Source: Candidatus Omnitrophota bacterium
GTDB taxonomy: Bacteria > Omnitrophota > Gorgyraeia > Duberdicusellales > 4484-171
Direction: 5' to 3'
Assembly: GCA_021735655.1 (NCBI GenBank)
Contig: JAIPGM010000003.1
Coordinates: 1-64,000, forward strand
DNA length: 64,000 bases
Shown here: positions 1 through 64,000 of the stretch, one piece after another
Position numbering within the stretch: position 1 is the first letter of the stretch
Layout: each line of letters starts with the position of its first letter
The notes under the pieces: model-generated
Databases searched by the model: none
What the model saw: the letters and a program-made list of their open reading frames with translations, nothing else
What the model was told of the DNA's origin: nothing
Translations under genes and position numbers: made by a program

Positions 1-141
1 GGTATTTGAAGATTTTAGTAATTTTAAATTACAATCTGATAAAAAAGTTTACCATTTATCTCCAGCCTAATGTAGGGCTTGCGATAAATGGCTTGATATT
101 TTGAGAGTAGAATATACTGGACAATTAACATAGGAGAAAGA

Positions 142-1011
142 ATGAAAGGGATAATTTTGGCCGGAGGCAAGGCTACAAGGCTTTATCCGATAACCAGGGG
201 GGTTTGCAAGCAGATGCTCCCAGTTTACGATAAGCCACTAATTTACTATCCGCTTTCGGTTTTAATGCTTACTGGCATTAAAGACATTTTAATTATTTCA
301 ACGCCTCGCGATACTGAACGCTTTAAAGAGTTATTAGGTGATGGTAGTTCCCTAGGGGTGAATTTTTCCTATAAAGTGCAGGATAAGCCTGAAGGTATAG
401 CCCAAGCCTTTATTCTGGCTGAAGAGTTTATTGGTAAAGACAGTGTTTGTTTAATCTTAGGCGATAATATTTTATATGGACATGATATCTCTGAACTTTT
501 AATTAAAGCCGCCAAAGATGTGTCTGGTGGAGTTATTTTTGGCTATTATGTGAAAGATCCTGAACGATATGGAGTAATTGAATTTGATAATGAGCATAGG
601 ATTTTATCAATTGACGAGAAGCCAAAGGATCCAAAATCAAACTGGGCAGTAACTGGTTTATACTTTTATGATAATCAGGTAGTTAAAATTGCTAAGTCCC
701 TAAAGCCCTCGGCTCGTGGTGAGCTTGAAATTACCGACGTCAATAAAGAGTACTTAAAAAAGGGCAAGTTAAAAACTAAACTTTTAAGTCGTGGTTATGC
801 CTGGCTTGATACCGGAACCCACGATGCTTTAATTGACGCTTCAATGTTTATAAAGACCATTGAAGATCGTCAAGGCTTAAAAGTGGGCTGCATTGAAGAG
901 GTGGCCTATCGTAAGGGTTATATCAATGCTAAACAATTAGAACAGTTAGCCAAGCAGTTAAATACAAGCTATGGTCAATATTTATTGAGAATTTTAACCG
1001 AGCGAGGGTAA
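142..1011 (+). CDS. rfbA: glucose-1-phosphate thymidylyltransferase
   Basis: N-terminal [18 protein letters not shown] and the overall RmlA-like sequence at 289 aa. An AGGAGA RBS sits at 132-137. Confidence 0.9.
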
Positions 1012-1012
1012 A

Positions 1013-1573
1013 ATGTCATTTGAATTTAAAAGATTAGAAATCCCCGAGGTTGTTTTAATTAAGCCTAAATTACGCAGTGACGAAAGAGGCTTTTTTCTTG
1101 AAGCCTATAAACAGAGTGATTTTGTTAAATTTGGCATAACTGATGAATTTGTTCAAGAGAATCATTCTAAATCTTTTGCTAAGGGGGTAATCAGGGGTTT
1201 ACATTTTCAAAAGAAACCTTTCGAGCAGGCAAAGTTAGTAAGAGTGATTGCTGGTAGCGCTTTAGATGTGGCGGTTGATATTCGTCGTGGTTCACCTACC
1301 TTTGGAAAGTGGGTTTCGGCATTACTTTCAACGAAGAATCAGTCGATTCTTTATATACCAACCGGTTTTGCCCACGGGTTTTGTACTTTAGAAGAAAATA
1401 CCGAAGTTATTTATGGTTGTAGTAGTGAGTATTCGCCTCAGCATGATCGAGGGGTTATTTGGTCTGATCAAAATATCGGCATACATTGGCCGATTCTTAA
1501 ACCGGTTCTTTCTGAGCGCGATAAAAAATGGCCGATGTTGAAAGAGGCTGACATTGGGTTTAACTATGTCTAA
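1013..1573 (+). CDS. rfbC: dTDP-4-dehydrorhamnose 3,5-epimerase
   Basis: 186-aa cupin with RmlC-like motifs (GLHFQ, FGKW, PTGFAHGF). Its start abuts the rfbA stop. Confidence 0.85.
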   Translation: MSFEFKRLEIPEVVLIKPKLRSDERGFFLEAYKQSDFVKFGITDEFVQENHSKSFAKGVIRGLHFQKKPFEQAKLVRVIAGSALDVAVDIRRGSPTFGKWVSALLSTKNQSILYIPTGFAHGFCTLEENTEVIYGCSSEYSPQHDRGVIWSDQNIGIHWPILKPVLSERDKKWPMLKEADIGFNYV

Positions 1574-1645
1574 AAATATTTTAAAACTGGTTTTGGACGT
1601 AGATTTTTTAAAAACAGACTAGAGAATTTTTTAAAAATAACAGAA

Positions 1646-1719
1646 CTTGCTGGCTCGCGTGGCGGGCGGGTCGGCCTCAGCACCCTCATAAGCGTACTGA
1701 GGGGATGAGTTTTAGCAAG
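1646..1719 (+). promoter_or_regulatory. GC-rich nested inverted repeat in the rfbB 5' leader; the outer stem overlaps the RBS
   Basis: Outer stem: cttgct (1646-1651) pairs with agcaag (1714-1719). Inner stem: cctcag pairs with ctgagg. The GC-rich island sits in otherwise AT-rich DNA. The SD-like caaggaag lies within the outer 3' arm. Confidence 0.3.
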
Positions 1720-1729
1720 GAAGTGCATT

Positions 1730-3697
1730 ATGAATATATTAGTTACAGGCGGAGCAGGTTTTATAGGTTCACATTTCATTAGGCATCTGCTTAAGAGTCA
1801 CAATCACCGTGTCTTTAACCTTGATAACTTGAGTTATGCCGGAGATTTAGCCAGGCTTAAAGATGTCGAGAAGAACAGCAGGTATCATTTTATAAAGGGA
1901 GATATACGGAATATTGAAAACATTGAGGGAGTTTTTTCTCATGACATCGATACAGTGGTTCATTTAGCTGCCGAAAGCATTCCCGAGGATGTTTATGTCC
2001 CAGTCCAATCTGTCCCCAAGATAGGGACAAGAACAATTACATTTGGTGAGTTGTGGAAAGAACAGTCCAAAAATAATAAGCCCATAAAGAACGAAAAGGG
2101 CGAAGCAATATTTTTAAGAGGCAAACAGACGAAAATTTTAAGTTTTCTGAATGGTGGTCAATGGATGCCAGTCAAAGCAATTACTCGACATAGGTATAAA
2201 GGTAAGATCATAAAACTAATTCAGAAACAAGGAGTTATAAAAGCAACTCCAAACCATTCTATTTATAGTTCAAGTCTTGAGTTGACCAATCCACACACTA
2301 ACCCGGAGTTATTGGTTATTAGAGAAATAAACGAGATAAAAAAAAGGAATAAGAGAAAAAGCTTGGCACTTTTGGAAATTTTAGCAGCTTATATAACAGA
2401 AGGAAATGCGACTTTCAATAAAGCTAATGGCGGATATATCATAGAAATTAATCAAACTAACAAGGGATGGATTGAACATATAGGAGAACTAATTAGAAAA
2501 GAGTTTTCGTTAAAATTCTATATCGGTAAACATAAAAATAAACAGCATAAAGATGTGTTTTATTTACAGGTGTCCAATAAGAAGTTTTTCAATTATTTAA
2601 TAAAAAATTGTGGAAAATATTGTGATGGAAAATTCTTTCCAGATTGGATTTTTGATTTAGAGAGTAATCAACGGAGTTTTTTTTGGAGTAAGTTACTTGA
2701 AGGCGATGGCACTAAAGATGGCAGGTATTCTACGACTTCTTACAAATTAACGAATCAAATCAGCCTCCTTTTGACATTACAAGGAAAAAAATTCAAAGTT
2801 TTTGAATACGATAGAAAGAACTATAAAAGAAGCTGGGAGTTCAAGACTGAATTATCTGGTCAGCATTATGGATTGGTGAAGAGAAAAAAACAGGAAATTC
2901 AATATGAAGGATGGGTTTATGATCTGGAAGTAGAAAAGAGCCACAATTTCGTTTGTGGAATAGGAAATGTAGTTTGTCATAATACCCATGTCGACAATTC
3001 GATTAAGGATCCTTTTGTTTTTGAGGCGGTAAATGTTCGAGGAACGCTCAACCTCCTAGCTTGCGCCAGAAAACACAAGGTTACAAGATTTATTCATATC
3101 TCAACTGATGAAGTTTATGGAGAGATAGAAGAGGGTAAATTTACTGAGGATTCGCATTTAGCACCAAATTCACCTTATTCAGCTTCTAAAGCTGCTGGTG
3201 ATTTTTTTGTTCGTTCTTATATCCGTACTTTTGACTTTCCGGCGATTATTATCCGACCTTCTAATAACTATGGTCCTTGGCAGTATCCTGAGAAGTTTAT
3301 ACCGGTAGCTATATCTAGTGTCTTGGCTGATAAGAAGATACCAGTTTATGCTCAAGGTTTAAATTGTCGCGAATGGCTGTATGTTACTGATTGCGTTAAG
3401 GGTATTGCTTTAATTATGGATAAGGGTAAAGTCGGCGAAGTCTATAATTTAGGTTCAAATATTGAGAGACGAAATATTGATTTAGCTAAAGAGATACTTA
3501 AGATTCTTAATAAGCCCGATGATTTTATTAATTTTGTTGCTGATCGTCCCGGACACGATTTTCGGTATTGCCTAGATTCAGCTAAAGTCAATAATTTGGG
3601 CTGGAGTCCGGAAGTAGGCTTCGAAATTGGCATAACTGCTACTGTTGAATGGTATAAGAATAAGAGAACTTGGACTGAAGGTAAGTTGAGCCGATAA
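1730..3697 (+). CDS. rfbB: dTDP-glucose 4,6-dehydratase precursor containing an intein
   Basis: The N-terminus VTGGAGFIGSH...HLAAE and the C-terminal part (THVDNSI, YSASKAAGD, PSNNYGP) match RmlB. A 336-aa insert separates them. The precursor is 655 aa; a typical RmlB is about 330-350 aa. Confidence 0.85.
   Translation: MNILVTGGAGFIGSHFIRHLLKSHNHRVFNLDNLSYAGDLARLKDVEKNSRYHFIKGDIRNIENIEGVFSHDIDTVVHLAAESIPEDVYVPVQSVPKIGTRTITFGELWKEQSKNNKPIKNEKGEAIFLRGKQTKILSFLNGGQWMPVKAITRHRYKGKIIKLIQKQGVIKATPNHSIYSSSLELTNPHTNPELLVIREINEIKKRNKRKSLALLEILAAYITEGNATFNKANGGYIIEINQTNKGWIEHIGELIRKEFSLKFYIGKHKNKQHKDVFYLQVSNKKFFNYLIKNCGKYCDGKFFPDWIFDLESNQRSFFWSKLLEGDGTKDGRYSTTSYKLTNQISLLLTLQGKKFKVFEYDRKNYKRSWEFKTELSGQHYGLVKRKKQEIQYEGWVYDLEVEKSHNFVCGIGNVVCHNTHVDNSIKDPFVFEAVNVRGTLNLLACARKHKVTRFIHISTDEVYGEIEEGKFTEDSHLAPNSPYSASKAAGDFFVRSYIRTFDFPAIIIRPSNNYGPWQYPEKFIPVAISSVLADKKIPVYAQGLNCREWLYVTDCVKGIALIMDKGKVGEVYNLGSNIERRNIDLAKEILKILNKPDDFINFVADRPGHDFRYCLDSAKVNNLGWSPEVGFEIGITATVEWYKNKRTWTEGKLSR
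1976..2983 (+). mobile_element. intein with LAGLIDADG homing endonuclease domain inserted in rfbB
   Basis: Begins with Ser after HLAAE. Block B-like ATPNHSIY. LAGLIDADG-like LLEILAAYITEGNAT and WSKLLEGDGTKDG. Block F/G WVYDLEVEKSHNFVCGIGNVVCHN, followed by the Thr(+1)HVDNSI extein. Confidence 0.8.
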
Positions 3698-3699
3698 AT

Positions 3700-4629
3700 A
3701 TGGAAAAGCAAGCCAAGATTTATATTGCCGGACACACAGGATTAGTTGGAAGAGCTCTTTTACGTGAGCTTAAAAAAGAAGGTTATGCTAATTTATTAAC
3801 CAGAACCCACCAAGAGCTAGATCTCACCCACCAGACAGAAGTTGAAAGATTTTTTAGCCAAGAGCGTCCTGACTATGTATTTTTAGCTGCGGCTCGAGTT
3901 GGCGGAATCGGCGCAAACAACAGTTACCCGGCAGAATTTATCTATGAAAACCTTATGATTCAGGCTAACGTTATTAATTCAGCATATACCTCAGGGGTTA
4001 AGAAGCTTTTATTCTTTAGCAGTGCTTGCATGTATCCTAAGTATTGCCCTCAGCCAATGAAGGAAGATAGTTTATTGACAGGGTGCCTAGAGCTAACCAG
4101 CGAACCTTATGCTATAGCTAAAATCGCTGGGGTAAAAATGTGTGAGGCTTATAATCGTCAATACAAAACAGGATTTATCTGTATTATACCTTCAAATATT
4201 TATGGTCCTGACGATCATTTTGGTTCTCAAGATTCACATGTGCTTCCGGCTTTGATTGATAAATTTCATAAAGCTAAGATTGCCAATGAACCTTCAGTGA
4301 TAGTTTGGGGGAGTGGAAATTGTAAAAGAGAATTTATCTATGTAGATGATGTTGCTTCGGCTGCAATTTTTCTTATGAATTTATTTGAAATTCATTCTTA
4401 TGTTAATTTGGGATACGGAGAAGATATAACTATAAAAGAGCTAATTGTTGCAGTGAAAGAAATTGTCGGATATAAGGGCGAGATCGTGTTTGATAAGTCT
4501 AAGCCTGATGGAATTTTACGAAAAGCTCTAGATAGTAGCAGAATATTATCTTTTGGCTGGAAGCCAAAGACGTCTTTAGCTAGCGGGTTGGACAAGACCT
4601 ATAAGAGTTTTTTAAAAAAATTTAGTTAA
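3700..4629 (+). CDS. fcl: GDP-L-fucose synthase family 3,5-epimerase/4-reductase (Fcl/WcaG homolog)
   Basis: IYIAGHTGLVG, YVFLAAARVGGIGANNSYPAEFIYENL, QPMKE, EPYAIAKIAG and YNRQY are typical of Fcl. No gmd is seen in the window. Confidence 0.7.
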   Translation: MEKQAKIYIAGHTGLVGRALLRELKKEGYANLLTRTHQELDLTHQTEVERFFSQERPDYVFLAAARVGGIGANNSYPAEFIYENLMIQANVINSAYTSGVKKLLFFSSACMYPKYCPQPMKEDSLLTGCLELTSEPYAIAKIAGVKMCEAYNRQYKTGFICIIPSNIYGPDDHFGSQDSHVLPALIDKFHKAKIANEPSVIVWGSGNCKREFIYVDDVASAAIFLMNLFEIHSYVNLGYGEDITIKELIVAVKEIVGYKGEIVFDKSKPDGILRKALDSSRILSFGWKPKTSLASGLDKTYKSFLKKFS

Positions 4630-4680
4630 GGTTGTGTTTTGCGATAGAAAGTAATATTTATTTTAATATAAGGAGGTTAT

Positions 4681-5520
4681 GTGAAGAAAACAATTAAAAG
4701 TTTAAGAAAAAAAGCTGAAAACATAAGGAAAAATGTTTTAAATATGTGTATTCAGGCCCAAACCGGGCATGTTACCTCTTCTTTGTCTTGTATTGATATT
4801 TTGGTTTCTTTATACCATGGTAATGTCATGCGTCATAGGCCTAATGATCCTGGTTGGGAACAAAGGGATCGATTTATTTTAAGCAAAGGCCAAGCATCTC
4901 CGGCTTTGTATGCAGTTTTGGCTGATTGTGGTTATTTTAATTCGAAAGAACTTAATAATTTTGCTCAAAAAGGCGGAAATTTTGGCGTACACCTACAAGA
5001 TAGTGTACCCGGCGTTGAAATAACTTCTGGCTCACTGGGGCAAGGGTTTGGTTTGGCAGCTGGATTAGCATTAGGGGCTAAAAAGAATCGCAATCTTCAC
5101 TTAGTATTCACTTTACTAGGAGATGGTGAATGTTATGAGGGGTCTATTTGGGAGACAGCTATGTTCGCGGCTCATAATCAATTGAATAATCTCGTAGCAA
5201 TAGTTGATAGAAATTATCTCTGCGTAACTGATTTTACTGAAAATTTAATTGCTTTAGAGCCGTTAGATAAGAAATGGCAAGCTTTTGGTTGGGAAGTTAA
5301 ACGTATTAATGGTCATTCGATCGAGGAAATAATTTCAACTTTATGTCCTTTGCGTTCTAGGCCTTCAAGCAAGCCTCTTGTTGTTATCGCCGATACTGTA
5401 AAGGGAGAAGGAGCTGCTTCTTTGTGCTATCAGCCGTTATGTCATGGAATAGCACCTAAAGGAGAAGAAGCTGAAATAGCTATCAGAGAATTAGAAGGGA
5501 GGTTATGCGATTATGAATAA
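4681..5520 (+). CDS. transketolase, N-terminal (ThDP pyrophosphate-binding) subunit
   Basis: GTG start after an AAGGAGG RBS. Motifs GHVTSSLSCIDIL, DRFILSKGQASPALYAVLA and GSLGQGFGLAAGLA. Confidence 0.85.
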   Translation: MKKTIKSLRKKAENIRKNVLNMCIQAQTGHVTSSLSCIDILVSLYHGNVMRHRPNDPGWEQRDRFILSKGQASPALYAVLADCGYFNSKELNNFAQKGGNFGVHLQDSVPGVEITSGSLGQGFGLAAGLALGAKKNRNLHLVFTLLGDGECYEGSIWETAMFAAHNQLNNLVAIVDRNYLCVTDFTENLIALEPLDKKWQAFGWEVKRINGHSIEEIISTLCPLRSRPSSKPLVVIADTVKGEGAASLCYQPLCHGIAPKGEEAEIAIRELEGRLCDYE

Positions 5521-6451
5521 TATTTCTCAGCGTGATGCTTTTTGGAATAAGGTGTATGACAAGGCTGTTTTAGATAAAAATATCATCGTTGTCTCAGCTG
5601 ACATGGGTGCTCCAGCCCTTGATCAATTCAGGAAAGATTTTCCCTCACAGTTTGTTAATGTCGGAATTGCTGAGCAGAATGGTATAGCTATATCAGCTGG
5701 CCTTGCTTTAAGTGGTAAAAAAGTTTTTGTTTATGCGATAGCCCCGTTTATTACTTTACGTTGCTTGGAGCAAATAAGAGTAAACAATGCGATTATGAAC
5801 ATACCGATAACTATAGTTGGGGTTGGTGCCGGATTTGGTTACGAGGATTCAGGGCCGACGCATCATATTACTGAAGATCTTGCGATTATGCGTTCTATGC
5901 CCAACATAACAATTCATAGTATATCTGATAGTATCATGTCTCGAGCCATGGCTGTTATATCGTGCCAAATGAAGAACACTAATTACGTACGTTTAGATCG
6001 TTTAGTCCTTCCGAATTTATATCAAGAAAATGAGGATTTTTCTAAAGGTCTGTCAATTTTAGAAGAGTCAAAAGAAGCTTATATCATTGCAACCGGAAGT
6101 ATGGTTCATGTTGCTTTAGAGGCAGCAAAAAATATTAAGCAGCAAGGCTTTGATATCGGCGTAATTGATGTTTATTCTTTGCCGTTTAACGAAAAATTAC
6201 TTATTGATTTTATAAAAGGAGTTAAAAGGGTCGTGACCTTGGAAGAACATTTTCTTCCCGGTGGCCTTGGCAGTGCGGTCTGTGAAGTCATGCAGGATAA
6301 GGGGGTGTTATTGCCGGTTAAACGAATTGGCTTGTCTATGGAAAAGGGCTATTGCTATAAATATGGTGGCAGAGATATCATAAGAAGTTATTATGGTGTT
6401 GATTCTGGGTCCGTGACAAATATAGTGTCTGATTTTTTACAAGGAAAGTAA
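5513..6451 (+). CDS. transketolase, C-terminal (pyrimidine-binding) subunit
   Basis: GIAEQNGIAISAGLALSGKK and GPTHHITEDLAIMRSMPN. Overlaps the upstream gene by 8 nt. Confidence 0.85.
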   Translation: MNNISQRDAFWNKVYDKAVLDKNIIVVSADMGAPALDQFRKDFPSQFVNVGIAEQNGIAISAGLALSGKKVFVYAIAPFITLRCLEQIRVNNAIMNIPITIVGVGAGFGYEDSGPTHHITEDLAIMRSMPNITIHSISDSIMSRAMAVISCQMKNTNYVRLDRLVLPNLYQENEDFSKGLSILEESKEAYIIATGSMVHVALEAAKNIKQQGFDIGVIDVYSLPFNEKLLIDFIKGVKRVVTLEEHFLPGGLGSAVCEVMQDKGVLLPVKRIGLSMEKGYCYKYGGRDIIRSYYGVDSGSVTNIVSDFLQGK

Positions 6452-6454
6452 ATT

Positions 6455-7387
6455 ATGAAAATACTAGTAACTGGTGGAGCGGGCTATTTAGGTTCAATAA
6501 TGGTTCCTCGTTTATTAAATTCCGGTCACGATGTCGTCGTTGTTGATTCTTTTGCCTATCGTCAATCATCTTTGCTTGATTGTTGCAATAATAAGAAGCT
6601 GACTATAGAAAGGGCCGATACTTTAGATGAGCGAGTAATCGCGCGGCAAATTAAAAATGTTGATGCTATTTTTCCTTTAGCTTGTCTTACCGGTGCACCG
6701 CTTTGCGATAACCAGCCTGATGAGGCCAGACGCGTAATTGTTGAAGCCATAAGATTAATTCTTAAGTTGCGTTCTAAAGGACAAGCCATTATTTATCCCA
6801 CTACTAATAGCGGCTATGGTATAGGCCAAAAAGGTATTTTTTGTAACGAGAAAACTCCTTTGCGGCCAGTTTCGCTTTATGGAAAACTGAAAGTTGAGGC
6901 TGAGAAAATTTTGCTCGATGCGGGAGATTGTATTACTTTACGATTAGCAACTGCTTTTGGTATAAGTCCACGAATGCGTTTGGATTTATTAGTTAATGAT
7001 TTTACTTATCGAGCCGTAACAGATAAGTTCATAATTCTTTTTGAATCACATTTTAAAAGAAACTATATCCATGTTCGCGATGTGGCTAAAGCTTTTATCC
7101 ATGGATTGGATAATTTCCAAACCATGAAAAACCAAGCCTACAATGTTGGATTAAGCGATGCAAATTTAAGCAAGTGGGAGTTATGTCAGGAGATTAAAAA
7201 ACAAGTTCCTGATTTTTATTTTATTGAGGCCGAAGTCGGCCAAGATCCCGATAAAAGAGACTATATTGTAAGCAATGCGAAAATCGAAAATAAAGGCTTT
7301 AAGCCCGATGTTTCGTTGGAGGATGGTATAACTGAGTTGATAAAAGGATACCAAATCATTAGAAAGAATCAATATTCTAATGTCTAA
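6455..7387 (+). CDS. NAD-dependent epimerase/dehydratase family protein (extended SDR)
   Basis: ILVTGGAGYLGS Rossmann motif and YGKLK catalytic YxxxK. Confidence 0.7.
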   Translation: MKILVTGGAGYLGSIMVPRLLNSGHDVVVVDSFAYRQSSLLDCCNNKKLTIERADTLDERVIARQIKNVDAIFPLACLTGAPLCDNQPDEARRVIVEAIRLILKLRSKGQAIIYPTTNSGYGIGQKGIFCNEKTPLRPVSLYGKLKVEAEKILLDAGDCITLRLATAFGISPRMRLDLLVNDFTYRAVTDKFIILFESHFKRNYIHVRDVAKAFIHGLDNFQTMKNQAYNVGLSDANLSKWELCQEIKKQVPDFYFIEAEVGQDPDKRDYIVSNAKIENKGFKPDVSLEDGITELIKGYQIIRKNQYSNV

Positions 7388-7390
7388 ATT

Positions 7391-8887
7391 ATGATGTCAT
7401 TGGATCTAGTATTAGTAAATCCGAGTAGTAAAAAGCAGATGTATGGCAGTTTAAGCGATAGCTTAATCGGTATTGAACCACCAATATGGACAGCTTTGAT
7501 CGCTGCCTTTGTGCGCCGGAAAGGTTTTTCGGTAGCGATAATTGATGCTGTAGCTGAAGGTTTGGGCCCAACAGAAGTTTTTAATAGAATAAGGGAGTAT
7601 AACCCAAGAGTTATCGGCCTTGCTGCGATTGGAGCTAATCCTTCGGCGGCATCAACACCAAAAATGCTTGCTGTAAGAAGTCTATTGAATTTAATTCAAG
7701 AGAATAATTTTGATTCCAAGACCGTTCTTTACGGTATTCATCCTTCGGCTTTAGCCGAAGAAACCCTCAGAGAGGAGAAGATTGATTTCGTAATTAAAGG
7801 AGAAGCTTTTTATCCAATTTTAAATATTTTAAAAGAAACAAAATCGCAAGATATAGACGATTTATCGTTTAATAAGGGCATTTGTTATCTTCGGGATAAA
7901 AAGTTTATTTCTGGCGGTTGGGCTAAAGTAGTTGAGAATTTAGATGAATTACCCTTCGCAGCTTGGGATCTTTTACCGATGGATAAGTATCGAGCTCATA
8001 ATTGGCATTGTTTTGGCCATATAAGACAACGTTCTCCTTATGCCATAATTTACACTAGTTTTGGCTGCCCTTTCGATTGTAAATATTGTAATATTCATAG
8101 TCTTTACGGTGGTTCTCCGGGCATACGTTATCGTAGCCCTGAAAAGGTGGTCGAGGAAATCGATTTTCTAGTGAAAAATTATAATATTAAGCATTTAAAA
8201 ATACTTGATGAGCTTTTTGTTTCAGAAAAATCTAGGGTCGATAGATTTTGTGATCTGCTTATTAAACGTAACTACCGAATAAATATATGGGCTTATGCCA
8301 GAGTTGATACGGTTAATGAATTATTGCTAAAAAAATTAAAACAAGCTGGAGTAAATTGGATTTGCTATGGGTTCGAGGCAGCTAGCAAAAAAGTCCGGGA
8401 CGGCGTATCTAAGGGTAGGTTTGACCAGGAAGCTATTTATGAAGCTGCTCGTATAACTCATGATGCCGGGATTCATATAATCGGTAATTTTATGTTTGGT
8501 CTTCCTGATGATGATCAACAATCTATGCAAGAAACATTAAATTTAGCTAAAAAGTTACGTTGCGAATACGTGAACTTTTATACTACCATGGCTTATCCTG
8601 GTTCAAAGCTTTATCAAGAAGCAATAAAGCAGAAAAAGCAACTTCCGAAAAGCTGGTCAGGGTACTCTCAGTTTAGTTACGAAACTTTACCTTTGCCAAC
8701 AAAATATCTTTCTAGTGCCGAAGTTCTAAGCTTTAGAGACCGAGCTTTCGTGGATTATTATAGCGATCCCGAGTATAGCGCTATGATTAAAGAAGTTTTT
8801 GGCGAGGATACAGTTGAGCATATAAAAGATATGCTTAAATATAAATTAAAAAGGAAGCTGTTGGAAACTGAAGGAGTAAAGACATGA
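7391..8887 (+). CDS. B12-binding domain radical SAM protein (class B methyltransferase-like)
   Basis: N-terminal cobalamin-binding-like region, then CPFDCKYC (CxxxCxxC) near residue 225. 498 aa. Confidence 0.75.
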   Translation: MMSLDLVLVNPSSKKQMYGSLSDSLIGIEPPIWTALIAAFVRRKGFSVAIIDAVAEGLGPTEVFNRIREYNPRVIGLAAIGANPSAASTPKMLAVRSLLNLIQENNFDSKTVLYGIHPSALAEETLREEKIDFVIKGEAFYPILNILKETKSQDIDDLSFNKGICYLRDKKFISGGWAKVVENLDELPFAAWDLLPMDKYRAHNWHCFGHIRQRSPYAIIYTSFGCPFDCKYCNIHSLYGGSPGIRYRSPEKVVEEIDFLVKNYNIKHLKILDELFVSEKSRVDRFCDLLIKRNYRINIWAYARVDTVNELLLKKLKQAGVNWICYGFEAASKKVRDGVSKGRFDQEAIYEAARITHDAGIHIIGNFMFGLPDDDQQSMQETLNLAKKLRCEYVNFYTTMAYPGSKLYQEAIKQKKQLPKSWSGYSQFSYETLPLPTKYLSSAEVLSFRDRAFVDYYSDPEYSAMIKEVFGEDTVEHIKDMLKYKLKRKLLETEGVKT

Positions 8888-9954
8888 TTATTAGCAGAAC
8901 TCCGTTTAGAATATCTTTTTTTGGTGGTGGAACAGATTACCCGGTATGGTACAGGGAAAATGGTGGAGCAGTTATCTCAGCTTCGATAAATAAATATTGT
9001 TATATAACCTGTCGTTACTTGCCGCCATTTTTTGATTATAAATATAGAATAGTTTATTCGCAACGCGAGGCTGTAAAAAGCCTTTCCGATATAAAGCATC
9101 CCTCGGTTCGGGAGTGTTTAAATTTTATGAATTTAGGTAAAGGCGTTGAAATACATCATGATGGAGATCTGCCGGCTAGAACCGGTCTTGGTTCGAGTTC
9201 AGCTTTTACGGTAGGCTTGCTAAATGCTTTGTATGCTTTAAAGGGCAAGATGGTAACTAAAAAGCAGTTGGCGCTTGAAGCTATCCATGTTGAGCAAGAA
9301 AGAATTAAAGAGCATGTTGGTTCTCAAGACCAAACTATTGCCGCTTTTGGTGGATTTAACAAGATTACTTTTGCTCGGGATAATAATATTGAGGTTCAAC
9401 CGGTGACTTTACATTTTGAGAAATTAAAACACCTACAAAGACACTTAATGTTATTTTTTACTGGATTCTCTCGTACGGCTTCTGAAATTGCCCAAGAGCA
9501 AATAAATCAAACGCCTAATAGAACAAAGGAATTAGGTAACATGCATGATATGGTTTATGCCGCTATGGATATTTTAAACAGCAATCACGAAGATTTTAGT
9601 GATTTTGGTAAATTACTTAATGAAAGCTGGAAGATAAAAAGAAGCTTAACTTCTAAAATTTCAACGCCATTGATTGACCAGATTTATGAAACTGCTATGT
9701 GGGCCGGGGCAAAGGGTGGAAAAATTCTAGGGGCCGGCGGCGGCGGATTTATTTTATTTTTTGTTAATCCAGAATTTCAGCAAAAAGTAAGGCTAGCCCT
9801 TAAGAATCTTCTTTATGTTCCTTTTCGTTTTGATACCTTGGGTAGTCAAATAGTTTATTATGCTCCGGATCATCAATCTTGGTCAGATTCGAGTAAAGAT
9901 ATTTTAGCGGCTGAAGAAATTATTAGCAATGAGTCAACAGTAATTGAGAAATGA
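8884..9954 (+). CDS. GHMP-family sugar kinase (D,D-heptose 7-phosphate kinase HddA-like)
   Basis: RTPFRISFFGGGTDYP N-terminus and PARTGLGSSSA GHMP motif. Confidence 0.7.
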   Translation: MIISRTPFRISFFGGGTDYPVWYRENGGAVISASINKYCYITCRYLPPFFDYKYRIVYSQREAVKSLSDIKHPSVRECLNFMNLGKGVEIHHDGDLPARTGLGSSSAFTVGLLNALYALKGKMVTKKQLALEAIHVEQERIKEHVGSQDQTIAAFGGFNKITFARDNNIEVQPVTLHFEKLKHLQRHLMLFFTGFSRTASEIAQEQINQTPNRTKELGNMHDMVYAAMDILNSNHEDFSDFGKLLNESWKIKRSLTSKISTPLIDQIYETAMWAGAKGGKILGAGGGGFILFFVNPEFQQKVRLALKNLLYVPFRFDTLGSQIVYYAPDHQSWSDSSKDILAAEEIISNESTVIEK

Positions 9955-10658
9955 ATATTTTAAAATCTATAGATGTGGTTGTTCTTTGTGGTGGAAAAGG
10001 TGAGAGGTTACAATCAGTTTTAGGAGAAAAACCCAAAGTTTTAGTTGAAGTTTCTGGAAGGCCTTTCTTATCTATTCTAATTGACAATTTTAGGAAATTT
10101 GGTTTTAACCGTTTCATTTTAAGTGTGGGCTATAGACGGGATAAGATTATCGATTATTTTAAAGATAGAGCGGATATCTTTTTTTCTCAAGAGGAAATTG
10201 CTTTAGGAACCGGTGGCGGCTTAAAGAAAGCCGAAAGTTTAGTCAAAAGTAGTAGTTTTTTAGTTGTCAACGGCGACTCTTTCTGTGATTTAGATTTTAA
10301 TCGATTGTTTAGTTTTCACAGGGAAAAAAGAGCTATTTTAACTATGGCTTTGGTTAGAACCACAAAAGTTAAGGATTATGGAACTGTTACTATCGACAGC
10401 ACAGGAAAGATAAAAAGCTTTCAAGAAAAAGTGGAGGGGCTTAACTTTTGTTTAGCTAATGCTGGAATATATCTAATGGATAAAGAAATATTCAAGCAGA
10501 TGCCGCAAAAAAAAGTTTTTTCTTTAGAACGCGATTTATTTCCTAAAACAGAAAATAGCTTTGGCTTTGTAACAGAAGCTAAATTATATGATATCGGAAC
10601 GCCAGAGCGGTATGTTCAGGCTAAGGAGTTTTTTAACTGTAAAGGGGCCATGTCGTGA
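9951..10658 (+). CDS. sugar-1-phosphate nucleotidyltransferase (HddC-like)
   Basis: VVLCGGKGERL G-x-G-x-R motif. 235 aa, single-domain NTP transferase. Confidence 0.7.
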   Translation: MNILKSIDVVVLCGGKGERLQSVLGEKPKVLVEVSGRPFLSILIDNFRKFGFNRFILSVGYRRDKIIDYFKDRADIFFSQEEIALGTGGGLKKAESLVKSSSFLVVNGDSFCDLDFNRLFSFHREKRAILTMALVRTTKVKDYGTVTIDSTGKIKSFQEKVEGLNFCLANAGIYLMDKEIFKQMPQKKVFSLERDLFPKTENSFGFVTEAKLYDIGTPERYVQAKEFFNCKGAMS

Positions 10659-12100
10659 AAGTAATGTTATTGTTTCCAAAGTGGACTAGTGCTTATGGTT
10701 TATTTTCATATTTTGCTAAGAAGGCATCTCGCTGGCCACCTTTAAATCTAGCTTACATTGCGGCTGTAGCTGAAAATAACGGCCATATGGTAAAAATAGT
10801 TGATGGAGAGGCCGAAGATTTACCAACGGCAAAAATTTTGGAACGTATAAATGAGTTTAAGCCAGATATAATCGGCATGACTGCTACTACACCTTTTTTC
10901 CATGTAGTGGTTAAACTCGCTGAGGCGATTAAAGGGTTTAATAAAAGCATTCCGATAGCTATAGGCGGAGCGCATATAACTATTTTACAAAAGGAAGATT
11001 TTAATCTTTGTTTTGATTATGCCTTTCTTGGTGAAGCCGAAGAATCATGGGCTCAGTTTCTAGATAGATATGGTTCTGGGAAAGATATGTCAGACATAAA
11101 AGGCCTTCTTTATCGTAAAGGTGATGAGGTTGTTTGTACTGGTCTTTCTGAACCAATTAAGAATATTGATTCAATTCCTTATCCAGCGAGGCATTTACTA
11201 AAATTAGATAAATATAATATAGGCACTTTAAAAGGTGTAAAAAATTTTACGACTATTATGACAACTAGAGGTTGCCCGTTTGAATGTATATTTTGTAGCA
11301 CAAAAGTGTTCGGTTCCAGGATTCGTCGAAGGTCTTTGGATTCGGTAATGGATGAGATTAAATCAATAATTTATAATTTTAATATTAAACATTTTACCTT
11401 TTTGGATGACACTCTAACACTTGATAGAAATTATATTTTACAATTATGTAAGCGAATACAGGCCGAAGATTTTTCAATCACTTTTGATGGCAGTACTAGA
11501 GCTAATTTAGTGGATGATGAATTAATTGCTGAAATGGCTAAAGCAGGGCTAATAAGAATTTCTTTTGGTTTAGAATCAGTAGATCCTCGCATAAGAAAGA
11601 TTATTAAAAAAGAAGTGCCGCTTGAAAGTTATCAAAAGGCAAATCAAATAACTAATAAATATGGAATAGAGACGCTTAATTCAGTTATGCTTGGCTTACC
11701 AGGCGAAACAGCCGAAACTGTAGAAAGTACTCTGGGTTACTTACGTAATGCGCGTCATATTCAGCAAGCTAATCTTAGTATAGCCACTCCTTATCCAGGT
11801 ACGGAACTTTATCGGATGGCTAAAGAGGGGCAACACGGGTTACGGTTATTGACTGAAGATTTTTCAAGGTATCGTCGTTATGGATCAGCAGTTATGGAGG
11901 TGAATGAATTGTCGGCTCAAGATCTTATTGATTTACAAAACGACGGATTTCTTAGGATATATTCAGCTCCCTGGCGGATTATTCCAATGGTAAGAAAGAG
12001 TGGTATTTTAGGAGCATTGCTTACTTTTTCCAGACTGGCCAAGAAGATTAAAAGGCAGCTAAGGGTTAAGAAGGCAACAAAAGATAATAACAGCAATTAG
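10655..12100 (+). CDS. B12-binding domain radical SAM protein (second copy)
   Basis: TRGCPFECIFC CxxxCxxC motif after an N-terminal B12-binding-like domain. 481 aa. Confidence 0.75.
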   Translation: MKVMLLFPKWTSAYGLFSYFAKKASRWPPLNLAYIAAVAENNGHMVKIVDGEAEDLPTAKILERINEFKPDIIGMTATTPFFHVVVKLAEAIKGFNKSIPIAIGGAHITILQKEDFNLCFDYAFLGEAEESWAQFLDRYGSGKDMSDIKGLLYRKGDEVVCTGLSEPIKNIDSIPYPARHLLKLDKYNIGTLKGVKNFTTIMTTRGCPFECIFCSTKVFGSRIRRRSLDSVMDEIKSIIYNFNIKHFTFLDDTLTLDRNYILQLCKRIQAEDFSITFDGSTRANLVDDELIAEMAKAGLIRISFGLESVDPRIRKIIKKEVPLESYQKANQITNKYGIETLNSVMLGLPGETAETVESTLGYLRNARHIQQANLSIATPYPGTELYRMAKEGQHGLRLLTEDFSRYRRYGSAVMEVNELSAQDLIDLQNDGFLRIYSAPWRIIPMVRKSGILGALLTFSRLAKKIKRQLRVKKATKDNNSN

Positions 12101-12127
12101 TTGTATACAGAATAAGGGCAGAAAAGT

Positions 12128-13072
12128 ATGTTTTTTATTTCATCATCTTGCACAAGAAAAAGAAAAGTTAACGAGGCAATTCAGGACTTATTAGGTTTTG
12201 GTGTTAAGAATATCGAATTATCTGGCGGTCTTGTTATTTATGATCAATGGGAGGCTGATTTTCGTCTTTTGAGGGATTCGGAAGAACTAAATATTTTGAT
12301 ACATAATTATTTTCCACCGCCAGCACTTAAAAAAGATGCTTTTGTGCTCAATCTCGCTTCAGATAATGAGCAGCTTAAGCAAAAAAGTTTTGAACTTATT
12401 AAGAAGTCATTTAAATTTATAAGTGATTTTGGTATTTCTTTATATAGCGTTCACGGAGGCCATAGTGTTGATATGCTTCCGGAGTTAAAAGATATGCATT
12501 TTATTGTAGATAAGGAGTCTAAAAGAGATAAATTTCAAGCAAGTTTTAATTTTTATGAAAGTCTAGAAAGGATAGTCGCAGAAAGTTTGCCTGATAGTAA
12601 AAAATTAGCGGTTGAGAATCTTTTTCCATTCAGTAAAGAACAGAATTATTGCTTGATGACTTTACCCGAAGAGATAGAGAAATTTTTAAAATATAGTCGA
12701 AAATACAAAAATGTTGGTTTGTTGTTAGATTTGGGCCATTTAAATGTTGCTGGAAAAGCTTTTAATTTTGACCCGGCTAAGTGTGCCGAAAGAATATTAT
12801 CTGAATATTCCGATAAAATTTTTCAATTGCATCTTTCCGACAATGATGGGACCTTTGATTTCCACAAAGTTTGTAGTAGCAATTCTTGGCAGCTCAAATT
12901 AGTCGAAAATTTCTATGAAGTTGTAAAACACGTTCCGATTGTGTTTGAGTGGCATTGCAAGACAAATTCAAACGAGCAGATTAGAGATGGAATTAGCTAT
13001 ATTAAATCTTATTTTGGCCAGACTGCTTTTACTGAGTTAGAGGACAGTAAACATTTAATTTATGAGAACTAA
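12128..13072 (+). CDS. xylose isomerase-like TIM-barrel sugar phosphate isomerase/epimerase
   Basis: VENLFPF, LLLDLGHLNV and LHLSDNDG metal-ligand motifs of the AP_endonuc_2 / xylose-isomerase-like family. Confidence 0.55.
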   Translation: MFFISSSCTRKRKVNEAIQDLLGFGVKNIELSGGLVIYDQWEADFRLLRDSEELNILIHNYFPPPALKKDAFVLNLASDNEQLKQKSFELIKKSFKFISDFGISLYSVHGGHSVDMLPELKDMHFIVDKESKRDKFQASFNFYESLERIVAESLPDSKKLAVENLFPFSKEQNYCLMTLPEEIEKFLKYSRKYKNVGLLLDLGHLNVAGKAFNFDPAKCAERILSEYSDKIFQLHLSDNDGTFDFHKVCSSNSWQLKLVENFYEVVKHVPIVFEWHCKTNSNEQIRDGISYIKSYFGQTAFTELEDSKHLIYEN

Positions 13073-14273
13073 TACAGAAAATACTAAGTTATCTTTTGGT
13101 ACGATGTCAGTAACTGCTAAGGCAAAACAGTTAGTTACCGAAGCAATGGATTCAGGAATGCTTTCTCAGGGAAAGTATGTAAGAGAATTTGAAGAAAGGT
13201 TTGCCGATTTGGTTGGCGTAAAGGAAGCGGTTGCCGTGTCAACTGGAACCGAAGCCGATACTTTAGCTTTAGCCGTACTTTATGATTTTGGAGCAAAAAG
13301 AGGCGATGAAGTAATTATTCCGGCATTGTCATTCGTTGCAACTGGAAATGCAGTGTTACATGCTGGCTTTAAGCCAGTTTTTGTAGATATTCAAAGAGAA
13401 ACTTTAAATATTAACCCTGATGAAATAGAGGCAGCAATTACCAAAAAAACAAAGGCTATTATGCCGGTACATTTAATGGGTAAACCGGCTGAAATGGATA
13501 GAATAATTGAAATAGCTAAGAAGCATAATTTGTGCGTTGTTGAAGATGCCGCTGAGGCTCATGGCGCAGTATATAAAGGTAAGAATATTGGAGCTTGGGG
13601 TGATATGGCTGCCTATAGTCTTTATGCCGCCCATATTATTTCTACAATTGAGGGCGGCATTGTTGTTACTGATCGTAAAGATTTTGCTGAGGTTTTAAGA
13701 TCTTTGCGTTCACACGGACGATTTTGTAAATGTAAGCAATGTGTATTAAATGTCGGTAAGGGCGAATGCCTAAAGCGTTTCAAAGGCAATAAAGATCAAA
13801 GATTTGATTTTGAACGCATCGGTTATTCTTCAAAGATGAATGAACTCGAAGCAGCAGTCGGATTAGGAAATCTTGATATTTATCAAGATATCTTTAAGAA
13901 ACGCAGAGAAAACCTTATCTATTTAATTGGGCAATTTTCTAGATTCGCACCTTATCTTTTTACGATAAACGAAGAAGATCATGAAACTGTTGGCCCGCAC
14001 GCATTTCCAGTTATTGTTGGGGAAGATACAGGCTTTAGCCGCGATGAATTAGTTTTTTACTTAAAATCAAAGGGTATTGATTCGAGAAATCTTTTTTTAT
14101 CAATGCCAACTCAATGCCGAGGGTTTGAATTTTTAGGTTATAAACTTGGGGAATTTCCTAATGCTGAATATATAGCCGATAATGGTTTTCATATCGGCGT
14201 GCATCAAGGCTTGGGAAGAAGAGAGCTTGAGTATTTCGTAGAAGGGACTAAGCAATTCTTGGATAGACGGTGA
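13062..14273 (+). CDS. DegT/DnrJ/EryC1-fold PMP-dependent sugar 3-dehydrase (E1/DdhC-like), not an aminotransferase
   Basis: DegT fold, but His replaces the Schiff-base Lys (SLYAAHIISTIEGG). A Cys cluster, RSHGRFCKCKQCVLNVGKGECLKRF, parallels the E1 [2Fe-2S] region. Confidence 0.6.
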   Translation: MRTNTENTKLSFGTMSVTAKAKQLVTEAMDSGMLSQGKYVREFEERFADLVGVKEAVAVSTGTEADTLALAVLYDFGAKRGDEVIIPALSFVATGNAVLHAGFKPVFVDIQRETLNINPDEIEAAITKKTKAIMPVHLMGKPAEMDRIIEIAKKHNLCVVEDAAEAHGAVYKGKNIGAWGDMAAYSLYAAHIISTIEGGIVVTDRKDFAEVLRSLRSHGRFCKCKQCVLNVGKGECLKRFKGNKDQRFDFERIGYSSKMNELEAAVGLGNLDIYQDIFKKRRENLIYLIGQFSRFAPYLFTINEEDHETVGPHAFPVIVGEDTGFSRDELVFYLKSKGIDSRNLFLSMPTQCRGFEFLGYKLGEFPNAEYIADNGFHIGVHQGLGRRELEYFVEGTKQFLDRR

Positions 14274-14297
14274 ATGTCGTTAGGGAAATAGATTAGT

Positions 14298-15368
14298 ATG
14301 GTAACACTTGTAATTCCTACAAAAAACCGTTCTGATTTTTTAATCAGAATTTTACGATATTACGCAGACACAAACTATCAGTACACTATTTGTATAGGTG
14401 ATTCTAGTGAACAGTTTCATTTAGATACTACGAAGAAATTTATTGATAGTTTAAATGGTAAATTAAAAATTATGTATTTCGAGTATCCTGGATTAGGTAT
14501 TTCTTTATGCTTTAAAAAATTAATTAATCAAGTTAAAACACCCTACGCAGCTATAGTGTTGGACGATGATTTTATCATTGAGCAATCCCTCAGGAAGTGT
14601 GTTGATTTTTTGGAAAATAATCTTGATTATAGTTCTGCTGGTGGCAGGGCTATAGTTTTTTCTCTTAAAGAACCTGGCGCTCATGGTGAAATTAAAAATG
14701 TAGGCGTTTATTCGCAGAGAAATATTGAGGGAAAAACTGCCAGCCAGAGGCTGGCTGACCATTTAAAAAACTATACAGTTACTCTTTTTTCTGTGCATAG
14801 GATAGAAACATGGCGTCATCTTTGGCAAAATGTAGTTAAGTCTTCCGAGAGAGCATTTATGGAAGAGCTAATACCTTGTTGTCTTTCGGTAATACACGGC
14901 AAGAAAAAAGTTTTTGATGATTTATATTTAGTTCGTCAAGATCATGAGCAGCGTGCTTTCCATATGGATACATATGATTGGGTAACTCATCAGGATTGGT
15001 TTAATTCCTATAATATATTTCATGATTCCTTAGAAGAAGCTTTGGCGTATAAAGATGGCATTAGTAGGGATGAAGCGCATGGGGTTATAAAAGAAGGTTT
15101 TTGGAAATATTTAAATAAGAGTTTTGTCTCGAAATATGATATACGCTATAAAACTAAGATTGAAGGCATTAATCTAAAAAAAATTATAAAACGTAGCCCC
15201 ACAGTTTTTAATATAGCTAATTATATACAATTATTGTTTCGAAGGCACTTAAAAGTTTCAACTTTACTCAATAAAAAATCGCCATATTGTAGTAATTTTG
15301 CAGCAGTGTATCGTGCGGTTACAGAAAAGCCTCTTTTTGGAAATAAGGTTTATTGCAATATTGATTAG
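14298..15368 (+). CDS. putative glycosyltransferase (GT-A/GT2-like)
   Basis: VTLVIPTKNRSDFL N-terminus and a DDD-like acidic motif (IVLDDDF). Confidence 0.4.
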   Translation: MVTLVIPTKNRSDFLIRILRYYADTNYQYTICIGDSSEQFHLDTTKKFIDSLNGKLKIMYFEYPGLGISLCFKKLINQVKTPYAAIVLDDDFIIEQSLRKCVDFLENNLDYSSAGGRAIVFSLKEPGAHGEIKNVGVYSQRNIEGKTASQRLADHLKNYTVTLFSVHRIETWRHLWQNVVKSSERAFMEELIPCCLSVIHGKKKVFDDLYLVRQDHEQRAFHMDTYDWVTHQDWFNSYNIFHDSLEEALAYKDGISRDEAHGVIKEGFWKYLNKSFVSKYDIRYKTKIEGINLKKIIKRSPTVFNIANYIQLLFRRHLKVSTLLNKKSPYCSNFAAVYRAVTEKPLFGNKVYCNID

Positions 15369-15388
15369 AATAGCACTATTACCCAAAG

Positions 15389-17194
15389 ATGAAACACTTT
15401 AAGAATATTTTATTAAAAAATAAGGCTCTTGTAGTTGTTATTTTTATTTCTGGAATAATTGCTTCTTTCATGGAGGGATTAGGCTTAGGTTTAATTTTGC
15501 CTCTTTTAGAGGGGGTTAAGGGTAAGATGGCTTCGGGGGTTCCTTTTCCTTTCAGTATTATTTCAAATTTTTTTAGCACAATGGCTCTTGGAGAGAGAAT
15601 AAGATTAGTCGCATTTTTTTTAGTTATTATCACCCTCTTCAAGGGGGCAGCTTTTTACCTTAATACTTTATCAGTAACTCGTCTTCAGGTAGCGGCAATT
15701 AAGTATTATCGAATGAAGTGTTACGATCAGTTAATGAAGTTGGGCATGAGTTATCTTAATGGACAAAAAATGGGTCATTTGCAAACTATTGTTATTACTC
15801 ATACTGAGAGATTAGGTTCGTTAGTCAACATAGTTGCTAGTCTTGTTTTTAGAAGCTGTACTTTAATAATGCTTATGGTGATGTTGTTTATTTTATCTTG
15901 GAAGATGACCATGATTTCTCTTTTTATTGTTGTTTTTGCTTCAGTATTATTGCGCAAGATTGCCCAGCGGGCTGAAAAATCCGGTAAAAGGCTTACGGAG
16001 TCTATTAAAGAACTTAACCGAACAATTTTAGATACTCTTCTAGGGATGAAAATAATCCGTTTCTTTTGCCGTCAAAAAGACATGACTAGAGAGTTTCAGG
16101 CTAAAGTTGAAGATGTGAATAGGAACATGTATGCGCTTGCTAGGGCTCGACGGTCGCTTCAGCCTCTTTTTGAAACTTTAGGAGTAACAAGCTTTGCTTT
16201 AATTCTTTTAATCGGATCGTTTTTATTAATGTCAGAGAACAAGGGATTAGGCCTAGAGGTTGTTTTAACTTTTATTTTAATATTTTTTAGAATTCTTCCT
16301 CCGGCAATGGCTCTTAATGATGCTCGGGTAGGCATTAGAGGAGACTTACCCTATTATCGTCAAGCCCATCAGTTTATAGATAGTCAGGATAAGTCTTATT
16401 TATCCGGCGGGAGCAAAACAATCGAAAGATTATCTAAAAAAATTGAATTTCAAAATTTGGAATTTAGCTATAATCTTAAAGAGCTTATTGTTTTGAAAAA
16501 TTTATCATTTAGTATTCCTAAAGGTGCTAAAGTCGGAATCGTTGGCCATTCAGGATGCGGAAAATCTACAATTGTTGAGTTAATTTTACGTTTTTATGAT
16601 CCGCAAAAGGGAAATATTTTTATTGATGGTTTTGATTTAAAAGATTTGAATTTGAATTCTTGGCGTAGACTCGTGGGTGTTGTTTCTCAGGATACGTTTC
16701 TTTTTCATGACACTATCAGGGCTAATATTATCTTTGCTAAACCGGATTCTACTCAGCAAGAAATAGAATACGCAGCAAGAAAAGCGCATGCTTACGATTT
16801 CATTCAAAATTTACCTAAACGCTACGATACTCTAGTTGGTGAAAGAGGGGTGCTGCTGTCGGGTGGTCAAAGGCAAAGAATTGCTATTGCCCGGGCTATC
16901 ATCATGGATCCTGATATACTTATTTTTGACGAAGCAACTTCTAGCTTGGATACAGAGTCGGAAGGGATAGTCCAAAAGGCGCTTGATGAGGTTGGAGAGG
17001 GTAAGACAGTGATTACCATTGCTCATCGTCTTTCTACTATTTATGATTCGGATATAATTTTAGTTTTTGATTCTGGAGAAATAGTCCAACAAGGAACACA
17101 CCGAGAGCTAATTAAGCAGGGAGGCCTTTATGGCAAGTTAGTTAAGATGCAAACTATGGATGATTTAGAGCCTAAAAATATTTTTATAAGATGA
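15389..17194 (+). CDS. ABC transporter permease/ATPase, MsbA/PglK-like exporter
   Basis: N-terminal TM domain. Walker A GHSGCGKST, signature LSGGQRQRIAIARA, Walker B ILIFDEATSSLD. Confidence 0.85.
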   Translation: MKHFKNILLKNKALVVVIFISGIIASFMEGLGLGLILPLLEGVKGKMASGVPFPFSIISNFFSTMALGERIRLVAFFLVIITLFKGAAFYLNTLSVTRLQVAAIKYYRMKCYDQLMKLGMSYLNGQKMGHLQTIVITHTERLGSLVNIVASLVFRSCTLIMLMVMLFILSWKMTMISLFIVVFASVLLRKIAQRAEKSGKRLTESIKELNRTILDTLLGMKIIRFFCRQKDMTREFQAKVEDVNRNMYALARARRSLQPLFETLGVTSFALILLIGSFLLMSENKGLGLEVVLTFILIFFRILPPAMALNDARVGIRGDLPYYRQAHQFIDSQDKSYLSGGSKTIERLSKKIEFQNLEFSYNLKELIVLKNLSFSIPKGAKVGIVGHSGCGKSTIVELILRFYDPQKGNIFIDGFDLKDLNLNSWRRLVGVVSQDTFLFHDTIRANIIFAKPDSTQQEIEYAARKAHAYDFIQNLPKRYDTLVGERGVLLSGGQRQRIAIARAIIMDPDILIFDEATSSLDTESEGIVQKALDEVGEGKTVITIAHRLSTIYDSDIILVFDSGEIVQQGTHRELIKQGGLYGKLVKMQTMDDLEPKNIFIR

Positions 17195-19578
17195 GTGAAA
17201 AGAGAGCAATTATTCTTGGAGCCGGTGGAGTTGGCCTAATTTCAGCCTGGAAACTTCTCGAAGAGGGCTGGAGGGTTGATGTCTATGAAGCTACAGACCA
17301 GGTTGGTGGGATGTGTAAGACTTGGAAATGGGGAGAGTACTTATTAGATACGGGTCCACACATTTATCATACTCCTGATGAAAATTTATCTAAATTTTGG
17401 GAATCTGAATTTGGAGATTTATTTATTCAGCGTGAGTTTTGGTGTAAGAATGTTAAAGGCGATGATTTTAAGCAGTATTGGGACTATCCTTTATCTTGGG
17501 AGAGTATTTCTCGGTATCCTAAAGAGTTAAAAGATAAGGTTTTAGGAGAACTGCATAATATAAGCTTGCAAGGAAGAGCTAGAGCTACAAATTATACCGA
17601 ATATATGGATGCTCAAGTAGGGCCGACCTTGCGTGAGATGTTTTTTAAAAAGTTTCCGGAAAAGATTTGGGGTATTTCAACTAACCATATGGCTACTGAT
17701 TGGGCACCAAAAAGGATTGAGGTTCGTCAGAAGGTTACTCCTTTTTACCATAAACAGTGGAATGCTGTAGGTAAGTATGGGGCCGGTTGTATCTTTGAGC
17801 GAATAAAGGAGAAAGTTTTAACTCTTGGTGGAAATATTCATTTTAATCATATTGTAAGCGCTTTCGAATCGCAAGGAAATGCTATTTCGGCCATTGAGTT
17901 TTCAATAAAAAAGAGCAGGACAGTTTTCCCGGACGAAGTTATTATTTCTAGTTTAGCAATTACTGATTTGGCTAGATTTTTAGGTTATGAGAGTAAATTA
18001 GATTTTCGTGCTTTGCGTACCGTTTACCTAGCTTATGATAAAGAGATGATTCTGCCTAAAGGTATAGATTGGCTTTATTATGATTCGGAAAAAACTTACT
18101 TTAGCCGGATTACTGAACCCAAAAAACTTTCTCCTTACGTGTCTGCTAAAGATAAAACTTATCTTACTTTAGAGATAACTTGTTCTAAAGACGATGAAAT
18201 CTATAAGATGGAAGGAGAGAAGCTGGTAAAGAAAGTAGCTGAGCAAGTTGAGCTAGTAGGGTTAGCTAAGATTAGTGAGGTAGCTGCTTCAACCATTCAT
18301 AGCGAAGACCATGTGTATCCTATACAGCATCATGGCTACCAGGAAGAACTCTCTAAAACTCGCTCAGTGATTACCAGCTTTCAACAAATCTACTCTTTGG
18401 GAACTGGAGGAGAGTTTCACTATTCGGATATTCAAATTCTTTTTCATAAGGCTTTTGATTTGGTAGCGACACTTTGTAATAAGGGGTCAAACTTTACCCA
18501 AACTATTAGAAAAACTAAAGCTTGTCAGTTAAACTCGGTAGTTTCGATTAGAAATCGAGAGGTTGGTTTTGGCAGGCCAGCCTATATAATTGCTGAAGCT
18601 GGATTAAATCATAATGGCAGCATAGAAGTGGCTAAACAACTTATTGATCGGGCTAAAGAATCTGGAGCAGACGCGATTAAATTTCAAACTTTTAAGCCGG
18701 GAAGCCGAATATCTAAAAAGGTAAAGGCTGCTCGTTATGCCGAAACTATAATTGGCTTAGAAGAGACCCTTTACGACATGTTTGATCGTCTGGCTATGGG
18801 GCATGATGATCAAAAAGATCTTTTTAACTATGCTCGAAAGAGTGGTATTGAAATTTTCTCAACTCCTTTTGACCTTGAAAGTGCTGAGTTTTTAAATAGT
18901 TTGGGAGTAGGTGTTTTTAAAATAGCTTCGATGGATCTAGTAAGCTTACCTTTTATTAAGCAGGTGGCTAGAATGGGTAAGCCAATGATTCTTTCAACTG
19001 GCATGTCGACTTTGGGTCAGGTTGAAGAGGCTTTAGAGGTGATTCGTCAGCAAGACAATCCTAACGTGATGCTACTTCATTGTAACTCTTCTTACCCTGC
19101 AGCCCAGGAAGAAATGAATTTGCAGGTTATTGAGACTCTCAAGAAATGTTTTAAGGTTCCGGTGGGACTGTCTGATCATACTTTTGGTTTATTTGTATCA
19201 CACACAGCTCTTGTGTTGGGTGCGGATTTAATTGAAAGGCATTTTACTTTAGATCGAGCCATGGAAGGACCAGACCATATTTTATCTTCAGCGCCAGCAG
19301 AGCTAGCTGAGCTAGTTTCAATGTCAAAGAAAATACCCGAAGTTTTAGGCGATGGTATTAAAAGGATTCAGCCTAATGAATATGATACTTTAAACACGCA
19401 AAGAAAAAGTCTTTATGCAGCTTGCGATATTAAAAAAGGAACGGTGATTACACAAGGGATGGTTGCGATTAAAGGTCCTGGTGGAGGGCTTTTACCGAAA
19501 TATTTTGATTTGGTTGCTGGGCGCATCGCCAAAGTTGACATTGAAGAAGATCATCCAATCACTTGGGAGGCTATTTGA
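17191..19578 (+). CDS. fusion protein: N-terminal FAD-dependent oxidoreductase (UDP-galactopyranose mutase-like) + C-terminal NeuB-type ulosonic acid synthase
   Basis: N-term: IILGAGGVGL...YEATDQVGGMC...GPHIYHT...KKFPEKIWG. C-term: AYIIAEAGLNHNGS...DAIKFQTFK plus SAF-like AIKGPGGGL. 795 aa. Confidence 0.7.
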   Translation: MSEKRAIILGAGGVGLISAWKLLEEGWRVDVYEATDQVGGMCKTWKWGEYLLDTGPHIYHTPDENLSKFWESEFGDLFIQREFWCKNVKGDDFKQYWDYPLSWESISRYPKELKDKVLGELHNISLQGRARATNYTEYMDAQVGPTLREMFFKKFPEKIWGISTNHMATDWAPKRIEVRQKVTPFYHKQWNAVGKYGAGCIFERIKEKVLTLGGNIHFNHIVSAFESQGNAISAIEFSIKKSRTVFPDEVIISSLAITDLARFLGYESKLDFRALRTVYLAYDKEMILPKGIDWLYYDSEKTYFSRITEPKKLSPYVSAKDKTYLTLEITCSKDDEIYKMEGEKLVKKVAEQVELVGLAKISEVAASTIHSEDHVYPIQHHGYQEELSKTRSVITSFQQIYSLGTGGEFHYSDIQILFHKAFDLVATLCNKGSNFTQTIRKTKACQLNSVVSIRNREVGFGRPAYIIAEAGLNHNGSIEVAKQLIDRAKESGADAIKFQTFKPGSRISKKVKAARYAETIIGLEETLYDMFDRLAMGHDDQKDLFNYARKSGIEIFSTPFDLESAEFLNSLGVGVFKIASMDLVSLPFIKQVARMGKPMILSTGMSTLGQVEEALEVIRQQDNPNVMLLHCNSSYPAAQEEMNLQVIETLKKCFKVPVGLSDHTFGLFVSHTALVLGADLIERHFTLDRAMEGPDHILSSAPAELAELVSMSKKIPEVLGDGIKRIQPNEYDTLNTQRKSLYAACDIKKGTVITQGMVAIKGPGGGLLPKYFDLVAGRIAKVDIEEDHPITWEAI

Positions 19579-19579
19579 T

Positions 19580-20656
19580 ATGAGCTATACAAGGCAAGCC
19601 AGAGACTTATTGAAGGTAATATTGAATTTAGCTAAAGCCGAAAACAAACTTTCTGGATTTTGCATTAGTAATACTGCCAAGATAGACAAGCAAGGCCTTT
19701 ATTTCACGCCAGTGAGGAATACGCCTAGAATGGTAATTGCTGGAGTCGTTGTCTATAGTGAAAAACAAGCCATAGAGATAGCTGAGATAGTTGATGGGAA
19801 GGTTGACTACATTTTAGTCGATGCTGAAAAGAAAGTTTCTGGAGAAATGTCTGTAAGTGGTGTAGCGGCTAATGTTGAGCGTTCAGTGCGTGAAATTTTA
19901 ACCAAATCTAAATTATGGGTTTATAAGGGTAATGACTTAGCAGTGGAGGCTTTAGATAGTTTACTTTCTTATTTGACTAAGGATTCTTTAAGAGGTGTTG
20001 GCGCGAAAAAGATAGCGATTATCGGGGCGGGCAATTTAGGCTGTAAATTAGCACTTAAATTAGTGGAAAGGGGTGCTCATGTTTTCATAACACGAAGGGA
20101 TAGAGATAAGGTTGCTAGCATAGCCAGAGTTCTTAATTACATTAAACCTAGATATACTAACGCTGAGGTAGTGGGTACTGTTGACAATGAGGCCGCAGCC
20201 AAAAATGCTGACATTTTAATTGGGATGACTCAAGGGATACCGGTTATTACCGAAAAGATCATAGCCAACCTTTCGACTCAGGCCTTGATTATCGATGGAG
20301 GCAAAGGAACTTTTTATCCTGCGGCTATCAAGATGGCTCGGGAGCGCGGCATTGAAATCTATAGACTGGATGTAAGTTCAGCCTTTGAGGGCGCAATAGC
20401 TACTCTTTTTTCTCTGGAAGATGCTATGAAAAATCGAATTGGCCGGCGCTTACTCTATGGTGAACCAATAGTTGCCGGAGGCTTAATGGGAAGGGAGGGC
20501 GATGTGGTGGTGGACAGCATTTTTGAACCTAAAATAATCTATGGTATCGCCAACGGTAAGGGAGATTTCATTCGTAATCCCTCAAGCGAGCAATTGGTCA
20601 GAATAGAAAAAGTTAAGAAGGCGATATCTTTAGAGTTATCTGCAAAGGTAAGTTAA
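19580..20656 (+). CDS. NAD(P)-binding oxidoreductase (shikimate dehydrogenase / glutamyl-tRNA reductase-like fold)
   Basis: KKIAIIGAGNLGCKLALKLVERGAHVFITRRD Rossmann motif and downstream ADILIGMTQG. The start is taken at ATG 19580 (GGAGG RBS at 19567-19571) rather than the overlapping upstream ATG at 19463. Confidence 0.45.
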   Translation: MSYTRQARDLLKVILNLAKAENKLSGFCISNTAKIDKQGLYFTPVRNTPRMVIAGVVVYSEKQAIEIAEIVDGKVDYILVDAEKKVSGEMSVSGVAANVERSVREILTKSKLWVYKGNDLAVEALDSLLSYLTKDSLRGVGAKKIAIIGAGNLGCKLALKLVERGAHVFITRRDRDKVASIARVLNYIKPRYTNAEVVGTVDNEAAAKNADILIGMTQGIPVITEKIIANLSTQALIIDGGKGTFYPAAIKMARERGIEIYRLDVSSAFEGAIATLFSLEDAMKNRIGRRLLYGEPIVAGGLMGREGDVVVDSIFEPKIIYGIANGKGDFIRNPSSEQLVRIEKVKKAISLELSAKVS

Positions 20657-20659
20657 ATA

Positions 20660-22423
20660 ATGAATAAATTATATGAAAATTTGCTACCTAAAAATGGATA
20701 TGTAATTGGCGAGCTTGCTTGTGGCCACGAAGGTGATTTTAAGAAGTTAAAGCAACTCATCGAGGCCGTAGCTGTAAGTGGAGCAGATGGCGTCAAATTT
20801 CAAATTTTTATTCCTCAAGAAAGAGCGAACAAAGATCATCATGAGTGGGATATTTTTAATAAGCTGGCGATTTCAGAAGAGGATTGGAAGGCAGCTGCAA
20901 ATTATGCCCGCCAAAAGAAGTTAGCAGTATTTGCCGATATTTTTGGCGAGGCTAGTTTTCAAATAGCAAAAAGAATTGGTGTCGATGGATTTAAAATACA
21001 TTCAGAAGATTTGCTCAATACTTTTTTTATCAGCCGAGTTGCTCAGGAAAATAAAATTCTTATGATCGGAGTAGGCGGGGCACATCGTATCGAGATCTAT
21101 CAATTACTTAATTATTTGAAAACCCAAGGATTAGTTGAAAATCTATTATTAACTACTGGAGTACAGACCTTTCCTACTCCGCTAGAAGTACATTTTTTAC
21201 AAGAGGTCAGCGATCTTCTTTCTTGTTATAGTTCTTTCGGTGTTAAGCTGGCCTTCGCCGATCATATTTCTGGTGATTTAGAAGAGGCCAAAATCGTACC
21301 CTTGATGGCTTTGGCTAAGGGGGCTGCAGTTATTGAGAAGCATGTTACCATTAACAGAGATGATGAGTGGGAGGATTATCAGTCGGCTTTAAGCAAAGAG
21401 GTCTTTGGCGATTTTGTTAAACAACTAAAAAAACTTTCACCGCTTCTAAAAGAACTAGGGCCACAAACCCCATTTGAGATCCAATACCGGAAAATATTTA
21501 AGAAGACTCCGGTAGCGGCAATAGATTTAGAATCTGGTCAGCTGATTAAGCCGGAGCATATCAAATATGTTAAGCATGCAAAGCATGCAGTCCCTCTTTC
21601 GGCTTTAAATCTTGTAGGTAGGCAATGCAAAAATAATCTAAGCAAGGGGCAGGTTTTACGCCTTAAGGATATTAAGGTTAAAGTTGGCGGGATTATCGTA
21701 GCCCGGTGTAGCTCTAATCGTCTTCCTAGCAAAGCCACAAGAAAAATTTTGGAGCGCGAGACAATAGCTTTACTTATTGAGCGAATCAAGCGCTGTCGCA
21801 ACCTTGATTGTGTGGTTTTAGCTACTTCGACTGATCCTTCTGATGATGTATTGGAGGAAATCGCCAAACGAGAAGGCGTCCTTCCTTTTAGAGGATCTTT
21901 AGAGAACCTTTCTTTGCGTTTTTATCAGGCAGCTAAACATTACAATATCGATCATATCGTTAGAGTTACCGGAGATGACATTATTCGTGACGAAGTGATG
22001 ATTGATAAAATCGTAGAAAGCCATTTATTTAACTCTTCGGAAGTCACTTTTGCCGATAATATGCCTTACGGGACAGTGAGTGATGTTTTTAGCTTAAATG
22101 CTATAGAAACGATATTAAATACAGCCCAGGTCCCTGAGAACACCGAATATTTAGAATGGTATTTAGGTAACAGCCGTTATTTTAGCATTAATTATGTTAA
22201 ATCTGACTATGAATTTAACCCGAGGTGGAGGCTTACTTTAGATTACGAAGAAGACTTTCTTTTTTTTAAGGAAATCTTCGAGTGTTTTTATGGCCATAAG
22301 CCTGATTTTACTTTAGCTGATGTTTTAAAATTGTTAGCCGACCAGCCACAAATAGCCGAGATTAATATGGCTAAGACCGCTAAATATACTAAAAACGATA
22401 TTAACGTTAAATTAACTATATAG
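20660..22423 (+). CDS. fusion protein: SpsE/NeuB-like TIM-barrel domain + SpsF-like cytidylyltransferase domain
   Basis: N-term: YVIGELACGHEGD...GADGVKFQIF (a divergent NeuB motif). C-term: GGIIVARCSSNRLPSKAT and DCVVLATSTDPSDD, typical of the SpsF/CTP-transferase family. Confidence 0.65.
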   Translation: MNKLYENLLPKNGYVIGELACGHEGDFKKLKQLIEAVAVSGADGVKFQIFIPQERANKDHHEWDIFNKLAISEEDWKAAANYARQKKLAVFADIFGEASFQIAKRIGVDGFKIHSEDLLNTFFISRVAQENKILMIGVGGAHRIEIYQLLNYLKTQGLVENLLLTTGVQTFPTPLEVHFLQEVSDLLSCYSSFGVKLAFADHISGDLEEAKIVPLMALAKGAAVIEKHVTINRDDEWEDYQSALSKEVFGDFVKQLKKLSPLLKELGPQTPFEIQYRKIFKKTPVAAIDLESGQLIKPEHIKYVKHAKHAVPLSALNLVGRQCKNNLSKGQVLRLKDIKVKVGGIIVARCSSNRLPSKATRKILERETIALLIERIKRCRNLDCVVLATSTDPSDDVLEEIAKREGVLPFRGSLENLSLRFYQAAKHYNIDHIVRVTGDDIIRDEVMIDKIVESHLFNSSEVTFADNMPYGTVSDVFSLNAIETILNTAQVPENTEYLEWYLGNSRYFSINYVKSDYEFNPRWRLTLDYEEDFLFFKEIFECFYGHKPDFTLADVLKLLADQPQIAEINMAKTAKYTKNDINVKLTI

Positions 22424-22432
22424 GGTTTAACT

Positions 22433-23605
22433 ATGACAAAATTATGGCGAATTGATCAGAAAGAAGTAGATTTAATAAAAGAGGTCGTGGATAAAGGTTT
22501 TTCTGGAGAGTCTATTGAGTTGTTTGAGAAGCAATTTGCTAAAAAATTCGGGATTAACTATGCGATTGCTGTTAATTCCGGAACTTCAGCTCTTCATGTG
22601 GCAGTTTCTGCCATAGGTGTTTCAGCTGGAGATGAAGTTATTGTTCCGCCATTAACTTTTGCTGCTACTGGTTTTGCGCCTATGTACTTAGGGGCCAAAC
22701 CGGTATTCGCCGATGTTGATCATTCTACCTTTAATATTGATCCAGACTCGATCGTAAAAAAGATAACCGATAAGACAAAGGCTATTATTACTGTTTCTTT
22801 ATATGGGTTACCGCCGGATATGGATAGAATCATGGCTATAGCTAAAGAGCATAATTTGAAAGTTATCGAAGATAACGCTCAGTGTGTATTTGGTAAATAT
22901 AAAGGGAAAATTGCCGGAACAATCGGCGATATTTCTATATTTAGTTTTCAACGTAGCAAGCACTTAACTACCGGTGACGGAGGAATGATTATTACTAACG
23001 ATGAAAATCTAGCCGAAACAGCCAGAAAATTCAGCGATTTAGGTTATGTTACTCTCAAGGCTTCTTCTGGTACTCATTTGGTGTCTAAAGAGTCTTTGCA
23101 ACAGCCAAATTTTAAGCGTCATGAGTCTTTTGGCTATAATTTTCGTCTGCCGGAAGTTTGTGCAGCCATGGGTCTTGCTCAATTGGAGAAGCTGGATTAT
23201 TTGGTGGCTAAAAGAGTTGCTATCGCTCAGCTATATGAGAAGGCGATTGGGGATTGTGATTGGCTTATTCCTCAGAAGGTTCCTGAAGGGGTAATTAGTT
23301 CTTACTGGACTTATGTTTTAAGGTTGGATTCGGCCAAAAAGAATGTTACATGGAAGCAGTTTAGGGAAGTTTTCTTAAAAGAGGGCGGTGAGCCATTTTA
23401 CGGGGCTTGGAGACTTACTTATCTTGAACCAGTTTTTGGAAAGATAAAGCTTTCGGATAATAGTATGCAGTATTCATCCGGATTATGTCCAGTTGCAGAA
23501 TCAATACAGCCTTATTTGATTCAGCTTAAAACAAATTTTGAAAATTTAGATTACGCTAAAAAACAGGCCGATGTTCTAGCTAGGACAGTTAAGTTGTTAG
23601 ATTAA
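22433..23605 (+). CDS. DegT/DnrJ/EryC1/StrS family PLP-dependent sugar aminotransferase
   Basis: AVNSGTSALHVA and FSFQRSKHLTTGDGG, with the catalytic Lys present. Confidence 0.8.
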   Translation: MTKLWRIDQKEVDLIKEVVDKGFSGESIELFEKQFAKKFGINYAIAVNSGTSALHVAVSAIGVSAGDEVIVPPLTFAATGFAPMYLGAKPVFADVDHSTFNIDPDSIVKKITDKTKAIITVSLYGLPPDMDRIMAIAKEHNLKVIEDNAQCVFGKYKGKIAGTIGDISIFSFQRSKHLTTGDGGMIITNDENLAETARKFSDLGYVTLKASSGTHLVSKESLQQPNFKRHESFGYNFRLPEVCAAMGLAQLEKLDYLVAKRVAIAQLYEKAIGDCDWLIPQKVPEGVISSYWTYVLRLDSAKKNVTWKQFREVFLKEGGEPFYGAWRLTYLEPVFGKIKLSDNSMQYSSGLCPVAESIQPYLIQLKTNFENLDYAKKQADVLARTVKLLD

Positions 23606-23607
23606 GT

Positions 23608-24894
23608 ATGAATATGAATAAAAGAATACTGATGTTTTGCGGTAATGGCTATACATTTGATGAAGCTTTTGGGCCAATCATAGAGGAGATAGGCAAAAGC
23701 TTCAAGGTGGATCTTTTGATGGGTAGTTATTATTTTACTGATCGCGTTTTAAATTCTGTCAAGCGCCTACATTCAAAGGGCAGAATAGATACTTATAAAA
23801 TTATACATGCTCATAGAAGAAAACAGTCGAACTTTGGGTATCATAAAGAAATAAAGTTAATTATGGAGTCAATTAAAGATAAGGATTTCAGTCTTTTACT
23901 TTCAGGGGGTGATTTCGATATATTTAATAGATATCTTATTAGTGTGGCAAGGGCAAAAGGAGCGAATATAGCCATTATACAAGGATGTCAGCTGGTTCAT
24001 TTGCTTGCTAAATATCGAAAAATGAACAGATTAAATTTGTCTCGTAACGATTATTGCAAACAAAAGAAAAATGATATAAATGGCAGAAAGTATAGAGGTT
24101 TGAGATATCAGCTCGGTATGATTAAGCATGGTGCTCTGCGTTCCTTAAAGGTTATTAATAGTCATTACATTACTCCTTTTTTAGTTAGTGGTAAGTTTTT
24201 TGTTCCTAGTAGGTACGACAAGTTTAATTTTACTTCAGGGCGGGCTGATATAGTGATGTGTTATGATTCTTTAGAGATAACAGCTCTAAAAAGTATGATT
24301 CCAAAGGTAAAAAACATCCACCTTGTTAAACATCCTGTCCATGGCCAGTGTAAGTGCAAGGGGAGTTTAAATATAGAATTAGGAAGAAAATTATTGGTGG
24401 TTTTTTCTGGTAATATTGGAAGTGAGCTGGAAAAATATAAGTTTGAACGTTGGGTCGGCGTGATCAAGAAAGCAATAGACTTAGAAAACATAGCCGAAAT
24501 TCATTTAAGATTCCATCCTCGAACTTCATCAGCGCTCCATTGGCCAAGAAAAATGGCTAAGTCTATTAAAGATCTGGGGTGTGAAGTTAAAATTATTGAT
24601 GCTTTGAAAACTTCACTTGTTGAAACGGTGTGTAATTATGTAGGAATACTAGGAGCTCCTTCGGGGGCATTACGTGCAGCAAGGGCTGTGTGTCCAAGAG
24701 TTTTTGTAACTGCCTTGCCTGACTGTGGTGATCCTGAACCATTTGAGCAAGAGTGGTGTTTGGGTAAGGCAGAGGGAATTAATTGGATTAAAAAAGATGA
24801 AGAACTAGAGCCAAAGAATTTAGAGATTTCGGAATTTAATATGGACAACAGACTTTCGGTTGCAGATATTTTGTGTAAAACATTAGAAAAATAG
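23608..24894 (+). CDS. hypothetical protein (possibly a GT-B-like glycosyltransferase)
   Basis: 428 aa with no motif I recognise. The C-terminal half has GT-B-like character (VVFSGNIG...ILGAPSGAL). Confidence 0.3.
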   Translation: MNMNKRILMFCGNGYTFDEAFGPIIEEIGKSFKVDLLMGSYYFTDRVLNSVKRLHSKGRIDTYKIIHAHRRKQSNFGYHKEIKLIMESIKDKDFSLLLSGGDFDIFNRYLISVARAKGANIAIIQGCQLVHLLAKYRKMNRLNLSRNDYCKQKKNDINGRKYRGLRYQLGMIKHGALRSLKVINSHYITPFLVSGKFFVPSRYDKFNFTSGRADIVMCYDSLEITALKSMIPKVKNIHLVKHPVHGQCKCKGSLNIELGRKLLVVFSGNIGSELEKYKFERWVGVIKKAIDLENIAEIHLRFHPRTSSALHWPRKMAKSIKDLGCEVKIIDALKTSLVETVCNYVGILGAPSGALRAARAVCPRVFVTALPDCGDPEPFEQEWCLGKAEGINWIKKDEELEPKNLEISEFNMDNRLSVADILCKTLEK

Positions 24895-24904
24895 GTAGTT
24901 AAGA

Positions 24905-25891
24905 GTGGGATTCAAGATACTTTTAGTTGGTTGTGGGCAATTAGGCAGTAGGCATCTTCAGGCTATAGCTTCCTTGAAAAATGTGACTGAGATCTGTGTT
25001 GTTGATTCTAGCCAGGAATCTCTTGATAGAAGCAAAGCCCGTTTGGGCCAGATAGATGATCTTAATCCTGAGATAGACTTTCAATGGTTTAAGGAGATTG
25101 ATTATTCCTGGACTGCTGGAGATCTTTGCATTATCGCTACTCAAGCCAAGGGCCGTTGTCAATTACTTAAGCAAGTTGTCCAGGGTTTGGGATATGAGAG
25201 ATTCCTGATAGAGAAAATAGTATCTCAGTCAGTAGAGGAGTATGAAGACTTACTTTCCTTTTGCAAAGAAAAAAATGTCTCGGTATGGGTTAATTGTAAG
25301 ACTCGCACCTATGAGATTCATAAATATATAAAATCAAAACTTAAATCTAGTGAGCCGATAATTTTCAGCGCCATAGGTGGCAATTATGGTTTGGCTAATA
25401 ATGGAGTTCATGTAGTTGATCTATTTGTTTTTTATGATCAGGCTACTAAATTATACAGTTGTGGCTCTAAGGTAGATGAAGTTTTGCACCCTTCAAAGCG
25501 CGGTCAGGACATTCTTGATCTCAGTGGTTCTCTTTTTGGGTATTCTGATAAGGCAAGCAAATTTATGCTTACCTTTGCCGCAGATCATATGAGTCCGGAT
25601 CACATTACTATTAATACTCCCCGTTGTCGTTTTATCGTTGATCATTTTCAGAAGTTTGCCTATGAGAGCTATTCAGATCAAGATTGGACTTGGAATAAAA
25701 TTCCAATCGAGGAAGAATGGAGAGTCAGTCATATGAGCAAGAAATTTGTATCGGATATATTAACTAAGGATACTTGTCAATTGCCTACAATCTTTGAATG
25801 TTTCTTAGCTCATGAATTTATTCTTAGAGGATTACTTTTGCATTTTAACCGTTTGCTAAAGGAAGAAAACTGGAGTTGTCCGGTTACTTAG
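24905..25891 (+). CDS. Gfo/Idh/MocA family oxidoreductase
   Basis: GTG start. ILLVGCGQLGSRHLQAI Rossmann N-terminus. Confidence 0.6.
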   Translation: MGFKILLVGCGQLGSRHLQAIASLKNVTEICVVDSSQESLDRSKARLGQIDDLNPEIDFQWFKEIDYSWTAGDLCIIATQAKGRCQLLKQVVQGLGYERFLIEKIVSQSVEEYEDLLSFCKEKNVSVWVNCKTRTYEIHKYIKSKLKSSEPIIFSAIGGNYGLANNGVHVVDLFVFYDQATKLYSCGSKVDEVLHPSKRGQDILDLSGSLFGYSDKASKFMLTFAADHMSPDHITINTPRCRFIVDHFQKFAYESYSDQDWTWNKIPIEEEWRVSHMSKKFVSDILTKDTCQLPTIFECFLAHEFILRGLLLHFNRLLKEENWSCPVT

Positions 25892-25897
25892 ATAATT

Positions 25898-26875
25898 ATG
25901 GCTAAAAAAATAAAAATAGGATTAATTGGCGCAGGAGCCGTTGCCTCTAAACATCTGGATGTGATTAAAGCTATTGATTGGATAGAAGCAGTAGGCATTA
26001 CCTCTCGGACTATAAGTAAGGCTGAAAAATTAGCCCAAGAATACGGAATCTCTTTTTGTACAGAAGATATAGATTATCTTATTGAGCAGTCAAAGCCGGA
26101 TGCTTTGATGGTGCTTGTTTCTGCTGACCAGATATATCCGGTAGCTTTAAATCTTATTTCTTATGGTTTACCTTTGTTTATTGAAAAACCAGCAGGCTTA
26201 ACTCCTGATGAGGCTAAAAACTTAGCTGAATTGGCAAAGAAACACTCTCTAGCAACTATGGTTGGTTACAATAGGCGTTATTATTCTGTTTTTCATAAAG
26301 GTCTTGAAATAATACGTAAACATGGGCCGCTTTTTGGTGTATTCATCGAAGGTCATGAGCGTATGTGGTTAAGGGCCGATAAATTATCAGAAAATATGCG
26401 TTCTCAATGGATTTTTTCTAATGGTACACATACCATTGATTTGCTTCGCTTTTTTGGAGGAGAAGTAACTAATTTACAGTCAATGGCTCATCGCTATATA
26501 GAGAGCCGGGGTGATCAATTTGCTGCGGTTATGGAATTAGCAAGTGGGGCAATTGGCCAGTATTGTGCCCACTGGTATTCACCGGGAGGCTGGAGAGTTG
26601 TTTTGTATGGTCAAGGAGCTACCGTTGAATTTAAACCTCTAGAAAGCGGCCAGTGGACAGATAAAGAATTTAAAACTTATTCAATTGAACCGGATAAAGT
26701 TGACACCGAATATAAACCGGGATTTTTCAGGCAGATGGAAGCCTTTGGAGGCTTAGTCGCTGAGGGTAAGTTTCAATGGCCTATGCTTGATTTAGAAGGA
26801 GCCTATAAAACTATGACTTTAGCAGAAGGTTTGTCATCTAATGTTTCTGATAAAAATTTAGTTTTGGAGAAATGA
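25898..26875 (+). CDS. Gfo/Idh/MocA family oxidoreductase
   Basis: IKIGLIGAGAVASKHL and EKP motif (LFIEKPAG). Confidence 0.7.
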   Translation: MAKKIKIGLIGAGAVASKHLDVIKAIDWIEAVGITSRTISKAEKLAQEYGISFCTEDIDYLIEQSKPDALMVLVSADQIYPVALNLISYGLPLFIEKPAGLTPDEAKNLAELAKKHSLATMVGYNRRYYSVFHKGLEIIRKHGPLFGVFIEGHERMWLRADKLSENMRSQWIFSNGTHTIDLLRFFGGEVTNLQSMAHRYIESRGDQFAAVMELASGAIGQYCAHWYSPGGWRVVLYGQGATVEFKPLESGQWTDKEFKTYSIEPDKVDTEYKPGFFRQMEAFGGLVAEGKFQWPMLDLEGAYKTMTLAEGLSSNVSDKNLVLEK

Positions 26876-26888
26876 AAAGGATAAGGAT

Positions 26889-27887
26889 ATGAAAGTTTTG
26901 TTTGTAGGTTTGGGCAGCATAGCTGGCCGCCATATTAAAAACATAAAAATTATTGATCAGGATATTCAGATTGCCCTTTGGCGTCAGTTATCCAAAGAGA
27001 CCGATTTAGGTGAAGTTGCCTCTTTAGTGAGCGAGGTGTTTTTTTCTGAAGCTGATGCTGTGGGATGGAAGCCAGATGTTGTTTTTGTGACTAATCCAGC
27101 ACCGAGACATTGTCAAACAGCATTAACTTTTGCCAGAAATAATTGTCATCTATTTATTGAGAAGCCTTTAGCGGTAAGCGAAGATGGTTTAGATGAATTG
27201 GCTAAAGAAGTAGCTAAGAGGAAATTAGTTGCAATGGTTGGTTATGTTTTGCGGTTTTCTGAGCCGATGAAAATAATGAAGGAGACAATTGGTAAAGGTT
27301 TAATTGGAAAGCCACTCTCAATAAGGGCTTCGGTTGGGCAAAACTTATTGGATTGGCGTCCTGGGAAAGATTATCAGGAAACTGTAAGCTCACGGAGTGA
27401 TTTAGGCGGCGGTGTATGTTTTGAATTGAGTCATGAAATTGATTATGTTCGCTGGCTCTTTGGTGAAGTTAAAGAATTGCGCGCTTTATTTGGAAAAGTA
27501 GGAGATCTTAATATAGATGTTGAGGACTTAGCTGATATTTTGCTTAAGTTTGATTCCGGAGCTTATGGCAATATTCATCTTGATATGGTAGATCAAGCTA
27601 AAGAGCGTTCTTGTCGGATTGTTGGCAGTAAAGGTACTTTGACGTGGGATAGCTGCGATGAAAATCGGGTTCGAGTATTTAAAGCTGATGAGGGCATTTG
27701 GCAGGATCTCTATTGTTCTCCTTCTGAGGATAGGAATGAAATGTATATAGCTCAGATTAAACATTTTTTTGATTGCATTGCTAATAATAAACAAGCTTTA
27801 GTTTCATTGGCTCAGGCAAGAAAGGTATTACAGATAGTGATAAATATAAAAAATTTAGAGAAAGACAAGAAGGCTATTCCAGTATGA
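26889..27887 (+). CDS. Gfo/Idh/MocA family oxidoreductase
   Basis: VLFVGLGSIAGRHI and LFIEKPLA. Confidence 0.7.
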   Translation: MKVLFVGLGSIAGRHIKNIKIIDQDIQIALWRQLSKETDLGEVASLVSEVFFSEADAVGWKPDVVFVTNPAPRHCQTALTFARNNCHLFIEKPLAVSEDGLDELAKEVAKRKLVAMVGYVLRFSEPMKIMKETIGKGLIGKPLSIRASVGQNLLDWRPGKDYQETVSSRSDLGGGVCFELSHEIDYVRWLFGEVKELRALFGKVGDLNIDVEDLADILLKFDSGAYGNIHLDMVDQAKERSCRIVGSKGTLTWDSCDENRVRVFKADEGIWQDLYCSPSEDRNEMYIAQIKHFFDCIANNKQALVSLAQARKVLQIVINIKNLEKDKKAIPV

Positions 27888-28594
27888 AACCGTATATACT
27901 CGGGGCTATCTTTGCTCGTGGTGGCTCAAAAGGTTTGCCTAAGAAAAATATAAGAGACTTAGCTGGTAAGCCTCTCATTGCTTATGCTATTGAAACAGGC
28001 AAAGAAATTTTATCTATTGACAGGCTTATAGTCTCAACTGATGACGAAGAAATAGCTAAAGTAGCAAAGGAGTACGGGGCCCAAGTACCTTTTATGCGGC
28101 CAAAGGAATTGGCAACTGATGATTCTCCGGAGTTGTTGTCATGGCAGCAAGCAATTAAGGCCATTGAAGCAGAGTCTAAGGACAAAGTGGATGTTTTGGT
28201 GGTTATACCTACAACTTCACCTTTGAGGGAAGCTGAAGATTTGCAGAATTGTCTTGATGCTTTATTGAATAGTGATGCTGATATTGTGGTAGCTGTAAAA
28301 GAAGCAGAAAGAAACCCTTACTTTAATATGTTAACGCTTGATAAAGATGGTTATGCCAATTTACCTATTGCAGATAAAGGAGCTTTTACTCATCGTCAGC
28401 TTGCACCTAAAGTTTACGATATGACAACTATTGCTTATGTTGCTAGAGCCGCATATATACTTGAGACTCCATCTGTTTTAGCTGGCAAGGTTAAGACGGT
28501 GATAGTACCTAGAGAACGGGCAATAGATATTGACGATATGATGGATTTTGAGATAGCAGAATTTCTTATGAAGAAGAGGAGAAATAGTAAATGA
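27884..28594 (+). CDS. CMP-nonulosonic acid synthetase (acylneuraminate cytidylyltransferase family)
   Basis: AIFARGGSKGLPKKN N-terminal motif. 236 aa. Confidence 0.8.
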   Translation: MKPYILGAIFARGGSKGLPKKNIRDLAGKPLIAYAIETGKEILSIDRLIVSTDDEEIAKVAKEYGAQVPFMRPKELATDDSPELLSWQQAIKAIEAESKDKVDVLVVIPTTSPLREAEDLQNCLDALLNSDADIVVAVKEAERNPYFNMLTLDKDGYANLPIADKGAFTHRQLAPKVYDMTTIAYVARAAYILETPSVLAGKVKTVIVPRERAIDIDDMMDFEIAEFLMKKRRNSK

Positions 28595-29397
28595 GAAGTT
28601 TAAAAGAGCTAATGGATTTAAAAAAGAGAACGGCTATAATCACTGGCGCGGCCGGTAACGTTGGATTTGCTTTGGCTGAAAGCTTAGCTGAATTAGGGGC
28701 TAATATTGTTTTGTTGGATATTAATAAGGAACAGGGACAAGCTAAGGCAGAAGATATAAAAAATACACACAAGGTAGAGACTTTATTCTTGCCTGTTGAT
28801 TTAGAAAATGAAAAAGAAATAACAGAGGTTCCTGAAATAGTAATTAATAAGTTTGGCTCAATTGATATTTTGATTAATTGTGCAGCTTTATTAGCAACTT
28901 CTGGCCTAGAGGGCTGGGCTGTTCCTTTTGAGAAGCAGAAAGTCGATTCTTGGCGCAGAGCTTTAGAGGTTAATTTGACTTCAGTTTTTCTTTTAACTCA
29001 AGGCTGCAGGCAGTATCTTATTGATAGTGGACATGGTTCAATTGTAAATATTGGCTCTATTTATGGAGTAGGTGGGCCAGACCTAAGGTTGTATGAGGGT
29101 GTAGAGAACTTAGGAAATCCGGCTGCTTATGCAGCTAGTAAGGGAGGACTTCTCCAGTTCACTCGTTGGTTGGCAACAGTACTTGCACCTTCGGTGCGGG
29201 TGAATTCAATCAGTCCGGGAGGCGTATTCAGGAAGCATGAGGACCCTTTTCTTTCTCGCTATATTGAACGTACTCCCTTGAAACGCATGGCTAAGGAAGA
29301 GGATTTAAAAGGGGCAGTTGCTTTTTTGGCAAGTGACCTTTCTTTATATGTAACTGGTCAAAATTTAATGGTCGATGGAGGCTGGAGCGCATGGTAG
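28591..29397 (+). CDS. short-chain dehydrogenase/reductase (classical SDR)
   Basis: TGAAGNVGFALA, NCAAL, YAASKGGLL. Ends DGGWSAW. Confidence 0.75.
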   Translation: MRSLKELMDLKKRTAIITGAAGNVGFALAESLAELGANIVLLDINKEQGQAKAEDIKNTHKVETLFLPVDLENEKEITEVPEIVINKFGSIDILINCAALLATSGLEGWAVPFEKQKVDSWRRALEVNLTSVFLLTQGCRQYLIDSGHGSIVNIGSIYGVGGPDLRLYEGVENLGNPAAYAASKGGLLQFTRWLATVLAPSVRVNSISPGGVFRKHEDPFLSRYIERTPLKRMAKEEDLKGAVAFLASDLSLYVTGQNLMVDGGWSAW

Positions 29398-30434
29398 ATA
29401 GACTTTGGGATAGGATTGTTAATCCTAATTCTGTTTTTGTAATTGCTGAAGCGGGTGTTAACCATAATGGAGACATTAACCTGGCAAAGCAATTAGTAGA
29501 CATGGCTATTGTTTCAGGAGCTGATGCAGTAAAGTTTCAGACTTTTTCTGCAGAGCGTTTAGTTATACCTTCAGCACCAAAAGCAGATTATCAAACTCAG
29601 ACAGACCCTAATTCTAAATCGCAGCTAGAAATGTTAGAGAAACTTCAGCTTTCCGAAGATGATTATCGTATTTTATACCAGTATTGCAAGGATAAAGGAA
29701 TCATTTTTTTATCAACGCCGTTTGACAAAGAGAGTGCAAACTTTTTAGAAGGCTTGGGTCTTGAAGTATTTAAAATACCTTCAGGTGAGATTACTAACAT
29801 TCCTTTACTTACCCATATAGCCACAAAGCAAAAACCAATGATTATTTCTACAGGAATGTCGACTTTAGATGAAGTGGAAGAAGCAGTTAGAGCTGTTAAT
29901 GATACCGGTAATAACAATATTGTGCTTTTGCATTGTGTAAGTAGCTATCCTGCAAAGTCAGAAGATGTTAATCTTAAAGCTATGCAAACCATGAGTCAGA
30001 AGCTAAATGTTCCTATTGGTTATTCTGACCACACCTTGGGATCTGATGTGGCTCTGGCTGCAGTTGCAATGAGTGCGGTAGTTATAGAGAAACATTTTAC
30101 TTTAGATAGGAATTTATCCGGTCCGGATCAGAAAAGTTCTCTTGAGCCGGCGGAATTTAAAGATTTAGTAGAAAGAATACATAAGATAAAGCTTGCCTTA
30201 GGAGATGGTGATAAAAAACCTGCCTCCAGCGAAGCCAATGTTGCTTCAGTAGCACGCAAAAGTCTTGTTGCTGGTTGCCACATAAAGGCTGGAACAATGC
30301 TAAGCGAAGGTTTGATTACTATAAAGCGGCCAGGTACAGGGCTTGCGCCTTCGATGGCTTCTTCTTTGGTTGGGCGAAAAGCAAAGGTTGATATACCTAA
30401 AGACGAACTTTTATCATTGGATATGTTGGTATGA
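29391..30434 (+). CDS. N-acetylneuraminate/legionaminate synthase family (NeuB/LegI-like)
   Basis: VIAEAGVNHNGD, DAVKFQTF and C-terminal SAF domain IKRPGTGL. Confidence 0.85.
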   Translation: MVDRLWDRIVNPNSVFVIAEAGVNHNGDINLAKQLVDMAIVSGADAVKFQTFSAERLVIPSAPKADYQTQTDPNSKSQLEMLEKLQLSEDDYRILYQYCKDKGIIFLSTPFDKESANFLEGLGLEVFKIPSGEITNIPLLTHIATKQKPMIISTGMSTLDEVEEAVRAVNDTGNNNIVLLHCVSSYPAKSEDVNLKAMQTMSQKLNVPIGYSDHTLGSDVALAAVAMSAVVIEKHFTLDRNLSGPDQKSSLEPAEFKDLVERIHKIKLALGDGDKKPASSEANVASVARKSLVAGCHIKAGTMLSEGLITIKRPGTGLAPSMASSLVGRKAKVDIPKDELLSLDMLV

Positions 30435-31597
30435 GAAAGATCGGTATTGTAACAAGCGGTAGGTGTGATTATGGAATCTACTTACCTATATTAAAGCAGA
30501 TCGTCGAGCATCCCGATCTAGAGCTGTTGCTTTATGTTACCGGTATGCATCTTGAGCCGGAGTTTGGTTTAACCTACAAAGATATAGAACAGGACGGCTT
30601 TAGCATAGATGAAAAAATAGAAATTTCCTTAAATTCCGATACCCCGATTGCTATATCAAAATCTGTTGGCCTTGGGGTTTCAGGATTTTCTAAAGCTTAC
30701 GATAAATTGAGACCTGATATTGTTGTTATCTTGGGGGATAGATTTGAGATTTTGAGTGCAGCCATAGCTTCTCACATAGCTCGAATTCCTATTGCTCATA
30801 TTCATGGAGGGGAAGTTACTCAGGGAGCGTTTGATGATGCTTTTAGGCATTCAATGACTAAAATGAGTCATTTGCATTTTACTTCCACCGAGGATTACCG
30901 AAGAAGAGTCATTCAACTAGGAGAATCTCCAGAAAGAGTGTTCAACGTAGGCGCCTTAGGGGTAGATAACATAAAAGGGTTAAAACTTCTCTCTAAAGAG
31001 GAGTTGGAAAAAGAGTTAGATTTTAAGTTTCAAAAACATAATTTACTAGTTACTTTCCATCCGGTTACTTTGGAATCCAATACATCGGAAAGTCAGTTTA
31101 AGAATTTACTTGATGCTTTAGATGAATTAGATCAGACCGGCATTATTCTTACTAAAGCCAATGCTGATGTTGGCGGTCGAGTAATCAATAAGATGATTGA
31201 TCAATATGTGAGCAAGAATTTTCAGAAAGCCAAAGTTTTTACCTCACTGGGAAATTTAAAGTATCTGTCAGTAATGCAGTTGGTTGATGCGGTTGTTGGA
31301 AATTCATCAAGTGGGATTATTGAAGCTTCAAGTTTTAAAATTGGAACCATAAATATCGGCGATCGACAAAAGGGAAGGGTTCGAACAGAAAGTATAATTG
31401 ATTGTGAACCGACGAAAGAGGCGATCGAAGTTTCTTTTAAGAAGCTTTATTCAAAAGAGTTTCAGCAGAGCCTTGCTTTGGTTGGTAGCCCTTATGGCGA
31501 TGGCGGCACGGCGAAAAGAATTATTGATATTTTAAAGAGCTTTGATAAGGAAGGTAGCTTAAAAAAGGCTTTTTATGATTTGGATTTTAAATATTGA
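30431..31597 (+). CDS. hydrolysing UDP/GDP-N-acetylhexosamine 2-epimerase (NeuC/LegG-like)
   Basis: KIGIVTSGRCDYGIYLPILKQI...VTGMHL pattern of the NeuC family. Confidence 0.8.
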   Translation: MRKIGIVTSGRCDYGIYLPILKQIVEHPDLELLLYVTGMHLEPEFGLTYKDIEQDGFSIDEKIEISLNSDTPIAISKSVGLGVSGFSKAYDKLRPDIVVILGDRFEILSAAIASHIARIPIAHIHGGEVTQGAFDDAFRHSMTKMSHLHFTSTEDYRRRVIQLGESPERVFNVGALGVDNIKGLKLLSKEELEKELDFKFQKHNLLVTFHPVTLESNTSESQFKNLLDALDELDQTGIILTKANADVGGRVINKMIDQYVSKNFQKAKVFTSLGNLKYLSVMQLVDAVVGNSSSGIIEASSFKIGTINIGDRQKGRVRTESIIDCEPTKEAIEVSFKKLYSKEFQQSLALVGSPYGDGGTAKRIIDILKSFDKEGSLKKAFYDLDFKY

Positions 31598-31612
31598 AAT
31601 AAAAGCAGGGTA

Positions 31613-32266
31613 ATGATGGAAAAGATTATACTTATTGGCGGTGGCGGACATTGTAAGGTCATTATTGATGCTATTTTAAAAGGCAAGCAATATGAAATAG
31701 AAGGTATCATTGATCCAAATATAAGTATAGGTAAAAAGGTTTTAAATATTCCGGTAATCGGTAAGGATGATAATTTATTAGATATCTATAATCGGGGTAT
31801 TAAAAATGCTTTTATTGCTGTTGGTTCAATAGGTGACTTTTCAACAATAAGAAAAAGAGAAGAAATTTATCAGAAGCTTAAAATGATAGGATTTAGTTTG
31901 CCGATAATTGTTCATCCGGCGGCTGTTATTGCAGATGAGTGTTCGCTCGACGAAGGCATATTCGTCGCCGCTGGCGCAGTTATTAATTCAGGAACAAGAG
32001 TCGGAAAGAACACAATATTAAATACATTATCTTCTATTGACCATGATTGTCAGATTGCAGATTTTGTCCATATTGCTCCCGGTACCAATTTAAGCGGCGG
32101 GGTAACTATTGGCAAATTTACTCATATTGGAGTTGGTACAGTTGTTAACCAGGGAATTAATATAGGTTGTAATTGTTTAATCGGTTCAGGCAGCGTAGTG
32201 GTTAAAGATATCATTGATAATTTAAAAGCCTTTGGGAATCCTTGTAAAGCTATGGAGAAGAGATGA
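31613..32266 (+). CDS. NeuD/PglD-family sugar N-acetyltransferase (hexapeptide repeat)
   Basis: N-terminal IILIGGGGHCKVIID Rossmann-like part plus hexapeptide repeats (IGKFTHIGVGTVV). Confidence 0.7.
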   Translation: MMEKIILIGGGGHCKVIIDAILKGKQYEIEGIIDPNISIGKKVLNIPVIGKDDNLLDIYNRGIKNAFIAVGSIGDFSTIRKREEIYQKLKMIGFSLPIIVHPAAVIADECSLDEGIFVAAGAVINSGTRVGKNTILNTLSSIDHDCQIADFVHIAPGTNLSGGVTIGKFTHIGVGTVVNQGINIGCNCLIGSGSVVVKDIIDNLKAFGNPCKAMEKR

Positions 32267-33159
32267 TAAGAATTATACCGCGTCTTGATATTAAAGGTCC
32301 TAATCTAGTTAAAGGAGTTCACCTTGAGGGCCTTAGGGTTTTAGGCAAGGCTGAAGATTTTGCTTCAAAATATTATACTGATGGAGCCGACGAGCTTATT
32401 TATATTGATGTTGTTGCCAGTCTCTATGGTAGAGAAAATCTTTTAGAGATTGTAAGGAGAACAGCACAAAATATATTTATCCCTTTGACTGCCGGCGGTG
32501 GGATAAGGACAATTGACGATATAAAAGAATTATTACGAGCCGGCGCAGATAAGGTAGCAATAAATACTGCTGCCATACGAAATCCAGCCTTTATTAGTGA
32601 AGCTGCGAAAGTTTTTGGTTCGCAATGTATTGTTATTTCAATCGAGGCTAAATTTAGAAGTGAAGGTAAGTATGAGGCTTTAACTGATAATGGCAGGGAA
32701 AAAACTGATCGTGATGTGTTTGATTGGGTACAGGAGGCGGTTGGCCTTGGTGCCGGAGAACTGCTTATTACTAGTATTGATAAGGAAGGTACTGGTAGAG
32801 GATATGATTTGAAGCTAATTAAGAGAATTTCAGAGTCAGTGCCAGTCCCGGTTATTGCCTGTGGCGGTGCTGGAAAGACTAAGCATTTTCTTGAAGTCAT
32901 TGAAGACGGTTGCGCCGACGCTATAAGTGCTGCTTCTATTTTTCATTATCATTGTCTAGAAAAGTTGCGCTCCGTTGAAAATTTTAAAGAAGAAGGTAAT
33001 GTTGAGTTCATTAGCCAGAATAGAGAATCATTAGATTTCATGAAAAAGCGGCTTGAACCAGTGGATATTTTAGCTGTTAAAAGATATTTATCTGATTTTG
33101 GTATTGCCTGTAGAGCCATAGAGGCGTTTAGAGAAGTTACAAAAGCAGAAAAGATATGA
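32263..33159 (+). CDS. imidazole glycerol phosphate synthase cyclase-subunit paralog (HisF-like, WbuZ-type)
   Basis: IIPRLDIKGPNLVKGV...GADELIYIDV...TAGGGIR. Confidence 0.8.
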   Translation: MIRIIPRLDIKGPNLVKGVHLEGLRVLGKAEDFASKYYTDGADELIYIDVVASLYGRENLLEIVRRTAQNIFIPLTAGGGIRTIDDIKELLRAGADKVAINTAAIRNPAFISEAAKVFGSQCIVISIEAKFRSEGKYEALTDNGREKTDRDVFDWVQEAVGLGAGELLITSIDKEGTGRGYDLKLIKRISESVPVPVIACGGAGKTKHFLEVIEDGCADAISAASIFHYHCLEKLRSVENFKEEGNVEFISQNRESLDFMKKRLEPVDILAVKRYLSDFGIACRAIEAFREVTKAEKI

Positions 33160-33848
33160 AAGGATCAAAGCCGATTACTGTGATAGTTGATTATGGAATG
33201 GGCAATCTTTTCAGTCTAGAGAGAGTGATAAGACATCTTGGCGGGACTGCAGTTATATCTTCCGACCCGGAAACTATAGCTTCTGCTGAGCGGGTTATTT
33301 TACCTGGGGTAGGTGCTTTTGGTGATGGTATGGATAAGATAAAAAATCGGGAGTTGGTTGCGCCGATACAAAGAGCTATTGATTCGGGTAAGCCGTTTCT
33401 AGGGATATGTTTAGGCATGCAGCTTCTTATGACCGAGAGTGAAGAGTTTGGTGTTCATGGAGGATTAGATGTTATTTCTGGGTCTGTGCGTAGGTTTTTT
33501 GATTCCAAGGGTGATAAGGCGTCCTATAAGATACCACACGTTGGATGGAACCGCTTGCTTGCTCCTAAGATAGTTGAATTCGGCCAGCCAGTTTCTTGCG
33601 AGGGAAGTAATAAATTTTGGGAGGATACTATTTTAAATACAACTCAAGAGGGTGAATTTGTGTATTTTGTGCATTCGTATACCGTTACCCCTCAGAACCC
33701 TGAGCATATTCTTGCTGAGACTGAATATGGTCAGTCTCGTTTTTGCTCGGCAATACGTTCCAACAATGTGTTTGGCTGCCAGTTTCATCCTGAGGTAAGT
33801 GCGAATGTAGGTTTACGAATCTTAAAAGAGTTTTTATATACTGTTTAA
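33156..33848 (+). CDS. glutamine amidotransferase HisH-like (WbuY-type)
   Basis: VDYGMGNLFS, LPGVGAFG, GICLGMQLL. A class I GATase. Confidence 0.8.
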   Translation: MKGSKPITVIVDYGMGNLFSLERVIRHLGGTAVISSDPETIASAERVILPGVGAFGDGMDKIKNRELVAPIQRAIDSGKPFLGICLGMQLLMTESEEFGVHGGLDVISGSVRRFFDSKGDKASYKIPHVGWNRLLAPKIVEFGQPVSCEGSNKFWEDTILNTTQEGEFVYFVHSYTVTPQNPEHILAETEYGQSRFCSAIRSNNVFGCQFHPEVSANVGLRILKEFLYTV

Positions 33849-33887
33849 GTTTACAAATAGGATTTTTGGCTAGAGAAAGGAGTAATA

Positions 33888-35087
33888 ATGTTATTTCCAG
33901 GAAAAACCTTAGATCGACAGTTGGCAAAAAGCCCCAAAGAGGTTAAATATTGTACAAAGTGCGTGGTTTCAAATCAAAGACCAAGAATTACCTTTGATGA
34001 AAATGGAGTCTGCAGTGCATGTAATTATGCTTATCTTAAGCATAATAAGATTGATTGGGCTAAAAGAGAGAAAATGCTGTTGGAGTTGCTTGATAAGCAT
34101 AGGTCCAGTGATGGAAGTTATGATTGCGTTGTTCCTGGTTCCGGCGGAAAGGATAGTAGTTATGTTGCGCATCAATTGAAATATAAATATCAGATGCACC
34201 CACTTACTGTAACTTGGGCACCTTTTATTTACACAGACGTTGGCTGGCAGAATTATATCGCCTTTAAAGATCATGGGTTTAATAATCTTTTGTGTTTTCC
34301 TGACGGAATAATCCATCGTAAATTAGCTCGTCTTAGTTTTGAATTGTTAGGTGATGCCTGGGAGCCTTTTGCTTATGGGCAAAAGGCATATGCTTTCCAT
34401 ATTGCTACTAAGTTCAAGATTCCTTTAATTTTTTATGGCGAAAGCGGTGAAGTAGAATATGGGGGCTCAACTACTTATATAGATAGTCCGGTAGAGCCAA
34501 CCGATAACTATAGCGAAGTTTATTATAAGGGCTCCGGGGTTGATGAAATTATAAAACATGGTCAAGATGTGGGACTGTTTAGCGAAGAAGAAGTAAAGAG
34601 TAATCCTTTTCAATTTTATCGGATGCCTCCACTTGAGGATGTAGAGAAACTTAAACCACAGATGCACTGGTTTTCTTTTTATAAAAAATGGGTGCCACAG
34701 GAGAATTATTACTACTCTGTTGATCATACTGGTTTTCAAGCAAATTTCGATGGGCGCTCAGAAGGTACCTATTCCAAATATGCTAGCTTAGATGATAAAA
34801 CTGACGGATTCCATTTTTATTTGGCATATATCAAGTTTGGTATTGCCCGAGCTACATCAGATGCTGCGCATGAAATCAGAGACGGGCATCTAACCAGAGA
34901 AGAAGGGGTAGCCTTGGTTCATCGTTACGATGGTGAACTTCCTAAAAAATATTTTAAGGAATTTCTTGAGTATTTAGATATTAAAGAAGAGCAATTCTGG
35001 GAAGTTATTGATTTTTATCGTTCACTTTCTCCCCATCTTTGGGAAAAAATAAATGGTGAATGGAAACTCAAACATAAAGTATTTTGA
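33888..35087 (+). CDS. N-acetyl sugar amidotransferase (PP-loop; WbuX/PseA/LfnA family)
   Basis: CxxC N-terminal Zn-ribbon-like motif (CTKC...CSAC). PP-loop VVPGSGGKDSSYVA. Confidence 0.75.
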   Translation: MLFPGKTLDRQLAKSPKEVKYCTKCVVSNQRPRITFDENGVCSACNYAYLKHNKIDWAKREKMLLELLDKHRSSDGSYDCVVPGSGGKDSSYVAHQLKYKYQMHPLTVTWAPFIYTDVGWQNYIAFKDHGFNNLLCFPDGIIHRKLARLSFELLGDAWEPFAYGQKAYAFHIATKFKIPLIFYGESGEVEYGGSTTYIDSPVEPTDNYSEVYYKGSGVDEIIKHGQDVGLFSEEEVKSNPFQFYRMPPLEDVEKLKPQMHWFSFYKKWVPQENYYYSVDHTGFQANFDGRSEGTYSKYASLDDKTDGFHFYLAYIKFGIARATSDAAHEIRDGHLTREEGVALVHRYDGELPKKYFKEFLEYLDIKEEQFWEVIDFYRSLSPHLWEKINGEWKLKHKVF

Positions 35088-35115
35088 AGGTTGAGGATAG
35101 TAAGAAGGATTTAAA

Positions 35116-36195
35116 ATGAAAGACATAAAAAAAATATTTGTAACTAGTAACAATACGATTGAAGAAACTTTAGCTGTTATCCAGCGTGGAGGTGTGGGCA
35201 TAGCTTTGGTTGTAGATAACCAGCAGCATCTAGTTGGCACAATAACTGATGGAGATATCCGTAGGGCTATTTTGAACAAAATCCCTTTAAGTAAAAAAAT
35301 CACTGTCTTGTTTGATTATCGTCCTGAAGACTACCCAGTCCCGGTTTCAATGCCTCATGACATAACTCGTGAAGAGCTCATTGAGATTATGAGTGAGAAA
35401 AAACTAAATCAAATACCGCTCCTCGATAGCGATTCCCACATCGTAGAACTAGCTTTACTTTCGGAGCTTGTCGAAGAAGAGCTTAACTTGCCGGTTAGAG
35501 CAGTAGTTATGGCTGGCGGAAAGGGGCAGCGGTTGCACCCGCTTACTAAAGATACACCAAAACCGATGCTTCTTTTAGAAGATCGTCCCTTGGTGGAACG
35601 TACCATAGCCCAGCTGCGTAGATCAGGAATTACAAAAGTAAATATTTCTACTCATTACAAATCTGATGTGATTATAAAACATTTTGGTAAAGGAGATGCT
35701 TTTGGTGTAGATATTGATTATATTAATGAAGATCAACCATTGGGTACTGCTGGAGCTTTGGGATTAATGAAACCCATTGATGAACCGACTTTAGTTATCA
35801 ATGGAGATGTGTTAACTAAATTAGATTTTCGTAGGTTGCTTGATTTCCATCGCCATCATGATGCGATAATGACTGTAGGGGTGCGCAAGTGCGAGATAGA
35901 GATACCTTACGGAGTTATTGATATTGATGATGTAGTCGTAAAAAAGATTATTGAAAAACCAGTAAAGAATTTTATTGTTAATGCCGGAATTTATTTGTTA
36001 GGACCAATAGCCTATAAGTATATTCCCAAAAATATAAATTTTGATATGACCGATTTAGTTGATGAGTTACTAAAAGCTAAGCATAAAGTAGTCTGCTTTC
36101 CGATACAGGAGTATTGGCTTGACATAGGACATCCTGAAAATTATGAACAAGCAAAGGAGGACATTAAGAATGGCGCACTTCAGCTGGAAAAATAA
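35116..36195 (+). CDS. CBS-domain-containing sugar-1-phosphate nucleotidyltransferase
   Basis: N-terminal CBS pair (GIALVVDNQQHLVGTITDGDIRR), then AVVMAGGKGQRL. Confidence 0.7.
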   Translation: MKDIKKIFVTSNNTIEETLAVIQRGGVGIALVVDNQQHLVGTITDGDIRRAILNKIPLSKKITVLFDYRPEDYPVPVSMPHDITREELIEIMSEKKLNQIPLLDSDSHIVELALLSELVEEELNLPVRAVVMAGGKGQRLHPLTKDTPKPMLLLEDRPLVERTIAQLRRSGITKVNISTHYKSDVIIKHFGKGDAFGVDIDYINEDQPLGTAGALGLMKPIDEPTLVINGDVLTKLDFRRLLDFHRHHDAIMTVGVRKCEIEIPYGVIDIDDVVVKKIIEKPVKNFIVNAGIYLLGPIAYKYIPKNINFDMTDLVDELLKAKHKVVCFPIQEYWLDIGHPENYEQAKEDIKNGALQLEK

Positions 36196-37171
36196 AAAAG
36201 TTTTTGTTACCGGTGCCGGAGGATTTATCGGAAGTCACTTGTGTGAATGTTTAGTTAAGCTAGGCGCAAAGGTAAAGGCAATGGCAGAGTATAACTCCTT
36301 GGGAAGATGGGGTTGGCTTGATTATTCTAGTTTACATGATGAAATGGATATTTTTTTAGGCGATATCAGAGATAGAGACAGCACCAGAGAAGCTGTTAAG
36401 GGCCAGGATATGGTTTTTCACCTAGCGGCTCTTATAGGTATACCTTATTCTTATATAGCTCCAGCTTCATATATTGAAACTAATATAGCTGGCACTCTTA
36501 ATTTATTGCAAGCAGCAAGAGAGTATGATATCGAATGTTTTTTACAGACCTCAACTAGTGAGACTTATGGAACCGCTCAATATACCCCTATTGATGAAAA
36601 GCATCAACTTCAGGGTCAATCTCCTTATTCAGCTTCGAAAATAGGTGCAGACAAAATGGCAGAGAGTTTTTATCGTTCTTTCAAAGTTCCGGTAGTAACG
36701 GTTAGGCCTTTTAATACCTATGGCCCCAGACAGTCTGCCCGGGCAGTTATACCTACAATTATTACACAAATTTTAGAAAAAGATAAAGTCTGCATTGGTT
36801 CGCTTGCTCCCAGGCGTGATTTGACCTATGTCCAGGATATTGCCTTAGCCTTCATTGGTGCAGCCCAGGCAGGCAAATCTGCCTTTGGTGAAGTGTTTAA
36901 TGTTGGCTCGGGAAAGTCAATATCTATAGGTGAATTAGCCCAAGTGATTGCTAAGCTTATTGGAAAAGAGGTACCCGTAGAAAGCAGTTGCCAGCGTATA
37001 AGGCCAGAGGCTAGTGAAGTAATGTTGTTGATGGCAGATAGTAGTAAAGCTAAAAAAATATTTGGGTGGGAACCAAGCCTTTCTCTAGAAGAAGGACTCA
37101 AGAAAACAATTGAATGGTTTAAGGATAAGGATAATTTAAAGTTATATAAAAATGACCGTTATGTAGTATAA
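36170..37171 (+). CDS. NAD-dependent nucleotide-sugar 4,6-dehydratase (LegB-like extended SDR)
   Basis: VFVTGAGGFIGSH, YSASK. Start chosen at ATG 36170 (AAGGAGG RBS at 36154-36160). The ORF-track ATG at 36143 would overlap the upstream gene further. Confidence 0.6.
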   Translation: MAHFSWKNKKVFVTGAGGFIGSHLCECLVKLGAKVKAMAEYNSLGRWGWLDYSSLHDEMDIFLGDIRDRDSTREAVKGQDMVFHLAALIGIPYSYIAPASYIETNIAGTLNLLQAAREYDIECFLQTSTSETYGTAQYTPIDEKHQLQGQSPYSASKIGADKMAESFYRSFKVPVVTVRPFNTYGPRQSARAVIPTIITQILEKDKVCIGSLAPRRDLTYVQDIALAFIGAAQAGKSAFGEVFNVGSGKSISIGELAQVIAKLIGKEVPVESSCQRIRPEASEVMLLMADSSKAKKIFGWEPSLSLEEGLKKTIEWFKDKDNLKLYKNDRYVV

Positions 37172-37181
37172 GGTTAAAACA

Positions 37182-38381
37182 ATGAGCTCTATGAATAAAA
37201 AAATTACTGTCAGTACATCAATTAATGACTTAATTCCTTTAAGCGTTCCTGAAATTAAGGGTAATGAATGGAAATATATAAAGGAGTGCCTAGATACCAA
37301 TTGGGTTTCATCAGTAGGAAGTTATGTTGATCAATTTGAAAATGCTGTAGCTGATTATGTTGGGCGCGGTTATGGTGTAGCTTGTGTTAATGGTACATCA
37401 GCCTTGCATGTAGCTCTTTTACTTTCGGGTATAAAATCTCAAGAGGAAGTTTTACTTCCGGCGCTTACCTTTGTCGCACCGGCCAATGCTATTTGCTATA
37501 CTGGGGCAAAGCCAGTTTTTATTGACGTTGATCTTGATAATTGGCAAATAGATACAGGAAAGATTTTAGGGTTTTTGAAAAAAGAGTGTAAATATCAAAA
37601 AGGAAAGTTAATTAATAAGAATACCGGTAGAGTAATTAAAGCAATAATGCCTGTGCATATACTAGGACACCCGGCTGATATGGACGCTATCATGAGCATT
37701 GCCCGAAAATATAAACTAAAAGTTATTGAAGATGCTGCTGAAGGATTAGGGTCAGCCTATAAAAATCGACCTCTGGGAATTTCAGGAGATATTGCTTGTT
37801 TTAGCTTTAATGGAAACAAGATATTAACTACTGGCGGCGGAGGTATGGTTGTTGTTGATAAAAAATCCTGGTCTGATCGGGCCCGTTATCTTATAACTCA
37901 AGCCCGGAATAATGTCTTAGAGAATATTCACAATGAAATTGGCTACAATTACCGCCTGACCAATATTCAAGCTGCTATGGGTTTTGCCCAGATGGAGCAA
38001 CTCGATAAATTTGTTGAGAAAAAGAGAGATATTGCTCGTCGATATAATGAGCAATTAAAAGATGTACCGGGAATCGGCTTACCAAAAGAAGCTTCCTGGG
38101 CTAAATCCAATTACTGGCTATATACAATCTTTGTTGACAGAGCTAAATATAGAATTGATAGCAGAGCTTTATTAGAAAAACTAAAAAGATCTAATATCCA
38201 GACTCGGCCTCTGTGGCACCCTTTACATTCCCTAAAGCCGTTTAAAAAGTGTTTTTCTTACAAGATAAAAGTAGCCAATAAATTGTATAAAAATTGTTTG
38301 AGCTTGCCTTCATCAGTAGGGCTTACCAAGAGCGATCAAAAGAAAGTCATCGACATTATAAAACGCAGTAGGAGCTTGTAA
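37182..38381 (+). CDS. DegT/DnrJ/EryC1 family PLP-dependent sugar aminotransferase (LegC-like)
   Basis: NGTSALHVAL and FSFNGNKILTTGGGG, with Lys present. Confidence 0.8.
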   Translation: MSSMNKKITVSTSINDLIPLSVPEIKGNEWKYIKECLDTNWVSSVGSYVDQFENAVADYVGRGYGVACVNGTSALHVALLLSGIKSQEEVLLPALTFVAPANAICYTGAKPVFIDVDLDNWQIDTGKILGFLKKECKYQKGKLINKNTGRVIKAIMPVHILGHPADMDAIMSIARKYKLKVIEDAAEGLGSAYKNRPLGISGDIACFSFNGNKILTTGGGGMVVVDKKSWSDRARYLITQARNNVLENIHNEIGYNYRLTNIQAAMGFAQMEQLDKFVEKKRDIARRYNEQLKDVPGIGLPKEASWAKSNYWLYTIFVDRAKYRIDSRALLEKLKRSNIQTRPLWHPLHSLKPFKKCFSYKIKVANKLYKNCLSLPSSVGLTKSDQKKVIDIIKRSRSL

Positions 38382-38393
38382 AAGGAGTAGTCT

Positions 38394-39434
38394 ATGAGCC
38401 CAGACATGAATATAGTGCGTTCCCAGAAACTTGCCGATAAAATTGTTATTGTAGACGGACAACCCGGTTGCGGTAAAACTATGCTTTCACCGATTGTTGC
38501 TGCTTTGGATAGGGTGGAGTTACTTATGTTTGTTTATGAGATAGAATATTTTTGCGCTTTAAGATATTTACAAAAAATGGATAAAGATACAGCCGAAACT
38601 TTAATTAAATTGATTACTGATTTAAGAATTTATAATGCAATGATGTCGCGGGAAGTAAATTTTCGCTTCAGCGATGCTTCAAGCGCCTTTAAAGATATAA
38701 ATCCCCTGAAATACATTAGGAGGCTTTTTCAAAAGGGTGATGACTTGGTCCCTGAAAGAATAAAGAACCAGAGACCAATTTTGCATTTGGCTACCCATGA
38801 TCTCTTAAGCAGGGCCGATTCAGTTTTTGCTGCTTTAGGTGAAAATCTTGTTTTTATAGAGGTGGTGAGGCATCCTTTATACATGCTTAAACAAGAAGCA
38901 GTTAATATGCAGCGGCTATTCTTATCCGATCCTAAGCATTTTGAAGTATATTTTTCTTATAAGGATAAAGAGTTGCCTTATTTTGTTTATGGGTGGGAGG
39001 ATTTATTTTTTTCTTCTAATCATATTGAAAAAGCTATCTATTTAATCAATAGCATGACTGAGAGAACAGAGGCTTTTAAGAATAATGTAGAGGAAAAGTT
39101 GAACGGAGCTAAGTTGATAACAATTCCTTTTGAAGGTTTTGTGATAAGTCCTGAACCTTATTTGAAAGAAATAGAATTAGCTTTAGACACAAAAGTAACT
39201 AAGGCTACGCGTAAAATGATGAAACGTCAGAATGTGCCACGTAAGATGTATGCTCAAGGTGTTAAACTCGATGTTTACGAAAAGTATGGATGGGAGGCAC
39301 CTAAATCAACAGATGAGTATAGTGAATTAAACCTGCGTCGGAAATTTGCCCAAGATAATGCTTCTGAGGATGCAATGGTTGTGCTTGATAGGCTTTCTAA
39401 AAAGTATGAAGATGAATATTTAAATAAAAAGTAA
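38394..39434 (+). CDS. P-loop protein, sulfotransferase-like (tentative)
   Basis: GQPGCGKT P-loop at residues 22-29. The later VVRHPLY resembles the 3'-PAPS-binding RxP motif of sulfotransferases. Confidence 0.3.
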   Translation: MSPDMNIVRSQKLADKIVIVDGQPGCGKTMLSPIVAALDRVELLMFVYEIEYFCALRYLQKMDKDTAETLIKLITDLRIYNAMMSREVNFRFSDASSAFKDINPLKYIRRLFQKGDDLVPERIKNQRPILHLATHDLLSRADSVFAALGENLVFIEVVRHPLYMLKQEAVNMQRLFLSDPKHFEVYFSYKDKELPYFVYGWEDLFFSSNHIEKAIYLINSMTERTEAFKNNVEEKLNGAKLITIPFEGFVISPEPYLKEIELALDTKVTKATRKMMKRQNVPRKMYAQGVKLDVYEKYGWEAPKSTDEYSELNLRRKFAQDNASEDAMVVLDRLSKKYEDEYLNKK

Positions 39435-39448
39435 AAGAGAGGTTTATT

Positions 39449-40111
39449 GTGAAAACAATTGTATTAGTTCCGGCAAAACTTAAAAGTGACAGAGTTCCTT
39501 TTAAAAATATAAAACAGTTAGGTGGAGTTCCTTTAGTCAATTATACCATGCGTACTTTAAATAAACTTTCAGACATTAATGATATTGTTGTTTTTGCCTC
39601 AGAGCCTTCCATATGCGAGTATATACAGCGCGGATTAAAATATACATTCCTGGAGCGTCCGACAGAGCTGGATACTCAAGATACAAAAATACAGGATATT
39701 ATAAGAGAGTTTTTAAACAGAAGTGATGCCGATATAGTTGTCCTAGTGCATATTACTTCACCATTTTTGCAGGCTGAAACAATCTCTGACTGCATAAAAA
39801 AGGTTCATTCTGGTCAGTATCATACAGCTTTCACTGCATATGAAGTTAGAAAATTCTGTTGGTTTCGCGATAAACCGCTTAACTATTCTTTAGATAAACC
39901 TACACCACGCACTCAGGATATAAACCCGGTAGTTGTAGAGCAGGCTAGTTTATATGTATTTAGGAGAGAGGTTTTTGAAAAAACAGGCCAGCGGATTTGC
40001 TCTAAGCCTTATATTAAATATATTGATCATTTCGAGGGCCATGATATTGATACTCCGGAAGACTTTAGGGTTGCAGAATTGATTGTTAATACAGGTCTCT
40101 TTGCAATATAG
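39449..40111 (+). CDS. cytidylyltransferase (CMP-sugar synthetase / SpsF-like family)
   Basis: GTG start. IVLVPAKLKSDRVPFKN motif. Confidence 0.65.
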   Translation: MKTIVLVPAKLKSDRVPFKNIKQLGGVPLVNYTMRTLNKLSDINDIVVFASEPSICEYIQRGLKYTFLERPTELDTQDTKIQDIIREFLNRSDADIVVLVHITSPFLQAETISDCIKKVHSGQYHTAFTAYEVRKFCWFRDKPLNYSLDKPTPRTQDINPVVVEQASLYVFRREVFEKTGQRICSKPYIKYIDHFEGHDIDTPEDFRVAELIVNTGLFAI

Positions 40112-40122
40112 GATGTAATTAA

Positions 40123-41262
40123 ATGGATCAAGAAACAATTTTTAAGAAAATTTACAATGTCGAACTTAACCAGGATAAGTATGACATTGTAATTGGTAAA
40201 GGTTTACTTGAAACTGCTGTTTTAGAAGCCTTAGAGAAACGGACTAAAAATAAGAATGTTGTTTTTGTCTTTGATGTATTTTTTCAAGATAGAAGCAATG
40301 CTTTTATAGATTTTTTATCTAAGGCTGGCTACAAAGTTTACCCATATTATATGGTAGCTGGCAAGCATAATAAAACTATAAGTGAGGCAATAAAAATATA
40401 CGAAATTCTTGAGGCTAACAGTCTATCTAGAGACTCAACTATAGTAGCTTTAGGAGGTGGTGTTCTTGGCGATTTAGCTGGATTCGTAGCAAGCACATAT
40501 CATCGCGGGATGAAGCTTATAAATATACCGACCACCCTTACGGCCATGATTGACAGTAGCATTGGAGGCAAGGTCGCTATAAATTTCAGAAAGACTATTA
40601 ATGCCATAGGAAATTACTATCATCCTATAGCAAATGTTATTGATTTTAAATTTATTAGTACATTACCTCAACGTGACTTTAAGGCTGGACTGGCTGAGAT
40701 AATAAAATGTGCAATTATTAACGATAAAGAACTGTTTGATTATCTTAAATCTAATAGCCAGAAGATTCTTGACCGGGATGAAGATTCTTTATTCAATATC
40801 ATGTGTCGAGCCATAGAGATTAAACTTGTTCATGTATCAGGGGATGTGAAGGAGAAGAATGAGAGACTCAAGCTCAATTACGGCCACACCTTAGGACATT
40901 CCATAGAGATTTCGACCGATGTCTTAGAGGAGATTTATCGCCATGGAGAGGGGGTGTCTCTTGGCATGGTTGCTGCAGCATTTTTGGCAAGAAAATATTT
41001 TGGACAAGGTCAAGATATCTTAGATGCTCATGAGGAGATTCTTAACCAGTATGGCCTTCCAACCCGAGTTCATGCAAAAGATATTGGTTTTGAATATAAG
41101 AGTTTGATTGAAGAATGTATGCGAAATGTTCATAAAGATAAAAAGAAAAAGGATAACAAACTCAGATTTATTCTTCCTGATGAAATTGGTAAATGCCAGG
41201 TCTACGATCGTGTGGCAGATGATGCTATCAGGGAGGCATTTGTTTATCTTATAAAGGAGTGA
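40123..41262 (+). CDS. 3-dehydroquinate synthase-like sugar phosphate cyclase / Fe-ADH superfamily protein
   Basis: LGGGVLGDLAGFVASTYHRGMKLINIPTTL and HSIE/HG metal-ligand motifs. Confidence 0.65.
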   Translation: MDQETIFKKIYNVELNQDKYDIVIGKGLLETAVLEALEKRTKNKNVVFVFDVFFQDRSNAFIDFLSKAGYKVYPYYMVAGKHNKTISEAIKIYEILEANSLSRDSTIVALGGGVLGDLAGFVASTYHRGMKLINIPTTLTAMIDSSIGGKVAINFRKTINAIGNYYHPIANVIDFKFISTLPQRDFKAGLAEIIKCAIINDKELFDYLKSNSQKILDRDEDSLFNIMCRAIEIKLVHVSGDVKEKNERLKLNYGHTLGHSIEISTDVLEEIYRHGEGVSLGMVAAAFLARKYFGQGQDILDAHEEILNQYGLPTRVHAKDIGFEYKSLIEECMRNVHKDKKKKDNKLRFILPDEIGKCQVYDRVADDAIREAFVYLIKE

Positions 41263-41263
41263 T

Positions 41264-42025
41264 ATGAAAGAAAAAAAATCTTTAGAAAGAAAAACTTGTA
41301 TTATAACTGGATCTGGTAAGGGAATTGGAAGAGCAGCCGCAGAGCTTTTTTATAATCATGGGGCTAACTTGGCATTGATTACCAGAGATAAACAAGACTT
41401 GATATCCTTAAGGGACGATGTCGGATTTGACGATGAACGAATTTTTCTAAGCCAGGGAGACGTCTCTGATGAGGAAACGGTTAAAAGATTCATACAAGAA
41501 ACTATAGGAAAATTTAAAAAAATAGATGTTCTTATTAATAATGCCGGTATACGTTTCAGGAAAGATTTTTTAGACACCACGACAGAGGAGTGGGATCAAG
41601 TAATTAATAATAACCTCAATAGCACATATCTTTTTTCTAGGGAAGCAGGGCGAAATATGGTTTCAAGAAAAGAGGGCAAAATTGTTAATATTGTATCGAT
41701 TGTAGGTACGCTTGGATTGCCTCAGCTTTCCGCATACGGAGCATCAAAAGGAGGAGTAATCACGCTTACGAAATGCTTAGCTTTAGAGTGGGCCAAATGC
41801 AATATTAATGTTAACGCTATTGCCCCAGGATTTTGCGAAACATCGTATGTAGAAAAGTTTAGAAAAAAAGAAGAACTATATAAATTTACTATAGAAAGGA
41901 CGCCGCAGAAAAAATGGGGAACTTCTCTTGACATAGCAGAAGCCTGTCTTTTCTTATCCACAGAAGCATCTAAGTATATTACTGGTGAAGTGTTAAATGT
42001 TGATGGTGGTTGGAGTGCTTGGTAA
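41264..42025 (+). CDS. short-chain dehydrogenase/reductase (FabG-like SDR)
   Basis: ITGSGKGIGRAAA, NNAG, YGASKGGV. Ends DGGWSAW. Confidence 0.8.
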   Translation: MKEKKSLERKTCIITGSGKGIGRAAAELFYNHGANLALITRDKQDLISLRDDVGFDDERIFLSQGDVSDEETVKRFIQETIGKFKKIDVLINNAGIRFRKDFLDTTTEEWDQVINNNLNSTYLFSREAGRNMVSRKEGKIVNIVSIVGTLGLPQLSAYGASKGGVITLTKCLALEWAKCNINVNAIAPGFCETSYVEKFRKKEELYKFTIERTPQKKWGTSLDIAEACLFLSTEASKYITGEVLNVDGGWSAW

Positions 42026-42091
42026 AAATAATAAATTAAGAATAAAAAATGTTTTAAGATAGTAGAAAATTATTGTATTTTGTAATTAATA
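42026..42091 (+). promoter_or_regulatory. AT-rich intergenic spacer; candidate internal promoter
   Basis: One of the few non-coding gaps above 60 nt in the locus. Very AT-rich. No terminator hairpin is visible. Confidence 0.2.
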
Positions 42092-44260
42092 TTGAGACAA
42101 ATATTTAAAATGGGAATGAGGGGTGAGGAGAAAAATAATCAGAGAAGTTATTATATACAAAATCTTACAGTCGCTCCTTGGCTAGTATCGATAGCTCCTT
42201 ATCTAATGCGTAATTTTTTCAAGGGGAATAGAAATATCAAAGTTTATTTTATCGATGCTTCAATATGTGGTTTATGGCTGGCGCGCTTCATGTTATTATT
42301 TTTTGGTCTCAAGCTTAATGAGTTGAAATTTCGTTTGGTTGATGTCCATGATGACGATGGTGTTCTTCTGCATCTACGAGTAGATTATTTTGATTCTACG
42401 GTTGTGCAAAAATATATATTGGAAAGGCCTATTTTCTCGGAGCTGTTTTTAAACAAGCCTGCTAAAAGTAGAATAGCTATGTTTTTGGCAAAACGCATTT
42501 TTGCCTCTGCTAGTAAGCCTGAATCGACATTAGATAGAGCAGTTTATCTCATTCAAGTAGTTAAGCAAAAGTCAAAAGAGTATGTAGCTGAATGCTTGCA
42601 GCCTGTTTTGTTTTTGGACAGAAGGTTGTGGATGAATGAAATTAAAAGATATGCGTGCAAGCATAATATATCTGTTATTGGCGCTAAAAGTTTTAATATC
42701 AATTTTAAATATTTTTTATTAGGGTTTTTGGGACCAAAAATAAATATTTTAAAAAATATCTATTTTTGGTTTTTAAGAATAAAAAGAAGTTTTTGCAGTA
42801 AGTATGGCTGGATTGTTAAAAATAAGAAATCAATTTCAATCGTTATCAGACATAAAAAAAATAATGCAGATAATAGCATTATTGGTAGCCAGGTAAAGCT
42901 TGGGGTTAACTATTATGGTCATCTTAATCTTAATAATCCAGAACTGTATTCGGATTTATTTTTTTTACAGCAGTCAGATTTATCAGGAAAAGATATTTTA
43001 ATCGTATCTAATATGCTGTTTGATCCCATTGATGATAAAAAATTAATGGAGATTGCCAAGCATGATATGAATGTAGTTGCGCTTTCAGCAAAGGCAACTA
43101 ATAGTTTTTCCGTGCCGTTTTTTTACCATTGGCCGAGTCGTAGCTCAAATTCATCGTTTAAGTTTATCTCAAAAAATGCTTATAATGGCGATGAGCGCAG
43201 ATGGTTTCTGCGGCAGATGAGAGACTACTATAAGGATTGTAATTATTGGCAGGATTTTTTTGCAAAGCATAATGTTAAGGCATTTATGACTTGGTATAAG
43301 TATGATGCTTCTCACTGTGTTGTTGCCGATGCCATGCGGAATGTTGGAGGAATAATGGCTGTTTATCAACGCGCCTTTGAGGAATTTCCTTCTTGCAAGA
43401 CAACGATTGCGTCTGATGTTGTGTTTGGTTTTTCGCCTGCAAATGCTGAGATTGAACGTCTTTCCGGTTCACAGATTTCCTACCATATTTCTACAGGTTA
43501 TTATGCTGACTACAGGCTACCTTTGCTAAAGGCGCATGCACAGAGGGTGCGCACATCTCTACAGCAAAGAGGAGCTAAACAAATTATTGCTTATTTTGAT
43601 GAAAATTCCGGAGCTGATTCTCGTTGGCATAATGGGCATGAATCTACAATAGCTAATTATGATTTTTTACTTAAAAAAGTTTTATCTCAAAAATGGTTTG
43701 GTCTTATTTTAAAACCTAAGGTTCCCTCAACGTTAAGATTGAGGCTGGGGCTAACGGCAGACTTACTTAAGGAAGCAGAAGCAACTGGAAGGTGTTTTGT
43801 CTTTGAGGCAGGGGCCTTGCATAGTGCCTACCCTCCCGCTATAGCTGCTCTAGCTTCTGATATCGCCATCCACGGTCATCTGTATGCTGCAACAGCTGGG
43901 CTTGAATCAGCGCTTGCAGGAGTCCCTACTCTTTTACTTGATCGTGAAGGCTGGTCGATTAGTAAATTATACCATTTGGGTTTAGGACGGGTAGTTTTTA
44001 CTGATTGGCAAAGTCTTTGGAAAACATATATTGAATATTGGCAGGATTCCAGGAAGGTGCCAGGCTTCGGCGATTGGTCTTCGATGATAAATGATTTAGA
44101 TCCTTTCAGAGATGGCCGAGCAGCAGAAAGAATAGGTACATACTTGAAGTGGTTGCTTGACGGCTTTAAGCAAGGGCTTAAACGAGAAGATATTATGGCT
44201 TCTGCCGCAGAGCGTTATGCTAGGATTTGGGGAAGTGATAAAATAGCTACACTGGGGTAG
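42092..44260 (+). CDS. large hypothetical protein (722 aa), GT-B-like C-terminal region; candidate glycosyltransferase
   Basis: The C-terminal AIAALASDIAIHGHLYAATAGLESALAGVPTLLLD resembles the GT-B nucleotide-binding half. Confidence 0.3.
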   Translation: MRQIFKMGMRGEEKNNQRSYYIQNLTVAPWLVSIAPYLMRNFFKGNRNIKVYFIDASICGLWLARFMLLFFGLKLNELKFRLVDVHDDDGVLLHLRVDYFDSTVVQKYILERPIFSELFLNKPAKSRIAMFLAKRIFASASKPESTLDRAVYLIQVVKQKSKEYVAECLQPVLFLDRRLWMNEIKRYACKHNISVIGAKSFNINFKYFLLGFLGPKINILKNIYFWFLRIKRSFCSKYGWIVKNKKSISIVIRHKKNNADNSIIGSQVKLGVNYYGHLNLNNPELYSDLFFLQQSDLSGKDILIVSNMLFDPIDDKKLMEIAKHDMNVVALSAKATNSFSVPFFYHWPSRSSNSSFKFISKNAYNGDERRWFLRQMRDYYKDCNYWQDFFAKHNVKAFMTWYKYDASHCVVADAMRNVGGIMAVYQRAFEEFPSCKTTIASDVVFGFSPANAEIERLSGSQISYHISTGYYADYRLPLLKAHAQRVRTSLQQRGAKQIIAYFDENSGADSRWHNGHESTIANYDFLLKKVLSQKWFGLILKPKVPSTLRLRLGLTADLLKEAEATGRCFVFEAGALHSAYPPAIAALASDIAIHGHLYAATAGLESALAGVPTLLLDREGWSISKLYHLGLGRVVFTDWQSLWKTYIEYWQDSRKVPGFGDWSSMINDLDPFRDGRAAERIGTYLKWLLDGFKQGLKREDIMASAAERYARIWGSDKIATLG

Positions 44261-44298
44261 TTATCCAAATGTAACAATAGGTTAGAGAAGATATAACT

Positions 44299-45051
44299 GT
44301 GAATATACAAATTTTTATAAAAAAAGTTAAAAATAAACTGAAAACATTTTGGTTGCAAATAGCTACCTTAAGGAGTGCTAATTTGCGTTGGTTGTTTCGG
44401 AATCGTTATTTGCGTATGGATGCTAATGTAACAACAAATCCGGTTGAGAGAAGGATTTTTCATATTGATCGATATAAATTCGCCGTGAATAAACTTAGAA
44501 AAGTTTATAGCGATACAAGGAATTTACTTATTGTTGATGTTGCTTGTGGTACAGGGTATGGCTCGGATATTTTAAAAAAAGTTAATCCGAAAAAAATAAT
44601 AGGTATTGATATTTGTCCTGAGACAGTTAAATATGCTCAAAAAAAATATGGAACGCATCATTGTATTTTTAATACTAGCGATGCTGTCGAAATGAATATT
44701 ATTAAATCAGGAACTGTCGATGTGGTCGTTTCATTTGAAACCATTGAGCATTTAGAGCAGCCGATAATTTTTTTGAAGAACGTAAAAAGGGTATTGAAGA
44801 ATAAAGGATGCTTAATTATTTCCACACCTAATAGTTGGGGAGAAACAAGAGACCATAGGTTTGATTATGATTATCAATTGCTGAAGACTCACCTTGAACA
44901 ATTCTTCACGATAGACTCTATGTATGTTCAAAATAGCGGAAGTATGAATTTATGGATGAATAGAGGTTTTCAGCGGCGGTTAATTCCAGTGAGTCCCGAT
45001 AACGTTAATGAGGCCGAATGTTTTATAGCCATAGCCAGAAATTATTTTTAA
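44299..45051 (+). CDS. class I SAM-dependent methyltransferase
   Basis: GTG start. LIVDVACGTGYGS motif I and DVVVSFETIEHL. Confidence 0.65.
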   Translation: MNIQIFIKKVKNKLKTFWLQIATLRSANLRWLFRNRYLRMDANVTTNPVERRIFHIDRYKFAVNKLRKVYSDTRNLLIVDVACGTGYGSDILKKVNPKKIIGIDICPETVKYAQKKYGTHHCIFNTSDAVEMNIIKSGTVDVVVSFETIEHLEQPIIFLKNVKRVLKNKGCLIISTPNSWGETRDHRFDYDYQLLKTHLEQFFTIDSMYVQNSGSMNLWMNRGFQRRLIPVSPDNVNEAECFIAIARNYF

Positions 45052-45082
45052 TAGTGTTGTTTTGTGCAGAGCGAATAAATTT

Positions 45083-46018
45083 ATGAGAAATAAAATTAAT
45101 TTTTTAAAGGGATATGTCAAAAGGTATGTAGTTGCTGCATATAAACGACAGAAGTTACAGGCAGGTGAGTTTCCCCCCCAGCTATGGATAGAGAATACCA
45201 ATCATTGTAATGCAGCGTGTGTCATGTGTCCTCGTGATAAGCATAATCGGTCGCTTGGTTTTATGGAGTTTTCCCTTTTTGAACGTCTGATTAAGGAAAT
45301 AGCTGTACATAAAAATAATGTTTCAGCTGTTCATATGCATAATTATGGCGAACCGCTTATGGATAAAGAATTAATCAAAAAAGTAAAACTAGCTAAGGAT
45401 TATGGGATAAAACATGTTTATTTTGTTACCAACGCAGCATTGTTGACTAGTGATTTATCAGAAAAGCTAATAGCCTCAGGGCTTGATCAATTTAAAATAA
45501 GTTTTTATGGAACCGATAGACAAACATATAACGCTACAATGAGAGGGCTTGATTTTGATCAAACAATGTCTAATGTTAAGCAATTTTTCCAAATACGAAA
45601 GAAGATGAAGTCCCTTCAACCTAAAGTTATAATTCAATACCTTCCTCAGTCTCACAACAAGGCAGAAATTAGCAAATTTAAAAGTATTTTTGATTCCATG
45701 ATTGATTCTAAATTAGGCGATAGGTTGAATATTTATTCTTTGTTGAATTTCGGGGAAGGGAGAAGTTATAATAACTTTGCCAGAAGAATAGTTAGTTCAA
45801 TATGCAATTATCCGTGGAGGACTATGGTGGTATTGCATGATGGCCGGGTTACGGCTTGCTGTATGGATTATAATGGGGTTTTATCTATGGGAAATGTTAC
45901 TCAGAGCACTATAAAGCAAATATGGAATAACCAAACTTATAAAAAAATCAGAGAGGATTTTAAAAAGCTTGATTACAAAGAATACCAGGTTTGTAGAAAT
46001 TGTGATCTTATTTTTTAG
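45083..46018 (+). CDS. radical SAM protein
   Basis: HCNAACVMCP CxxxCxxC motif. Starts at ATG 45083 or at the upstream in-frame TTG 45062. Contains a C7 tract at 45173-45179. Confidence 0.6.
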   Translation: MRNKINFLKGYVKRYVVAAYKRQKLQAGEFPPQLWIENTNHCNAACVMCPRDKHNRSLGFMEFSLFERLIKEIAVHKNNVSAVHMHNYGEPLMDKELIKKVKLAKDYGIKHVYFVTNAALLTSDLSEKLIASGLDQFKISFYGTDRQTYNATMRGLDFDQTMSNVKQFFQIRKKMKSLQPKVIIQYLPQSHNKAEISKFKSIFDSMIDSKLGDRLNIYSLLNFGEGRSYNNFARRIVSSICNYPWRTMVVLHDGRVTACCMDYNGVLSMGNVTQSTIKQIWNNQTYKKIREDFKKLDYKEYQVCRNCDLIF

Positions 46019-46028
46019 GTAAATTTTT

Positions 46029-47828
46029 ATGAGAATAATTTGTTTTTTAAATCCAAAATTAATTAGCAGTCACAAAATTCCCGTTTTTAATAAAAATCGT
46101 TATATTATTTCCTATGATGAGTTTAAACCGCGGGAAGCTATTACTAGAGATAGCAACCTTAAACAAATTATAATTTTTCCAATAACAAATCAAGAGCGGG
46201 CCACTTGCGAAAGAGAGTATATCGCTAATGTTTCAAAATTATCCGAGATTTTTGATTCATTGGAGTGGTGGGCGAATCCAATTTCTGAGAAAAATGAACA
46301 TTCTTCTATACAGTATAAAGATTTGTGTTTATTTTTTTCTTTAATAAAAACTATAGATAAACATAGGGATGAACGATGCGACATTTTGGTTTATGGGGAC
46401 GGTAGTATTTATAATATTCTGAGAAAGCATTATTCGAACAAGGGGATACAGGTAGTATTCATAGGTAGCAAACTCTTTAGAAACATCCAAAGTTTTATAT
46501 ACCAGATACTAAAAATCGTATTATTATTTTTTAAAATTATTTCACGCAAGTTATTTTTGAGGAAAATAGCCAGTAAACTAAGGAAACAATTAAGTAACAA
46601 AAGCTGTTATTATGTAATAAGGACATGGCTTTATAATCAACCAGATGCTAATTTCAGAAATGATGCTTTTTTTGGAAGATTGCCTGAATACGCAGCGAAT
46701 CGAGGCAATAAAGTATTACTGCTAGGTGGAATTATTGATAATTATCGAAAGATTTTGCAAAAAATATTAAAGTCTGATGGTAAAACTATTGTTATTCCGG
46801 AAGAGTATTTTTTAAAATATTCAGATATTTTTAAGTTATTCGTTTATTTTAAATTTAAAATCAGGAAGCTTGATAGCAAAATTATTTTTAAGGGAATTGA
46901 TGTAACAGATTACTATTCTCAAGAGATTTTTAAAGGATTTTGGCAAGACTCATATATTTATAATATTATTCGTTATATGATTGCAAAGCGTTTTGGCGAA
47001 ACTGTTAATTTTAATGTTTTCCTGCAGACTTTTGAAAATTATGCTTGGGAAAAAGTGACCATTAAAGGGATTAAGGCGGCAAGGAGCAATTGTAGGGTAT
47101 TAGGATTTCAGCATGCCTTCGTGTCAAGGAATTCATTTAAGTATTTTCCTGGACAACAGGAATTAGACAGGATTCCTTTACCAGATAAAATTATTACTAT
47201 GGGTGAGAGGACAAAAGAGATTTTGCAAAATTACGGAGCTTATCGCAAAGAACAAATCGTAGTTGGTTGTGCTTTACGCCAACAGTATCTCGATGATTTG
47301 TCTTTTATAGAGAGGCGGCGTTGCAATAAAATACTAGTACCATTGACAATGGTTACTCAGGAGTCAATCAGAATTATTAAGTTTCTTTGCGACTCTAATA
47401 TTTCTAAGACAAATAAAAATATTGTTATTAGGCCTCATCCAGCACGGGATTTTAAATCAGTAAAAGAAAAGATTCCATTTGAAATACCCAGTAATTTTAT
47501 AATTAATAATTGTAAGACGATGAAGGAAGAGTTATCTGATGCAGGTATGGTTTTGTATACTTGGTCAACGATTTCTGCCGAAGCATTAAGATTGGGGTTG
47601 CCGGTAATTTATCTGGATATATTAAGGCCACTTTATGTTGATCCTTTATTTGAATGTGATGCTCTTAAAAGAAAGGTTAGTGAGGCTGATGAGCTTGTGC
47701 CGGCAGTTGACAGCCTTTATGGGATAAGTAATGATGATTTTGAAATTGAACGGAAGATGGCCAGTGAGTATAGTAAAAGTTATTTTTATCCAGTAACAGA
47801 AAGTAATTTAGCACATTTTTTTTCGTAA
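46029..47828 (+). CDS. large hypothetical protein (599 aa), GT-B-like; candidate glycosyltransferase/polymerase
   Basis: C-terminal IVIRPHPARD...DAGMVLYTWSTISAEALRLGLPVIYLD resembles a GT-B donor-binding domain. Confidence 0.3.
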   Translation: MRIICFLNPKLISSHKIPVFNKNRYIISYDEFKPREAITRDSNLKQIIIFPITNQERATCEREYIANVSKLSEIFDSLEWWANPISEKNEHSSIQYKDLCLFFSLIKTIDKHRDERCDILVYGDGSIYNILRKHYSNKGIQVVFIGSKLFRNIQSFIYQILKIVLLFFKIISRKLFLRKIASKLRKQLSNKSCYYVIRTWLYNQPDANFRNDAFFGRLPEYAANRGNKVLLLGGIIDNYRKILQKILKSDGKTIVIPEEYFLKYSDIFKLFVYFKFKIRKLDSKIIFKGIDVTDYYSQEIFKGFWQDSYIYNIIRYMIAKRFGETVNFNVFLQTFENYAWEKVTIKGIKAARSNCRVLGFQHAFVSRNSFKYFPGQQELDRIPLPDKIITMGERTKEILQNYGAYRKEQIVVGCALRQQYLDDLSFIERRRCNKILVPLTMVTQESIRIIKFLCDSNISKTNKNIVIRPHPARDFKSVKEKIPFEIPSNFIINNCKTMKEELSDAGMVLYTWSTISAEALRLGLPVIYLDILRPLYVDPLFECDALKRKVSEADELVPAVDSLYGISNDDFEIERKMASEYSKSYFYPVTESNLAHFFS

Positions 47829-47852
47829 GTATAAAAAGGAAATTAAGGTTAG

Positions 47853-48737
47853 ATGAAAATACTAATTACAGGGGCAGCGGGCATGCTTGCTGAGGAAGTG
47901 GTATCTAATTTATTAAAGCATGGGCACAAGGTTGTTCAAGCAGACATAAACCAACGTCTTCCAGATATATTAAAAATTAATATTCAAGATCGTGATGGTG
48001 TCATGAGGTTGGTAGAAAAAGAGAGCCCGGATTATATTTTCCATCTTGCTGCTGAGACTGATGTCGATTTATGTGAAGAAGATCCCGATCATGCTTTTAG
48101 AGTGAATAGCCAGGGAACCGAGAATATTGCTCTAGTTTGTTTGGAGCATAAGATACCTTGTCTATATATTAGCACAGGGGCAGTTTTTTCTGGAGTTAAG
48201 CAAGAGCCTTACACAGAGTTCGATACACCTTTACCAGTAAGTGTTTACGGTAGGAGTAAGCTAAAGGGCGAAGAGATAGTTAAAAATACTTTAAATAAAT
48301 ATTTTATAATTCGTGCTGGATGGATGGTTGGTGGTTGGGAACTTGACAAAAAGTTTGTTTATAAGATAGTTCAACAGCTAAAAAAAGGCCAAAAGCAATT
48401 ACGTGTAGTTGCTGATAAATTTGGTTCACCTACCTTTACAAAAGATTTTGCAAATAATCTTATGAGTGTTATTAATAGTAAGCGCTATGGATTGTATCAT
48501 ATGGCAAATACAGGTACATGTTCACGTTATGATATGGCAGTAAAGATAGTTGAATATATGGGGTTGAATGGTCAAGTAACAATTGAGCCTGTTAGCTCTG
48601 AACAATTTCCTTTATCTGCCCCCCGTGCTCGTTCAGAAATGATGCAAAATCACAAGTTGCAATTGTTAGGACTCAACAATATGCCACGTTGGGAAGATTC
48701 TCTCAAAAACTACATTAAAGAGAATAAATGCAGATAA
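47853..48737 (+). CDS. rfbD: dTDP-4-dehydrorhamnose reductase
   Basis: ILITGAAGMLA, YGRSKLKGE. Sized and ordered like RmlD. Confidence 0.8.
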   Translation: MKILITGAAGMLAEEVVSNLLKHGHKVVQADINQRLPDILKINIQDRDGVMRLVEKESPDYIFHLAAETDVDLCEEDPDHAFRVNSQGTENIALVCLEHKIPCLYISTGAVFSGVKQEPYTEFDTPLPVSVYGRSKLKGEEIVKNTLNKYFIIRAGWMVGGWELDKKFVYKIVQQLKKGQKQLRVVADKFGSPTFTKDFANNLMSVINSKRYGLYHMANTGTCSRYDMAVKIVEYMGLNGQVTIEPVSSEQFPLSAPRARSEMMQNHKLQLLGLNNMPRWEDSLKNYIKENKCR

Positions 48738-48738
48738 A

Positions 48739-49683
48739 ATGACAGAGTCAAAAAAAATAGATATTATTATTCCTGCTTACAATAAAGCAGATTTAACAGT
48801 TAAGGCCATTGATAGCGTATTGCAGCAAACTTACAATAATATAGAAATAATAGTAGTCGATGATGGTTCAACGGATGAAACTAAAAAGTTAATTTCATCC
48901 GTTAAAGATAAAAGCAAGGTAAAGTATATCTATAAAGATAATGGTGGTGCTTGTAGCGCTAGAAATTTAGGTATAAAAGTTTCTCAAGCTCAGTACATCG
49001 GATTTCTCGATTGCGATGATATGTACTTACCTCAAAAGGTGGAATTAAGTCTTGCTTATCTAGAGGATAACCCCGATATTGGGTTTGTTCATACGGCAGC
49101 TTATTTTATAGACGAGAACGACACTATTTTGCGTCAATTTTCTCCTAAGATAAGCACTAAAGTGGGCAAAATTAAAGATAATCTTGTTTTACGTAATTTT
49201 ATTTGTCCATCAACTACGATTATTAGAAAATCGTGCATCGATGAAGTTGGTTACTTTGATGAGTCAATTTTTACTCCGGCAGATTGGGATATGTGGCTAA
49301 GGTTGACAGAAAAATTTAAAGCTAGCTATATTGATATCCCTTTAACTATGTATAGAGTTTCAGATAGCTACATTTTAAGCAATCTAATTCAATCAGAGAA
49401 AGAAGAGCAGATAGTGCTAGATAAGCTATTTGTGAGAAATCTTCAAATTAATGATTTCACTAAAAGCAAAGCAATCTCTAATATGTATCTACGCTCGGCT
49501 ATAAATTACCTAATGACTGGAGATTTGCCTTCATCTAGGAGTAAGTTCCTTGCATCGTTAAGAGAAAACAGATTGAATTTCAAGGCTTTAGCGATGTTCA
49601 TATACTTTACTTTGGCTAAGCAAAACCTAAGAGCAAAAGTGACGAAAAAAATATTCGCTAAAGATTATTTCTCTGACGCATGA
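48739..49683 (+). CDS. glycosyltransferase family 2
   Basis: IDIIIPAYNKADL...VVDDGSTDET and DCDD motif. Confidence 0.8.
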   Translation: MTESKKIDIIIPAYNKADLTVKAIDSVLQQTYNNIEIIVVDDGSTDETKKLISSVKDKSKVKYIYKDNGGACSARNLGIKVSQAQYIGFLDCDDMYLPQKVELSLAYLEDNPDIGFVHTAAYFIDENDTILRQFSPKISTKVGKIKDNLVLRNFICPSTTIIRKSCIDEVGYFDESIFTPADWDMWLRLTEKFKASYIDIPLTMYRVSDSYILSNLIQSEKEEQIVLDKLFVRNLQINDFTKSKAISNMYLRSAINYLMTGDLPSSRSKFLASLRENRLNFKALAMFIYFTLAKQNLRAKVTKKIFAKDYFSDA

Positions 49684-49709
49684 TCAGGAGGATAATTTAA
49701 TTTAACGGT

Positions 49710-51431
49710 ATGGTTTTTACTAATTTTAAAAATAAAAATACCCTTGAAACTTTAATAAACACAACAGGGTTATTGGCTCTTGGTTTAGCCTCTTTTTTAT
49801 ACTGCATTCTTCATAGAAACTTTGCTGAATTAAACCTAAAATTATCCTTTTTGGATTTTCCCATCTTTATTGGGGAAGTACTATTAATTTTTTGTTTACT
49901 TTTTTTAGCAATAAAGCTGACTCTTAATTTTCCCAGATTTAACCGAGGGCATTGTTTAGTATTAATTTATTTTTTATTTATATTAATAAAAGCCTTTTGG
50001 GGATACTCTAAATGGGGACCGCTTGCCTTTCGGCACGCAGCTTTATTTTACTACCCCCTATTTTTTATCTTTGGCTATAAATTTTACCAGAAAAGTTTTT
50101 TTAACAAGTACACAATCCCGATTATATTTTTATTTTTGGTGTACAACACCCGTCAGACTACTTTAGTTTCACTTCTGCTTGCAGTTGTCCTTTTGATTGC
50201 TTATTGGAGGAAAAGTAAGCTATCCTACGTTCTCCTTTTAGGTCTTTTATCCTTTACACCCTTTCACTTGCTCTATAAAAGCTCACGAACAGCAATGATT
50301 AGCAGTTTCCTTACCATACTTTTCATTCTGGCTGCTTTGCTTTTTATATCTAAGCTAAAAATAAGGTATAAAATTTACCTCTTGATAGCTTCTTTTGTTT
50401 TCTCCCTGTTAGTTTTATTTAAGGTTTCACCGACCAATGAATTAAAATCTTTAGTGTCGTTTAAGCATTTACTTAATGGATATAAACTAGAACGCCAAAG
50501 AATAGCTGAAAGAGAGATTAATTTTGGAATTCAGGATATAAAAGTAGCCCTATACAATCCAGAGGTTAAGCAAAATGGCTTAAAACAGACTATTCAAGTA
50601 AAGCCAGATGAACCTCAGGTAGACTTAGAAAGAGTTAAGCCGGCCTTAGAAGAAATAGTAGTTGTTAGCAGCAGTCTTAAAGATCCAGAGGCCGAGGTAA
50701 TACAAGCAAGAATAAGAGAGCTTAAGGATAAGGTGGGAAAAAATGAAGCCACATTATCTAAAAACCAATTGAACACTCAAGAGGGCCTCAATAGCCTATA
50801 TAGAAATGCTAAGGGTGTAGTTCGTATTTTAGAAGATAAATCGAGCATACTTTCTTTGGAGGATATAAGGAAGATTGAGCGAGCTAAGACTTTGCTTGGT
50901 GAACTTTCAGTTATAATCGATAAATCCCAAGCAAAGAGTAAGGCTAAACCAATTACCCGCAATCTAGACGGAGCCAATACTAGTTCTTTGTTTAGGATTT
51001 TTATTTGGGAAGATATGATAAAGCAACTCATAGAAGAAAAACCGCTTTTGGGATTTGACTTTGGCAAACCCCTGCGCTCAAAGAATATTGAAATATTATA
51101 TTTGGCTGAAGCCGATTGGAAAGCCTGCGGTTGGATAACTCCACACAACTCTTATCTTCATGCTGTCTACAGGGCTGGGGTTGTAGGACTATTGTACGTA
51201 ATTATAATTTATATTTTTCTGCTGATAATGATAAAAAACTTTATTTCTTTACGTTCAGTTAAAGGCATACTACTGTCGGGGAGCGTAATGGTTTGGTTGA
51301 TAGCAGCTAATTTTTTTGTTATTTTTGAATTGCCTTATAGTGCTATTCCTTTTTGGAGTCTATTCGGTATGAGCTGGGCTTATCTAAGCGGTCTCAATAG
51401 AAAACTTAACAGTCAGAGGAGGAAGATGTAG
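49710..51431 (+). CDS. O-antigen ligase/polymerase family membrane protein (Wzy_C domain)
   Basis: Multiple TM segments flank a roughly 170-aa hydrophilic loop. C-terminal HNSYLHAVYRAGVVGLL motif. Confidence 0.6.
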   Translation: MVFTNFKNKNTLETLINTTGLLALGLASFLYCILHRNFAELNLKLSFLDFPIFIGEVLLIFCLLFLAIKLTLNFPRFNRGHCLVLIYFLFILIKAFWGYSKWGPLAFRHAALFYYPLFFIFGYKFYQKSFFNKYTIPIIFLFLVYNTRQTTLVSLLLAVVLLIAYWRKSKLSYVLLLGLLSFTPFHLLYKSSRTAMISSFLTILFILAALLFISKLKIRYKIYLLIASFVFSLLVLFKVSPTNELKSLVSFKHLLNGYKLERQRIAEREINFGIQDIKVALYNPEVKQNGLKQTIQVKPDEPQVDLERVKPALEEIVVVSSSLKDPEAEVIQARIRELKDKVGKNEATLSKNQLNTQEGLNSLYRNAKGVVRILEDKSSILSLEDIRKIERAKTLLGELSVIIDKSQAKSKAKPITRNLDGANTSSLFRIFIWEDMIKQLIEEKPLLGFDFGKPLRSKNIEILYLAEADWKACGWITPHNSYLHAVYRAGVVGLLYVIIIYIFLLIMIKNFISLRSVKGILLSGSVMVWLIAANFFVIFELPYSAIPFWSLFGMSWAYLSGLNRKLNSQRRKM

Positions 51432-52160
51432 ATGCAAGAGAAAGCTTCAGTAGTTGGAATGGATAAATTTTGCAAGAATTCTTTTGATGCTTTCTTTCAA
51501 AAGATACCTTTTTTGTGGCTTAAAAAGTTACTAGATAGAAATAACATTGATTTAAATGAAAAGTCGGTCTTAATCGCTGGATGTGGGATAGGCCGTGACA
51601 TTTACCACTTGCAAGATTTTTATAAATTTGACAGATTGTACGCCTCCGACATTAGTATCGATTCGCTTAAATCAACTATTTCTTCTTTTCCTTTGGCCAA
51701 AGGAGTAATTGTCGATAATCAACGGTTAGGATTGGAAACTGATTCTGTTGATTATGTTTTTGTGGGAACCTCTTTGCATCATTTGAAGGAACCATTGAGA
51801 GGGCTATATGAGCTATTGAGAGTTGCTAAAAAAGGACTGATAGTTATGGAGCCTAACGATACTTGGCTTACCAGACTTTTTGAGAAATTAGGCTTGGCTC
51901 AGGAATACGAAATTGAACATAAAAATTATGTTTATCGATTTAGGAAAAGAGAGGTAGCCAAGATAAGCAATGCCTTATTTTTCAAATACGATCTTTGCCG
52001 TTTTTTTGCTACCCATAGGGCACCAACAACAAAGATAGAGTTTTGTGCCCTAAAAATTATACACAGATTATCTAATTTATTTTTTCCTAGTTTTGGAAAT
52101 CATATTGTGTTTATAATCAAAAAAGAAAAGTTACTTCCTAGATGCTTGCAAGCTAAGTAA
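51432..52160 (+). CDS. class I SAM-dependent methyltransferase (putative)
   Basis: VLIAGCGIGRD motif I-like. 242 aa. Confidence 0.5.
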   Translation: MQEKASVVGMDKFCKNSFDAFFQKIPFLWLKKLLDRNNIDLNEKSVLIAGCGIGRDIYHLQDFYKFDRLYASDISIDSLKSTISSFPLAKGVIVDNQRLGLETDSVDYVFVGTSLHHLKEPLRGLYELLRVAKKGLIVMEPNDTWLTRLFEKLGLAQEYEIEHKNYVYRFRKREVAKISNALFFKYDLCRFFATHRAPTTKIEFCALKIIHRLSNLFFPSFGNHIVFIIKKEKLLPRCLQAK

Positions 52161-52167
52161 TGTTTGA

Positions 52168-53343
52168 ATGAAGATTCTTCAGGTTCATAATTATTATAAA
52201 CAGTCCGGAGGTGAGGATGAGGTTTTTGCTGCTGAAACAGAAATCTTACGTCAGAATGGGAACGAAGTTTTAACCCAGACAACTTGCAATAGCTCAATCG
52301 ATGAAATGTCGCGGCCAAGACTGGCTTTGCACACTATATGGTCAGAGAGCTCTAGGAATAATTTCTTTCAATTATTAAAGAATAATCGGCCAGACATAGT
52401 CCACTTTCATAATATTTTTCCTCTTATTTCTCCCTCGGTCTATTACGTTTGCAAGCAGCTTAAAATTCCAACAGTCCAGACTCTCCATAATTATCGGCTG
52501 ATATGCCCGGCGGCTATTCTTTTTAGAGATTCAGCGATATGTGAGGATTGTTTTAATTCTTGTTGTTTTTGTCCCGGGATTCGACATGGCTGTTATCATG
52601 ATTCACATTTACAGACAGCGGTTATTTCTAGTATGTTAATTTCCCATCGTTTATTTGGAACTTGGAAAAACAAGGTTAATTTTTACATAGCTCTTACTGA
52701 ATTTTCACGGAAAAAATTTATCCAAGGGGGCTTGCCAAAAGATAAGGTGGTAGTCAAACCTAATTTTATTTATCCTGAGATAGAATCGGGTAAAAGCAAA
52801 AACAGATATATTCTTTTCGTCGGTCGCCTTTCTCCGGAAAAAGGAATAATGACACTTCTTGGGGCTTGGAAGCTTCTAAAAAATGTTCCTTTAAAGATTG
52901 TTGGGGGAGGACCTCTGGAGAAAACAGCCTTAGAAAACTTAGAAGCAGAAGGTTTAAAAGATATAGAGTTTTTAGGACGGAAGTCTCACCAAGAGACAGT
53001 TGAATTAATAAAGAAGGCTTATTGCTTAATATTTCCTTCAAATTGGTACGAATGTTTTCCGATGGTAATAATTGAGTCTTTTGCTAGTTCAACTCCAGTG
53101 ATTGCTTCTAGACTGGGAGCAATGGAAGATATTATCGATGAGGGCAGAAATGGAATTTTCTTTGAGCCGCAAAATCCTAAAGATCTTGCCCAGAAAGTAA
53201 ACTATGTTTGGAATAATAGTGACAAAATTGCTATAATGGGACAAGAAGCCAGGAAAGACTACCAGGATAAATATTCTGCCAATAGGAACTATAAGCTACT
53301 TATGGATATTTATTATAGAGCTATTGATCAAGCTAATGCTTAA
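52168..53343 (+). CDS. glycosyltransferase family 4 (GT-B)
   Basis: KILQVHNYYKQSGGED, FVGRLSPEKG, E-x7-E region (ESFASSTPVIAS). Confidence 0.8.
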   Translation: MKILQVHNYYKQSGGEDEVFAAETEILRQNGNEVLTQTTCNSSIDEMSRPRLALHTIWSESSRNNFFQLLKNNRPDIVHFHNIFPLISPSVYYVCKQLKIPTVQTLHNYRLICPAAILFRDSAICEDCFNSCCFCPGIRHGCYHDSHLQTAVISSMLISHRLFGTWKNKVNFYIALTEFSRKKFIQGGLPKDKVVVKPNFIYPEIESGKSKNRYILFVGRLSPEKGIMTLLGAWKLLKNVPLKIVGGGPLEKTALENLEAEGLKDIEFLGRKSHQETVELIKKAYCLIFPSNWYECFPMVIIESFASSTPVIASRLGAMEDIIDEGRNGIFFEPQNPKDLAQKVNYVWNNSDKIAIMGQEARKDYQDKYSANRNYKLLMDIYYRAIDQANA

Positions 53344-53480
53344 CTTATGACAAGAAACAATTATAGGAGTTATATATTTTTATTTGATGTTTATTGTTTT
53401 ATTGTTGCCGCTATATATGTAGGGTGGAGAATATTTATTTTTCTAAAAAGATATTTTTAGGATACTGTTTAATCAATAAA

Positions 53481-55127
53481 ATGTTATCGAAAAAGACAAA
53501 TTCCTTTAGTAGCTTTTCAAACCTGCTTCATTTACCTAGTTTTGCATTGATCATAGGCTATATAATTTATTGGTTTGAGATATATTTTTTTAAAAAAGGC
53601 CAAGGTTTAAGCTCACCATTAGCTACCTGTTTGCTTGCCGTTCTTGCTATATATTTATTTTTCGGACAAAGAAAGCTATTTTTCTCAGCAGTTGATTGGT
53701 GCATTAAGGAATATAAACAAGAGAGTAAAATAAGAAAAGCCGTAATATTGCTGGCTTGTTGTATTGTCTTTTTAATACTGTTGACTACATTTTTTGCACT
53801 TTTACTACCGCCGCATCTAGCTCAGGAGTTTGATGCCTTGAATTATCATTTGACGCTTCCTCGGCAGCATTTGATTTTAGGTTCCTTTTCGCATATTCAC
53901 TGGTCTGCGGCCGATTTATTTCCTTTGCCGATACAGTTTGCGCTGGCTCCCTATTGGCTAATTAAGGAGATTCCTAGTAAGTTTATCCATATATTGTTTG
54001 TTTTTGGGTTATTAGCGATTTCTTTAAATCTTATAAGGTGTTTTAGCAACAACAATTTTTTGTCTTTATTTATCGGATTAATGGCTATCTTGGGTTCTCA
54101 TAATGTGGGCATACAAATTCCGATTCTGATGCTTGATATTGTTATATGTTATCTATTTTTAGCTAGTATTGATAGTTTTTTAGAGGGAAAAATTATCCTC
54201 GGGTCTATAGAGTTATCTTTCTTTATATGGTCAAAGTCTTTTGTCCCATTTCAAATGTTGGCAATTTTAACTATAATTTTTCTGATCGGATTACTTTTGA
54301 AAAAGCTTGGGGCCAATAATAGAAGTTGGGTTTTTGAAAAAACTTCTTACGATAAGTTACTCTCCAGAAAATATCTTAAGAAGAGTGTATTGTATCTATT
54401 TCTATCTAGTATGCTTGTCGGCGGACCTTTTATGGCTAAGTCGCTACTTAAGTCAGGAACGCCCTTGTTTCCTTTTTCTCCCGGTCTTCTAAAGACATCT
54501 TCAGTTGACCAAAAAACACCGCATTGGCGATCAATCGTAGCTTCTTCAGAAAGGCATTTTTCCACCAAAGATGCTTATGGATCAGGAAGGTCAATATTAG
54601 AATTCTTACGGCATCTATGGCTTATAGCTGTGCCCGAAGATCAGACTACAAATCGTTACGACTACCCCCTCGGTTTGCCTTATTTACTTTTTCTTGCCCC
54701 TTTTATTTACTTTGTTTTTATATCTTTTAAAAAGAAACAGCTTGTTTTGTTACCTTTATTTGCAGTTAGTTTTTGGATGCTTTGGTGGTTTGGTTCCCAG
54801 CAAGCCAGGTTTCTTTATATTCCTTTATTGATTATTTTTATCAGTGTGGCGGCTAAAATAAAACAACCAAGAAATTCATTTATTTACGCCTTAGTTATCG
54901 CATTACTCTTTAATTTTATATCTATTTTTAGAGCTCACTCAGGTGATCTCTTCAAGCCTTCAGTAAAGGTGTTGCGAACCAAAGACAAACAGCTGATAGA
55001 AATGAATAAAAAGTATCGTGATAGATCTAGTTTGAGTCCAGTAGTTTTAGATTATTATGATGTTGCTTATGCCAATTTTCCTTTAAAGATTGTTGGCAAA
55101 AACCGTTTTTGGGTTTTAGAGGAGTAG
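53481..55127 (+). CDS. polytopic membrane protein, GT-C-like glycosyltransferase candidate
   Basis: At least 12 hydrophobic segments. Start uncertain: the ORF is open from 53394. Confidence 0.35.
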   Translation: MLSKKTNSFSSFSNLLHLPSFALIIGYIIYWFEIYFFKKGQGLSSPLATCLLAVLAIYLFFGQRKLFFSAVDWCIKEYKQESKIRKAVILLACCIVFLILLTTFFALLLPPHLAQEFDALNYHLTLPRQHLILGSFSHIHWSAADLFPLPIQFALAPYWLIKEIPSKFIHILFVFGLLAISLNLIRCFSNNNFLSLFIGLMAILGSHNVGIQIPILMLDIVICYLFLASIDSFLEGKIILGSIELSFFIWSKSFVPFQMLAILTIIFLIGLLLKKLGANNRSWVFEKTSYDKLLSRKYLKKSVLYLFLSSMLVGGPFMAKSLLKSGTPLFPFSPGLLKTSSVDQKTPHWRSIVASSERHFSTKDAYGSGRSILEFLRHLWLIAVPEDQTTNRYDYPLGLPYLLFLAPFIYFVFISFKKKQLVLLPLFAVSFWMLWWFGSQQARFLYIPLLIIFISVAAKIKQPRNSFIYALVIALLFNFISIFRAHSGDLFKPSVKVLRTKDKQLIEMNKKYRDRSSLSPVVLDYYDVAYANFPLKIVGKNRFWVLEE

Positions 55128-55128
55128 G

Positions 55129-55920
55129 ATGGAGAAAGATATTGAGGCTATTAGCATCTTAGGCACTAAGCTTAACATTATCCAAATCCCAGGAGTTATT
55201 GATATCATGGAGCGTTGGATTAAGGAGGTTGAAACCGGCAATTATATTGTTATAGCCAATGCTAATGATGTAATGATGGGTAGAAAGTATCAAGCTGTTA
55301 ATCAGTCCATTAATGAAAGTAGCCTTTCGGTTGCCGATGGAATTTCTTTAGTTTGGGCAGCCAGAGTTCAAGGTCGGCATCTAGAACGACGGGTCTACGG
55401 CCCGGACCTAATGCTTGAATTTTTAAAAACTAGTTGCCATAAAGAATATTCGCATTTTTTCTATGGTTCCGATCCAGACACTTTAAAAACAATGGTAGAT
55501 AAAATAAAGACAAAATTTCCACAAATAAAAATAAGCGGGTTTTATTCTCCGCCTTTTAGGAAACTGACCGATAGCGAAGATGAGGCTGTAGCTAAGATGA
55601 TTAATCAGTCTTGTCCTGACGTGTTATGGGTGGGGTTGGGTTGTCCCAGACAGCAACTTTGGATGCATGAGCATAGAGATAAACTAAAAGTTCCGGTCAT
55701 GGCAGGGGTGGGGGCGGCTTTTGACTTTATAGCTGGGACTAAGTTACAAGCTCCCCAATGGATGCGTAACAATGGATTTGAATGGTTATTTCGTTTAGTC
55801 ACCGAGCCCAAGAGGTTGTGGAAGCGATATTTGGTTGGTAATTTTATATTTTTATGGTTATACTTAAAAGAGTTAGTTAAAATAAAGTTTTTAAAGTTTT
55901 CGCAGCAATTTAAACCTTAG
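55129..55920 (+). CDS. WecB/TagA/CpsF family glycosyltransferase (GT26)
   Basis: ILGTKLNIIQIPGVIDIM...NANDVMM...FFYGSDPDTL pattern of the TagA/WecG family. Confidence 0.8.
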   Translation: MEKDIEAISILGTKLNIIQIPGVIDIMERWIKEVETGNYIVIANANDVMMGRKYQAVNQSINESSLSVADGISLVWAARVQGRHLERRVYGPDLMLEFLKTSCHKEYSHFFYGSDPDTLKTMVDKIKTKFPQIKISGFYSPPFRKLTDSEDEAVAKMINQSCPDVLWVGLGCPRQQLWMHEHRDKLKVPVMAGVGAAFDFIAGTKLQAPQWMRNNGFEWLFRLVTEPKRLWKRYLVGNFIFLWLYLKELVKIKFLKFSQQFKP

Positions 55921-55990
55921 GGGTAAATTAAAACTAGGAAGGGTTAAACATGAAGAAAGCTTTAAAGGCTAAAGTTTAGGAGGTTAGTAA

Positions 55991-56776
55991 ATGAAAGCAG
56001 TAATATTATGTGGAGGAAGAGGGACAAGAATTAGAGATGCCTCAGAAGTTTTACCTAAGTCAATGCTTCCGGTGGGCAATATGCCCTTGCTTTGGCATAT
56101 AATGAAAATTTACGCTCATTATGGGATAAAAGATTTCGTTTTATGCCTTGGTTATAAAGGGTGGGCGATAAAAGAGTTTTTTTTAAATTATCAAGCTAAG
56201 GTTTTTGATGTAGTGTTGAAGTTAGATAAAGAAAATTCAATAATTTATGGCCAAAACCATCATGAAAAGTTAGATTGGAAAATCTCGCTTGTAGAAACAG
56301 GCGAAGAATCACAAACCGGAGCAAGAATTTGGAATGCACGCAAATATTTAGAAGATTGTGATATGTTTTGTGTAACTTATGGTGACGGTGTTGGCAATAT
56401 CGACATCAAATCTTTAATAGAAGTTCATAAAAAATCGGGTTTACTTGGCACAATAACTGGAGTTCATCCTTCAGGCCGTTTTGGCGAAATAGAGACAAAA
56501 GGTAAGATTATTTCTTCTTTCGCAGAGAAGCCAAATGTAAGCTTTGGTTCTTATAATGGCGGGTTTATGGTTTTTGATAGAAAAGTTTTAGGAAAATATT
56601 TTAGATCTGGAAAAGATTTGATATTGGAGGCAGAAACTTTGCCTAATATGGTGAATGACAAGCAGTTAGGAATATATGAGCATAATGGTTTTTGGCAATG
56701 TGTTGACACTAATCGGGAATTAGAAATATTGGAGGGTTTATGGAATTCTTCTAATCCTCCTTGGAAAGTATGGTGA
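55991..56776 (+). CDS. rfbF: glucose-1-phosphate cytidylyltransferase
   Basis: MKAVILCGGRGTRI...LWHIMKIYAHYGIKDF...LWNSSNPPWKVW, near-colinear with RfbF/DdhA. Confidence 0.9.
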   Translation: MKAVILCGGRGTRIRDASEVLPKSMLPVGNMPLLWHIMKIYAHYGIKDFVLCLGYKGWAIKEFFLNYQAKVFDVVLKLDKENSIIYGQNHHEKLDWKISLVETGEESQTGARIWNARKYLEDCDMFCVTYGDGVGNIDIKSLIEVHKKSGLLGTITGVHPSGRFGEIETKGKIISSFAEKPNVSFGSYNGGFMVFDRKVLGKYFRSGKDLILEAETLPNMVNDKQLGIYEHNGFWQCVDTNRELEILEGLWNSSNPPWKVW

Positions 56777-57753
56777 ATACGCAAGTAAAATTTTGGAAAG
56801 GCAAAAGAGTCTTGATTACGGGCTATGAAGGATTCTTAGGATCTAATCTTGCTAAAGTTCTGCTAAACTTTGGTGCAAAGATATCGGGTTTGGATATTTT
56901 GACTAGAAGAAAAGATACAATCCTTACTCAAAAAGAATTAGCCAAGATAAAGATAATTAAAGGAAATGTTGATAATTTATCTTTAGTAAAGAGGATTTTA
57001 AGGAATGATAAAATAGAGGTTATTTTTCATCTCGCTGCAGAGGCTTTAGTTGGCGAGTGTCTAAAAAGACCAGTCAAAGGATTTTCGACCAATATTAAGG
57101 GAACTTGGAATATTTTAGAAGCTTGGCGGCAAACAAAAATAGCCAAAGCAATAGTTGTAGCTTCAAGCGATAAAGCCTACGGAAGTCATTCTAAGCTTCC
57201 TTATAAAGAAGATAGTGCGCTTTGCGGTTTGCATCCCTATGATGTTTCGAAGTCATGTGCTGACTTAATTGCTCATGCTTATCATAATACCTATGGAGCG
57301 CCGGTAGTGATAACTCGCTGTGGTAACATTTTTGGTCCGGGAGACTTCAATTTTTCCAGAATTGTTCCTGAAACCTTACGTTCGGTAATTAGAAATAAAA
57401 CTTTGGTTATTCGTAGTGATGGAAAGTTCACTCGTGATTATGTATATGTTGATGATATTGTAGCCGGATATATAAACTTAGCTCAAAAATCTAAAAAGTT
57501 AAAACTATTTGGCCAGGCTTTTAATTTTAGCGCCGAGCAGCCGCTTTCAGTTTTAGCTTTGGTAAAGTTGATTTATAAATTAGCTGACAGAAGATCTAAC
57601 TATAAAATCTTAAAACAGGCGAAATATGAAATTAAGCATCAATATCTTTCATCTAGGAAGGCTGCTAGAGTTCTTGGCTGGAAACCAAAGCTGAAGCTAG
57701 ATAAGGCTTTGGAGAAAACTTACCAGTGGTATAAAGATAATCTAAGCAAATGA
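56770..57753 (+). CDS. rfbG: CDP-glucose 4,6-dehydratase
   Basis: FWKGKRVLITGYEGFLGS, YDVSKSCAD. ATG 56770 overlaps the rfbF stop; an alternative in-frame TTG lies at 56761. Confidence 0.85.
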   Translation: MVNTQVKFWKGKRVLITGYEGFLGSNLAKVLLNFGAKISGLDILTRRKDTILTQKELAKIKIIKGNVDNLSLVKRILRNDKIEVIFHLAAEALVGECLKRPVKGFSTNIKGTWNILEAWRQTKIAKAIVVASSDKAYGSHSKLPYKEDSALCGLHPYDVSKSCADLIAHAYHNTYGAPVVITRCGNIFGPGDFNFSRIVPETLRSVIRNKTLVIRSDGKFTRDYVYVDDIVAGYINLAQKSKKLKLFGQAFNFSAEQPLSVLALVKLIYKLADRRSNYKILKQAKYEIKHQYLSSRKAARVLGWKPKLKLDKALEKTYQWYKDNLSK

Positions 57754-58490
57754 AGATAAATTTTTTAGGAACAAATGGATGGTACGATACTGATACCGGA
57801 AATACTCTTTGTATTCTTATTGAAACTAAAAAAGAATATATTATTCTCGATGCCGGAGGCGGTTTTTACAAAATTGGTCAATATATAAAGAAAAAGAAGC
57901 CAATTTATCTTTTCTTAAGCCATTTTCATCTCGACCACATTATTGGACTTCATACCTTATTGCTAGGTAACTTTTCTCAGGGGATTAAGCTTTACGGACC
58001 ACCGGGAGTAAAGAAATACTTATCACAAATAGTAAATTATCCTTATACAGCGCCAATTTCTAAGTTAAAAACAAAGGTTATCGTTAATCAAATTAAAAAA
58101 GAAGTACGTTTTCCTTTTAAGGTTGAGTTTGGCAAGCTGCTTCATCCTTCATTATGTTACGGCTATCGGTTTAATTTGGAAGGCAAAACAATTGTTTATT
58201 GCACCGATACCGGAATTTGCAGTAATTTATATAAGTTAGCTAGGGATTCTGATTTATTTATTACTGAATGCTCGGCGACTGCCGGAAAAAAGGAAAAGGA
58301 TTGGCCTCATTTAACGGCTCAGGATGCAGCTAAGGTTGCTAAGAAATCCCAAGTAAAAAAATTATTTTTAGTTCATTTTAATGCTTCCTTATTTAAAACT
58401 GAAAAGCAACGCAATATGGCTAAGGCACAAGCAAAAGAGATATTTGGGAATACTTTTGCGGCCAGTGACGGACAAGTAGTTAATTTATAA
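57750..58490 (+). CDS. MBL-fold metallo-hydrolase
   Basis: HFHLDHIIGL (HxHxDH) motif. 246 aa. Confidence 0.6.
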   Translation: MKINFLGTNGWYDTDTGNTLCILIETKKEYIILDAGGGFYKIGQYIKKKKPIYLFLSHFHLDHIIGLHTLLLGNFSQGIKLYGPPGVKKYLSQIVNYPYTAPISKLKTKVIVNQIKKEVRFPFKVEFGKLLHPSLCYGYRFNLEGKTIVYCTDTGICSNLYKLARDSDLFITECSATAGKKEKDWPHLTAQDAAKVAKKSQVKKLFLVHFNASLFKTEKQRNMAKAQAKEIFGNTFAASDGQVVNL

Positions 58491-58501
58491 AGCTTTAAAT
58501 A

Positions 58502-59386
58502 ATGAAGAAAACACCCGTAGCTATAATTGGTACTGGAAATATTGGTACTGATCTTTTAATTAAGATCCAGCGTTCGTCAATTTTAGAATGTGTTCTTTTT
58601 ACTGGCCGGCGTCTAGATTCACGGGGCATGCAAAGAGCAAGGTTGCTTGGCGTACCCATTTCCGATCAATCAATAAAAGCCATTCAGAGAAATCATAATA
58701 TTTGCGATATAGTCTTTGACGCAACCTCAGCTAAAGCTCATCAATATCACGCACCAATTTTAAAGAAATTAGGTAAGATCGCTATAGACTTAACGCCTTC
58801 AAAAGTTGGCAAGATGTGTATACCGGTTATTAACATGAACCAATGTTTAGATGAAAATAATGTGAATTTGGTTACTTGCGGCGGTCAAGCAGCTATTCCA
58901 ATAGCTCATGCAATTATGAGGGTGCATCCGGAGACCGAATATATAGAAGTTGTAGCAAGTATTGCTTCTAAATCCGCGGGCCTTGGGACTAGAGATAATA
59001 TTGATGAGTTTACTCAGACTACCGGTGATGCTATTTTAAATTTTACCGGAGTTCCTCGGGCAAAGGCAATTATTATTTTAAATCCGGCTGAACCACCAGT
59101 TTTAATGCACAATACCATTTATGCCCAGATTACTAAGCCAAAGATCAAAAAAATGACTGCGGCAATAAATGATATTGTTAACAAGGTTCAAAAATATGTT
59201 CCTGGTTATAAAGTAACTGTGGGTCCAGTGGCCGAGGGCAATCGGGTAACGGTTATGATTGAGGTGGTGGGTTTGGGCGATTTTCTTCCTAAATATTCCG
59301 GCAACTTAGATATTATTACCTGCGCTGCTGTGAATATTGCGGAAAGTTTTGCTCAAAAAAAGATAAGAGGCAAAGTGCCTTTATGA
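58502..59386 (+). CDS. acetaldehyde dehydrogenase (acetylating), DmpF/MhpF family
   Basis: VAIIGTGNIGTDLLIKI, VTCGGQAAIP, ASIASKSAGLGTRDNIDEFT, near-colinear with MhpF. Confidence 0.8.
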   Translation: MKKTPVAIIGTGNIGTDLLIKIQRSSILECVLFTGRRLDSRGMQRARLLGVPISDQSIKAIQRNHNICDIVFDATSAKAHQYHAPILKKLGKIAIDLTPSKVGKMCIPVINMNQCLDENNVNLVTCGGQAAIPIAHAIMRVHPETEYIEVVASIASKSAGLGTRDNIDEFTQTTGDAILNFTGVPRAKAIIILNPAEPPVLMHNTIYAQITKPKIKKMTAAINDIVNKVQKYVPGYKVTVGPVAEGNRVTVMIEVVGLGDFLPKYSGNLDIITCAAVNIAESFAQKKIRGKVPL

Positions 59387-60435
59387 AAAAAAGGAAAAAG
59401 ATTTTATTCTTTGATTCTACTTTGCGCGATGGGTCTCATGCAATTAGCCATCAGCTGAAAGCTTCCCAGATTAAGCAATATTGTAAGTATGCAGATGACT
59501 CAGGGTTACATACAATTATTGTCGGCCATGGAAATGGTCTAAGTGCCTCATCTTTGCAGGTAGGGTTGTCGGCTCTTTCTGATACAGAGATGATTGTAAC
59601 TGCTCGCAAGAATCTTAAAGCTACGAAATTGGGAGTTTTTTTGATTCCTGGTTTTGGTACAATTAAGGATGATCTTGCTCCGGCAATTGATCAAGGGGTT
59701 GATTTAGTTTGTGTTGCTTCTCATTGTACCGAGGCTAATGTTACTCGTCAACATATCGAATACGTAAGAAAACGAGGCAAAGCCGCTTATGGGGTTTTAA
59801 TGATGCAGCATATGGCTTCAGCCGAACGTTTATCCGAAGAAGCTCACAAAATGCAAGATTATGGCGCATTGGGTGTTATTTTAATGGATTCTGCCGGAGC
59901 TTCTCATCCGGAGATGGTTTCAGAGCGGGTTGGCCTACTAGTTAAGAATCTTGATTGTCAAGTTGGATTCCATGCTCATAATAATTTAGGTTTAGCGATT
60001 GCTAATTCATACAGTGCAATTAAAGCTGGGGCTACAATTATTGATGGAACAGTTAGGGGTTTTGGGGCTGGGGCCGGGAATTGTCAAATTGAAGTTTTAG
60101 CAGGATTGCTCTATAAAATTGGCGTAAAGACAGGTCTAGATTTATATAAATTGATGGATGTTGGTGATGAAGTAGTAACTAAATTGAGTGAGAAATCTCA
60201 AGGTGTGAGCTCAATTAGCCTAATTAGCGGAATAACTGGGGTTTTTTCGGGTTTTTCTAAACATGTTGAGAAAGCAGCTAAGCGATTTGGCGTTGATCCG
60301 CGAGATATTTTTATGGAGTTAGGAAAAAGAAAAATGGTAGCCGGGCAGGAAGATTATATTGTTGACGTGGCAATGTATTTAGCTCAGAAGAAAACTGGCC
60401 AGAAAGACAGCTATCAGATAGAATCACTTTCTTAA
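59383..60435 (+). CDS. 4-hydroxy-2-oxovalerate aldolase-like (DmpG/MhpE family, DRE-TIM)
   Basis: DSTLRDGSHAI, GFHAHNNLGLAIANS, MVAGQEDYIVDVA, matching the HOA aldolase family. Confidence 0.8.
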   Translation: MKKRKKILFFDSTLRDGSHAISHQLKASQIKQYCKYADDSGLHTIIVGHGNGLSASSLQVGLSALSDTEMIVTARKNLKATKLGVFLIPGFGTIKDDLAPAIDQGVDLVCVASHCTEANVTRQHIEYVRKRGKAAYGVLMMQHMASAERLSEEAHKMQDYGALGVILMDSAGASHPEMVSERVGLLVKNLDCQVGFHAHNNLGLAIANSYSAIKAGATIIDGTVRGFGAGAGNCQIEVLAGLLYKIGVKTGLDLYKLMDVGDEVVTKLSEKSQGVSSISLISGITGVFSGFSKHVEKAAKRFGVDPRDIFMELGKRKMVAGQEDYIVDVAMYLAQKKTGQKDSYQIESLS

Positions 60436-60448
60436 TAAGGAGTAGACA

Positions 60449-62230
60449 ATGAGAGTGGCCGATTACATTTTTAATTTTTTAGTCGATAAAGGCGTAAGAA
60501 ATGTTTTTATGGTTTCCGGCGGCCAAGCTATGTTTTTGGTTGATGCTGTTGGACGTCAAAAAGAAATAGAAGTTGTTTGTACACATCATGAACAGGCAGC
60601 TGGGATGGCAGCTGAAGCTTATGGGCGAGTAACTCAAAAATTAGGAGTAGCTTTAGTTACTGCCGGGCCGGGCAGTATGAATATTGTAAATGCGGTAGCC
60701 GGAGGCTGGACAGATTCATCACCAATGATGGTTATTTCCGGCCAATCATCTTTATCATATGTACAGTATCAAGAAGAAACTAATATTCGACAGTATGGAA
60801 TTCAAGGAATTTACATTAAGCCAATAGTTCAGAATATTACTAAGTATTTTGTTACTGTTGATGATCCAGCAAAAATTTTATTTTATCTTCAAAAAGCTTA
60901 TTATTATGCAACTACTGGGCGTCCTGGCCCGGTTTGGATCGATGTTCCGATTGATGTGCAAAAGATGGAGGTTCCCGATCGCTTATTAGAAGAGTTTGAA
61001 CCACCGCTTGAGGCTTATCTTCCCGATGAGCTAACAGATAGTGTTGAGCTGTTATTGACGACAATTTCCAAAGCTAAGCGGCCAATATTTTTAGTTGGCC
61101 AGGGTGTTCGCTTGGGCGGTGCGGTTGATCAGTTTTATCAAGTTCTTGAAAGATTAGCGATTCCGGTATTAACCTCGCGTCTGGGAATAGATTTAATTAA
61201 TAGTGATCATCGTCTTTATGTCGGTCGTCCAGGAATTTATGGTGAGCGAGCAGCTAACTTTGCAATTCAGAATGCTGATGTTATAGTGGCTGTTGGCTCG
61301 CGCTTAGCAACAGCATTAGTTGGCTATGATTCTAAAAACTTTGGTAAACAGGCTTATAAAATAGCTGTTGATATTGATAAAAAAGAGCTAAATAAGATCG
61401 GCGTTGAAATAAATTTGCGAATTCATGCTGATGTAAAAGATTTTTTTAAAGAAATCCAGCGGCAGCTAGTTTCGGTTTCAGTTGGCGATTTTAGTCAATG
61501 GATTAAACAATGTAATGATTGGAAAAAGAACTATCCGGTAGTTTTGCCGTCTTATGAGAAGGAGAAACCAGTCAATTCTTATTATTTTACTGAAAAGCTA
61601 TCTCAGGTTACACCTTCTGAGGTAATGGTTTTGGTTGATACTGGTTCTTGTTTTCATGTGGCTTGTCAGGCTTGGAAGATTAAAACCGGGCAACGTTTTC
61701 TTACTACTGGGGGTCTTTCTTCGATGGGTTATTGGGCTGCAGTTTTGGGGGTTTGCGAGGCCAACAATCGAAAGAATACGATTGTTATTACCGGTGATGG
61801 TAGCTTACAGATGAATTTACAGGAATTAGCAACAATTAAACATTACAATTTTCCGATTAAAGTTATTATTTTCAATAACAACGGTTATCTTTTAATAAGG
61901 CATACACAGAAGAACTACATGAATAGTCGTTTTTGCGGTGAAGGGCCGGATAGCGGTGTTTGGTGTCCGGATTCTTTAAGGATAGCCGAGGCCTATGGGA
62001 TTAAAGGTGTCCGCATAGATTCAGTTAAAGGGCTTAGTGAAAAAATTAAAGAAGTAATTGAATATCCCGGCCCGGTGGTTTGCGATGTAATGACTCCTGA
62101 GTGGCAATTACTTATTCCTCGAGTTTCTTCAGAAAAAAAGCCCGATGGAACATTGGTTTCAAAACCCTATGAAGATATGTACCCGTTTTTGAGTAAAAAA
62201 GAATTAAAACAAAACATGCTTTTTGAATAA
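60449..62230 (+). CDS. thiamine-diphosphate-dependent enzyme, acetolactate-synthase-like (YerE-like carboligase candidate)
   Basis: N-terminal Pyr domain (VFMVSGGQAMFLVDA), central domain, C-terminal PP domain GDGSLQMNLQEL. 593 aa. Confidence 0.75.
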   Translation: MRVADYIFNFLVDKGVRNVFMVSGGQAMFLVDAVGRQKEIEVVCTHHEQAAGMAAEAYGRVTQKLGVALVTAGPGSMNIVNAVAGGWTDSSPMMVISGQSSLSYVQYQEETNIRQYGIQGIYIKPIVQNITKYFVTVDDPAKILFYLQKAYYYATTGRPGPVWIDVPIDVQKMEVPDRLLEEFEPPLEAYLPDELTDSVELLLTTISKAKRPIFLVGQGVRLGGAVDQFYQVLERLAIPVLTSRLGIDLINSDHRLYVGRPGIYGERAANFAIQNADVIVAVGSRLATALVGYDSKNFGKQAYKIAVDIDKKELNKIGVEINLRIHADVKDFFKEIQRQLVSVSVGDFSQWIKQCNDWKKNYPVVLPSYEKEKPVNSYYFTEKLSQVTPSEVMVLVDTGSCFHVACQAWKIKTGQRFLTTGGLSSMGYWAAVLGVCEANNRKNTIVITGDGSLQMNLQELATIKHYNFPIKVIIFNNNGYLLIRHTQKNYMNSRFCGEGPDSGVWCPDSLRIAEAYGIKGVRIDSVKGLSEKIKEVIEYPGPVVCDVMTPEWQLLIPRVSSEKKPDGTLVSKPYEDMYPFLSKKELKQNMLFE

Positions 62231-63188
62231 TAAAGGACAAATTTTGATTAAGAAAAAAAACGTACTAGTTACTGGTGCTCGTGGATTCATTGGAAAAAAT
62301 ATTGTTGAACATTTCAAAGCTAACCTTTCAAACAATTATACTGTTTTTTCTCCCTATCATAATGAGTTAGAACTGCTTGATTCTCAAGTGGTTATTTCGT
62401 TTATTAAGAGTAAATCAATAGATCTTATTATTCATTGTGCTAATATTGGGGGATCACGTAAAACTGCCTACGATCAAGATCGTACTGATGTGGTATATAA
62501 AAATTTAGCGATGTTTTTTAATCTAGTCGGTGCAATGAATAAAGACACTCGAATGGTATTTTTTGGTAGCGGCGCAGAGTATGCCAGAGCCTATTATAAG
62601 CCCAAGATGAAAGAAGATTATTTCGATGAACACATACCGGAAGATAGCTACGGTTTTTCAAAATACGTATGTTCTAAGTATATAGAAAGTTCTGAGAAAA
62701 TAGTAAATTTGCGTCTTTTCGGAGTTTTTGGAAAGCACGAAGATTATGAGTTTAAATTTATATCTAATGCTATTGTTAAAAATTTATTAGGTTTACCAAT
62801 CACCATAAATCAAAATATTTATTTTGATTATTTGTATATAAACGATTTTTTAAAGATAGTTGAGTATTTTATAGATAAAATGCCTAAACAAAAGTTTTAT
62901 AACGCTGCTAGAGGCCAAACAATTGACTTGGTAACGATAGCTAAAGAAATTAATAAAGTTTCCGAAAAGCAGTCGGAGATAATTGTTAAACATGAAGGTT
63001 TGAATACCGAGTATAGTGCCGATAATTCAAGACTTTTAAAAGAAATCGGTAATTTTGACTTTACTCCTTTTGACCAAGCAATAAAGGAGTTGTATCTTTG
63101 GTATAAATCTAATTTGAATAAAATTAATAAAGCCAAAATTACCAAAGATGAATATATTAAGTATTGTCACATAGATAGCCAACAGTAA
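62223..63188 (+). CDS. NAD-dependent epimerase/reductase (extended SDR)
   Basis: VLVTGARGFIGKN and YGFSKYVCSK (YxxxK). Confidence 0.65.
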   Translation: MNNKGQILIKKKNVLVTGARGFIGKNIVEHFKANLSNNYTVFSPYHNELELLDSQVVISFIKSKSIDLIIHCANIGGSRKTAYDQDRTDVVYKNLAMFFNLVGAMNKDTRMVFFGSGAEYARAYYKPKMKEDYFDEHIPEDSYGFSKYVCSKYIESSEKIVNLRLFGVFGKHEDYEFKFISNAIVKNLLGLPITINQNIYFDYLYINDFLKIVEYFIDKMPKQKFYNAARGQTIDLVTIAKEINKVSEKQSEIIVKHEGLNTEYSADNSRLLKEIGNFDFTPFDQAIKELYLWYKSNLNKINKAKITKDEYIKYCHIDSQQ

Positions 63189-64000
63189 TGAATAACCAGA
63201 AGTTATTGCGAAAACAAATCCTTAAAAAGGTGAAGGACTTTCAAGTCAAAAGTCCAAAGTCTAAATTTGTTCCCGGCGAAACTTATATTAACTATGCTGG
63301 GCGTATTTTTGACCATGAAGAACTCATCAATTCAGTTGATGCTTCTTTAGATTTTTGGTTAACTTCTGGACGATTCGCTTGTGAGTTTGAGAAGGAGTTA
63401 GCAAGATTTTTAGGAATTAAACATTGCATGTTAACAAATTCCGGTTCTTCGGCCAATCTTTTAGCTATTTCAGCGTTAAAGTCACCGTTATTAAAGAAAC
63501 GAAGTTTGAAGGCAGGCGATGAAGTTATTACCACTGCTTGCGGATTCCCGACAACTTTAAATCCAATTTTACAAAATAATCTTGTTCCGGTTTTTGTTGA
63601 TTTGGAGTTGGGTACCTATAATATTGATGTTACTAAAATAGAGCGAGCAATTTCTAAGAAAACAAAGGCTATTTTTGTTGCTCATACCTTAGGTAACCCG
63701 GTTGAACTAGATGCAATTATGAAAATAGTTAAAAAGCATAATTTATTTTTTATCGAAGATAATTGCGACAGTCTAGGTTCTAAATATAATGATAAATATA
63801 CCGGCAGTTTTGGTCAAATTTCAACTTGTAGTTTTTATGCCAGCCATCATATCACTATGGGAGAGGGCGGAGCGGTTTTAACCAATGACCCTTTACTTCG
63901 CAAGATAATTCTTTCTTTACGCGATTGGGGCCGTGATTGTTTTTGTGAACCAGGCCGGGATAATAGTTGTGGTAAGCGGTTTTCTAAAAAGCAGGGTAAG
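63188..64000 (+). CDS. ddhC: CDP-6-deoxy-D-xylo-4-hexulose 3-dehydrase (E1, DdhC/RfbH/AscC), 3'-truncated by the window end
   Basis: SFYASHHITMGEGGAV (His replaces Lys) and RDWGRDCFCEPGRDNSCGKRF iron-sulfur Cys motif. No stop codon before the window end. Confidence 0.8.
   Translation, partial: MNNQKLLRKQILKKVKDFQVKSPKSKFVPGETYINYAGRIFDHEELINSVDASLDFWLTSGRFACEFEKELARFLGIKHCMLTNSGSSANLLAISALKSPLLKKRSLKAGDEVITTACGFPTTLNPILQNNLVPVFVDLELGTYNIDVTKIERAISKKTKAIFVAHTLGNPVELDAIMKIVKKHNLFFIEDNCDSLGSKYNDKYTGSFGQISTCSFYASHHITMGEGGAVLTNDPLLRKIILSLRDWGRDCFCEPGRDNSCGKRFSKKQGK

Follow-up and report, generated by a model that had tools for sequence, protein, structure and literature searches.

The 64-kb window analysed comes from a Candidatus Omnitrophica MAG and is a glycan locus with its genes on a single strand. 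Four ORFs occupy positions 38394-42025 at the places given in a preliminary description of this DNA, all on the + strand, separated by 1-14 nt and with starts preceded by Shine-Dalgarno-like purine runs. No terminator-like intergenic site was found within the block, and promoter-like matches there do not exceed chance frequency. The ORFs code for an unannotated P-loop protein (38394..39434), a cytidylyltransferase that we call CT3 (39449..40111), an AroB-like DHQS homologue (40123..41262) and a classical SDR carbonyl reductase (41264..42025). These genes had been regarded as one unit, which our analyses do not bear out: 38394 travels with legionaminic-acid genes and a gene for a ~700-aa protein, and the other three genes are also found together without it. 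The block is thus composite, made of a three-gene cassette (39449/40123/41264) and a neighbouring gene for a sulfotransferase-fold enzyme with a kinase-type P-loop. The cassette is widespread and previously undescribed; our literature search for a paper describing it found none.

Genetic environment of the block

The block follows a six-gene, legionaminic-acid-type pathway (32263..38381, + strand). It encodes HisF-like (32263) and HisH-like (33156) proteins, a WbuX amidotransferase (33888; TIGR03573, 342 bits vs 203), a CBS-nucleotidyltransferase (35116), LegB (36143; TIGR04180, 443 bits, under its cut-off of 475) and LegC (37182-38381; TIGR04181, 488.7 bits for a cut-off of 420), the aminotransferase already noticed directly 5' of the block. 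The window contains three NeuB homologues and three cytidylyltransferases. CT3 was correctly counted as the third of the latter, as two more CTP_transf_3 domains are encoded, one at 27884-28594 and the other within the C-terminal half of a NeuB fusion (20660-22423).

Downstream, a gene on the + strand (42092..44260, with an uncertain start at TTG 42092, ATG 42110 or ATG 42116) codes for a soluble 722-aa protein of a family without name, which has no match in Pfam, NCBIfam or PDB sequences. Its homologues (31-49% identity) are encoded directly 3' of the P-loop gene in two other loci and are present in five more; the family is linked to the P-loop gene and to nonulosonic-acid loci. Three close relatives show the order P-loop protein, CT3, AroB-like enzyme, SDR and 722-aa protein.

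Here the cassette continues into three more genes of the + strand. The first codes for a class I SAM-dependent methyltransferase (44299..45051; Methyltransf_11/25/31), part of an extended module, with orthologues at the same position in one locus (48% identity) and in another locus (56%). It is followed by the gene of a radical SAM/SPASM enzyme (45062..46018; Pfam Radical_SAM and SPASM), whose best solved relative is BtrN (2e-14, the next one at 1e-5) and which has orthologues of 51-60% identity in three loci. The third gene (46029..47828) codes for a 599-aa protein of an unannotated family, with no Pfam match and 81 homologues, none of them named. Its AlphaFold2 model (pLDDT 89.9) gave 338 Foldseek matches at E<=1e-3, all of the GT-B fold class (glycosyltransferases, 2-epimerases, WaaA, TagF/TarL). 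The fold does not by itself name the donor. Orthologues (25-41% identity) are encoded 3' of the cassette in eight loci, and 46029 is a candidate transferase for the cassette product.

A conserved three-gene cassette

CT3 (220 aa, GTG start) belongs to the NeuA/KdsB superfamily, with an N-terminal PAKLKSDRVPFKN motif and a C-terminal DID motif. It matches Pfam CTP_transf_3 (67.5 bits), and among solved structures it is closest to CMP-sialic acid synthetases and KdsB, in agreement with its earlier assignment as a CMP-sugar-synthetase-type enzyme. It reaches none of the equivalog cut-offs for PseF, KdsB or NeuA, its score with the PseF model (74.7 bits) being far under the threshold of 205.7. A CDP-activated polyol or cyclitol had been envisaged as the product; this is unlikely because the family makes CMP-ulosonates rather than CDP-alcohols. 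Of 63 metagenomic loci, 60 have a CT3 orthologue (45-80% identity) encoded directly 5' of the AroB-like enzyme. These proteins fall into two types. Type A, to which CT3 of this locus belongs, has the P[AS][KR]LxSxRxPxKN motif intact and is the only cytidylyltransferase of its cassette. Type B proteins have IP[YF]W... in place of that motif, and a KdsB-like or other canonical transferase is then present in every type B locus that extends beyond the reductase; this second transferase passes KdsB subfamily cut-offs in many lineages. Based on these sequence features, each cassette is predicted to have one working cytidylyltransferase.

The product of 40123 (379 aa, ATG start) has the fold and domains of AroB (TIGR01357; DHQ_synthase and DHQS_C, PF01761 + PF24621), and its score with the aroB model, 318 bits, just exceeds the curated cut-off of 305. 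Its placement in the DHQS superfamily within a glycan context thus holds. It is not an EEVS, DDGS or G1PDH, the kinds proposed for it, as shown by HMM scores (41.5 bits with the G1PDH model for a cut-off of 413), by the ranking of its solved relatives (true DHQS at 190 bits, ahead of DOIS at 123, ValA at 117 and 5tpr at 96) and by its full set of DHQS catalytic residues. All 13 Zn- and DAHP-contact residues of DHQS are present (R128, D144, K150, N160, E192, K195, K234, R248, N252, H255, H259, H274 and K340); they are kept in 29-30 of 30 members of the AroB-like family and in at least 76 of 77 canonical AroB. As the Zn ligands and DAHP contacts are identical to those of AroB, the same NAD+/Zn-dependent oxidation and phosphate elimination are expected, on a DAHP-shaped substrate. 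The family is monophyletic. Its members share a median identity of 53% across phyla, and their identity to canonical AroB, those of the same phyla included, does not exceed 40%. It has its own conserved changes, among which 40123 shows Q167H, L273R and, in the conserved xGE motif, E81K (76 of the 77 canonical proteins have Glu here), together with a short insertion at E270.

The reductase (253 aa, C-terminal end DGGWSAW) is a classical SDR, as had been proposed, with adh_short_C2 and adh_short scores of 209 and 186 bits and the motifs TGSGKGIG, NNAG and YGASK. Its matches to the KduD, FabG and gluconate-5-dehydrogenase models are all below threshold. Its glycine motif contains a basic residue as in FabG, which suggests that it uses NADPH. 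In 27 of 35 loci, an SDR orthologue (52-74% identity) is encoded directly 3' of the AroB-like enzyme. Of the eight loci without SDR, the one examined has a gene for an NADP(H)-dependent aldo-keto reductase in that position, which argues that the step carried out by either enzyme is a carbonyl reduction.

At least seven phylum-level lineages, CPR bacteria among them, carry the cassette in loci for surface glycans. In Sulfurovum mangrovi and Arcobacteraceae it is part of the LPS-core locus, in Zambryskibacteria (CPR) it has Wzm/Wzt as neighbours, and in Omnitrophota, Saganbacteria, Brocadiaceae and Deltaproteobacteria it lies within nonulosonic-acid loci. Pseudomonadales and Legionellales MAGs also carry it, as judged from the cassette genes themselves rather than their flanks. 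Nonulosonic-acid genes thus accompany some cassettes and not others, and no NeuB gene was found near those of CPR, Legionellales and Campylobacterota. The minimal cassettes of Campylobacterota, Gammaproteobacteria and CPR bacteria are devoid of a radical-SAM gene.

A P-loop enzyme of sulfotransferase fold

The 38394 protein (346 aa, ATG start, + strand) harbours the two motifs pointed out earlier, GQPGCGKT at residues 22-29 and RHP at residues 159-161. It has no Pfam assignment, and weak Sulfotransfer_3 matches were obtained for 22 of its 46 relatives. The preliminary description likened it to PAPS-dependent sulfotransferases, which fold recognition supports as regards the fold and the PAPS signature does not: where sulfotransferases (TPST, Stf or Sulfotransfer_3 type) have a P(K/R)SG(T/S)T 5'-phosphosulfate loop, 38394 has PGCGKT, a Walker A loop (G22-x4-G27-K28-T29). 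R159-H-P and Q167 occupy the site of the sulfotransferase 3'-phosphate-binding Arg and Ser, with Gln in place of Ser, and no Pfam sulfotransferase model is reached. Each of the five independent loci that encode a 38394 homologue also has, within 10 kb, genes of the DHQS-like and CTP_transf_3 kinds.

We conclude that 38394 is a divergent sulfotransferase-fold enzyme, to be grouped with the 722-aa protein and the legionaminic-acid genes. Its most likely role is to decorate the nonulosonic acid, or the glycan of which this is part, with an anionic group, either sulfate or phosphate. A PAPS-dependent activity is made less likely by the Walker A loop, by the lack of the catalytic Lys/Arg of the 5'-phosphosulfate loop and by the 64-kb window being devoid of genes for PAPS synthesis. 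It is possible, with the balance leaning somewhat the other way, that 38394 is no PAPS-dependent sulfotransferase but a kinase using ATP, or another enzyme using an NTP, on a retained sulfotransferase-like scaffold. The loop is a perfect GxxxxGKT, Gly25 occupies the site of the sulfotransferase catalytic Lys or Arg, among PDB sequences the family profile matches ATPase P-loops only, and the Pfam matches of its relatives are mostly to NTPase families.

Possible products of the cassette

The explanation that we favour, tentatively and at just under an even chance, combines a cassette that diverts DAHP towards a CMP-activated acid with 38394 as a separate enzyme adding an anionic group. The cassette product is probably a CMP-activated C7 acid of the 3-deoxy-ulosonic type, or the carbocyclic isomer of such an acid, destined for the cell surface. 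The AroB-like enzyme would draw DAHP, or a very close 3-deoxy-2-ulosonate phosphate, from the shikimate pathway and run the early DHQS steps, i.e. oxidation at C5 with NAD(P)+ and Zn and then beta-elimination of the 7-phosphate. In the preferred route there would be no cyclisation; the NADPH-type SDR would reduce the resulting keto intermediate to a seven-carbon 3-deoxy-2-ulosonic-type acid, preferably 3,7-dideoxy-heptulosonate. CT3 would activate this acid with CMP, tailoring would be the task of the methyltransferase and the BtrN-like enzyme, and 46029 may attach the acid to the glycan. We know of no glycan with an acid of this kind, and our literature search turned up none.

The proposed logic resembles that of NDP-hexose 4,6-dehydratase followed by 4-ketoreductase (RmlB/RmlD-type), in which oxidation beside the leaving-group carbon, elimination and a separate NAD(P)H-dependent reduction yield a terminal deoxy sugar. 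However, the folds are unrelated, the leaving group would be phosphate and not water, and a free sugar-acid phosphate, not an NDP-sugar, is the probable substrate. Final activation by a CTP_transf_3 enzyme is shared with the CMP-Kdo and CMP-nonulosonate pathways (KdsA/KdsC/KdsB; NeuB/NeuA, LegI/LegF, PseI/PseF), and a further similarity is that the cassette resides in LPS-core, O-antigen or capsule-like loci with GT-B transferases. In contrast with these pathways, a DHQS homologue would provide the carbon skeleton from DAHP, rather than a PEP-aldose condensation encoded for this purpose within the cassette.

Against the preferred route, the full DHQS residue set fits an ordinary cyclising DHQS equally well. 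Were 40123 to cyclise, its product would be dehydroquinate, from which the SDR would give a quinate-type carbocycle. Thus, the cassette might comprise a fully competent DHQS and make a cyclitol carboxylate that is then tailored, CMP-linked and attached to the glycan, a reading that we consider unlikely but not negligible. Such a compound, a carba-analogue of a 3-deoxy-ulosonic acid, would be modified by the methyltransferase and the BtrN-like enzyme and would carry CMP on the tertiary hydroxyl beside the carboxylate; quinate would offer the C(OH)(COO-)-CH2 motif that KdsB/NeuA enzymes activate. The conserved DHQS residues give no sign of lost cyclisation, 40123 exceeds the aroB cut-off, the related family TIGR04425 carries the NCBI name 'cyclizing', and the substrate of BtrN, the closest solved relative of the radical-SAM enzyme, is a cyclitol that a DHQS-like cyclase produces. 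Nevertheless, a saturated carbocycle bearing CMP on a tertiary carbon is unable to give an oxocarbenium ion, and its transfer would therefore lie outside glycosyltransferase chemistry as known to us. The GT-B protein encoded downstream fits a real glycosyl donor as the product, and the minimal cassettes do without the radical-SAM gene.

Less probable still is a role in tailoring, in which the AroB-like enzyme and the reductase would act on one position of legionaminic acid here, or of Kdo in LPS-core loci, either by oxidation and re-reduction or by deoxygenation, with re-activation of the modified sugar by the extra cytidylyltransferase. The cassette always includes ulosonate-type cytidylyltransferases and often adjoins NeuB, KdsA or KdsB genes, and the three NeuB homologues and three cytidylyltransferases of the window would fit this idea. 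A precedent is found in Acinetobacter baumannii, where accessory oxidoreductases of the aciABCD/aciE and ela modules, right behind lgaABCDEF, alter the ulosonic acid of the polysaccharide; the short-chain dehydrogenases among them are predicted to turn CMP-Leg5Ac7Ac into epimers (PMC5595891). We found no report of a DHQS homologue in these modules, and unlike them the present cassette also occurs without legionaminic-acid genes. Furthermore, 40123 retains all the phosphate- and carboxylate-binding residues of the DAHP site, implying a DAHP-shaped phosphorylated substrate, whereas legionaminic acid has no phosphate and that of Kdo-8-P would be one carbon too distant for a DHQS-type elimination. 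The cassettes without a nearby NeuB gene also speak against tailoring. Finally, 40123 might be the housekeeping aroB of the organism, found in a glycan locus by chance. It is named '3-dehydroquinate synthase' in source records and, as an equivalog-level match with every catalytic residue kept, has all the DAHP-binding residues that the preliminary description expected of a bona fide AroB. Its context is nevertheless not a housekeeping one: it has no shikimate-pathway neighbours and is part of a glycan-locus operon with a cytidylyltransferase and a carbonyl reductase, an order kept in dozens of loci across phyla, and its CPR counterpart adjoins a Wzm/Wzt transporter. Together with the tight cross-phylum clade, its distance from canonical AroB and the family-specific substitutions, these features make a housekeeping role very improbable, and 40123, a member of a separate AroB-like clade, is predicted to be non-housekeeping.

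The pairing of DHQS-superfamily and BtrN-like SPASM/twitch enzymes is also known from butirosin biosynthesis, with the DHQS-like 2-deoxy-scyllo-inosose synthase BtrC and the radical-SAM dehydrogenase BtrN. The BtrN-like neighbour of the cassette thus recalls cyclitol chemistry, which we count against the preferred route. In contrast with the butirosin system, the core cassette encodes no aminotransferase and, in its minimal form, no radical-SAM enzyme, and 40123 is nearer to true DHQS than to BtrC (190 vs 123 bits) and keeps the DAHP carboxylate-binding residues.

Gene organization of the locus

The four ORFs of the block lie on the + strand at 38394-39434 (346 aa), 39449-40111 (220 aa, GTG start), 40123-41262 (379 aa) and 41264-42025 (253 aa), with spacings of 1-14 nt and Shine-Dalgarno-like sequences. 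All ORFs of at least 150 aa in the window are on this strand, except for one that is nested inside a + strand gene, and the GC content is 32-41%. The encoded proteins are identical to those of a Candidatus Omnitrophica MAG. A terminator scan found no terminator-like sites inside the block, and the promoter and terminator scans of the block gave no excess over chance.

Upstream of the block are genes of a legionaminic-acid-type pathway. They code for three GFO/IDH/MocA-like oxidoreductases (one of them a weak match), a cytidylyltransferase, an SDR, NeuB, NeuC-like and PglD-like proteins, HisF-like and HisH-like proteins, a WbuX amidotransferase (TIGR03573, 342 bits), a CBS-nucleotidyltransferase, LegB and LegC. 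Two further NeuB homologues and one further cytidylyltransferase domain are encoded elsewhere in the window. The preliminary description was thus right to call the product of 39449 a third cytidylyltransferase, as there are two other such domains in the window.

The SDR gene at 41264 is followed by the gene for a 722-aa protein and then by those for a methyltransferase, a radical-SAM/SPASM enzyme and a 599-aa protein. The latter three have orthologues behind the genes corresponding to 39449, 40123 and 41264 (hereafter the cassette) in L014 and L015, where L numbers designate comparison loci of other genomes and metagenomes. Some of the three also follow the cassette in L013, L099, L108, L113-L116 and L121. 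Because of this recurrence, we consider the functional unit to be larger than the interval 38394-42025. Among solved structures, the radical-SAM enzyme is most closely related to BtrN (2e-14), the second-best match being at 1e-5. The model of the 599-aa protein has a GT-B fold (pLDDT 89.9), with matches that include ordinary glycosyltransferases, WaaA and TagF/TarL. It is a candidate for the enzyme that transfers the activated cassette product, a GT-B fold not specifying the donor. The 722-aa protein had no match among PDB sequences. Its listed TTG start at 42092 has no obvious ribosome-binding site, and in-frame ATG codons are found at 42110 and 42116.

Other parts of the locus also harbour unusual genes. 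There are three ulosonic-acid synthase homologues, namely NeuB at 29391 and two NeuB fusions. One of the latter (17191-19578, 795 aa) combines an N-terminal UDP-galactopyranose-mutase-like flavoprotein domain with NeuB and SAF, and its end overlaps the ORF at 19463-20656 by 116 nt; the other (20660-22423, 587 aa) combines NeuB and CTP_transf_3. The 655-aa dTDP-glucose-4,6-dehydratase-like protein encoded at 1730-3697 contains an insert of ~330 aa that divides its Epimerase/GDP_Man_Dehyd match into residues 1-82 and 414-636. This insert may be an intein, given a sub-threshold Intein_splicing match (31.9 vs 35.8 bits). A transketolase split into two genes, one for the N-terminal half and one for the pyrimidine/C-terminal half, shares this glycan locus with a pair of B12-binding radical-SAM enzymes (4681-6451, 7391-8887 and 10655-12100), which suggests the formation of branched-chain or C-methylated sugars. 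Lastly, the 3' end of the locus (57750-62230) codes for a metallo-beta-lactamase-fold protein, a DmpF/DmpG-like pair (acetaldehyde dehydrogenase and 4-hydroxy-2-oxovalerate aldolase) and an acetolactate-synthase-like TPP enzyme.

Conservation of the cassette and features of its enzymes

The cassette was found in very distant bacteria. In Sulfurovum mangrovi (L006; CP087124, about 2.112-2.115 Mb) and Arcobacteraceae (L009-11), the 39449-type cytidylyltransferase (hereafter CT3), the AroB-like enzyme, the SDR and a KdsB-like cytidylyltransferase are encoded in that order within the LPS-core locus, and the same four genes are present in two Pseudomonadales MAGs (L016, L017). The AroB-like, SDR and KdsB-like genes occur right after Wzm/Wzt in Candidatus Zambryskibacteria of the CPR (L007/8), and also in a Legionellales MAG (L018). 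One or two CT3 genes with the AroB-like and SDR genes are found in nonulosonic-acid/glycan loci of Brocadiaceae (L012), Saganbacteria (L013), a Deltaproteobacterium (L014) and another MAG (L015). We quantified this synteny in a metagenome scan seeded with CT3-specific motifs. Of 63 loci with sufficient sequence, 60 have an AroB-like gene (at least 43% identical) whose start is no more than 900 nt downstream of CT3. The SDR (at least 45% identical) is the very next gene in 27 of 35 loci, and it is itself followed by a KdsB-like gene in 12 of 26. The setting was a glycan locus in all cassette loci whose flanking genes could be identified. We rejected the view that the KdsB-like gene of the cassettes is a mere housekeeping kdsB, as it recurs in those of Gammaproteobacteria, Legionellales and CPR.

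The eight loci devoid of the SDR (L143, L145, L149, L151, L153, L154, L157 and L158) belong to one lineage. In L149, the sole one of them examined (7779-9581), an NADP(H)-dependent aldo-keto reductase is encoded at the position of the SDR, followed by a PseF-like cytidylyltransferase. That two unrelated reductase families share this position argues that the reductase acts on a carbonyl produced by the AroB-like enzyme. The window protein itself (41264) is a classical SDR (adh_short 186 bits, adh_short_C2 209 bits) with the TGxxxGxG, NNAG and YxxxK motifs, and it reaches no equivalog cut-off.

The product of 39449 matches PF02348 (67.5 bits, cut-off 22.6). It reaches no equivalog model, with scores of 74.7 bits for PseF (cut-off 205.7) and at most 48 for the KdsB models (cut-offs of at least 155). 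The best solved relatives of CT3 are CMP-sialic acid synthetases and KdsB. We used as hallmarks of CMP-ulosonic acid synthetases a basic, N-terminal loop for CTP binding with KN at its end and a C-terminal DxD; the catalytic motifs PAKLKSDRVPFKN and HDIDTPEDF are present in 39449 and conserved in its type A orthologues. In type A CT3 proteins, including that of the window, the loop P[AS][KR]LxSxRxPxKN is kept, and they are the sole cytidylyltransferase of their cassette. Type B proteins have IP[YF]W instead of this loop. In every type B locus that reaches past the reductase gene, a canonical transferase gene comes next, either KdsB-like or PseF-like. CT3 genes that have lost the basic loop and are followed by a second cytidylyltransferase gene are among L006, L009-L011, L016, L017 and L126-L162; type B proteins may be pseudo-enzymes or have acquired a new function. 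The simplest reading of these sequence patterns is that exactly one working CMP-transferase is needed per cassette, and hence that the end product would be CMP-activated. Formation of a CDP-glycerol or CDP-cyclitol, as previously proposed, was rejected since the transferase family is the wrong one.

The AroB-like enzyme 40123 contains both DHQ_synthase domains (PF01761, 133 bits, and PF24621, 120 bits, N- and C-terminal) and scores above the cut-off of the aroB equivalog TIGR01357 (318 vs 305 bits). It falls below those of TIGR04425, the AroB-related putative sugar phosphate phospholyase (215 vs 400 bits), and of the G1PDH model NF002022 (41.5 vs 413 bits). Among its solved relatives, DHQS enzymes score 152-190 bits, with Vibrio cholerae AroB at the top (190), compared with 123 bits for 2d2x (DOIS), 117 for 4p53 (ValA) and 96 for 5tpr. 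We then aligned 30 members of the AroB-like family with 77 canonical AroB proteins from a genome scan. The latter was alignment-based, and among the 80 loci listed, three were family members and most were canonical AroB; 40123 as a single-protein query had no match in the genome contigs. We take the DHQS Zn ligands to be E194, H271 and H287, and the DAHP contacts to be R130, D146, K152, N162, K197, K250, R264, N268, H275 and K356 (Aspergillus nidulans numbering). All 13 positions are kept in 29-30 of the 30 family members and in at least 76 of the 77 canonical AroB, and the same correspondence is seen when 40123 is aligned to V. cholerae AroB (3okf). The equivalents of K250 and R264, which contact the DAHP carboxylate, are invariant in the family. 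Based on these conserved residues and on the ranking of solved relatives, 40123 should bind DAHP or a molecule of closely similar shape. The earlier suggestions of a sedoheptulose-7-phosphate cyclase or DOIS type, or of a G1PDH-like enzyme, are not supported: true DHQS score higher, the DAHP carboxylate residues are not replaced, and the G1PDH score is a small fraction of its cut-off.

The preliminary description had also considered that a genuine AroB at this position would be a housekeeping enzyme. Its DAHP-binding residues are indeed present, but its orthology and context are not those of a housekeeping gene. In a neighbour-joining tree, the AroB-like family is monophyletic and apart from canonical AroB. 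The median identity across phyla is 53% within the family, as compared with no more than 40% to any of the 77 canonical AroB. The Glu residue of the xGE motif, found in 76 of the 77 canonical proteins, is replaced by Lys in 29 of the 30 family members, and other fixed, family-specific changes are a short insertion, Q167H and, adjacent to one of the Zn-binding His residues, L273R. The genes of this family are found in glycan loci next to cytidylyltransferase and, mostly, reductase genes. Therefore, although they are annotated as '3-dehydroquinate synthase' and their products score above the aroB equivalog cut-off, it is very unlikely that 40123 is a plain housekeeping aroB.

Two additional gene arrangements were noted in cassette or related loci. 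In Saganbacteria (L013, 13778-18877), a fructose-6-phosphate-aldolase/transaldolase-like domain is fused to a KpsF/KdsD CBS pair and is accompanied by KdsC-like, KdsB and KdsA genes; the fusion may provide the arabinose-5-phosphate needed for Kdo in a non-canonical way. In L096 (18076-19594), a gene for a KdsB-like cytidylyltransferase adjoins that of an HpcH/HpaI-type class II pyruvate aldolase, which suggests that a CMP-activated 2-keto-3-deoxy acid could be made in still another way.

Putative pathway from DAHP to a CMP-activated acid

We assign the cassette to the CMP-ulosonic-acid pathways, as a putative member fed by an enzyme recruited from the shikimate pathway. In the model that we tentatively prefer, 40123 would oxidise DAHP at C5 with loss of the phosphate, as in DHQS, and the SDR would reduce the keto intermediate instead of, or before, cyclisation. 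The resulting 3,7-dideoxy-heptulosonate-type acid would be CMP-activated and then transferred. The arguments for this model are the DAHP-shaped active site, the apparently obligatory carbonyl reductase, the single competent ulosonate-type CMP-transferase of each cassette, the glycan context and the GT-B partner in this window. Kdo-8-P and NulO-9-P were rejected as substrates of 40123: their phosphate would be one carbon too distant from an oxidisable ring hydroxyl, and the DAHP pocket is unchanged.

The main alternative is that cyclisation runs to completion and yields a quinate-type carba-acid. This compound and the dideoxy acid of the preferred model would be isomers (C7H12O6), each with a calculated mass of about 497 Da after joining to CMP with loss of H2O. 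Full conservation of the active site and the BtrN-like neighbour are in favour of such a product, but the transfer of a CMP-carbocycle is without known chemistry, and we regard this outcome as rather unlikely. It is still less probable that the cassette serves to tailor Leg or Kdo. There is a precedent for such tailoring in the Acinetobacter aci genes (PMC5595891); nevertheless, the phosphate pocket of 40123 is intact, and some cassettes have no NeuB gene nearby.

A search of the full-text literature for the cassette, and for the family of the P-loop protein 38394, found no description of either; one paper that came up, PMC8851196, proved irrelevant. If the reading that DAHP gives rise to a CMP-activated acid is correct, aromatic amino-acid metabolism is tied to surface glycans by a novel way of making activated sugar acids, which has spread across very distant phyla by gene transfer. 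The proposed carriers are Omnitrophota, CPR/Zambryskibacteria, Saganbacteria, anammox Brocadiaceae, Campylobacterota, Legionellales and Pseudomonadales, many of them uncultivated and a few cultivated. Since the AroB-like proteins score above the aroB cut-off and their genes bear the name '3-dehydroquinate synthase', they can be misread as remnants of the shikimate pathway in CPR and other reduced genomes. The short, self-contained cassette of the cultivable Sulfurovum mangrovi and Arcobacter makes in vitro reconstitution with four enzymes and LPS analyses feasible.

The P-loop protein 38394 and its genetic environments

No Pfam or NCBIfam model matched 38394. We collected at least 473 homologues, all unnamed, from Omnitrophota, Margulisiibacteriota, Elusimicrobia, Pseudomonadota and marine metagenomes. 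The protein has a sulfotransferase fold. Its nucleotide loop, Q-P-G25-C-G-K28-T, is a Walker A motif that conforms to GxxxxGK[ST] (G22-QPGC-G27-K28-T29), with G22, G25, G27, K28 and T29 conserved at 90% or more. In sulfotransferases, the 5'-phosphosulfate loop is of the PKSGTTW or PRSGTTL type, with a catalytic Lys or Arg; Gly25 occupies that position in 38394, whose loop is thus not of the 5'-phosphosulfate type. Searched against PDB sequences, the family profile matched ATPase P-loops (Walker A) only. Sulfotransfer_3 was matched weakly by 22 of 46 relatives (best E value 5e-4), and not by the window protein itself. The 3'-phosphate site of sulfotransferases comprises an Arg at the end of a strand and a Ser eight residues on, in the next helix. 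In 38394, the invariant R159 ends the strand 152-158, and the residue at +8 is the invariant Gln167, not Ser; presumably both fall where sulfotransferases bind the 3'-phosphate of PAPS. No PAPS-synthesis genes were found in the 64-kb window. The PAPS-dependent sulfotransferase-like character initially proposed for 38394 is therefore not borne out by its binding signature, with a Walker A loop, Gly in place of Lys/Arg and no Pfam sulfotransferase model reached. The Walker A motif is also that of P-loop kinases. The closest structural neighbours of 38394 are not kinases, and its donor may be either PAPS or ATP. This family is a test case for the interconversion of sulfotransferases and P-loop kinases.

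Homologues of 38394 directly follow HisF, HisH and WbuX in L002-4, L005 and L096/97, with a homologue of the 722-aa protein directly downstream in L002-4 and L096/97, and in L098 the gene is located between LegB-like and LegC-like genes, resembling the window. The cassette loci of Campylobacterota, Gammaproteobacteria and CPR have no such homologue, nor do L012-L015. Nonetheless, DHQS-like and CTP_transf_3 genes were found no more than 10 kb from a 38394 homologue in five of five independent loci. Outside the window, these partners are a cytidylyltransferase-cupin fusion and a TIGR04425-type enzyme in which the full set of 13 DHQS residues is retained; the DHQS-like proteins of L002 and L005 score 469 and 397 bits, respectively, with TIGR04425 (cut-off 400). 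The exact order of P-loop, CT3, AroB-like, SDR and 722-aa genes is common to three close Omnitrophota relatives. Thus, the four ORFs are as first described, but 38394 does not belong to one unit with the other three; its gene neighbourhoods show that it is a separate unit, repeatedly found beside DHQS-like/CMP modules. A role as the kinase that provides the phosphate ester for the DHQS-like enzyme was rejected, as it is missing from most cassette loci.

A more far-reaching reading, somewhat less likely than not, is that the carriers listed above bear an unrecognised surface sugar. It would be a CMP-activated C7 acid that a recruited DHQS paralogue makes directly from DAHP, in the form of a 3,7-dideoxy-heptulosonate or else of a quinate-like carba-sugar. 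Separately, the 38394 family would be a lineage with a sulfotransferase fold and a kinase-type Walker A loop that decorates legionaminic-acid glycans.

Every other 38394 locus (L002, L005, L096/L097 and L098) harbours genes for a TIGR04425-type DHQS-like enzyme, a cytidylyltransferase-cupin fusion, at least one SDR and a GFO/IDH/MocA oxidoreductase. With the exception of L005, they also code for a D-2-hydroxyacid dehydrogenase, and only L002 lacks a GmhA-like SIS_2 isomerase. This module looks like a second undescribed CMP-acid pathway.

Follow-up and report, generated by a model that had tools for sequence, protein, structure and literature searches.

The surface-glycan locus studied in this work comes from an Omnitrophota MAG and spans approximately 64 kb with its genes on a single strand; the window denotes the whole stretch of 64,000 nucleotides that was analysed. 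Four open reading frames were confirmed on the forward strand at the positions called by an earlier sequence-only reading, which had also described the AT-rich gap 5' of the first of them. These frames encode protein A, a methyltransferase, a radical SAM protein, and protein D. The features of the block and of the region upstream are shown in Table 1. The locus also carries Wzy-like, GT2, and GT4 genes.

Table 1. Features of the A-to-D block and of the region upstream of it (positions in the window).
Feature	Position	Strand	Description
Legionaminic-acid-type pathway	26889..38381	+	NCBIfam and Pfam matches; likely donor supply for A
Upstream cassette	39449..42025	+	Probable role in supplying or modifying one donor sugar
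CMP-sugar synthetase	39449-40111	+	NCBIfam PseF-like, 8e-21; PDB CMP-NeuAc synthetases, ~1e-11
DHQS-like NAD enzyme	40123-41262	+	NCBIfam aroB, 318 bits
SDR	41264-42025	+	NCBIfam SDR
Spacer	42026..42091		66 nt, AT-rich, GC 10.6%; 5' of gene A
Protein A, 714-722 aa	42092..44260	+	GT-B-fold; unclassified family; candidate CMP-legionaminate-type glycosyltransferase
Methyltransferase, 250 aa	44299..45051	+	Class I SAM-dependent; putative tailoring
Radical SAM protein with C-terminal SPASM/twitch, 318 aa	45062..46018	+	Putative tailoring
Protein D, 599 aa	46029..47828	+	GT-B-fold, His470-Pro471; candidate CMP-nonulosonate glycosyltransferase

Proteins A and D are considered to be products of real genes since 76 (A) and 81 (D) clusters of full-length homologues at 90% identity were identified. 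The 722-aa call of A starts with a TTG codon, and the GenBank model of A starts at M39 and has 684 aa. The residues of A before M39 (YYIQNLTVAPWLVSIAPYL) match the conserved N-terminus of the homologues (FIE.LT..W....LPYL). This alignment therefore places the start of A at 42092 (TTG), 42110 or 42116 (ATG), in near agreement with the earlier call. The scans identified no promoter-like site on the forward strand inside the spacer, nor did they show a terminator-like site between 41500 and 48500, so that the genes from A to D probably share a transcript with the genes upstream.

The block is located directly 3' of the genes of a CMP-nonulosonate pathway that include a CTP_transf_3 cytidylyltransferase, in agreement with the position that had been claimed for it. 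The pathway region consists of GFO, CTP_transf_3, SDR, NeuB (466 bits), NeuC (483 bits), NeuD, WbuZ, HisH, WbuX (342 bits), CBS-NTP-transferase (PtmE-like), LegB (TIGR04180, 443 bits), and LegC (TIGR04181, 489 bits, over the cut-off of 420) genes. The NeuB family and CTP_transf_3 are each represented by three genes in the window, and A and D are its only transferase candidates of this type. All cytidylyltransferases found by profile annotation of the window outside 55991-59386 are of the CTP_transf_3 type. Two cassettes of the window resemble ElaABC of Acinetobacter baumannii KL49, where a cytidylyltransferase and two NAD(P)-dependent oxidoreductases are encoded together. ElaABC is a CMP-Leg 8-epimerase cassette that has been reported to perform CMP-Leg5,7Ac2 synthesis and C8 epimerisation (PMC13656337). 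The cassette at 26889-29397 (GFO, CTP_transf_3, and SDR) is of the same kind. The cassette just before A is a look-alike that is analogous in layout, but the oxidase position is held by the dehydroquinate-synthase-like protein with the aroB match, which is not ElaA-type.

Structure prediction, as the sequence-only reading had proposed, was run for A and D and gave confident AlphaFold2 models (pLDDT 87 and 90). Both proteins are predicted to have, besides an N-terminal alpha/beta extension of approximately 200 aa (about 200-230 aa in A), an amphipathic helix that is long and basic and a GT-B core. The core comprises two Rossmann-like alpha/beta domains, of which the C-terminal one carries the predicted nucleotide-sugar site. 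The strings that had been quoted from the C-terminal part of each protein are both present (LYAATAGLESALAGVPTLLLD in A and YTWSTISAEALRLGLPVIYLD in D), and the models place them in the second Rossmann domain, on a helix-strand element, consistent with the nucleotide-sugar-binding half to which they had been ascribed. Numerous GT-B transferases are fold matches of the D model, among them TarL (14.3), WaaA (12.1), and a polysialyltransferase (11.7); donor specificity cannot be read from such matches. Neither single-sequence queries nor three profiles gave a significant sequence match in the PDB. The suggested likeness to Maf/DUF115 or KpsC/S proteins was not borne out. A Maf/DUF115 (MptE-like) identity was rejected, as PF01973 matched neither A, D, nor their relatives and the predicted fold is GT-B. 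A KpsC/KpsS identity (GT107, Capsule_synth beta-Kdo transferases) was rejected for lack of matches, KpsC being the nearest at E = 1.1. The closest known systems also include the bacterial sialyl- and ulosonic-acid transferases of GT38, GT52, GT80, GT99, GT107, GT118, and GT140.

Profile comparison shows D to be remotely related to three NCBIfam families, TIGR04326, TIGR04396, and NF046086. D itself matches TIGR04326 with 33.4 bits (cut-off 250) at residues 331-542 only, which leaves it outside the membership of that family, and it has no NF046086 match. Among 42 relatives of D, 40 match TIGR04326 (best 1.6e-22, every one well under the cut-off), 25 match TIGR04396, and 10 match NF046086 at <= 0.01 (best 5.7e-11). 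Weak Pfam matches to DUF6716, GT4, and GT1 were identified in a few of the relatives. TIGR04326, also known as the LIC13510 family, has a profile of 602 positions that is similar to the length of D, and D is assigned to a sister family rather than to that family. TIGR04326 and TIGR04396 carry the generic name of 'surface carbohydrate biosynthesis' protein, and the literature search found no paper on TIGR04326 or LIC13510. His470-Pro471 in the C-terminal domain is invariant in the narrower D alignment and in a broad alignment of 53 D-like sequences with 14-51% identity. This agrees with the HP motif that has been reported for bacterial sialyltransferases (PMC5420450).

Among the closest known systems are Tanf_01245 and TFUB4_00887 of Tannerella forsythia, which are required for the transfer of Pse or Leg as reported from knock-out and complementation (PMC5420450). 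Both belong to the NF046086 (BFO_1060) family, are GT-B/TagB-like as D is, share the HP motif with D, and are likewise encoded directly 3' of a pathway for CMP-Pse or CMP-Leg. In one Tannerella strain, a lone methyltransferase gene lies between the pathway and the transferase gene. The Tannerella enzymes have approximately 445 aa, whereas D has 599 aa with an additional N-terminal region. These likenesses support D as the candidate nonulosonic acid transferase that had been proposed.

Protein A is matched by no Pfam or NCBIfam model. The profile of its family retrieved more than 1000 clusters at 50% identity, and every retrieved locus of the family comes from an uncultured organism. The suggestion that both large proteins may represent novel families holds for A, judged by the absence of a Pfam or NCBIfam entry, and fails for D, which the profiles place as a remote member of a superfamily already modelled in NCBIfam. 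Only two of 41 relatives of A reached NF046086 (E = 0.02), which is essentially no signal. The A family does not exhibit the His-Pro motif; the alignment shows an invariant K503-P504-K505 at that position. Both conserved histidines of the D superfamily are substituted in A (H362 of D corresponds to R389 of A, and H470 of D to K505 of A), and these replacements suggest that A may differ from that superfamily in donor or chemistry.

A and D may be distant paralogues, a statistically weak relationship with an hhalign probability of 28%. That comparison used enlarged alignments (P = 6e-4) and gave 233 collinear columns in which the motifs correspond one by one. An earlier hhalign run with smaller alignments gave a probability of 0.7%, and BLASTP of A directly against D gave no match.

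The 250-aa protein between them is a class I SAM methyltransferase as had been called (PF08241 at 1e-18 and related Pfam models), and it reached no NCBIfam equivalog. The assignment of the 318-aa protein (311 aa from the GenBank start) as a CxxxCxxC radical SAM enzyme was also upheld by the motif C-x3-C-x2-C (CNAACVMC), PF04055 (6e-14), and PF13186 (1.5e-17). Its best NCBIfam matches are far under the cut-offs, and 348 homologues were identified. Among 50 D clusters on contigs of at least 5 kb, at least 28 have a member of the radical SAM/SPASM family on the same contig when the best 120 radical SAM homologues are considered. A methyltransferase gene lies beside the pair of radical SAM and D genes in L001/L002, L007, L088, and L089, where cytidylyltransferase, DHQS-like, and SDR genes are followed by the methyltransferase, radical SAM/SPASM, and D genes. 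The description of two glycosyltransferases flanking the methyltransferase and the radical SAM enzyme as an integral unit was rejected, as both enzymes lie between A and D only in three related loci of one genome (L001/L002/L012). The radical SAM gene alone lies between A and D in L017. We found no report of radical SAM/SPASM tailoring for nonulosonic acids, and nothing on Omnitrophota and nonulosonic acids, in the literature searched.

The neighbourhood of A was compared among 79 species-level loci within 10 kb around A. LegC orthologues (>= 300 bits) are present in 45 of them, and LegC is directly 5' of A in 28 of the 69 loci that are usable for adjacency. LegB (50 loci), PtmE-like (47 loci), and WbuX (28 loci) genes are also present within 10 kb, and NeuC/LegG orthologues are found in at least 24 loci as well as in the window. 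A D-like paralogue follows A on the same strand in 46 loci, often overlapping it or within 20 bp (-3 to +20 bp), and 33 loci have no detectable D-like gene within 10 kb. D-like genes adjoin CTP_transf_3 genes in three loci that lack A (L007, L008, and L089). Several related loci, like the window, have two or three separate CMP-sugar synthetases. Two conserved units emerge: one joins A, LegC, and the D-like paralogue 3' of A, and the other joins D and the radical SAM/SPASM gene. The PLSDB plasmids contain no relative of either A or D. The setting in legionaminic-acid operons supports the proposal that A is also a nonulosonic acid transferase.

On balance, and with moderate confidence, we favour A and D as two transferases that are each dedicated to a CMP-nonulosonate; the methyltransferase and the radical SAM enzyme would tailor the donor of D. 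The adjoining CTP_transf_3, NeuB, and Leg genes make a CMP-activated nonulosonic acid the candidate donor of both; we infer the donor identity, the transferase activity, the pairing of donors with enzymes, and the chemistry of the two tailoring enzymes alike. The block would be the glycosyl-transfer and tailoring end of the nonulosonic acid section of the locus. Each of A and D would most likely bind the CMP-activated sugar in the C-terminal Rossmann domain and pass it to a growing, probably lipid-linked glycan at the membrane with loss of CMP. A would transfer the legionaminic-acid-type sugar that the adjoining upstream genes produce, and D a second CMP-nonulosonate. The latter would be synthesised or remodelled by the cassette of cytidylyltransferase, DHQS-like, and SDR genes before the methyltransferase and the radical SAM/SPASM enzyme tailor it.

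It is unlikely that A is instead a GT-B-fold enzyme of legionaminic acid biosynthesis, such as a nucleotide-sugar hydrolase/2-epimerase acting on a GDP- or CMP-linked intermediate, with transfer left to D-like proteins. The NeuC/LegG orthologues mean that this step is already covered, and A has no sequence similarity to the epimerase or PseG families. Its additional region of approximately 230 aa and basic amphipathic helix are typical of membrane-associated transferases, and the loci without a detectable D-like gene also argue against this reading. Slightly more doubtful is an obligatory pair, in which A and its downstream D-like partner would initiate and subsequently elongate a di-, oligo-, or poly-nonulosonate segment rather than each serve a donor of its own. 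The conserved order and strand of the two genes, their close spacing that suggests translational coupling, and their possible distant paralogy are consistent with such a pair, for which the related Kdo transferases KpsS and KpsC offer a parallel (PMC12887879). However, each of the two gene types is found without the other in the loci described above, the multiple CMP-sugar synthetases fit one transferase per donor, and the Wzy-like, GT2, and GT4 genes are typical of a heteropolymer.

The least probable of the readings is that A, and perhaps D too, acts as a TagF/TarL-like phosphotransferase that uses a CDP-activated donor and polymerises or adds an alditol- or sugar-phosphate, so that the product would be a teichoic-acid-like or phosphodiester-linked polymer and no nonulosonic acid would be transferred. 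A and D have no detectable sequence similarity to the TagF/TarL CDP-glycerol/ribitol phosphotransferases (wall teichoic acid polymerases) and no PDB sequence match to TagF or TarL. Pfam Glyphos_transf at E <= 1 matched neither A, D, nor 83 relatives from the two families, and A has KPK in place of His-Pro. The genomic setting, among the ORFs annotated, points to CMP-nonulosonate rather than to CDP-alditol: next to A and D, in the window as in related loci, lie cytidylyltransferases of the CMP-sialate/Kdo synthetase types (CTP_transf_3) and not TagD/TarI, and legionaminic-acid genes are the strongest neighbours of A.

A bolder reading is less probable than the favoured one. The synthetase, DHQS-like, SDR, methyltransferase, radical SAM/SPASM, and D proteins would together make and install an undescribed nonulosonic acid derivative, for example by radical remodelling at the CMP-sugar level. 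A would found a new legionaminic-acid glycosyltransferase family that has Lys in place of the canonical His of His-Pro and that acts together with D-like partners in more than 10 mostly uncultured phyla.

Few transferases are known for legionaminic and pseudaminic acids, and knowledge of the bacterial transferases for these sialic-acid-like sugars has been described as 'scarce' (PMC5420450). CAZy families are still founded on single enzymes, as with GT118 in 2024 and GT140 in 2026 (PMC12887879). The A family comprises more than 1000 clusters, is modelled in neither Pfam nor NCBIfam, and is tightly linked to legionaminic-acid operons across many uncultured phyla, which makes A a concrete candidate for a missing enzyme class. 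The association of D with the radical SAM/SPASM enzyme suggests a kind of sugar tailoring that is unreported for nonulosonic acids in the literature searched. Such enzymes would be of use for the chemoenzymatic synthesis of nonulosonic acid glycans and for reading the surface-glycan potential of metagenomes. In this Omnitrophota bacterium, A and D are the best candidates at the locus for decorating the cell surface with legionaminic acid and its tailored relative.

The four ORFs of the block from A, a candidate CMP-legionaminate-type transferase, to D, a candidate CMP-nonulosonate transferase, were all found where the sequence-only reading had placed them, and both peptide strings that it quoted occur in the translated proteins. 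The AT-rich gap that it described before A is present, and Pfam agrees with its assignment of the two intervening genes to a methyltransferase (MT) and a radical SAM enzyme (rSAM). The other spacers in the block measure 38, 10, and 10 nt, and a scan of 41500-48500 found no terminator-like site, so the block is probably co-transcribed with the neighbouring genes. The GenBank proteins K9L86_02890 and K9L86_02905 are exact matches to window proteins and assign the window to a Candidatus Omnitrophica MAG. In the record of K9L86_02890, A begins at Met39 and is 684 aa long. YYIQNLTVAPWLVSIAPYL is part of the 38 residues that precede Met39 (42092-42205) and can be aligned with the N-terminus conserved in twelve homologues (FIE.LT..W....LPYL). 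Judged by this conserved segment, A starts at 42092, 42110, or 42116, the GenBank start is 38 codons late, and the ORF first proposed for A is nearer the truth than the database record.

Features of the window and of related loci
Feature	Location	Strand	Properties
RmlB (dTDP-glucose 4,6-dehydratase) gene	1730-3697	+	in-frame insertion, ~330 aa
B12-binding radical SAM enzyme	7391-8887	+	upstream sugar module
B12-binding radical SAM enzyme	10655-12100	+	upstream sugar module
NeuB-family fusion	17191-19578	+	795 aa; N-terminal FAD/NAD-binding amine-oxidase-like domain, NeuB, SAF
ORF with TTG start	19463-20656		overlaps preceding fusion by 116 nt
NeuB-family fusion	20660-22423	+	587 aa; NeuB, CTP_transf_3 cytidylyltransferase
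Third NeuB-family gene	29391		
346-aa protein	38394-39434	+	no family match in Pfam or NCBIfam
Spacer before A	42026-42091		66 nt, 10.6% GC
A	42092-44260	+	722 aa from TTG start
Class I methyltransferase ORF	44299-45051	+	250 aa; PF08241, 1e-18
Radical SAM ORF, SPASM/twitch C-terminus	45062-46018	+	318 aa; PF04055, 6e-14; PF13186, 1.5e-17
D	46029-47828	+	599 aa
~640-aa third paralogue group	L007 1-1447; L088 1585-3516; L089 870-2810		

The window has 57 ORFs of 150 aa or more, all on the + strand, and the cumulative GC skew rises monotonically across 1-64000. Nearly all annotated ORFs are sugar-nucleotide or glycan-assembly genes. The gene order in 26889-38381 is GFO, CTP_transf_3, SDR, NeuB, NeuC, NeuD, WbuZ, HisH, WbuX, CBS-nucleotidyltransferase (PtmE-like), LegB (TIGR04180, 443 bits), and LegC (TIGR04181, 489 bits, exceeding the cut-off), which is a legionaminic-acid-type pathway with acetamidino formation. 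Between LegC and A are the 346-aa protein, a second CMP-sialate-synthetase-like enzyme (39449; PDB CMP-NeuAc synthetases match at ~1e-11), a dehydroquinate-synthase-like (DHQS-like) protein (318 bits to the aroB model), and an SDR. Homologues of the 346-aa protein are near A in 15 of 79 loci, mostly close to a CTP_transf_3 gene. The genes 3' of the block encode RmlD, GT2, a Wzy-like protein, a methyltransferase, GT4, and a WecG/TagA-type transferase.

Three CTP_transf_3 cytidylyltransferases (20660, 27884, and 39449) were identified in the window. Both NeuB fusions are unusual; with 29391, NeuB genes and CMP-sugar synthetases number three each in this one locus. As the ORF between the fusions overlaps the first of them, its TTG start is probably incorrect. 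The insertion in RmlB starts at HLAAE/SIPEDVY, ends at GNVVCHN/THVDNS, contains the motifs LAAYITEGNA and KLLEGDGT, and resembles an intein that includes a LAGLIDADG homing endonuclease. After excision RmlB would read AAETHVDNS, close to its conserved motif AAESHVDRS. A B12-radical SAM gene also occurs in related loci, directly 5' of A (L001 and L002) or near D (L089).

No match to A or D was found in Pfam or among PDB sequences. AlphaFold2 models, built from alignments of about 40 homologues per protein, acquired pLDDT 86.9 and pTM 0.88 for A and pLDDT 89.6 and pTM 0.90 for D. In both models about 200 N-terminal residues form alpha/beta structure that closes with a long helix; two Rossmann-like domains come next, and then helices at the C-terminus. 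The structural matches of D span many GT-B transferases, among them WbnH (15.8), NeuC (15.5), WlaC (15.3), TarL (14.3), WaaA (12.1), and polysialyltransferase (11.7). The confident two-Rossmann models, together with these matches, therefore agree with the GT-B fold that had been proposed for both proteins. Both proteins are also strongly basic (net about +26 to +31) with one moderately hydrophobic amphipathic helix each, which suggests that they would be peripherally membrane-associated.

Neither Pfam nor NCBIfam has a model for the A family: A has no NCBIfam match, and a search with 41 family members gave no meaningful match for any of them. Among 1.84 billion representatives, the A profile matched 2093 clusters (E <= 1e-3), of which 1020 reach E <= 1e-30, and nearly all of the best 150 of the 2093 matches are full length. 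One genome was scanned for each GTDB species, and the family was found in 104 species. All 79 A loci fetched are from MAGs, with taxa including Omnitrophota, Planctomycetota, Acidobacteriota, Nitrospirota, Elusimicrobiota, Delta- and Betaproteobacteria, SAR324, Chloroflexota, Bacteroidia, and others.

D alone matches TIGR04326 (33 bits, residues 331-542), TIGR04396, and PseG weakly in NCBIfam. Among 42 D family members, 40 match TIGR04326 (best 1.6e-22), 25 match TIGR04396, and 10 match NF046086 ('BFO_1060 family glycosyltransferase'; best 5.7e-11). By these consistent profile matches, D is a remote member of an existing, biochemically unexplored superfamily, the tested members of which are nonulosonate transferases only. 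In Tannerella forsythia, the pseudaminic or legionaminic acid derivative at the terminus of the S-layer O-glycan is lost on deletion of Tanf_01245 or TFUB4_00887, whose counterpart in strain 92A2 is BFO_1060, and regained on complementation; these transferases have an HP motif in common with bacterial sialyltransferases (PMC5420450). His470 and Pro471 are the only invariant columns in a broad alignment of 53 D-like sequences (14-51% identity), and D212, E336, E341, Q361-H362, P385, G392, G523, and D538-P539 are at least 90% conserved. The suggestion of genuinely novel families holds for A; D is a new, remote member of a superfamily that is already modelled.

A and D have no similarity by BLASTP. 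With the hhalign input enlarged to 113 A-type and 86 D-type sequences, 233 collinear columns were aligned (P = 6e-4, probability 28%). The motif pairs, A before D, are AVYQRAFE and GFQHAF, IIAYFDENS and ILVPLTMVT, LILKPK and VIRPHP, and ATAGLESALAGVPTLLLD and WSTISAEALRLGLPVIYLD. On this profile alignment we read A and D as distant paralogues. The conserved D-type histidines correspond to R389 and K505 in A, both within invariant motifs of the A family, and A is an unmodelled family of known fold in which the nucleotide-site motif is altered. No further A- or D-type gene was found in the window. A third paralogue group, of ~640-aa proteins that have no Pfam match, is a remote relative of D (D-like HMM, E ~1e-11); in L007, L088, and L089 it is located directly 5' of the CTP_transf_3, DHQS-like, and SDR cassette.

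Every ORF of the 79 loci was translated and searched with every window protein, using a flank of 10 kb. A LegC orthologue (at least 300 bits) is within 10 kb of A in 45 of 79 loci and directly 5' of A in 28 of the 69 with sufficient upstream sequence. PtmE-like, LegB, and WbuX genes are within the same distance in 47, 50, and 28 of the 79 loci; for NeuB and NeuC (~26 loci each) the counts are minimum values, since the whole pathway does not fit in the flank. The gene order that recurs is NeuB, NeuC, (NeuD), WbuZ, HisH, WbuX, PtmE, LegB, LegC, A, and D-like. In 46 of 79 loci A has a D-like ORF (500-650 aa) 3' of it on the same strand, often starting within 20 bp of A or overlapping it by a few bases. 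D-like genes without A directly adjoin CTP_transf_3 in L007, L008, and L089.

A conserved gene run is located 3' of the D-like gene in several loci, among them L010, L024, L059, L075, and L086. The matching run of L003 (17860-20671) has SIS, transaldolase/FSA, HpcH/HpaI aldolase, and HAD phosphatase domains, a GFO oxidoreductase gene is just 5' of it, and this locus has no D-like gene 3' of A. A second CTP_transf_3 is 3' of A in L010, where it follows the similar run, and in L025. These runs look like a second ulosonic-acid pathway that may be undescribed.

MT and rSAM flanked by two glycosyltransferases did not hold as a general unit: besides the window, both genes are between A and D only in L001, L002, and L012, which are one genome with the opposite MT/rSAM order, and L017 has rSAM alone in this position. 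Linkage is tight between rSAM/SPASM and D in the strict sense. Among 50 such D clusters whose contigs are 5 kb or longer, at least 28 share a contig with one of the best 120 rSAM homologues, compared with 5 shared between A and D. The order in L007 and L089 is CTP_transf_3, DHQS-like, SDR, (B12-radical SAM), MT, rSAM-SPASM, D, and (rSAM-SPASM), and L088 is a variant with an A homologue. The ElaABC cassette of Acinetobacter baumannii KL49 makes CMP-Leg5,7Ac2 and epimerises C8 (PMC13656337). Two window sets likewise consist of a cytidylyltransferase and two NAD enzymes; the 26889-29397 set has a GFO-type oxidoreductase, whereas the 39449-42025 set has a DHQS-like enzyme in its place. From the linkage, the conserved order, and this likeness, we infer that the latter set, MT, and rSAM may provide a tailored CMP-nonulosonate for which D would be the transferase.

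The roles proposed for A and D draw on predicted structures and on gene context in uncultured organisms. The CMP-sugar would be bound in the C-terminal Rossmann domain of each enzyme, where the end of the second strand would be the site of HP (D) or KPK (A), adjoined by the helix-strand element that the sequence-only reading had quoted. The acceptor would be held at the membrane by the extension together with the N-terminal Rossmann domain. In the cleft, a conserved His or acidic residue (E336, E341, or H362 in D; H370, D404, or D435 in A) may act as the base, with sugar transfer followed by departure of CMP.

Its position after LegC, epimerase-like structural matches, and the replaced D-type histidines would also suit A as a non-transferase biosynthetic enzyme; this is unlikely, as the NeuC step is covered already and the build of A is that of a membrane-associated transferase. 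The conserved adjacency of A and D-like genes could instead indicate an obligatory pair making consecutive nonulosonate linkages, by analogy with KpsS/KpsC (PMC12887879), which we consider quite unlikely because many loci have one partner alone and multiple CMP-sugar synthetases fit this less well. The least probable alternative is a TagF-like phosphotransferase role, which agrees with the best structural matches but has no sequence signal for the TagF family, and the cytidylyltransferases in these loci are of the wrong kind. Our preferred reading, in which A and D are both nonulosonate transferases, is somewhat more likely than not. Since only a small number of nonulosonate transferases are known and single enzymes continue to give rise to new CAZy families, such as GT118 and GT140 (PMC12887879), A merits experimental study.

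Follow-up and report, generated by a model that had tools for sequence, protein, structure and literature searches.

Gene content and packing of the locus

The window, by which we mean the whole 64,000-nucleotide stretch of Omnitrophota DNA that was analysed, ends in a run of eight plus-strand genes (positions 55991-64000), a module embedded in an LPS/glycan locus that is very large, runs on one strand and belongs to the MAG of an uncultured Omnitrophota bacterium. Its gene content, family membership, synteny and active-site residues could be read directly, and the positions and domains given in a first-pass annotation of this DNA were confirmed for the entire set:

55991..56776, plus strand: rfbF/ddhA-like glucose-1-phosphate cytidylyltransferase, 261 aa (TIGR02623; Pfam NTP_transferase)
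56770..57753 (ATG start, 327 aa) or from 56761 (TTG start, 330 aa), plus strand: rfbG/ddhB-like NDP-hexose 4,6-dehydratase, SDR-type, adjoining rfbF
57750..58490, plus strand: MBL-fold binuclear-metal hydrolase, 246 aa (Pfam Lactamase_B_2)
58502..59386, plus strand: ErwJ/DmpF/BphJ-like acetylating acetaldehyde dehydrogenase, 294 aa (TIGR03215)
59383..60435, plus strand: ErwI/DmpG/BphI-like class II pyruvate aldolase with communication domain, 350 aa (TIGR03217, DmpG_comm)
60449..62230, plus strand: ErwE/YerE-like ThDP carboligase, 593 aa, three TPP domains
62223..63188, plus strand: ErwF/YerF-like extended SDR, 321 aa (Pfam Epimerase, 90.6 bits)
63188..64000, plus strand, cut by the window end: E1/DdhC CDP-4-keto-6-deoxyglucose 3-dehydrase; the full gene on the parent contig encodes 436 aa and would end at window-equivalent position 64498

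Consecutive genes are separated by -7 (or -16), -4, +11, -4, +13, -8 and -1 nt. The tight, operon-like packing described previously is therefore real, but only two of the junctions, and not all of them, are 4-nt overlaps. Terminator-like sites are not in excess across the region (6 found, 5.8 expected), and the GC3 of the MBL, DmpF, DmpG and ThDP genes falls within 1 SD of the genes of the locus (n = 57). Directly after E1/DdhC, the contig carries a GT2 glycosyltransferase gene (234 aa), in line with the earlier suggestion to look beyond position 64000 for a transferase.

The MBL-fold protein resembles RNase Z, ElaC and PhnP but lacks the tRNA-binding arm, and scores 133-136 bits against RNase Z models, below their cut-offs of 252-293. 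Its HxHxDH motif, H132, D153 and H209 are invariant among 34 homologs, and its AF2 model (pLDDT 90.7) best matches the folds of RNase Z (1y44), YhfI (6kns), ElaC (1zkp) and a PhnP-family diphosphatase (6b9v). Homologs occur in the same kind of cluster in seven related loci and in L083, L084 and L086; of these, L083 is an Omnitrophota locus with the same MBL, in which the aldolase accompanying the ThDP enzyme is of another type (HpcH_HpaI, plus HAD). Judged from these sequence and model comparisons, the protein is an accessory cluster member and probably a phosphodiesterase of the RNase Z/PhnP type.

Predicted enzymes for a CDP-3,6-dideoxyhexose and its branch

For comparison, we used 78 related loci from many phyla, retrieved independently with the ThDP protein as query. 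The rfbF product, which would make CDP-glucose, has homologs in 47 of the 78 loci and scores 292.8 bits against TIGR02623, slightly below the cut-off of 300.25. The dehydratase encoded next to it is of a short, divergent type (TIGR02622, 220 bits; cut-off 278); among solved structures it comes closest to two CDP-glucose 4,6-dehydratases, 1rkx (144 bits) and 1wvg (141 bits), and rfbG-like genes are present in 60/78 loci. That both proteins fall below their NCBIfam equivalog cut-offs counts against the assignment. Full-length E1/DdhC aligns colinearly over residues 4-433 with the Yersinia E1 enzyme 3bcx (524 bits, as against 214 bits for ColD). By sequence, it carries the E1 signature, with His220 in place of the aminotransferase Lys and Cys193, Cys251, Cys253 and Cys261 forming a C-x57-C-x-C-x7-C pattern. 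The CDP-3,6-dideoxyhexose route proposed in the first-pass annotation is upheld. The ddhD gene sought past the window end did not turn up: no E3/DdhD reductase was found by Pfam calls between contig positions 5889 and 88935 (~83 kb), and crude motif scans, which covered the window, both flanking loci and the whole set of 78 related loci, gave none either. Since no dedicated E3 is encoded there, E1 is presumably supplied with electrons by a ferredoxin or flavodoxin reductase system of general function.

The ThDP enzyme scores 372.8 bits against the AHAS model TIGR00118, short of the cut-off of 538, and its best solved relatives are JanthE (8rph, 420 bits), followed by PpYerE (5ahk, 254 bits) and plant AHAS (236 bits). 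It is only ~37% identical to JanthE and colinear with it over residues 2-591. The possibility that it is a genuine ilvB with an ilvN partner, raised as a check beforehand, finds no counterpart downstream, where an SDR gene stands in place of an ilvN-like gene. Several sources annotate the protein as 'acetolactate synthase'. The SDR has readable GxxGxxG ('GARGFIG') and YxxxK ('YGFSK') motifs, and the assignment of a YerE-like carboligase followed by its reductase stands.

A conserved aldolase-dehydrogenase pair and the proposed route

The DmpF-like protein exceeds the TIGR03215 cut-off (399.6 bits; cut-off 282.25), is 44% identical to E. coli MhpF and contains a 'TCGGQA' segment, which we take to hold the catalytic Cys of DmpF. 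Its partner likewise passes TIGR03217 (383.6 bits; cut-off 286), has a DmpG_comm domain (94.7 bits) and is 44% identical to MhpE. Pyruvate and metal ligands, the retention of which had been put forward as a check, are in place: Arg17, Asp18, His21, His200 and His202 are invariant in 68/68 cluster aldolases. Homologs of the dehydrogenase and the aldolase are found in 65 and 69 of the 78 loci, respectively, and in 56 loci DmpF, DmpG and the ThDP gene are adjacent in that order, usually together with rfbF, rfbG and ddhC, an arrangement far beyond chance. All six genes co-occur in 35 fragments, and wherever the ThDP relative is 55% or more identical and the locus extends far enough upstream, DmpFG is present. 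The earlier proposal that the pair belongs to the sugar route is borne out, and the region contains no separate operon, distinct composition or terminator.

The cluster aldolases depart from their catabolic relatives at two positions. The window enzyme has Phe at the positions of Leu88 and Tyr291 (DmpG numbering); among the 68 cluster aldolases, the position of BphI Leu87 is occupied by Phe (52), Tyr (12) or His (4) and that of Tyr290 by Phe (66) or Val (2), whereas five catabolic controls (DmpG, MhpE, HsaF, 4lrs and 8ih7) carry Leu and Tyr there. The wild-type BphI enzyme has strict 4S specificity, its Y290F variant loses stereocontrol, and combining L87W or L87N with Y290F renders it 4R-specific (PMC3962088). 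By analogy, the changes in the cluster aldolases echo this engineered 4S-to-4R switch, and a (4R)-product is predicted. The systematic substitution of both residues flanking C4 of the aldol product implies that this product is itself under selection.

In 2022, Steitz et al. described this set of genes as the erwiniose cluster of Pectobacterium atrosepticum and reconstituted it in part (PMC9306805). There, ErwJ converts acetyl-CoA to acetaldehyde and ErwI condenses acetaldehyde with pyruvate to (4R)-4-hydroxy-2-oxopentanoate; the YerE-like ErwE decarboxylates this compound and places the C4 acyl unit on CDP-4-keto-3,6-dideoxyglucose, and ErwF reduces the branch (PMC9306805). ErwE prefers the (4R) donor and does not use pyruvate (PMC9306805), and acetaldehyde is likewise no donor (PMC12247030).

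We consider it very likely that the Omnitrophota module is a cluster of the erwiniose type that builds an acyl-branched dideoxy sugar of ten carbons. RfbF and the RfbG-like dehydratase would yield CDP-4-keto-6-deoxyglucose, from which E1/DdhC would take off the 3-OH to give CDP-4-keto-3,6-dideoxyglucose. In parallel, the DmpF-like dehydrogenase would form acetaldehyde from acetyl-CoA, and the DmpG-like aldolase would join it to pyruvate to give (4R)-4-hydroxy-2-oxopentanoate. The YerE-like enzyme would decarboxylate this acid and transfer the 3-hydroxybutanoyl carbanion equivalent so formed onto the CDP-sugar at its C4 ketone, and the SDR would reduce the branch carbonyl, producing an erwiniose-type CDP-3,6-dideoxy-4-C-(1,3-dihydroxybutyl)hexose (C10), which the downstream GT2 probably transfers. 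In this scheme, what ErwE, ErwI and ErwJ catalyse and which BphI residues determine stereochemistry are taken from published work, and each catalytic step in this Omnitrophota organism, the product stereochemistry and the E1 electron source are inferred. The SDR family of the window occurs in 33/78 loci, and a further 20 have SDRs of other families instead; as the reductase family varies between loci, branch stereochemistry may differ from that of erwiniose.

Another reading, which we regard as unlikely, is that the role of the DmpF-like enzyme, together with DmpG, is confined to supplying the ThDP enzyme with channelled acetaldehyde or a hydroxyethyl unit, so that a C2 branch and hence a yersiniose-like C8 sugar would arise from acetyl-CoA instead of pyruvate. 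The YerE-like nature of the ThDP enzyme, the interconversion of acetyl-CoA and acetaldehyde by DmpF-type enzymes and the general possibility of aldehydes as donors for ThDP carboligases are compatible with this idea, but ErwE accepts neither acetaldehyde nor pyruvate (PMC9306805, PMC12247030). Moreover, delivery of acetaldehyde would make the aldolase superfluous, yet most loci keep it, none of its pyruvate, metal and catalytic residues varies among the 68 cluster homologs, and the two residues flanking C4 of its product are systematically changed. Less likely still is a reversed order, in which the ThDP enzyme adds an acetyl branch from pyruvate and this branch, already on the sugar, is then lengthened by the aldolase, or in which pyruvate is added to a sugar aldehyde and the chain is extended. 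Such a route would also end in a branched or extended sugar of about the same size, and class II pyruvate aldolases do tolerate various aldehydes (PMC3962088), but the reversed order was tested and excluded for ErwE because pyruvate is no donor (PMC9306805). The communication domain with a 'TCGGQA'-containing DmpF partner is also an architecture for channelling small aldehydes, not a CDP-sugar, and the equivalent of Leu89, the residue that sets a limit on aldehyde length in BphI, is still bulky in the cluster aldolases (Ile in 56/68, Leu in 10/68). Finally, it is hardly conceivable that DmpFG and MBL form an unrelated catabolic operon of the meta-cleavage type between sugar genes, or that the ThDP enzyme acts as a true acetolactate synthase: despite DmpF and DmpG scores above the equivalog cut-offs for catabolic enzymes and the recurrent 'acetolactate synthase' label, the separate operon is refuted by synteny with ThDP and CDP-sugar genes across dozens of phylogenetically distant loci, no meta-cleavage genes (hydratase, dioxygenase or other) occur in the window or flanks, junctions are tight, there is no surplus of terminator-like sites, GC3 is that of the locus, the stereo-determinant residues are unlike all catabolic controls, and the AHAS score and missing ilvN speak against the synthase.

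The first-pass annotation was sound in recognising a CDP-dideoxy route, a YerE-like enzyme and the membership of DmpFG, but neither of its two mechanisms has the best support: the published logic, with free 4-hydroxy-2-oxopentanoate as the ThDP donor (PMC9306805), is favoured both over the feeding of acetaldehyde or a hydroxyethyl unit and over pyruvate aldol addition to a sugar aldehyde. Its view that the route had not been described as such was wrong: the route was published in 2022 for Pectobacterium (PMC9306805), and the Omnitrophota module most likely adds a further instance of it and does not represent a new one.

Relation to known branched-sugar and catabolic systems

All enzyme families of the erwiniose cluster of P. 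atrosepticum SCRI1043 (ErwE, ErwF, ErwJ, ErwI and the ddh genes) are matched here in one cluster; the retro-biosynthetic logic is shared and the predicted product in both is a C10 sugar with a C4 branch. This likeness is one of enzyme families, and orthology to ErwE, ErwF, ErwI and ErwJ is suggested by gene content only. Judged by consecutive accession numbers, the Pectobacterium order is apparently ThDP enzyme, reductase, dehydrogenase, aldolase, whereas here it is dehydrogenase, aldolase, ThDP enzyme, reductase. The Omnitrophota module further differs in its short, divergent 4,6-dehydratase, in having no E3/DdhD in the ~83 kb examined and in the extra MBL gene inside the module, for which the published erwiniose scheme has no step (PMC9306805).

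Catabolic DmpFG, BphIJ, MhpEF and HsaFG share fold, domain order, communication domain and metal and catalytic residues with the pair described here, both members of which pass the equivalog cut-offs of the catabolic enzymes. In contrast to those complexes, the pair stands without nearby meta-cleavage genes and would run synthetically, from acetyl-CoA and pyruvate to the 4-hydroxy-2-oxoacid, and the 4S-enforcing Leu87 and Tyr290 of BphI are replaced in all 68 cluster homologs.

JanthE of Janthinobacterium sp. HH01 (8rph, 8rpi, 8rpj) belongs to the same YerE-like class as the window enzyme and has 4-hydroxy-2-oxovalerate among its donors; its ThDP motif has an unusual CDG, as compared to the canonical GDG here. 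In yersiniose A biosynthesis of Yersinia pseudotuberculosis (YerE/YerF), the acceptor is likewise CDP-4-keto-3,6-dideoxyglucose made via DdhA, DdhB and DdhC, and the logic of a ThDP enzyme followed by a reductase is shared; however, YerE installs a C2 branch from pyruvate and, unlike here, no aldolase-dehydrogenase pair accompanies it in the cluster. The caryophyllose and gastriose clusters of Mycobacterium marinum and M. gastri and the cluster for a C6-branched sugar in R. palustris follow a scheme in common with the module, in which an aldolase makes a hydroxylated alpha-keto acid, and a ThDP enzyme of the YerE-like class and a reductase act on a CDP-deoxy-keto sugar, although the Mycobacterium and R. 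palustris clusters use longer donors and the M. marinum aldolase (mmar_2331) is of the aldolase/citrate-lyase family (PMC9306805).

The 55991-64000 cluster and the erwiniose pathway

All eight genes at the end of the window were found with the domains assigned to them in the first-pass annotation:

55991-64000, forward strand: genes for rfbF, an rfbG-like dehydratase, an MBL-fold hydrolase, a DmpF-like acetaldehyde dehydrogenase, a DmpG-like aldolase, a ThDP enzyme, an SDR and E1/DdhC, the last cut by the window end

The same annotation held that they encode a branched dideoxy sugar route that had not been described as such. This is incorrect, since such a route has been described for the erwiniose of Pectobacterium atrosepticum (Steitz et al. 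2022, PMC9306805). The erwiniose cluster encodes the ThDP enzyme ErwE, the reductase ErwF, the BphJ-like acetaldehyde dehydrogenase ErwJ and the BphI-like aldolase ErwI together with the genes for CDP-4-keto-3,6-dideoxyglucose (PMC9306805); the accessions of the four Erw proteins are WP_011093010-WP_011093013. In the deduced order of reactions, ErwJ converts acetyl-CoA to acetaldehyde, ErwI combines this with pyruvate to a gamma-hydroxy keto acid, ErwE acts on that acid and the deoxy-keto sugar, and ErwF reduces the branch (PMC9306805). With a ketone that mimics the sugar as acceptor, ErwE takes 4-hydroxy-2-oxopentanoate as donor, prefers its 4R form and refuses pyruvate (PMC9306805); acetaldehyde is likewise no donor for the enzyme (review, PMC12247030). 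Erwiniose itself is a branched monosaccharide of ten carbons (PMC8657720), the sum of a 3,6-dideoxyhexose and a C4 branch.

The window holds the same enzyme set in one tight block, and the candidate 'novel pathway' is most likely a known one. We assign the cluster to the erwiniose type by the genes that it shares, its synteny and the logic of its active sites, while the catalytic steps in this organism are predicted from the genes. Of the original interpretation, the branched dideoxy sugar and the recruitment of a DmpFG-like pair and a YerE-like enzyme to its synthesis stand; neither of the two mechanisms put forward, a feed of acetaldehyde or a hydroxyethyl unit to the ThDP enzyme or a pyruvate aldol addition, is the best reading.

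The cluster occupies the last 8 kb of a window in which about 57 genes form one long array, all on the forward strand and with a mean GC of 0.37. This array is part of a 90,288-bp contig (logan:SRR12088349_3401), and Pfam calls along the contig outline a giant surface-glycan locus with rml genes, three NeuB-type nonulosonic-acid genes, many SDRs, aminotransferases and glycosyltransferases, Wzy-like proteins and an initiating Bac_transf transferase. NCBI entries with 100% identity to the ThDP and MBL proteins of the window are assigned to a 'Candidatus Omnitrophica bacterium' MAG. Several other parts of the contig were recorded:

4681-14273, forward strand: gene run resembling another unusual NDP-sugar route, with a split transketolase (279-aa N-terminal and 312-aa C-terminal parts), an SDR, a B12-binding radical SAM enzyme, a GHMP kinase, a nucleotidyltransferase, a second B12 radical SAM enzyme, an AP_endonuc_2 TIM-barrel protein and an aminotransferase
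17191-19578, 20660-22423 and 29391-30434, forward strand: the three NeuB-type synthase genes, two of them fusions (Amino_oxidase/NAD_binding_8 with NeuB, 795 aa; NeuB with CTP_transf_3, 587 aa)
39449-42025, forward strand: a CTP_transf_3 cytidylyltransferase, a 379-aa 3-dehydroquinate-synthase-like protein and a classical SDR in a row
42092-44260 (722 aa), 46029-47828 (599 aa) and 53394-55127 (577 aa), forward strand: large ORFs with zero Pfam matches
14472-17013 of L001, the contig flank downstream of the window: a second, unrelated MBL-fold protein (280 aa) between VanZ-like and Wzy_C proteins, followed by two Phosphodiest-family proteins and a GT9 heptosyltransferase-like gene
1-6019 of L082, the upstream flank: ATP sulfurylase, two APS kinases, an inositol-phosphatase/CysQ-like protein and a carbamoyltransferase, ahead of the glycan locus

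The trio at 39449-42025 points to an unusual CMP-activated sugar, perhaps a carbocyclic one, and the sulfate-activation and carbamoyltransferase genes of the upstream flank suggest sulfated or carbamoylated sugars.

Gene packing and conservation of the module

We considered whether the DmpFG-like pair and the MBL gene could be a separate catabolic operon that merely adjoins the sugar genes. Both members of the pair score over equivalog cut-offs (DmpF-like protein, TIGR03215, 399.6 bits; DmpG-like aldolase, TIGR03217, 383.6 bits) and each is 44% identical to its E. coli counterpart, MhpF and MhpE, respectively. The DmpF-like protein also keeps the segment 'TCGGQA', which we take to carry the catalytic Cys of DmpF. 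However, the E. coli mhpABCDFE operon represents a meta-cleavage context, whereas the pair in the window has no such neighbours, and zero meta-cleavage genes (hydratase, hydrolase, dioxygenase) were found in the window or its flanks. The description of the genes as all coupled by 4-nt overlaps was loose, as the junctions measure, in order, -7, -4, +11, -4, +13, -8 and -1 nt, with the DmpFG pair lying directly upstream of the ThDP gene at a gap of 13 nt. Terminator-like sites in the cluster are not in excess (6 observed versus 5.8 expected), and GC3 of the MBL, DmpF, DmpG and ThDP genes is within 1 SD of the locus mean.

Conservation was assessed in a scan that used the ThDP protein as query and one genome per GTDB species, followed by gene counts using tblastn and ORF clustering. 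The scan returned 78 loci from Omnitrophota, Elusimicrobiota, Firestonebacteria, Clostridia, many Patescibacteria lineages, Lentisphaerae, Verrucomicrobiota, Planctomycetota, Gamma- and Deltaproteobacteria, Aliarcobacter, Bacteroidetes and others.

Table. Genes of the module among the loci retrieved with the ThDP protein.
Aldolase: 69/78 loci
Dehydrogenase: 65/78 loci
DmpF-DmpG-ThDP, adjacent and in this order: 56/78 loci
rfbG-like: 60/78 loci
ddhC: 53/78 loci
rfbF: 47/78 loci
All six genes on one fragment: 35/78 loci

Loci without an aldolase or dehydrogenase gene are mostly cut by contig ends, with L070, L075 and L080 as exceptions, and DmpFG was present without exception where the ThDP protein shares 55% identity or more with the query and the upstream sequence is long enough. 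Since DmpFG is kept with the ThDP gene across loci, the neighbourhood cannot be accidental, nor the pair part of an unrelated catabolic operon, and we reject the separate operon on synteny, junctions, terminators and GC3 alike. Pectobacterium is absent among the 78 loci, for which one genome per GTDB species was scanned, and has no entry among the best 120 protein matches with either the window ThDP enzyme or that of Aliarcobacter (L067).

The position of the reductase is taken by three alternating SDR families, present in 33, 12 and 8 loci, and 41/78 loci (e.g. L054 and L051) encode a GtrB/ArnC-like GT2, about 313 aa long and with membrane segments at its C-terminus. Because reductases and transferases vary, lineages may differ in the stereochemistry of the product and in how it is transferred. 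In seven loci there is a membrane protein that contains TPR-like repeats (about 690 aa), and many of the loci with the GT2 or the TPR protein are from Patescibacteria; the GT2 and membrane proteins hint at transfer of the branched sugar via polyprenyl phosphate. Split transketolase genes, as at 4681-14273 of the window, also lie between rfbG and DmpF in L038 and L076. Two further loci, L071 (Anaerovibrio sp.) and L072 (Clostridiaceae), have DmpF-DmpG with or near a ThDP enzyme 37-39% identical to that of the window, and rfbF, rfbG and ddhC are absent there within 10 kb; these loci may represent a different use of the trio.

Aldolase stereo-determinants and the ThDP enzyme

To inspect the active site, we placed DmpG (1nvm), 8ih7 and the 68 full-length aldolases of the clusters in one alignment. 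Whether the pyruvate and metal ligands of DmpG are retained had been raised at first pass, and they are: the window protein has the catalytic and metal residues Arg17, Asp18, His21, His200 and His202 (DmpG numbering), which are invariant in 68/68 cluster homologs. The window aldolase thus shares these residues with the catabolic enzymes DmpG, BphI and MhpE but lacks their 4S-specificity residues. At the position of BphI Tyr290, the 68 cluster aldolases carry Phe (66) or Val (2) and never Tyr, and at that of BphI Leu87 they carry Phe (52), Tyr (12) or His (4) and never Leu; the window aldolase has Phe at both. All five catabolic enzymes used as controls (DmpG, MhpE, HsaF 4jn6, 4lrs and 8ih7) have the Leu and Tyr pair.

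Wild-type BphI forms and cleaves the 4S acid exclusively, Tyr290 blocks the 4R enantiomer sterically so that stereocontrol is lost in Y290F, and the double variants L87W/Y290F and L87N/Y290F are 4R-specific (PMC3962088). Because of the Phe or aromatic swaps at positions 87 and 290, the cluster aldolases appear to be natural counterparts of these engineered enzymes and, by analogy, are probably 4R-forming. The predicted 4R product agrees with the 4R preference of ErwE and with the configuration of erwiniose. An aldolase with no part in the route would hardly be expected to show this residue pattern.

The ThDP enzyme falls below every acetolactate-synthase cut-off (372.8 bits with TIGR00118 versus 538.35, and far below those of all PRK ALS models). 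Its closest solved relative is JanthE (8rph; 420 bits, about 37% identity), followed by PpYerE (5ahk, 254 bits) and plant AHAS (236 bits). JanthE is a YerE-like ketone-accepting carboligase that has 4-hydroxy-2-oxovalerate among its donors. A genuine ilvB, as part of an IlvB/IlvN acetolactate synthase, had been named as the reading that would undo the assignment. We reject it on these scores and on the gene neighbours, among which there is no ilvN-like small-subunit gene; the adjacent downstream gene encodes an extended SDR, overlaps the 3' end of the ThDP gene by 8 nt and has GxxGxxG and YxxxK motifs (a reductase match at family level). As an indirect prediction from aldolase residues that would favour the 4R product, the ThDP enzyme may use (4R)-4-hydroxy-2-oxopentanoate and reject pyruvate.

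CDP-sugar genes, the MBL protein and relation to known systems

On the CDP-sugar side, rfbF scores 292.8 bits with TIGR02623 against a cut-off of 300.25, and its ddhA-like assignment is clear. The rfbG-like (ddhB-like) dehydratase is divergent (TIGR02622, 220 bits versus 278), but its two closest solved relatives are still both CDP-glucose 4,6-dehydratases. The last gene encodes a true E1/DdhC, whose full protein on the contig (436 aa) is colinear with Yersinia E1 3bcx and matches it at 524 bits, compared to 214 bits for ColD. His220 replaces the aminotransferase (PLP) lysine, and Cys193/251/253/261 fit the C-x57-C-x-C-x7-C iron-sulfur motif, a combination that we take to be the E1 signature.

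Its reductase partner E3/DdhD is not represented by any Fer2, FAD_binding_6 or NAD_binding_1 Pfam call at contig positions 5889-88935. A motif scan of the window, both contig flanks and all ORFs of the 78 loci, crude enough for a divergent reductase to escape it, gave no plant-type [2Fe-2S] site or FNR signature. The E1 homolog SpnQ functions with general cellular ferredoxin or flavodoxin reductases, and a dedicated E3 would therefore not be strictly required if we assume the same for this cluster.

The MBL protein (246 aa) has an invariant HxHxDH/H/D/H binuclear site. It scores 133-136 bits with RNase Z models, in a match split in two pieces, against cut-offs of 252-293, is shorter than RNase Z (about 300 aa or more) and does not match it over the full length with the flexible tRNA-binding arm. 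Its AF2 model (pLDDT 90.7) is nearest to RNase Z, the arm-less ElaC and YhfI, and PhnP-family phosphodiesterases, with RNase Z 1y44 and the arm-less 6kns (YhfI) and 1zkp (ElaC) sharing the equal-best E-value. We predict that it is probably a small-molecule phosphodiesterase. A lactonase acting on lactonised 4-hydroxy-2-oxoacids or a glyoxalase-II-type thioesterase is very improbable, as the fold search led to the RNase Z, ElaC, YhfI, PhnP and Apyc1 phosphodiesterases and to neither lactonases nor glyoxalase II.

The MBL gene was present in merely 7/78 related loci. More distant homologs (53-58% identity) sit right after rfbF or rfbG in acyl-branched CDP-sugar clusters in 3/3 cases in which the context was checked. 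In one of them, L083 7001-11636 from Omnitrophota MAG GCA_028715645.1, a 58%-identical homolog follows rfbF and rfbG and precedes a 164-aa ORF, a ThDP enzyme, a HAD hydrolase and an HpcH_HpaI aldolase, with DmpFG absent; in the archaeal L075 the MBL gene adjoins rfbG, again without DmpFG. These two loci led us to reject the MBL protein as a partner of DmpFG. Because it occurs both with an HpcH_HpaI aldolase and without DmpFG, it appears to be a lineage-specific accessory of the CDP-sugar side. It recurs in acyl-branched CDP-sugar clusters but falls outside the published scheme.

We tentatively raise the possibility, which we regard as somewhat doubtful, that this scheme is incomplete for the lineage: the MBL gene, conserved in Omnitrophota and Elusimicrobia clusters with either aldolase type, would perhaps mark an unrecognised step, E1 would work without a dedicated E3, the aldolases would represent a natural, family-wide 4S-to-4R switch of BphI, and the module would be widespread and C10 sugars common. 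The MBL step might consist in clearing a CDP-linked or cyclic-phosphate by-product.

Three modest points add interest: the module spans uncultured phyla, the aldolase bears a natural Phe/aromatic stereo-signature, and the published scheme accounts for neither the conserved MBL gene nor the missing E3. Annotation pipelines at present give biosynthetic and catabolic DmpG-like aldolases identical names, and the swap at the two BphI stereo-determinants offers a simple marker to separate the biosynthetic, probably 4R enzymes from catabolic 4S aldolases. Natural 4R-selective aldolase-dehydrogenase pairs would also be pointers for biocatalysis. The module is conserved across mostly uncultured phyla (Omnitrophota, Elusimicrobiota, Patescibacteria, Clostridia, the PVC group and Gammaproteobacteria), and because it is conserved so widely, C10 acyl-branched dideoxy sugars become predictable from sequence where glycans resist analysis. 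If the prediction is true for these phyla, Patescibacteria included, C10 branched sugars would be common surface components far beyond Pectobacterium. The spread of the module shows that the erwiniose-type logic, in which an aldolase-made hydroxy-keto acid serves as donor for a YerE-like ThDP enzyme and a reductase finishes the branch, is no curiosity of one plant pathogen.
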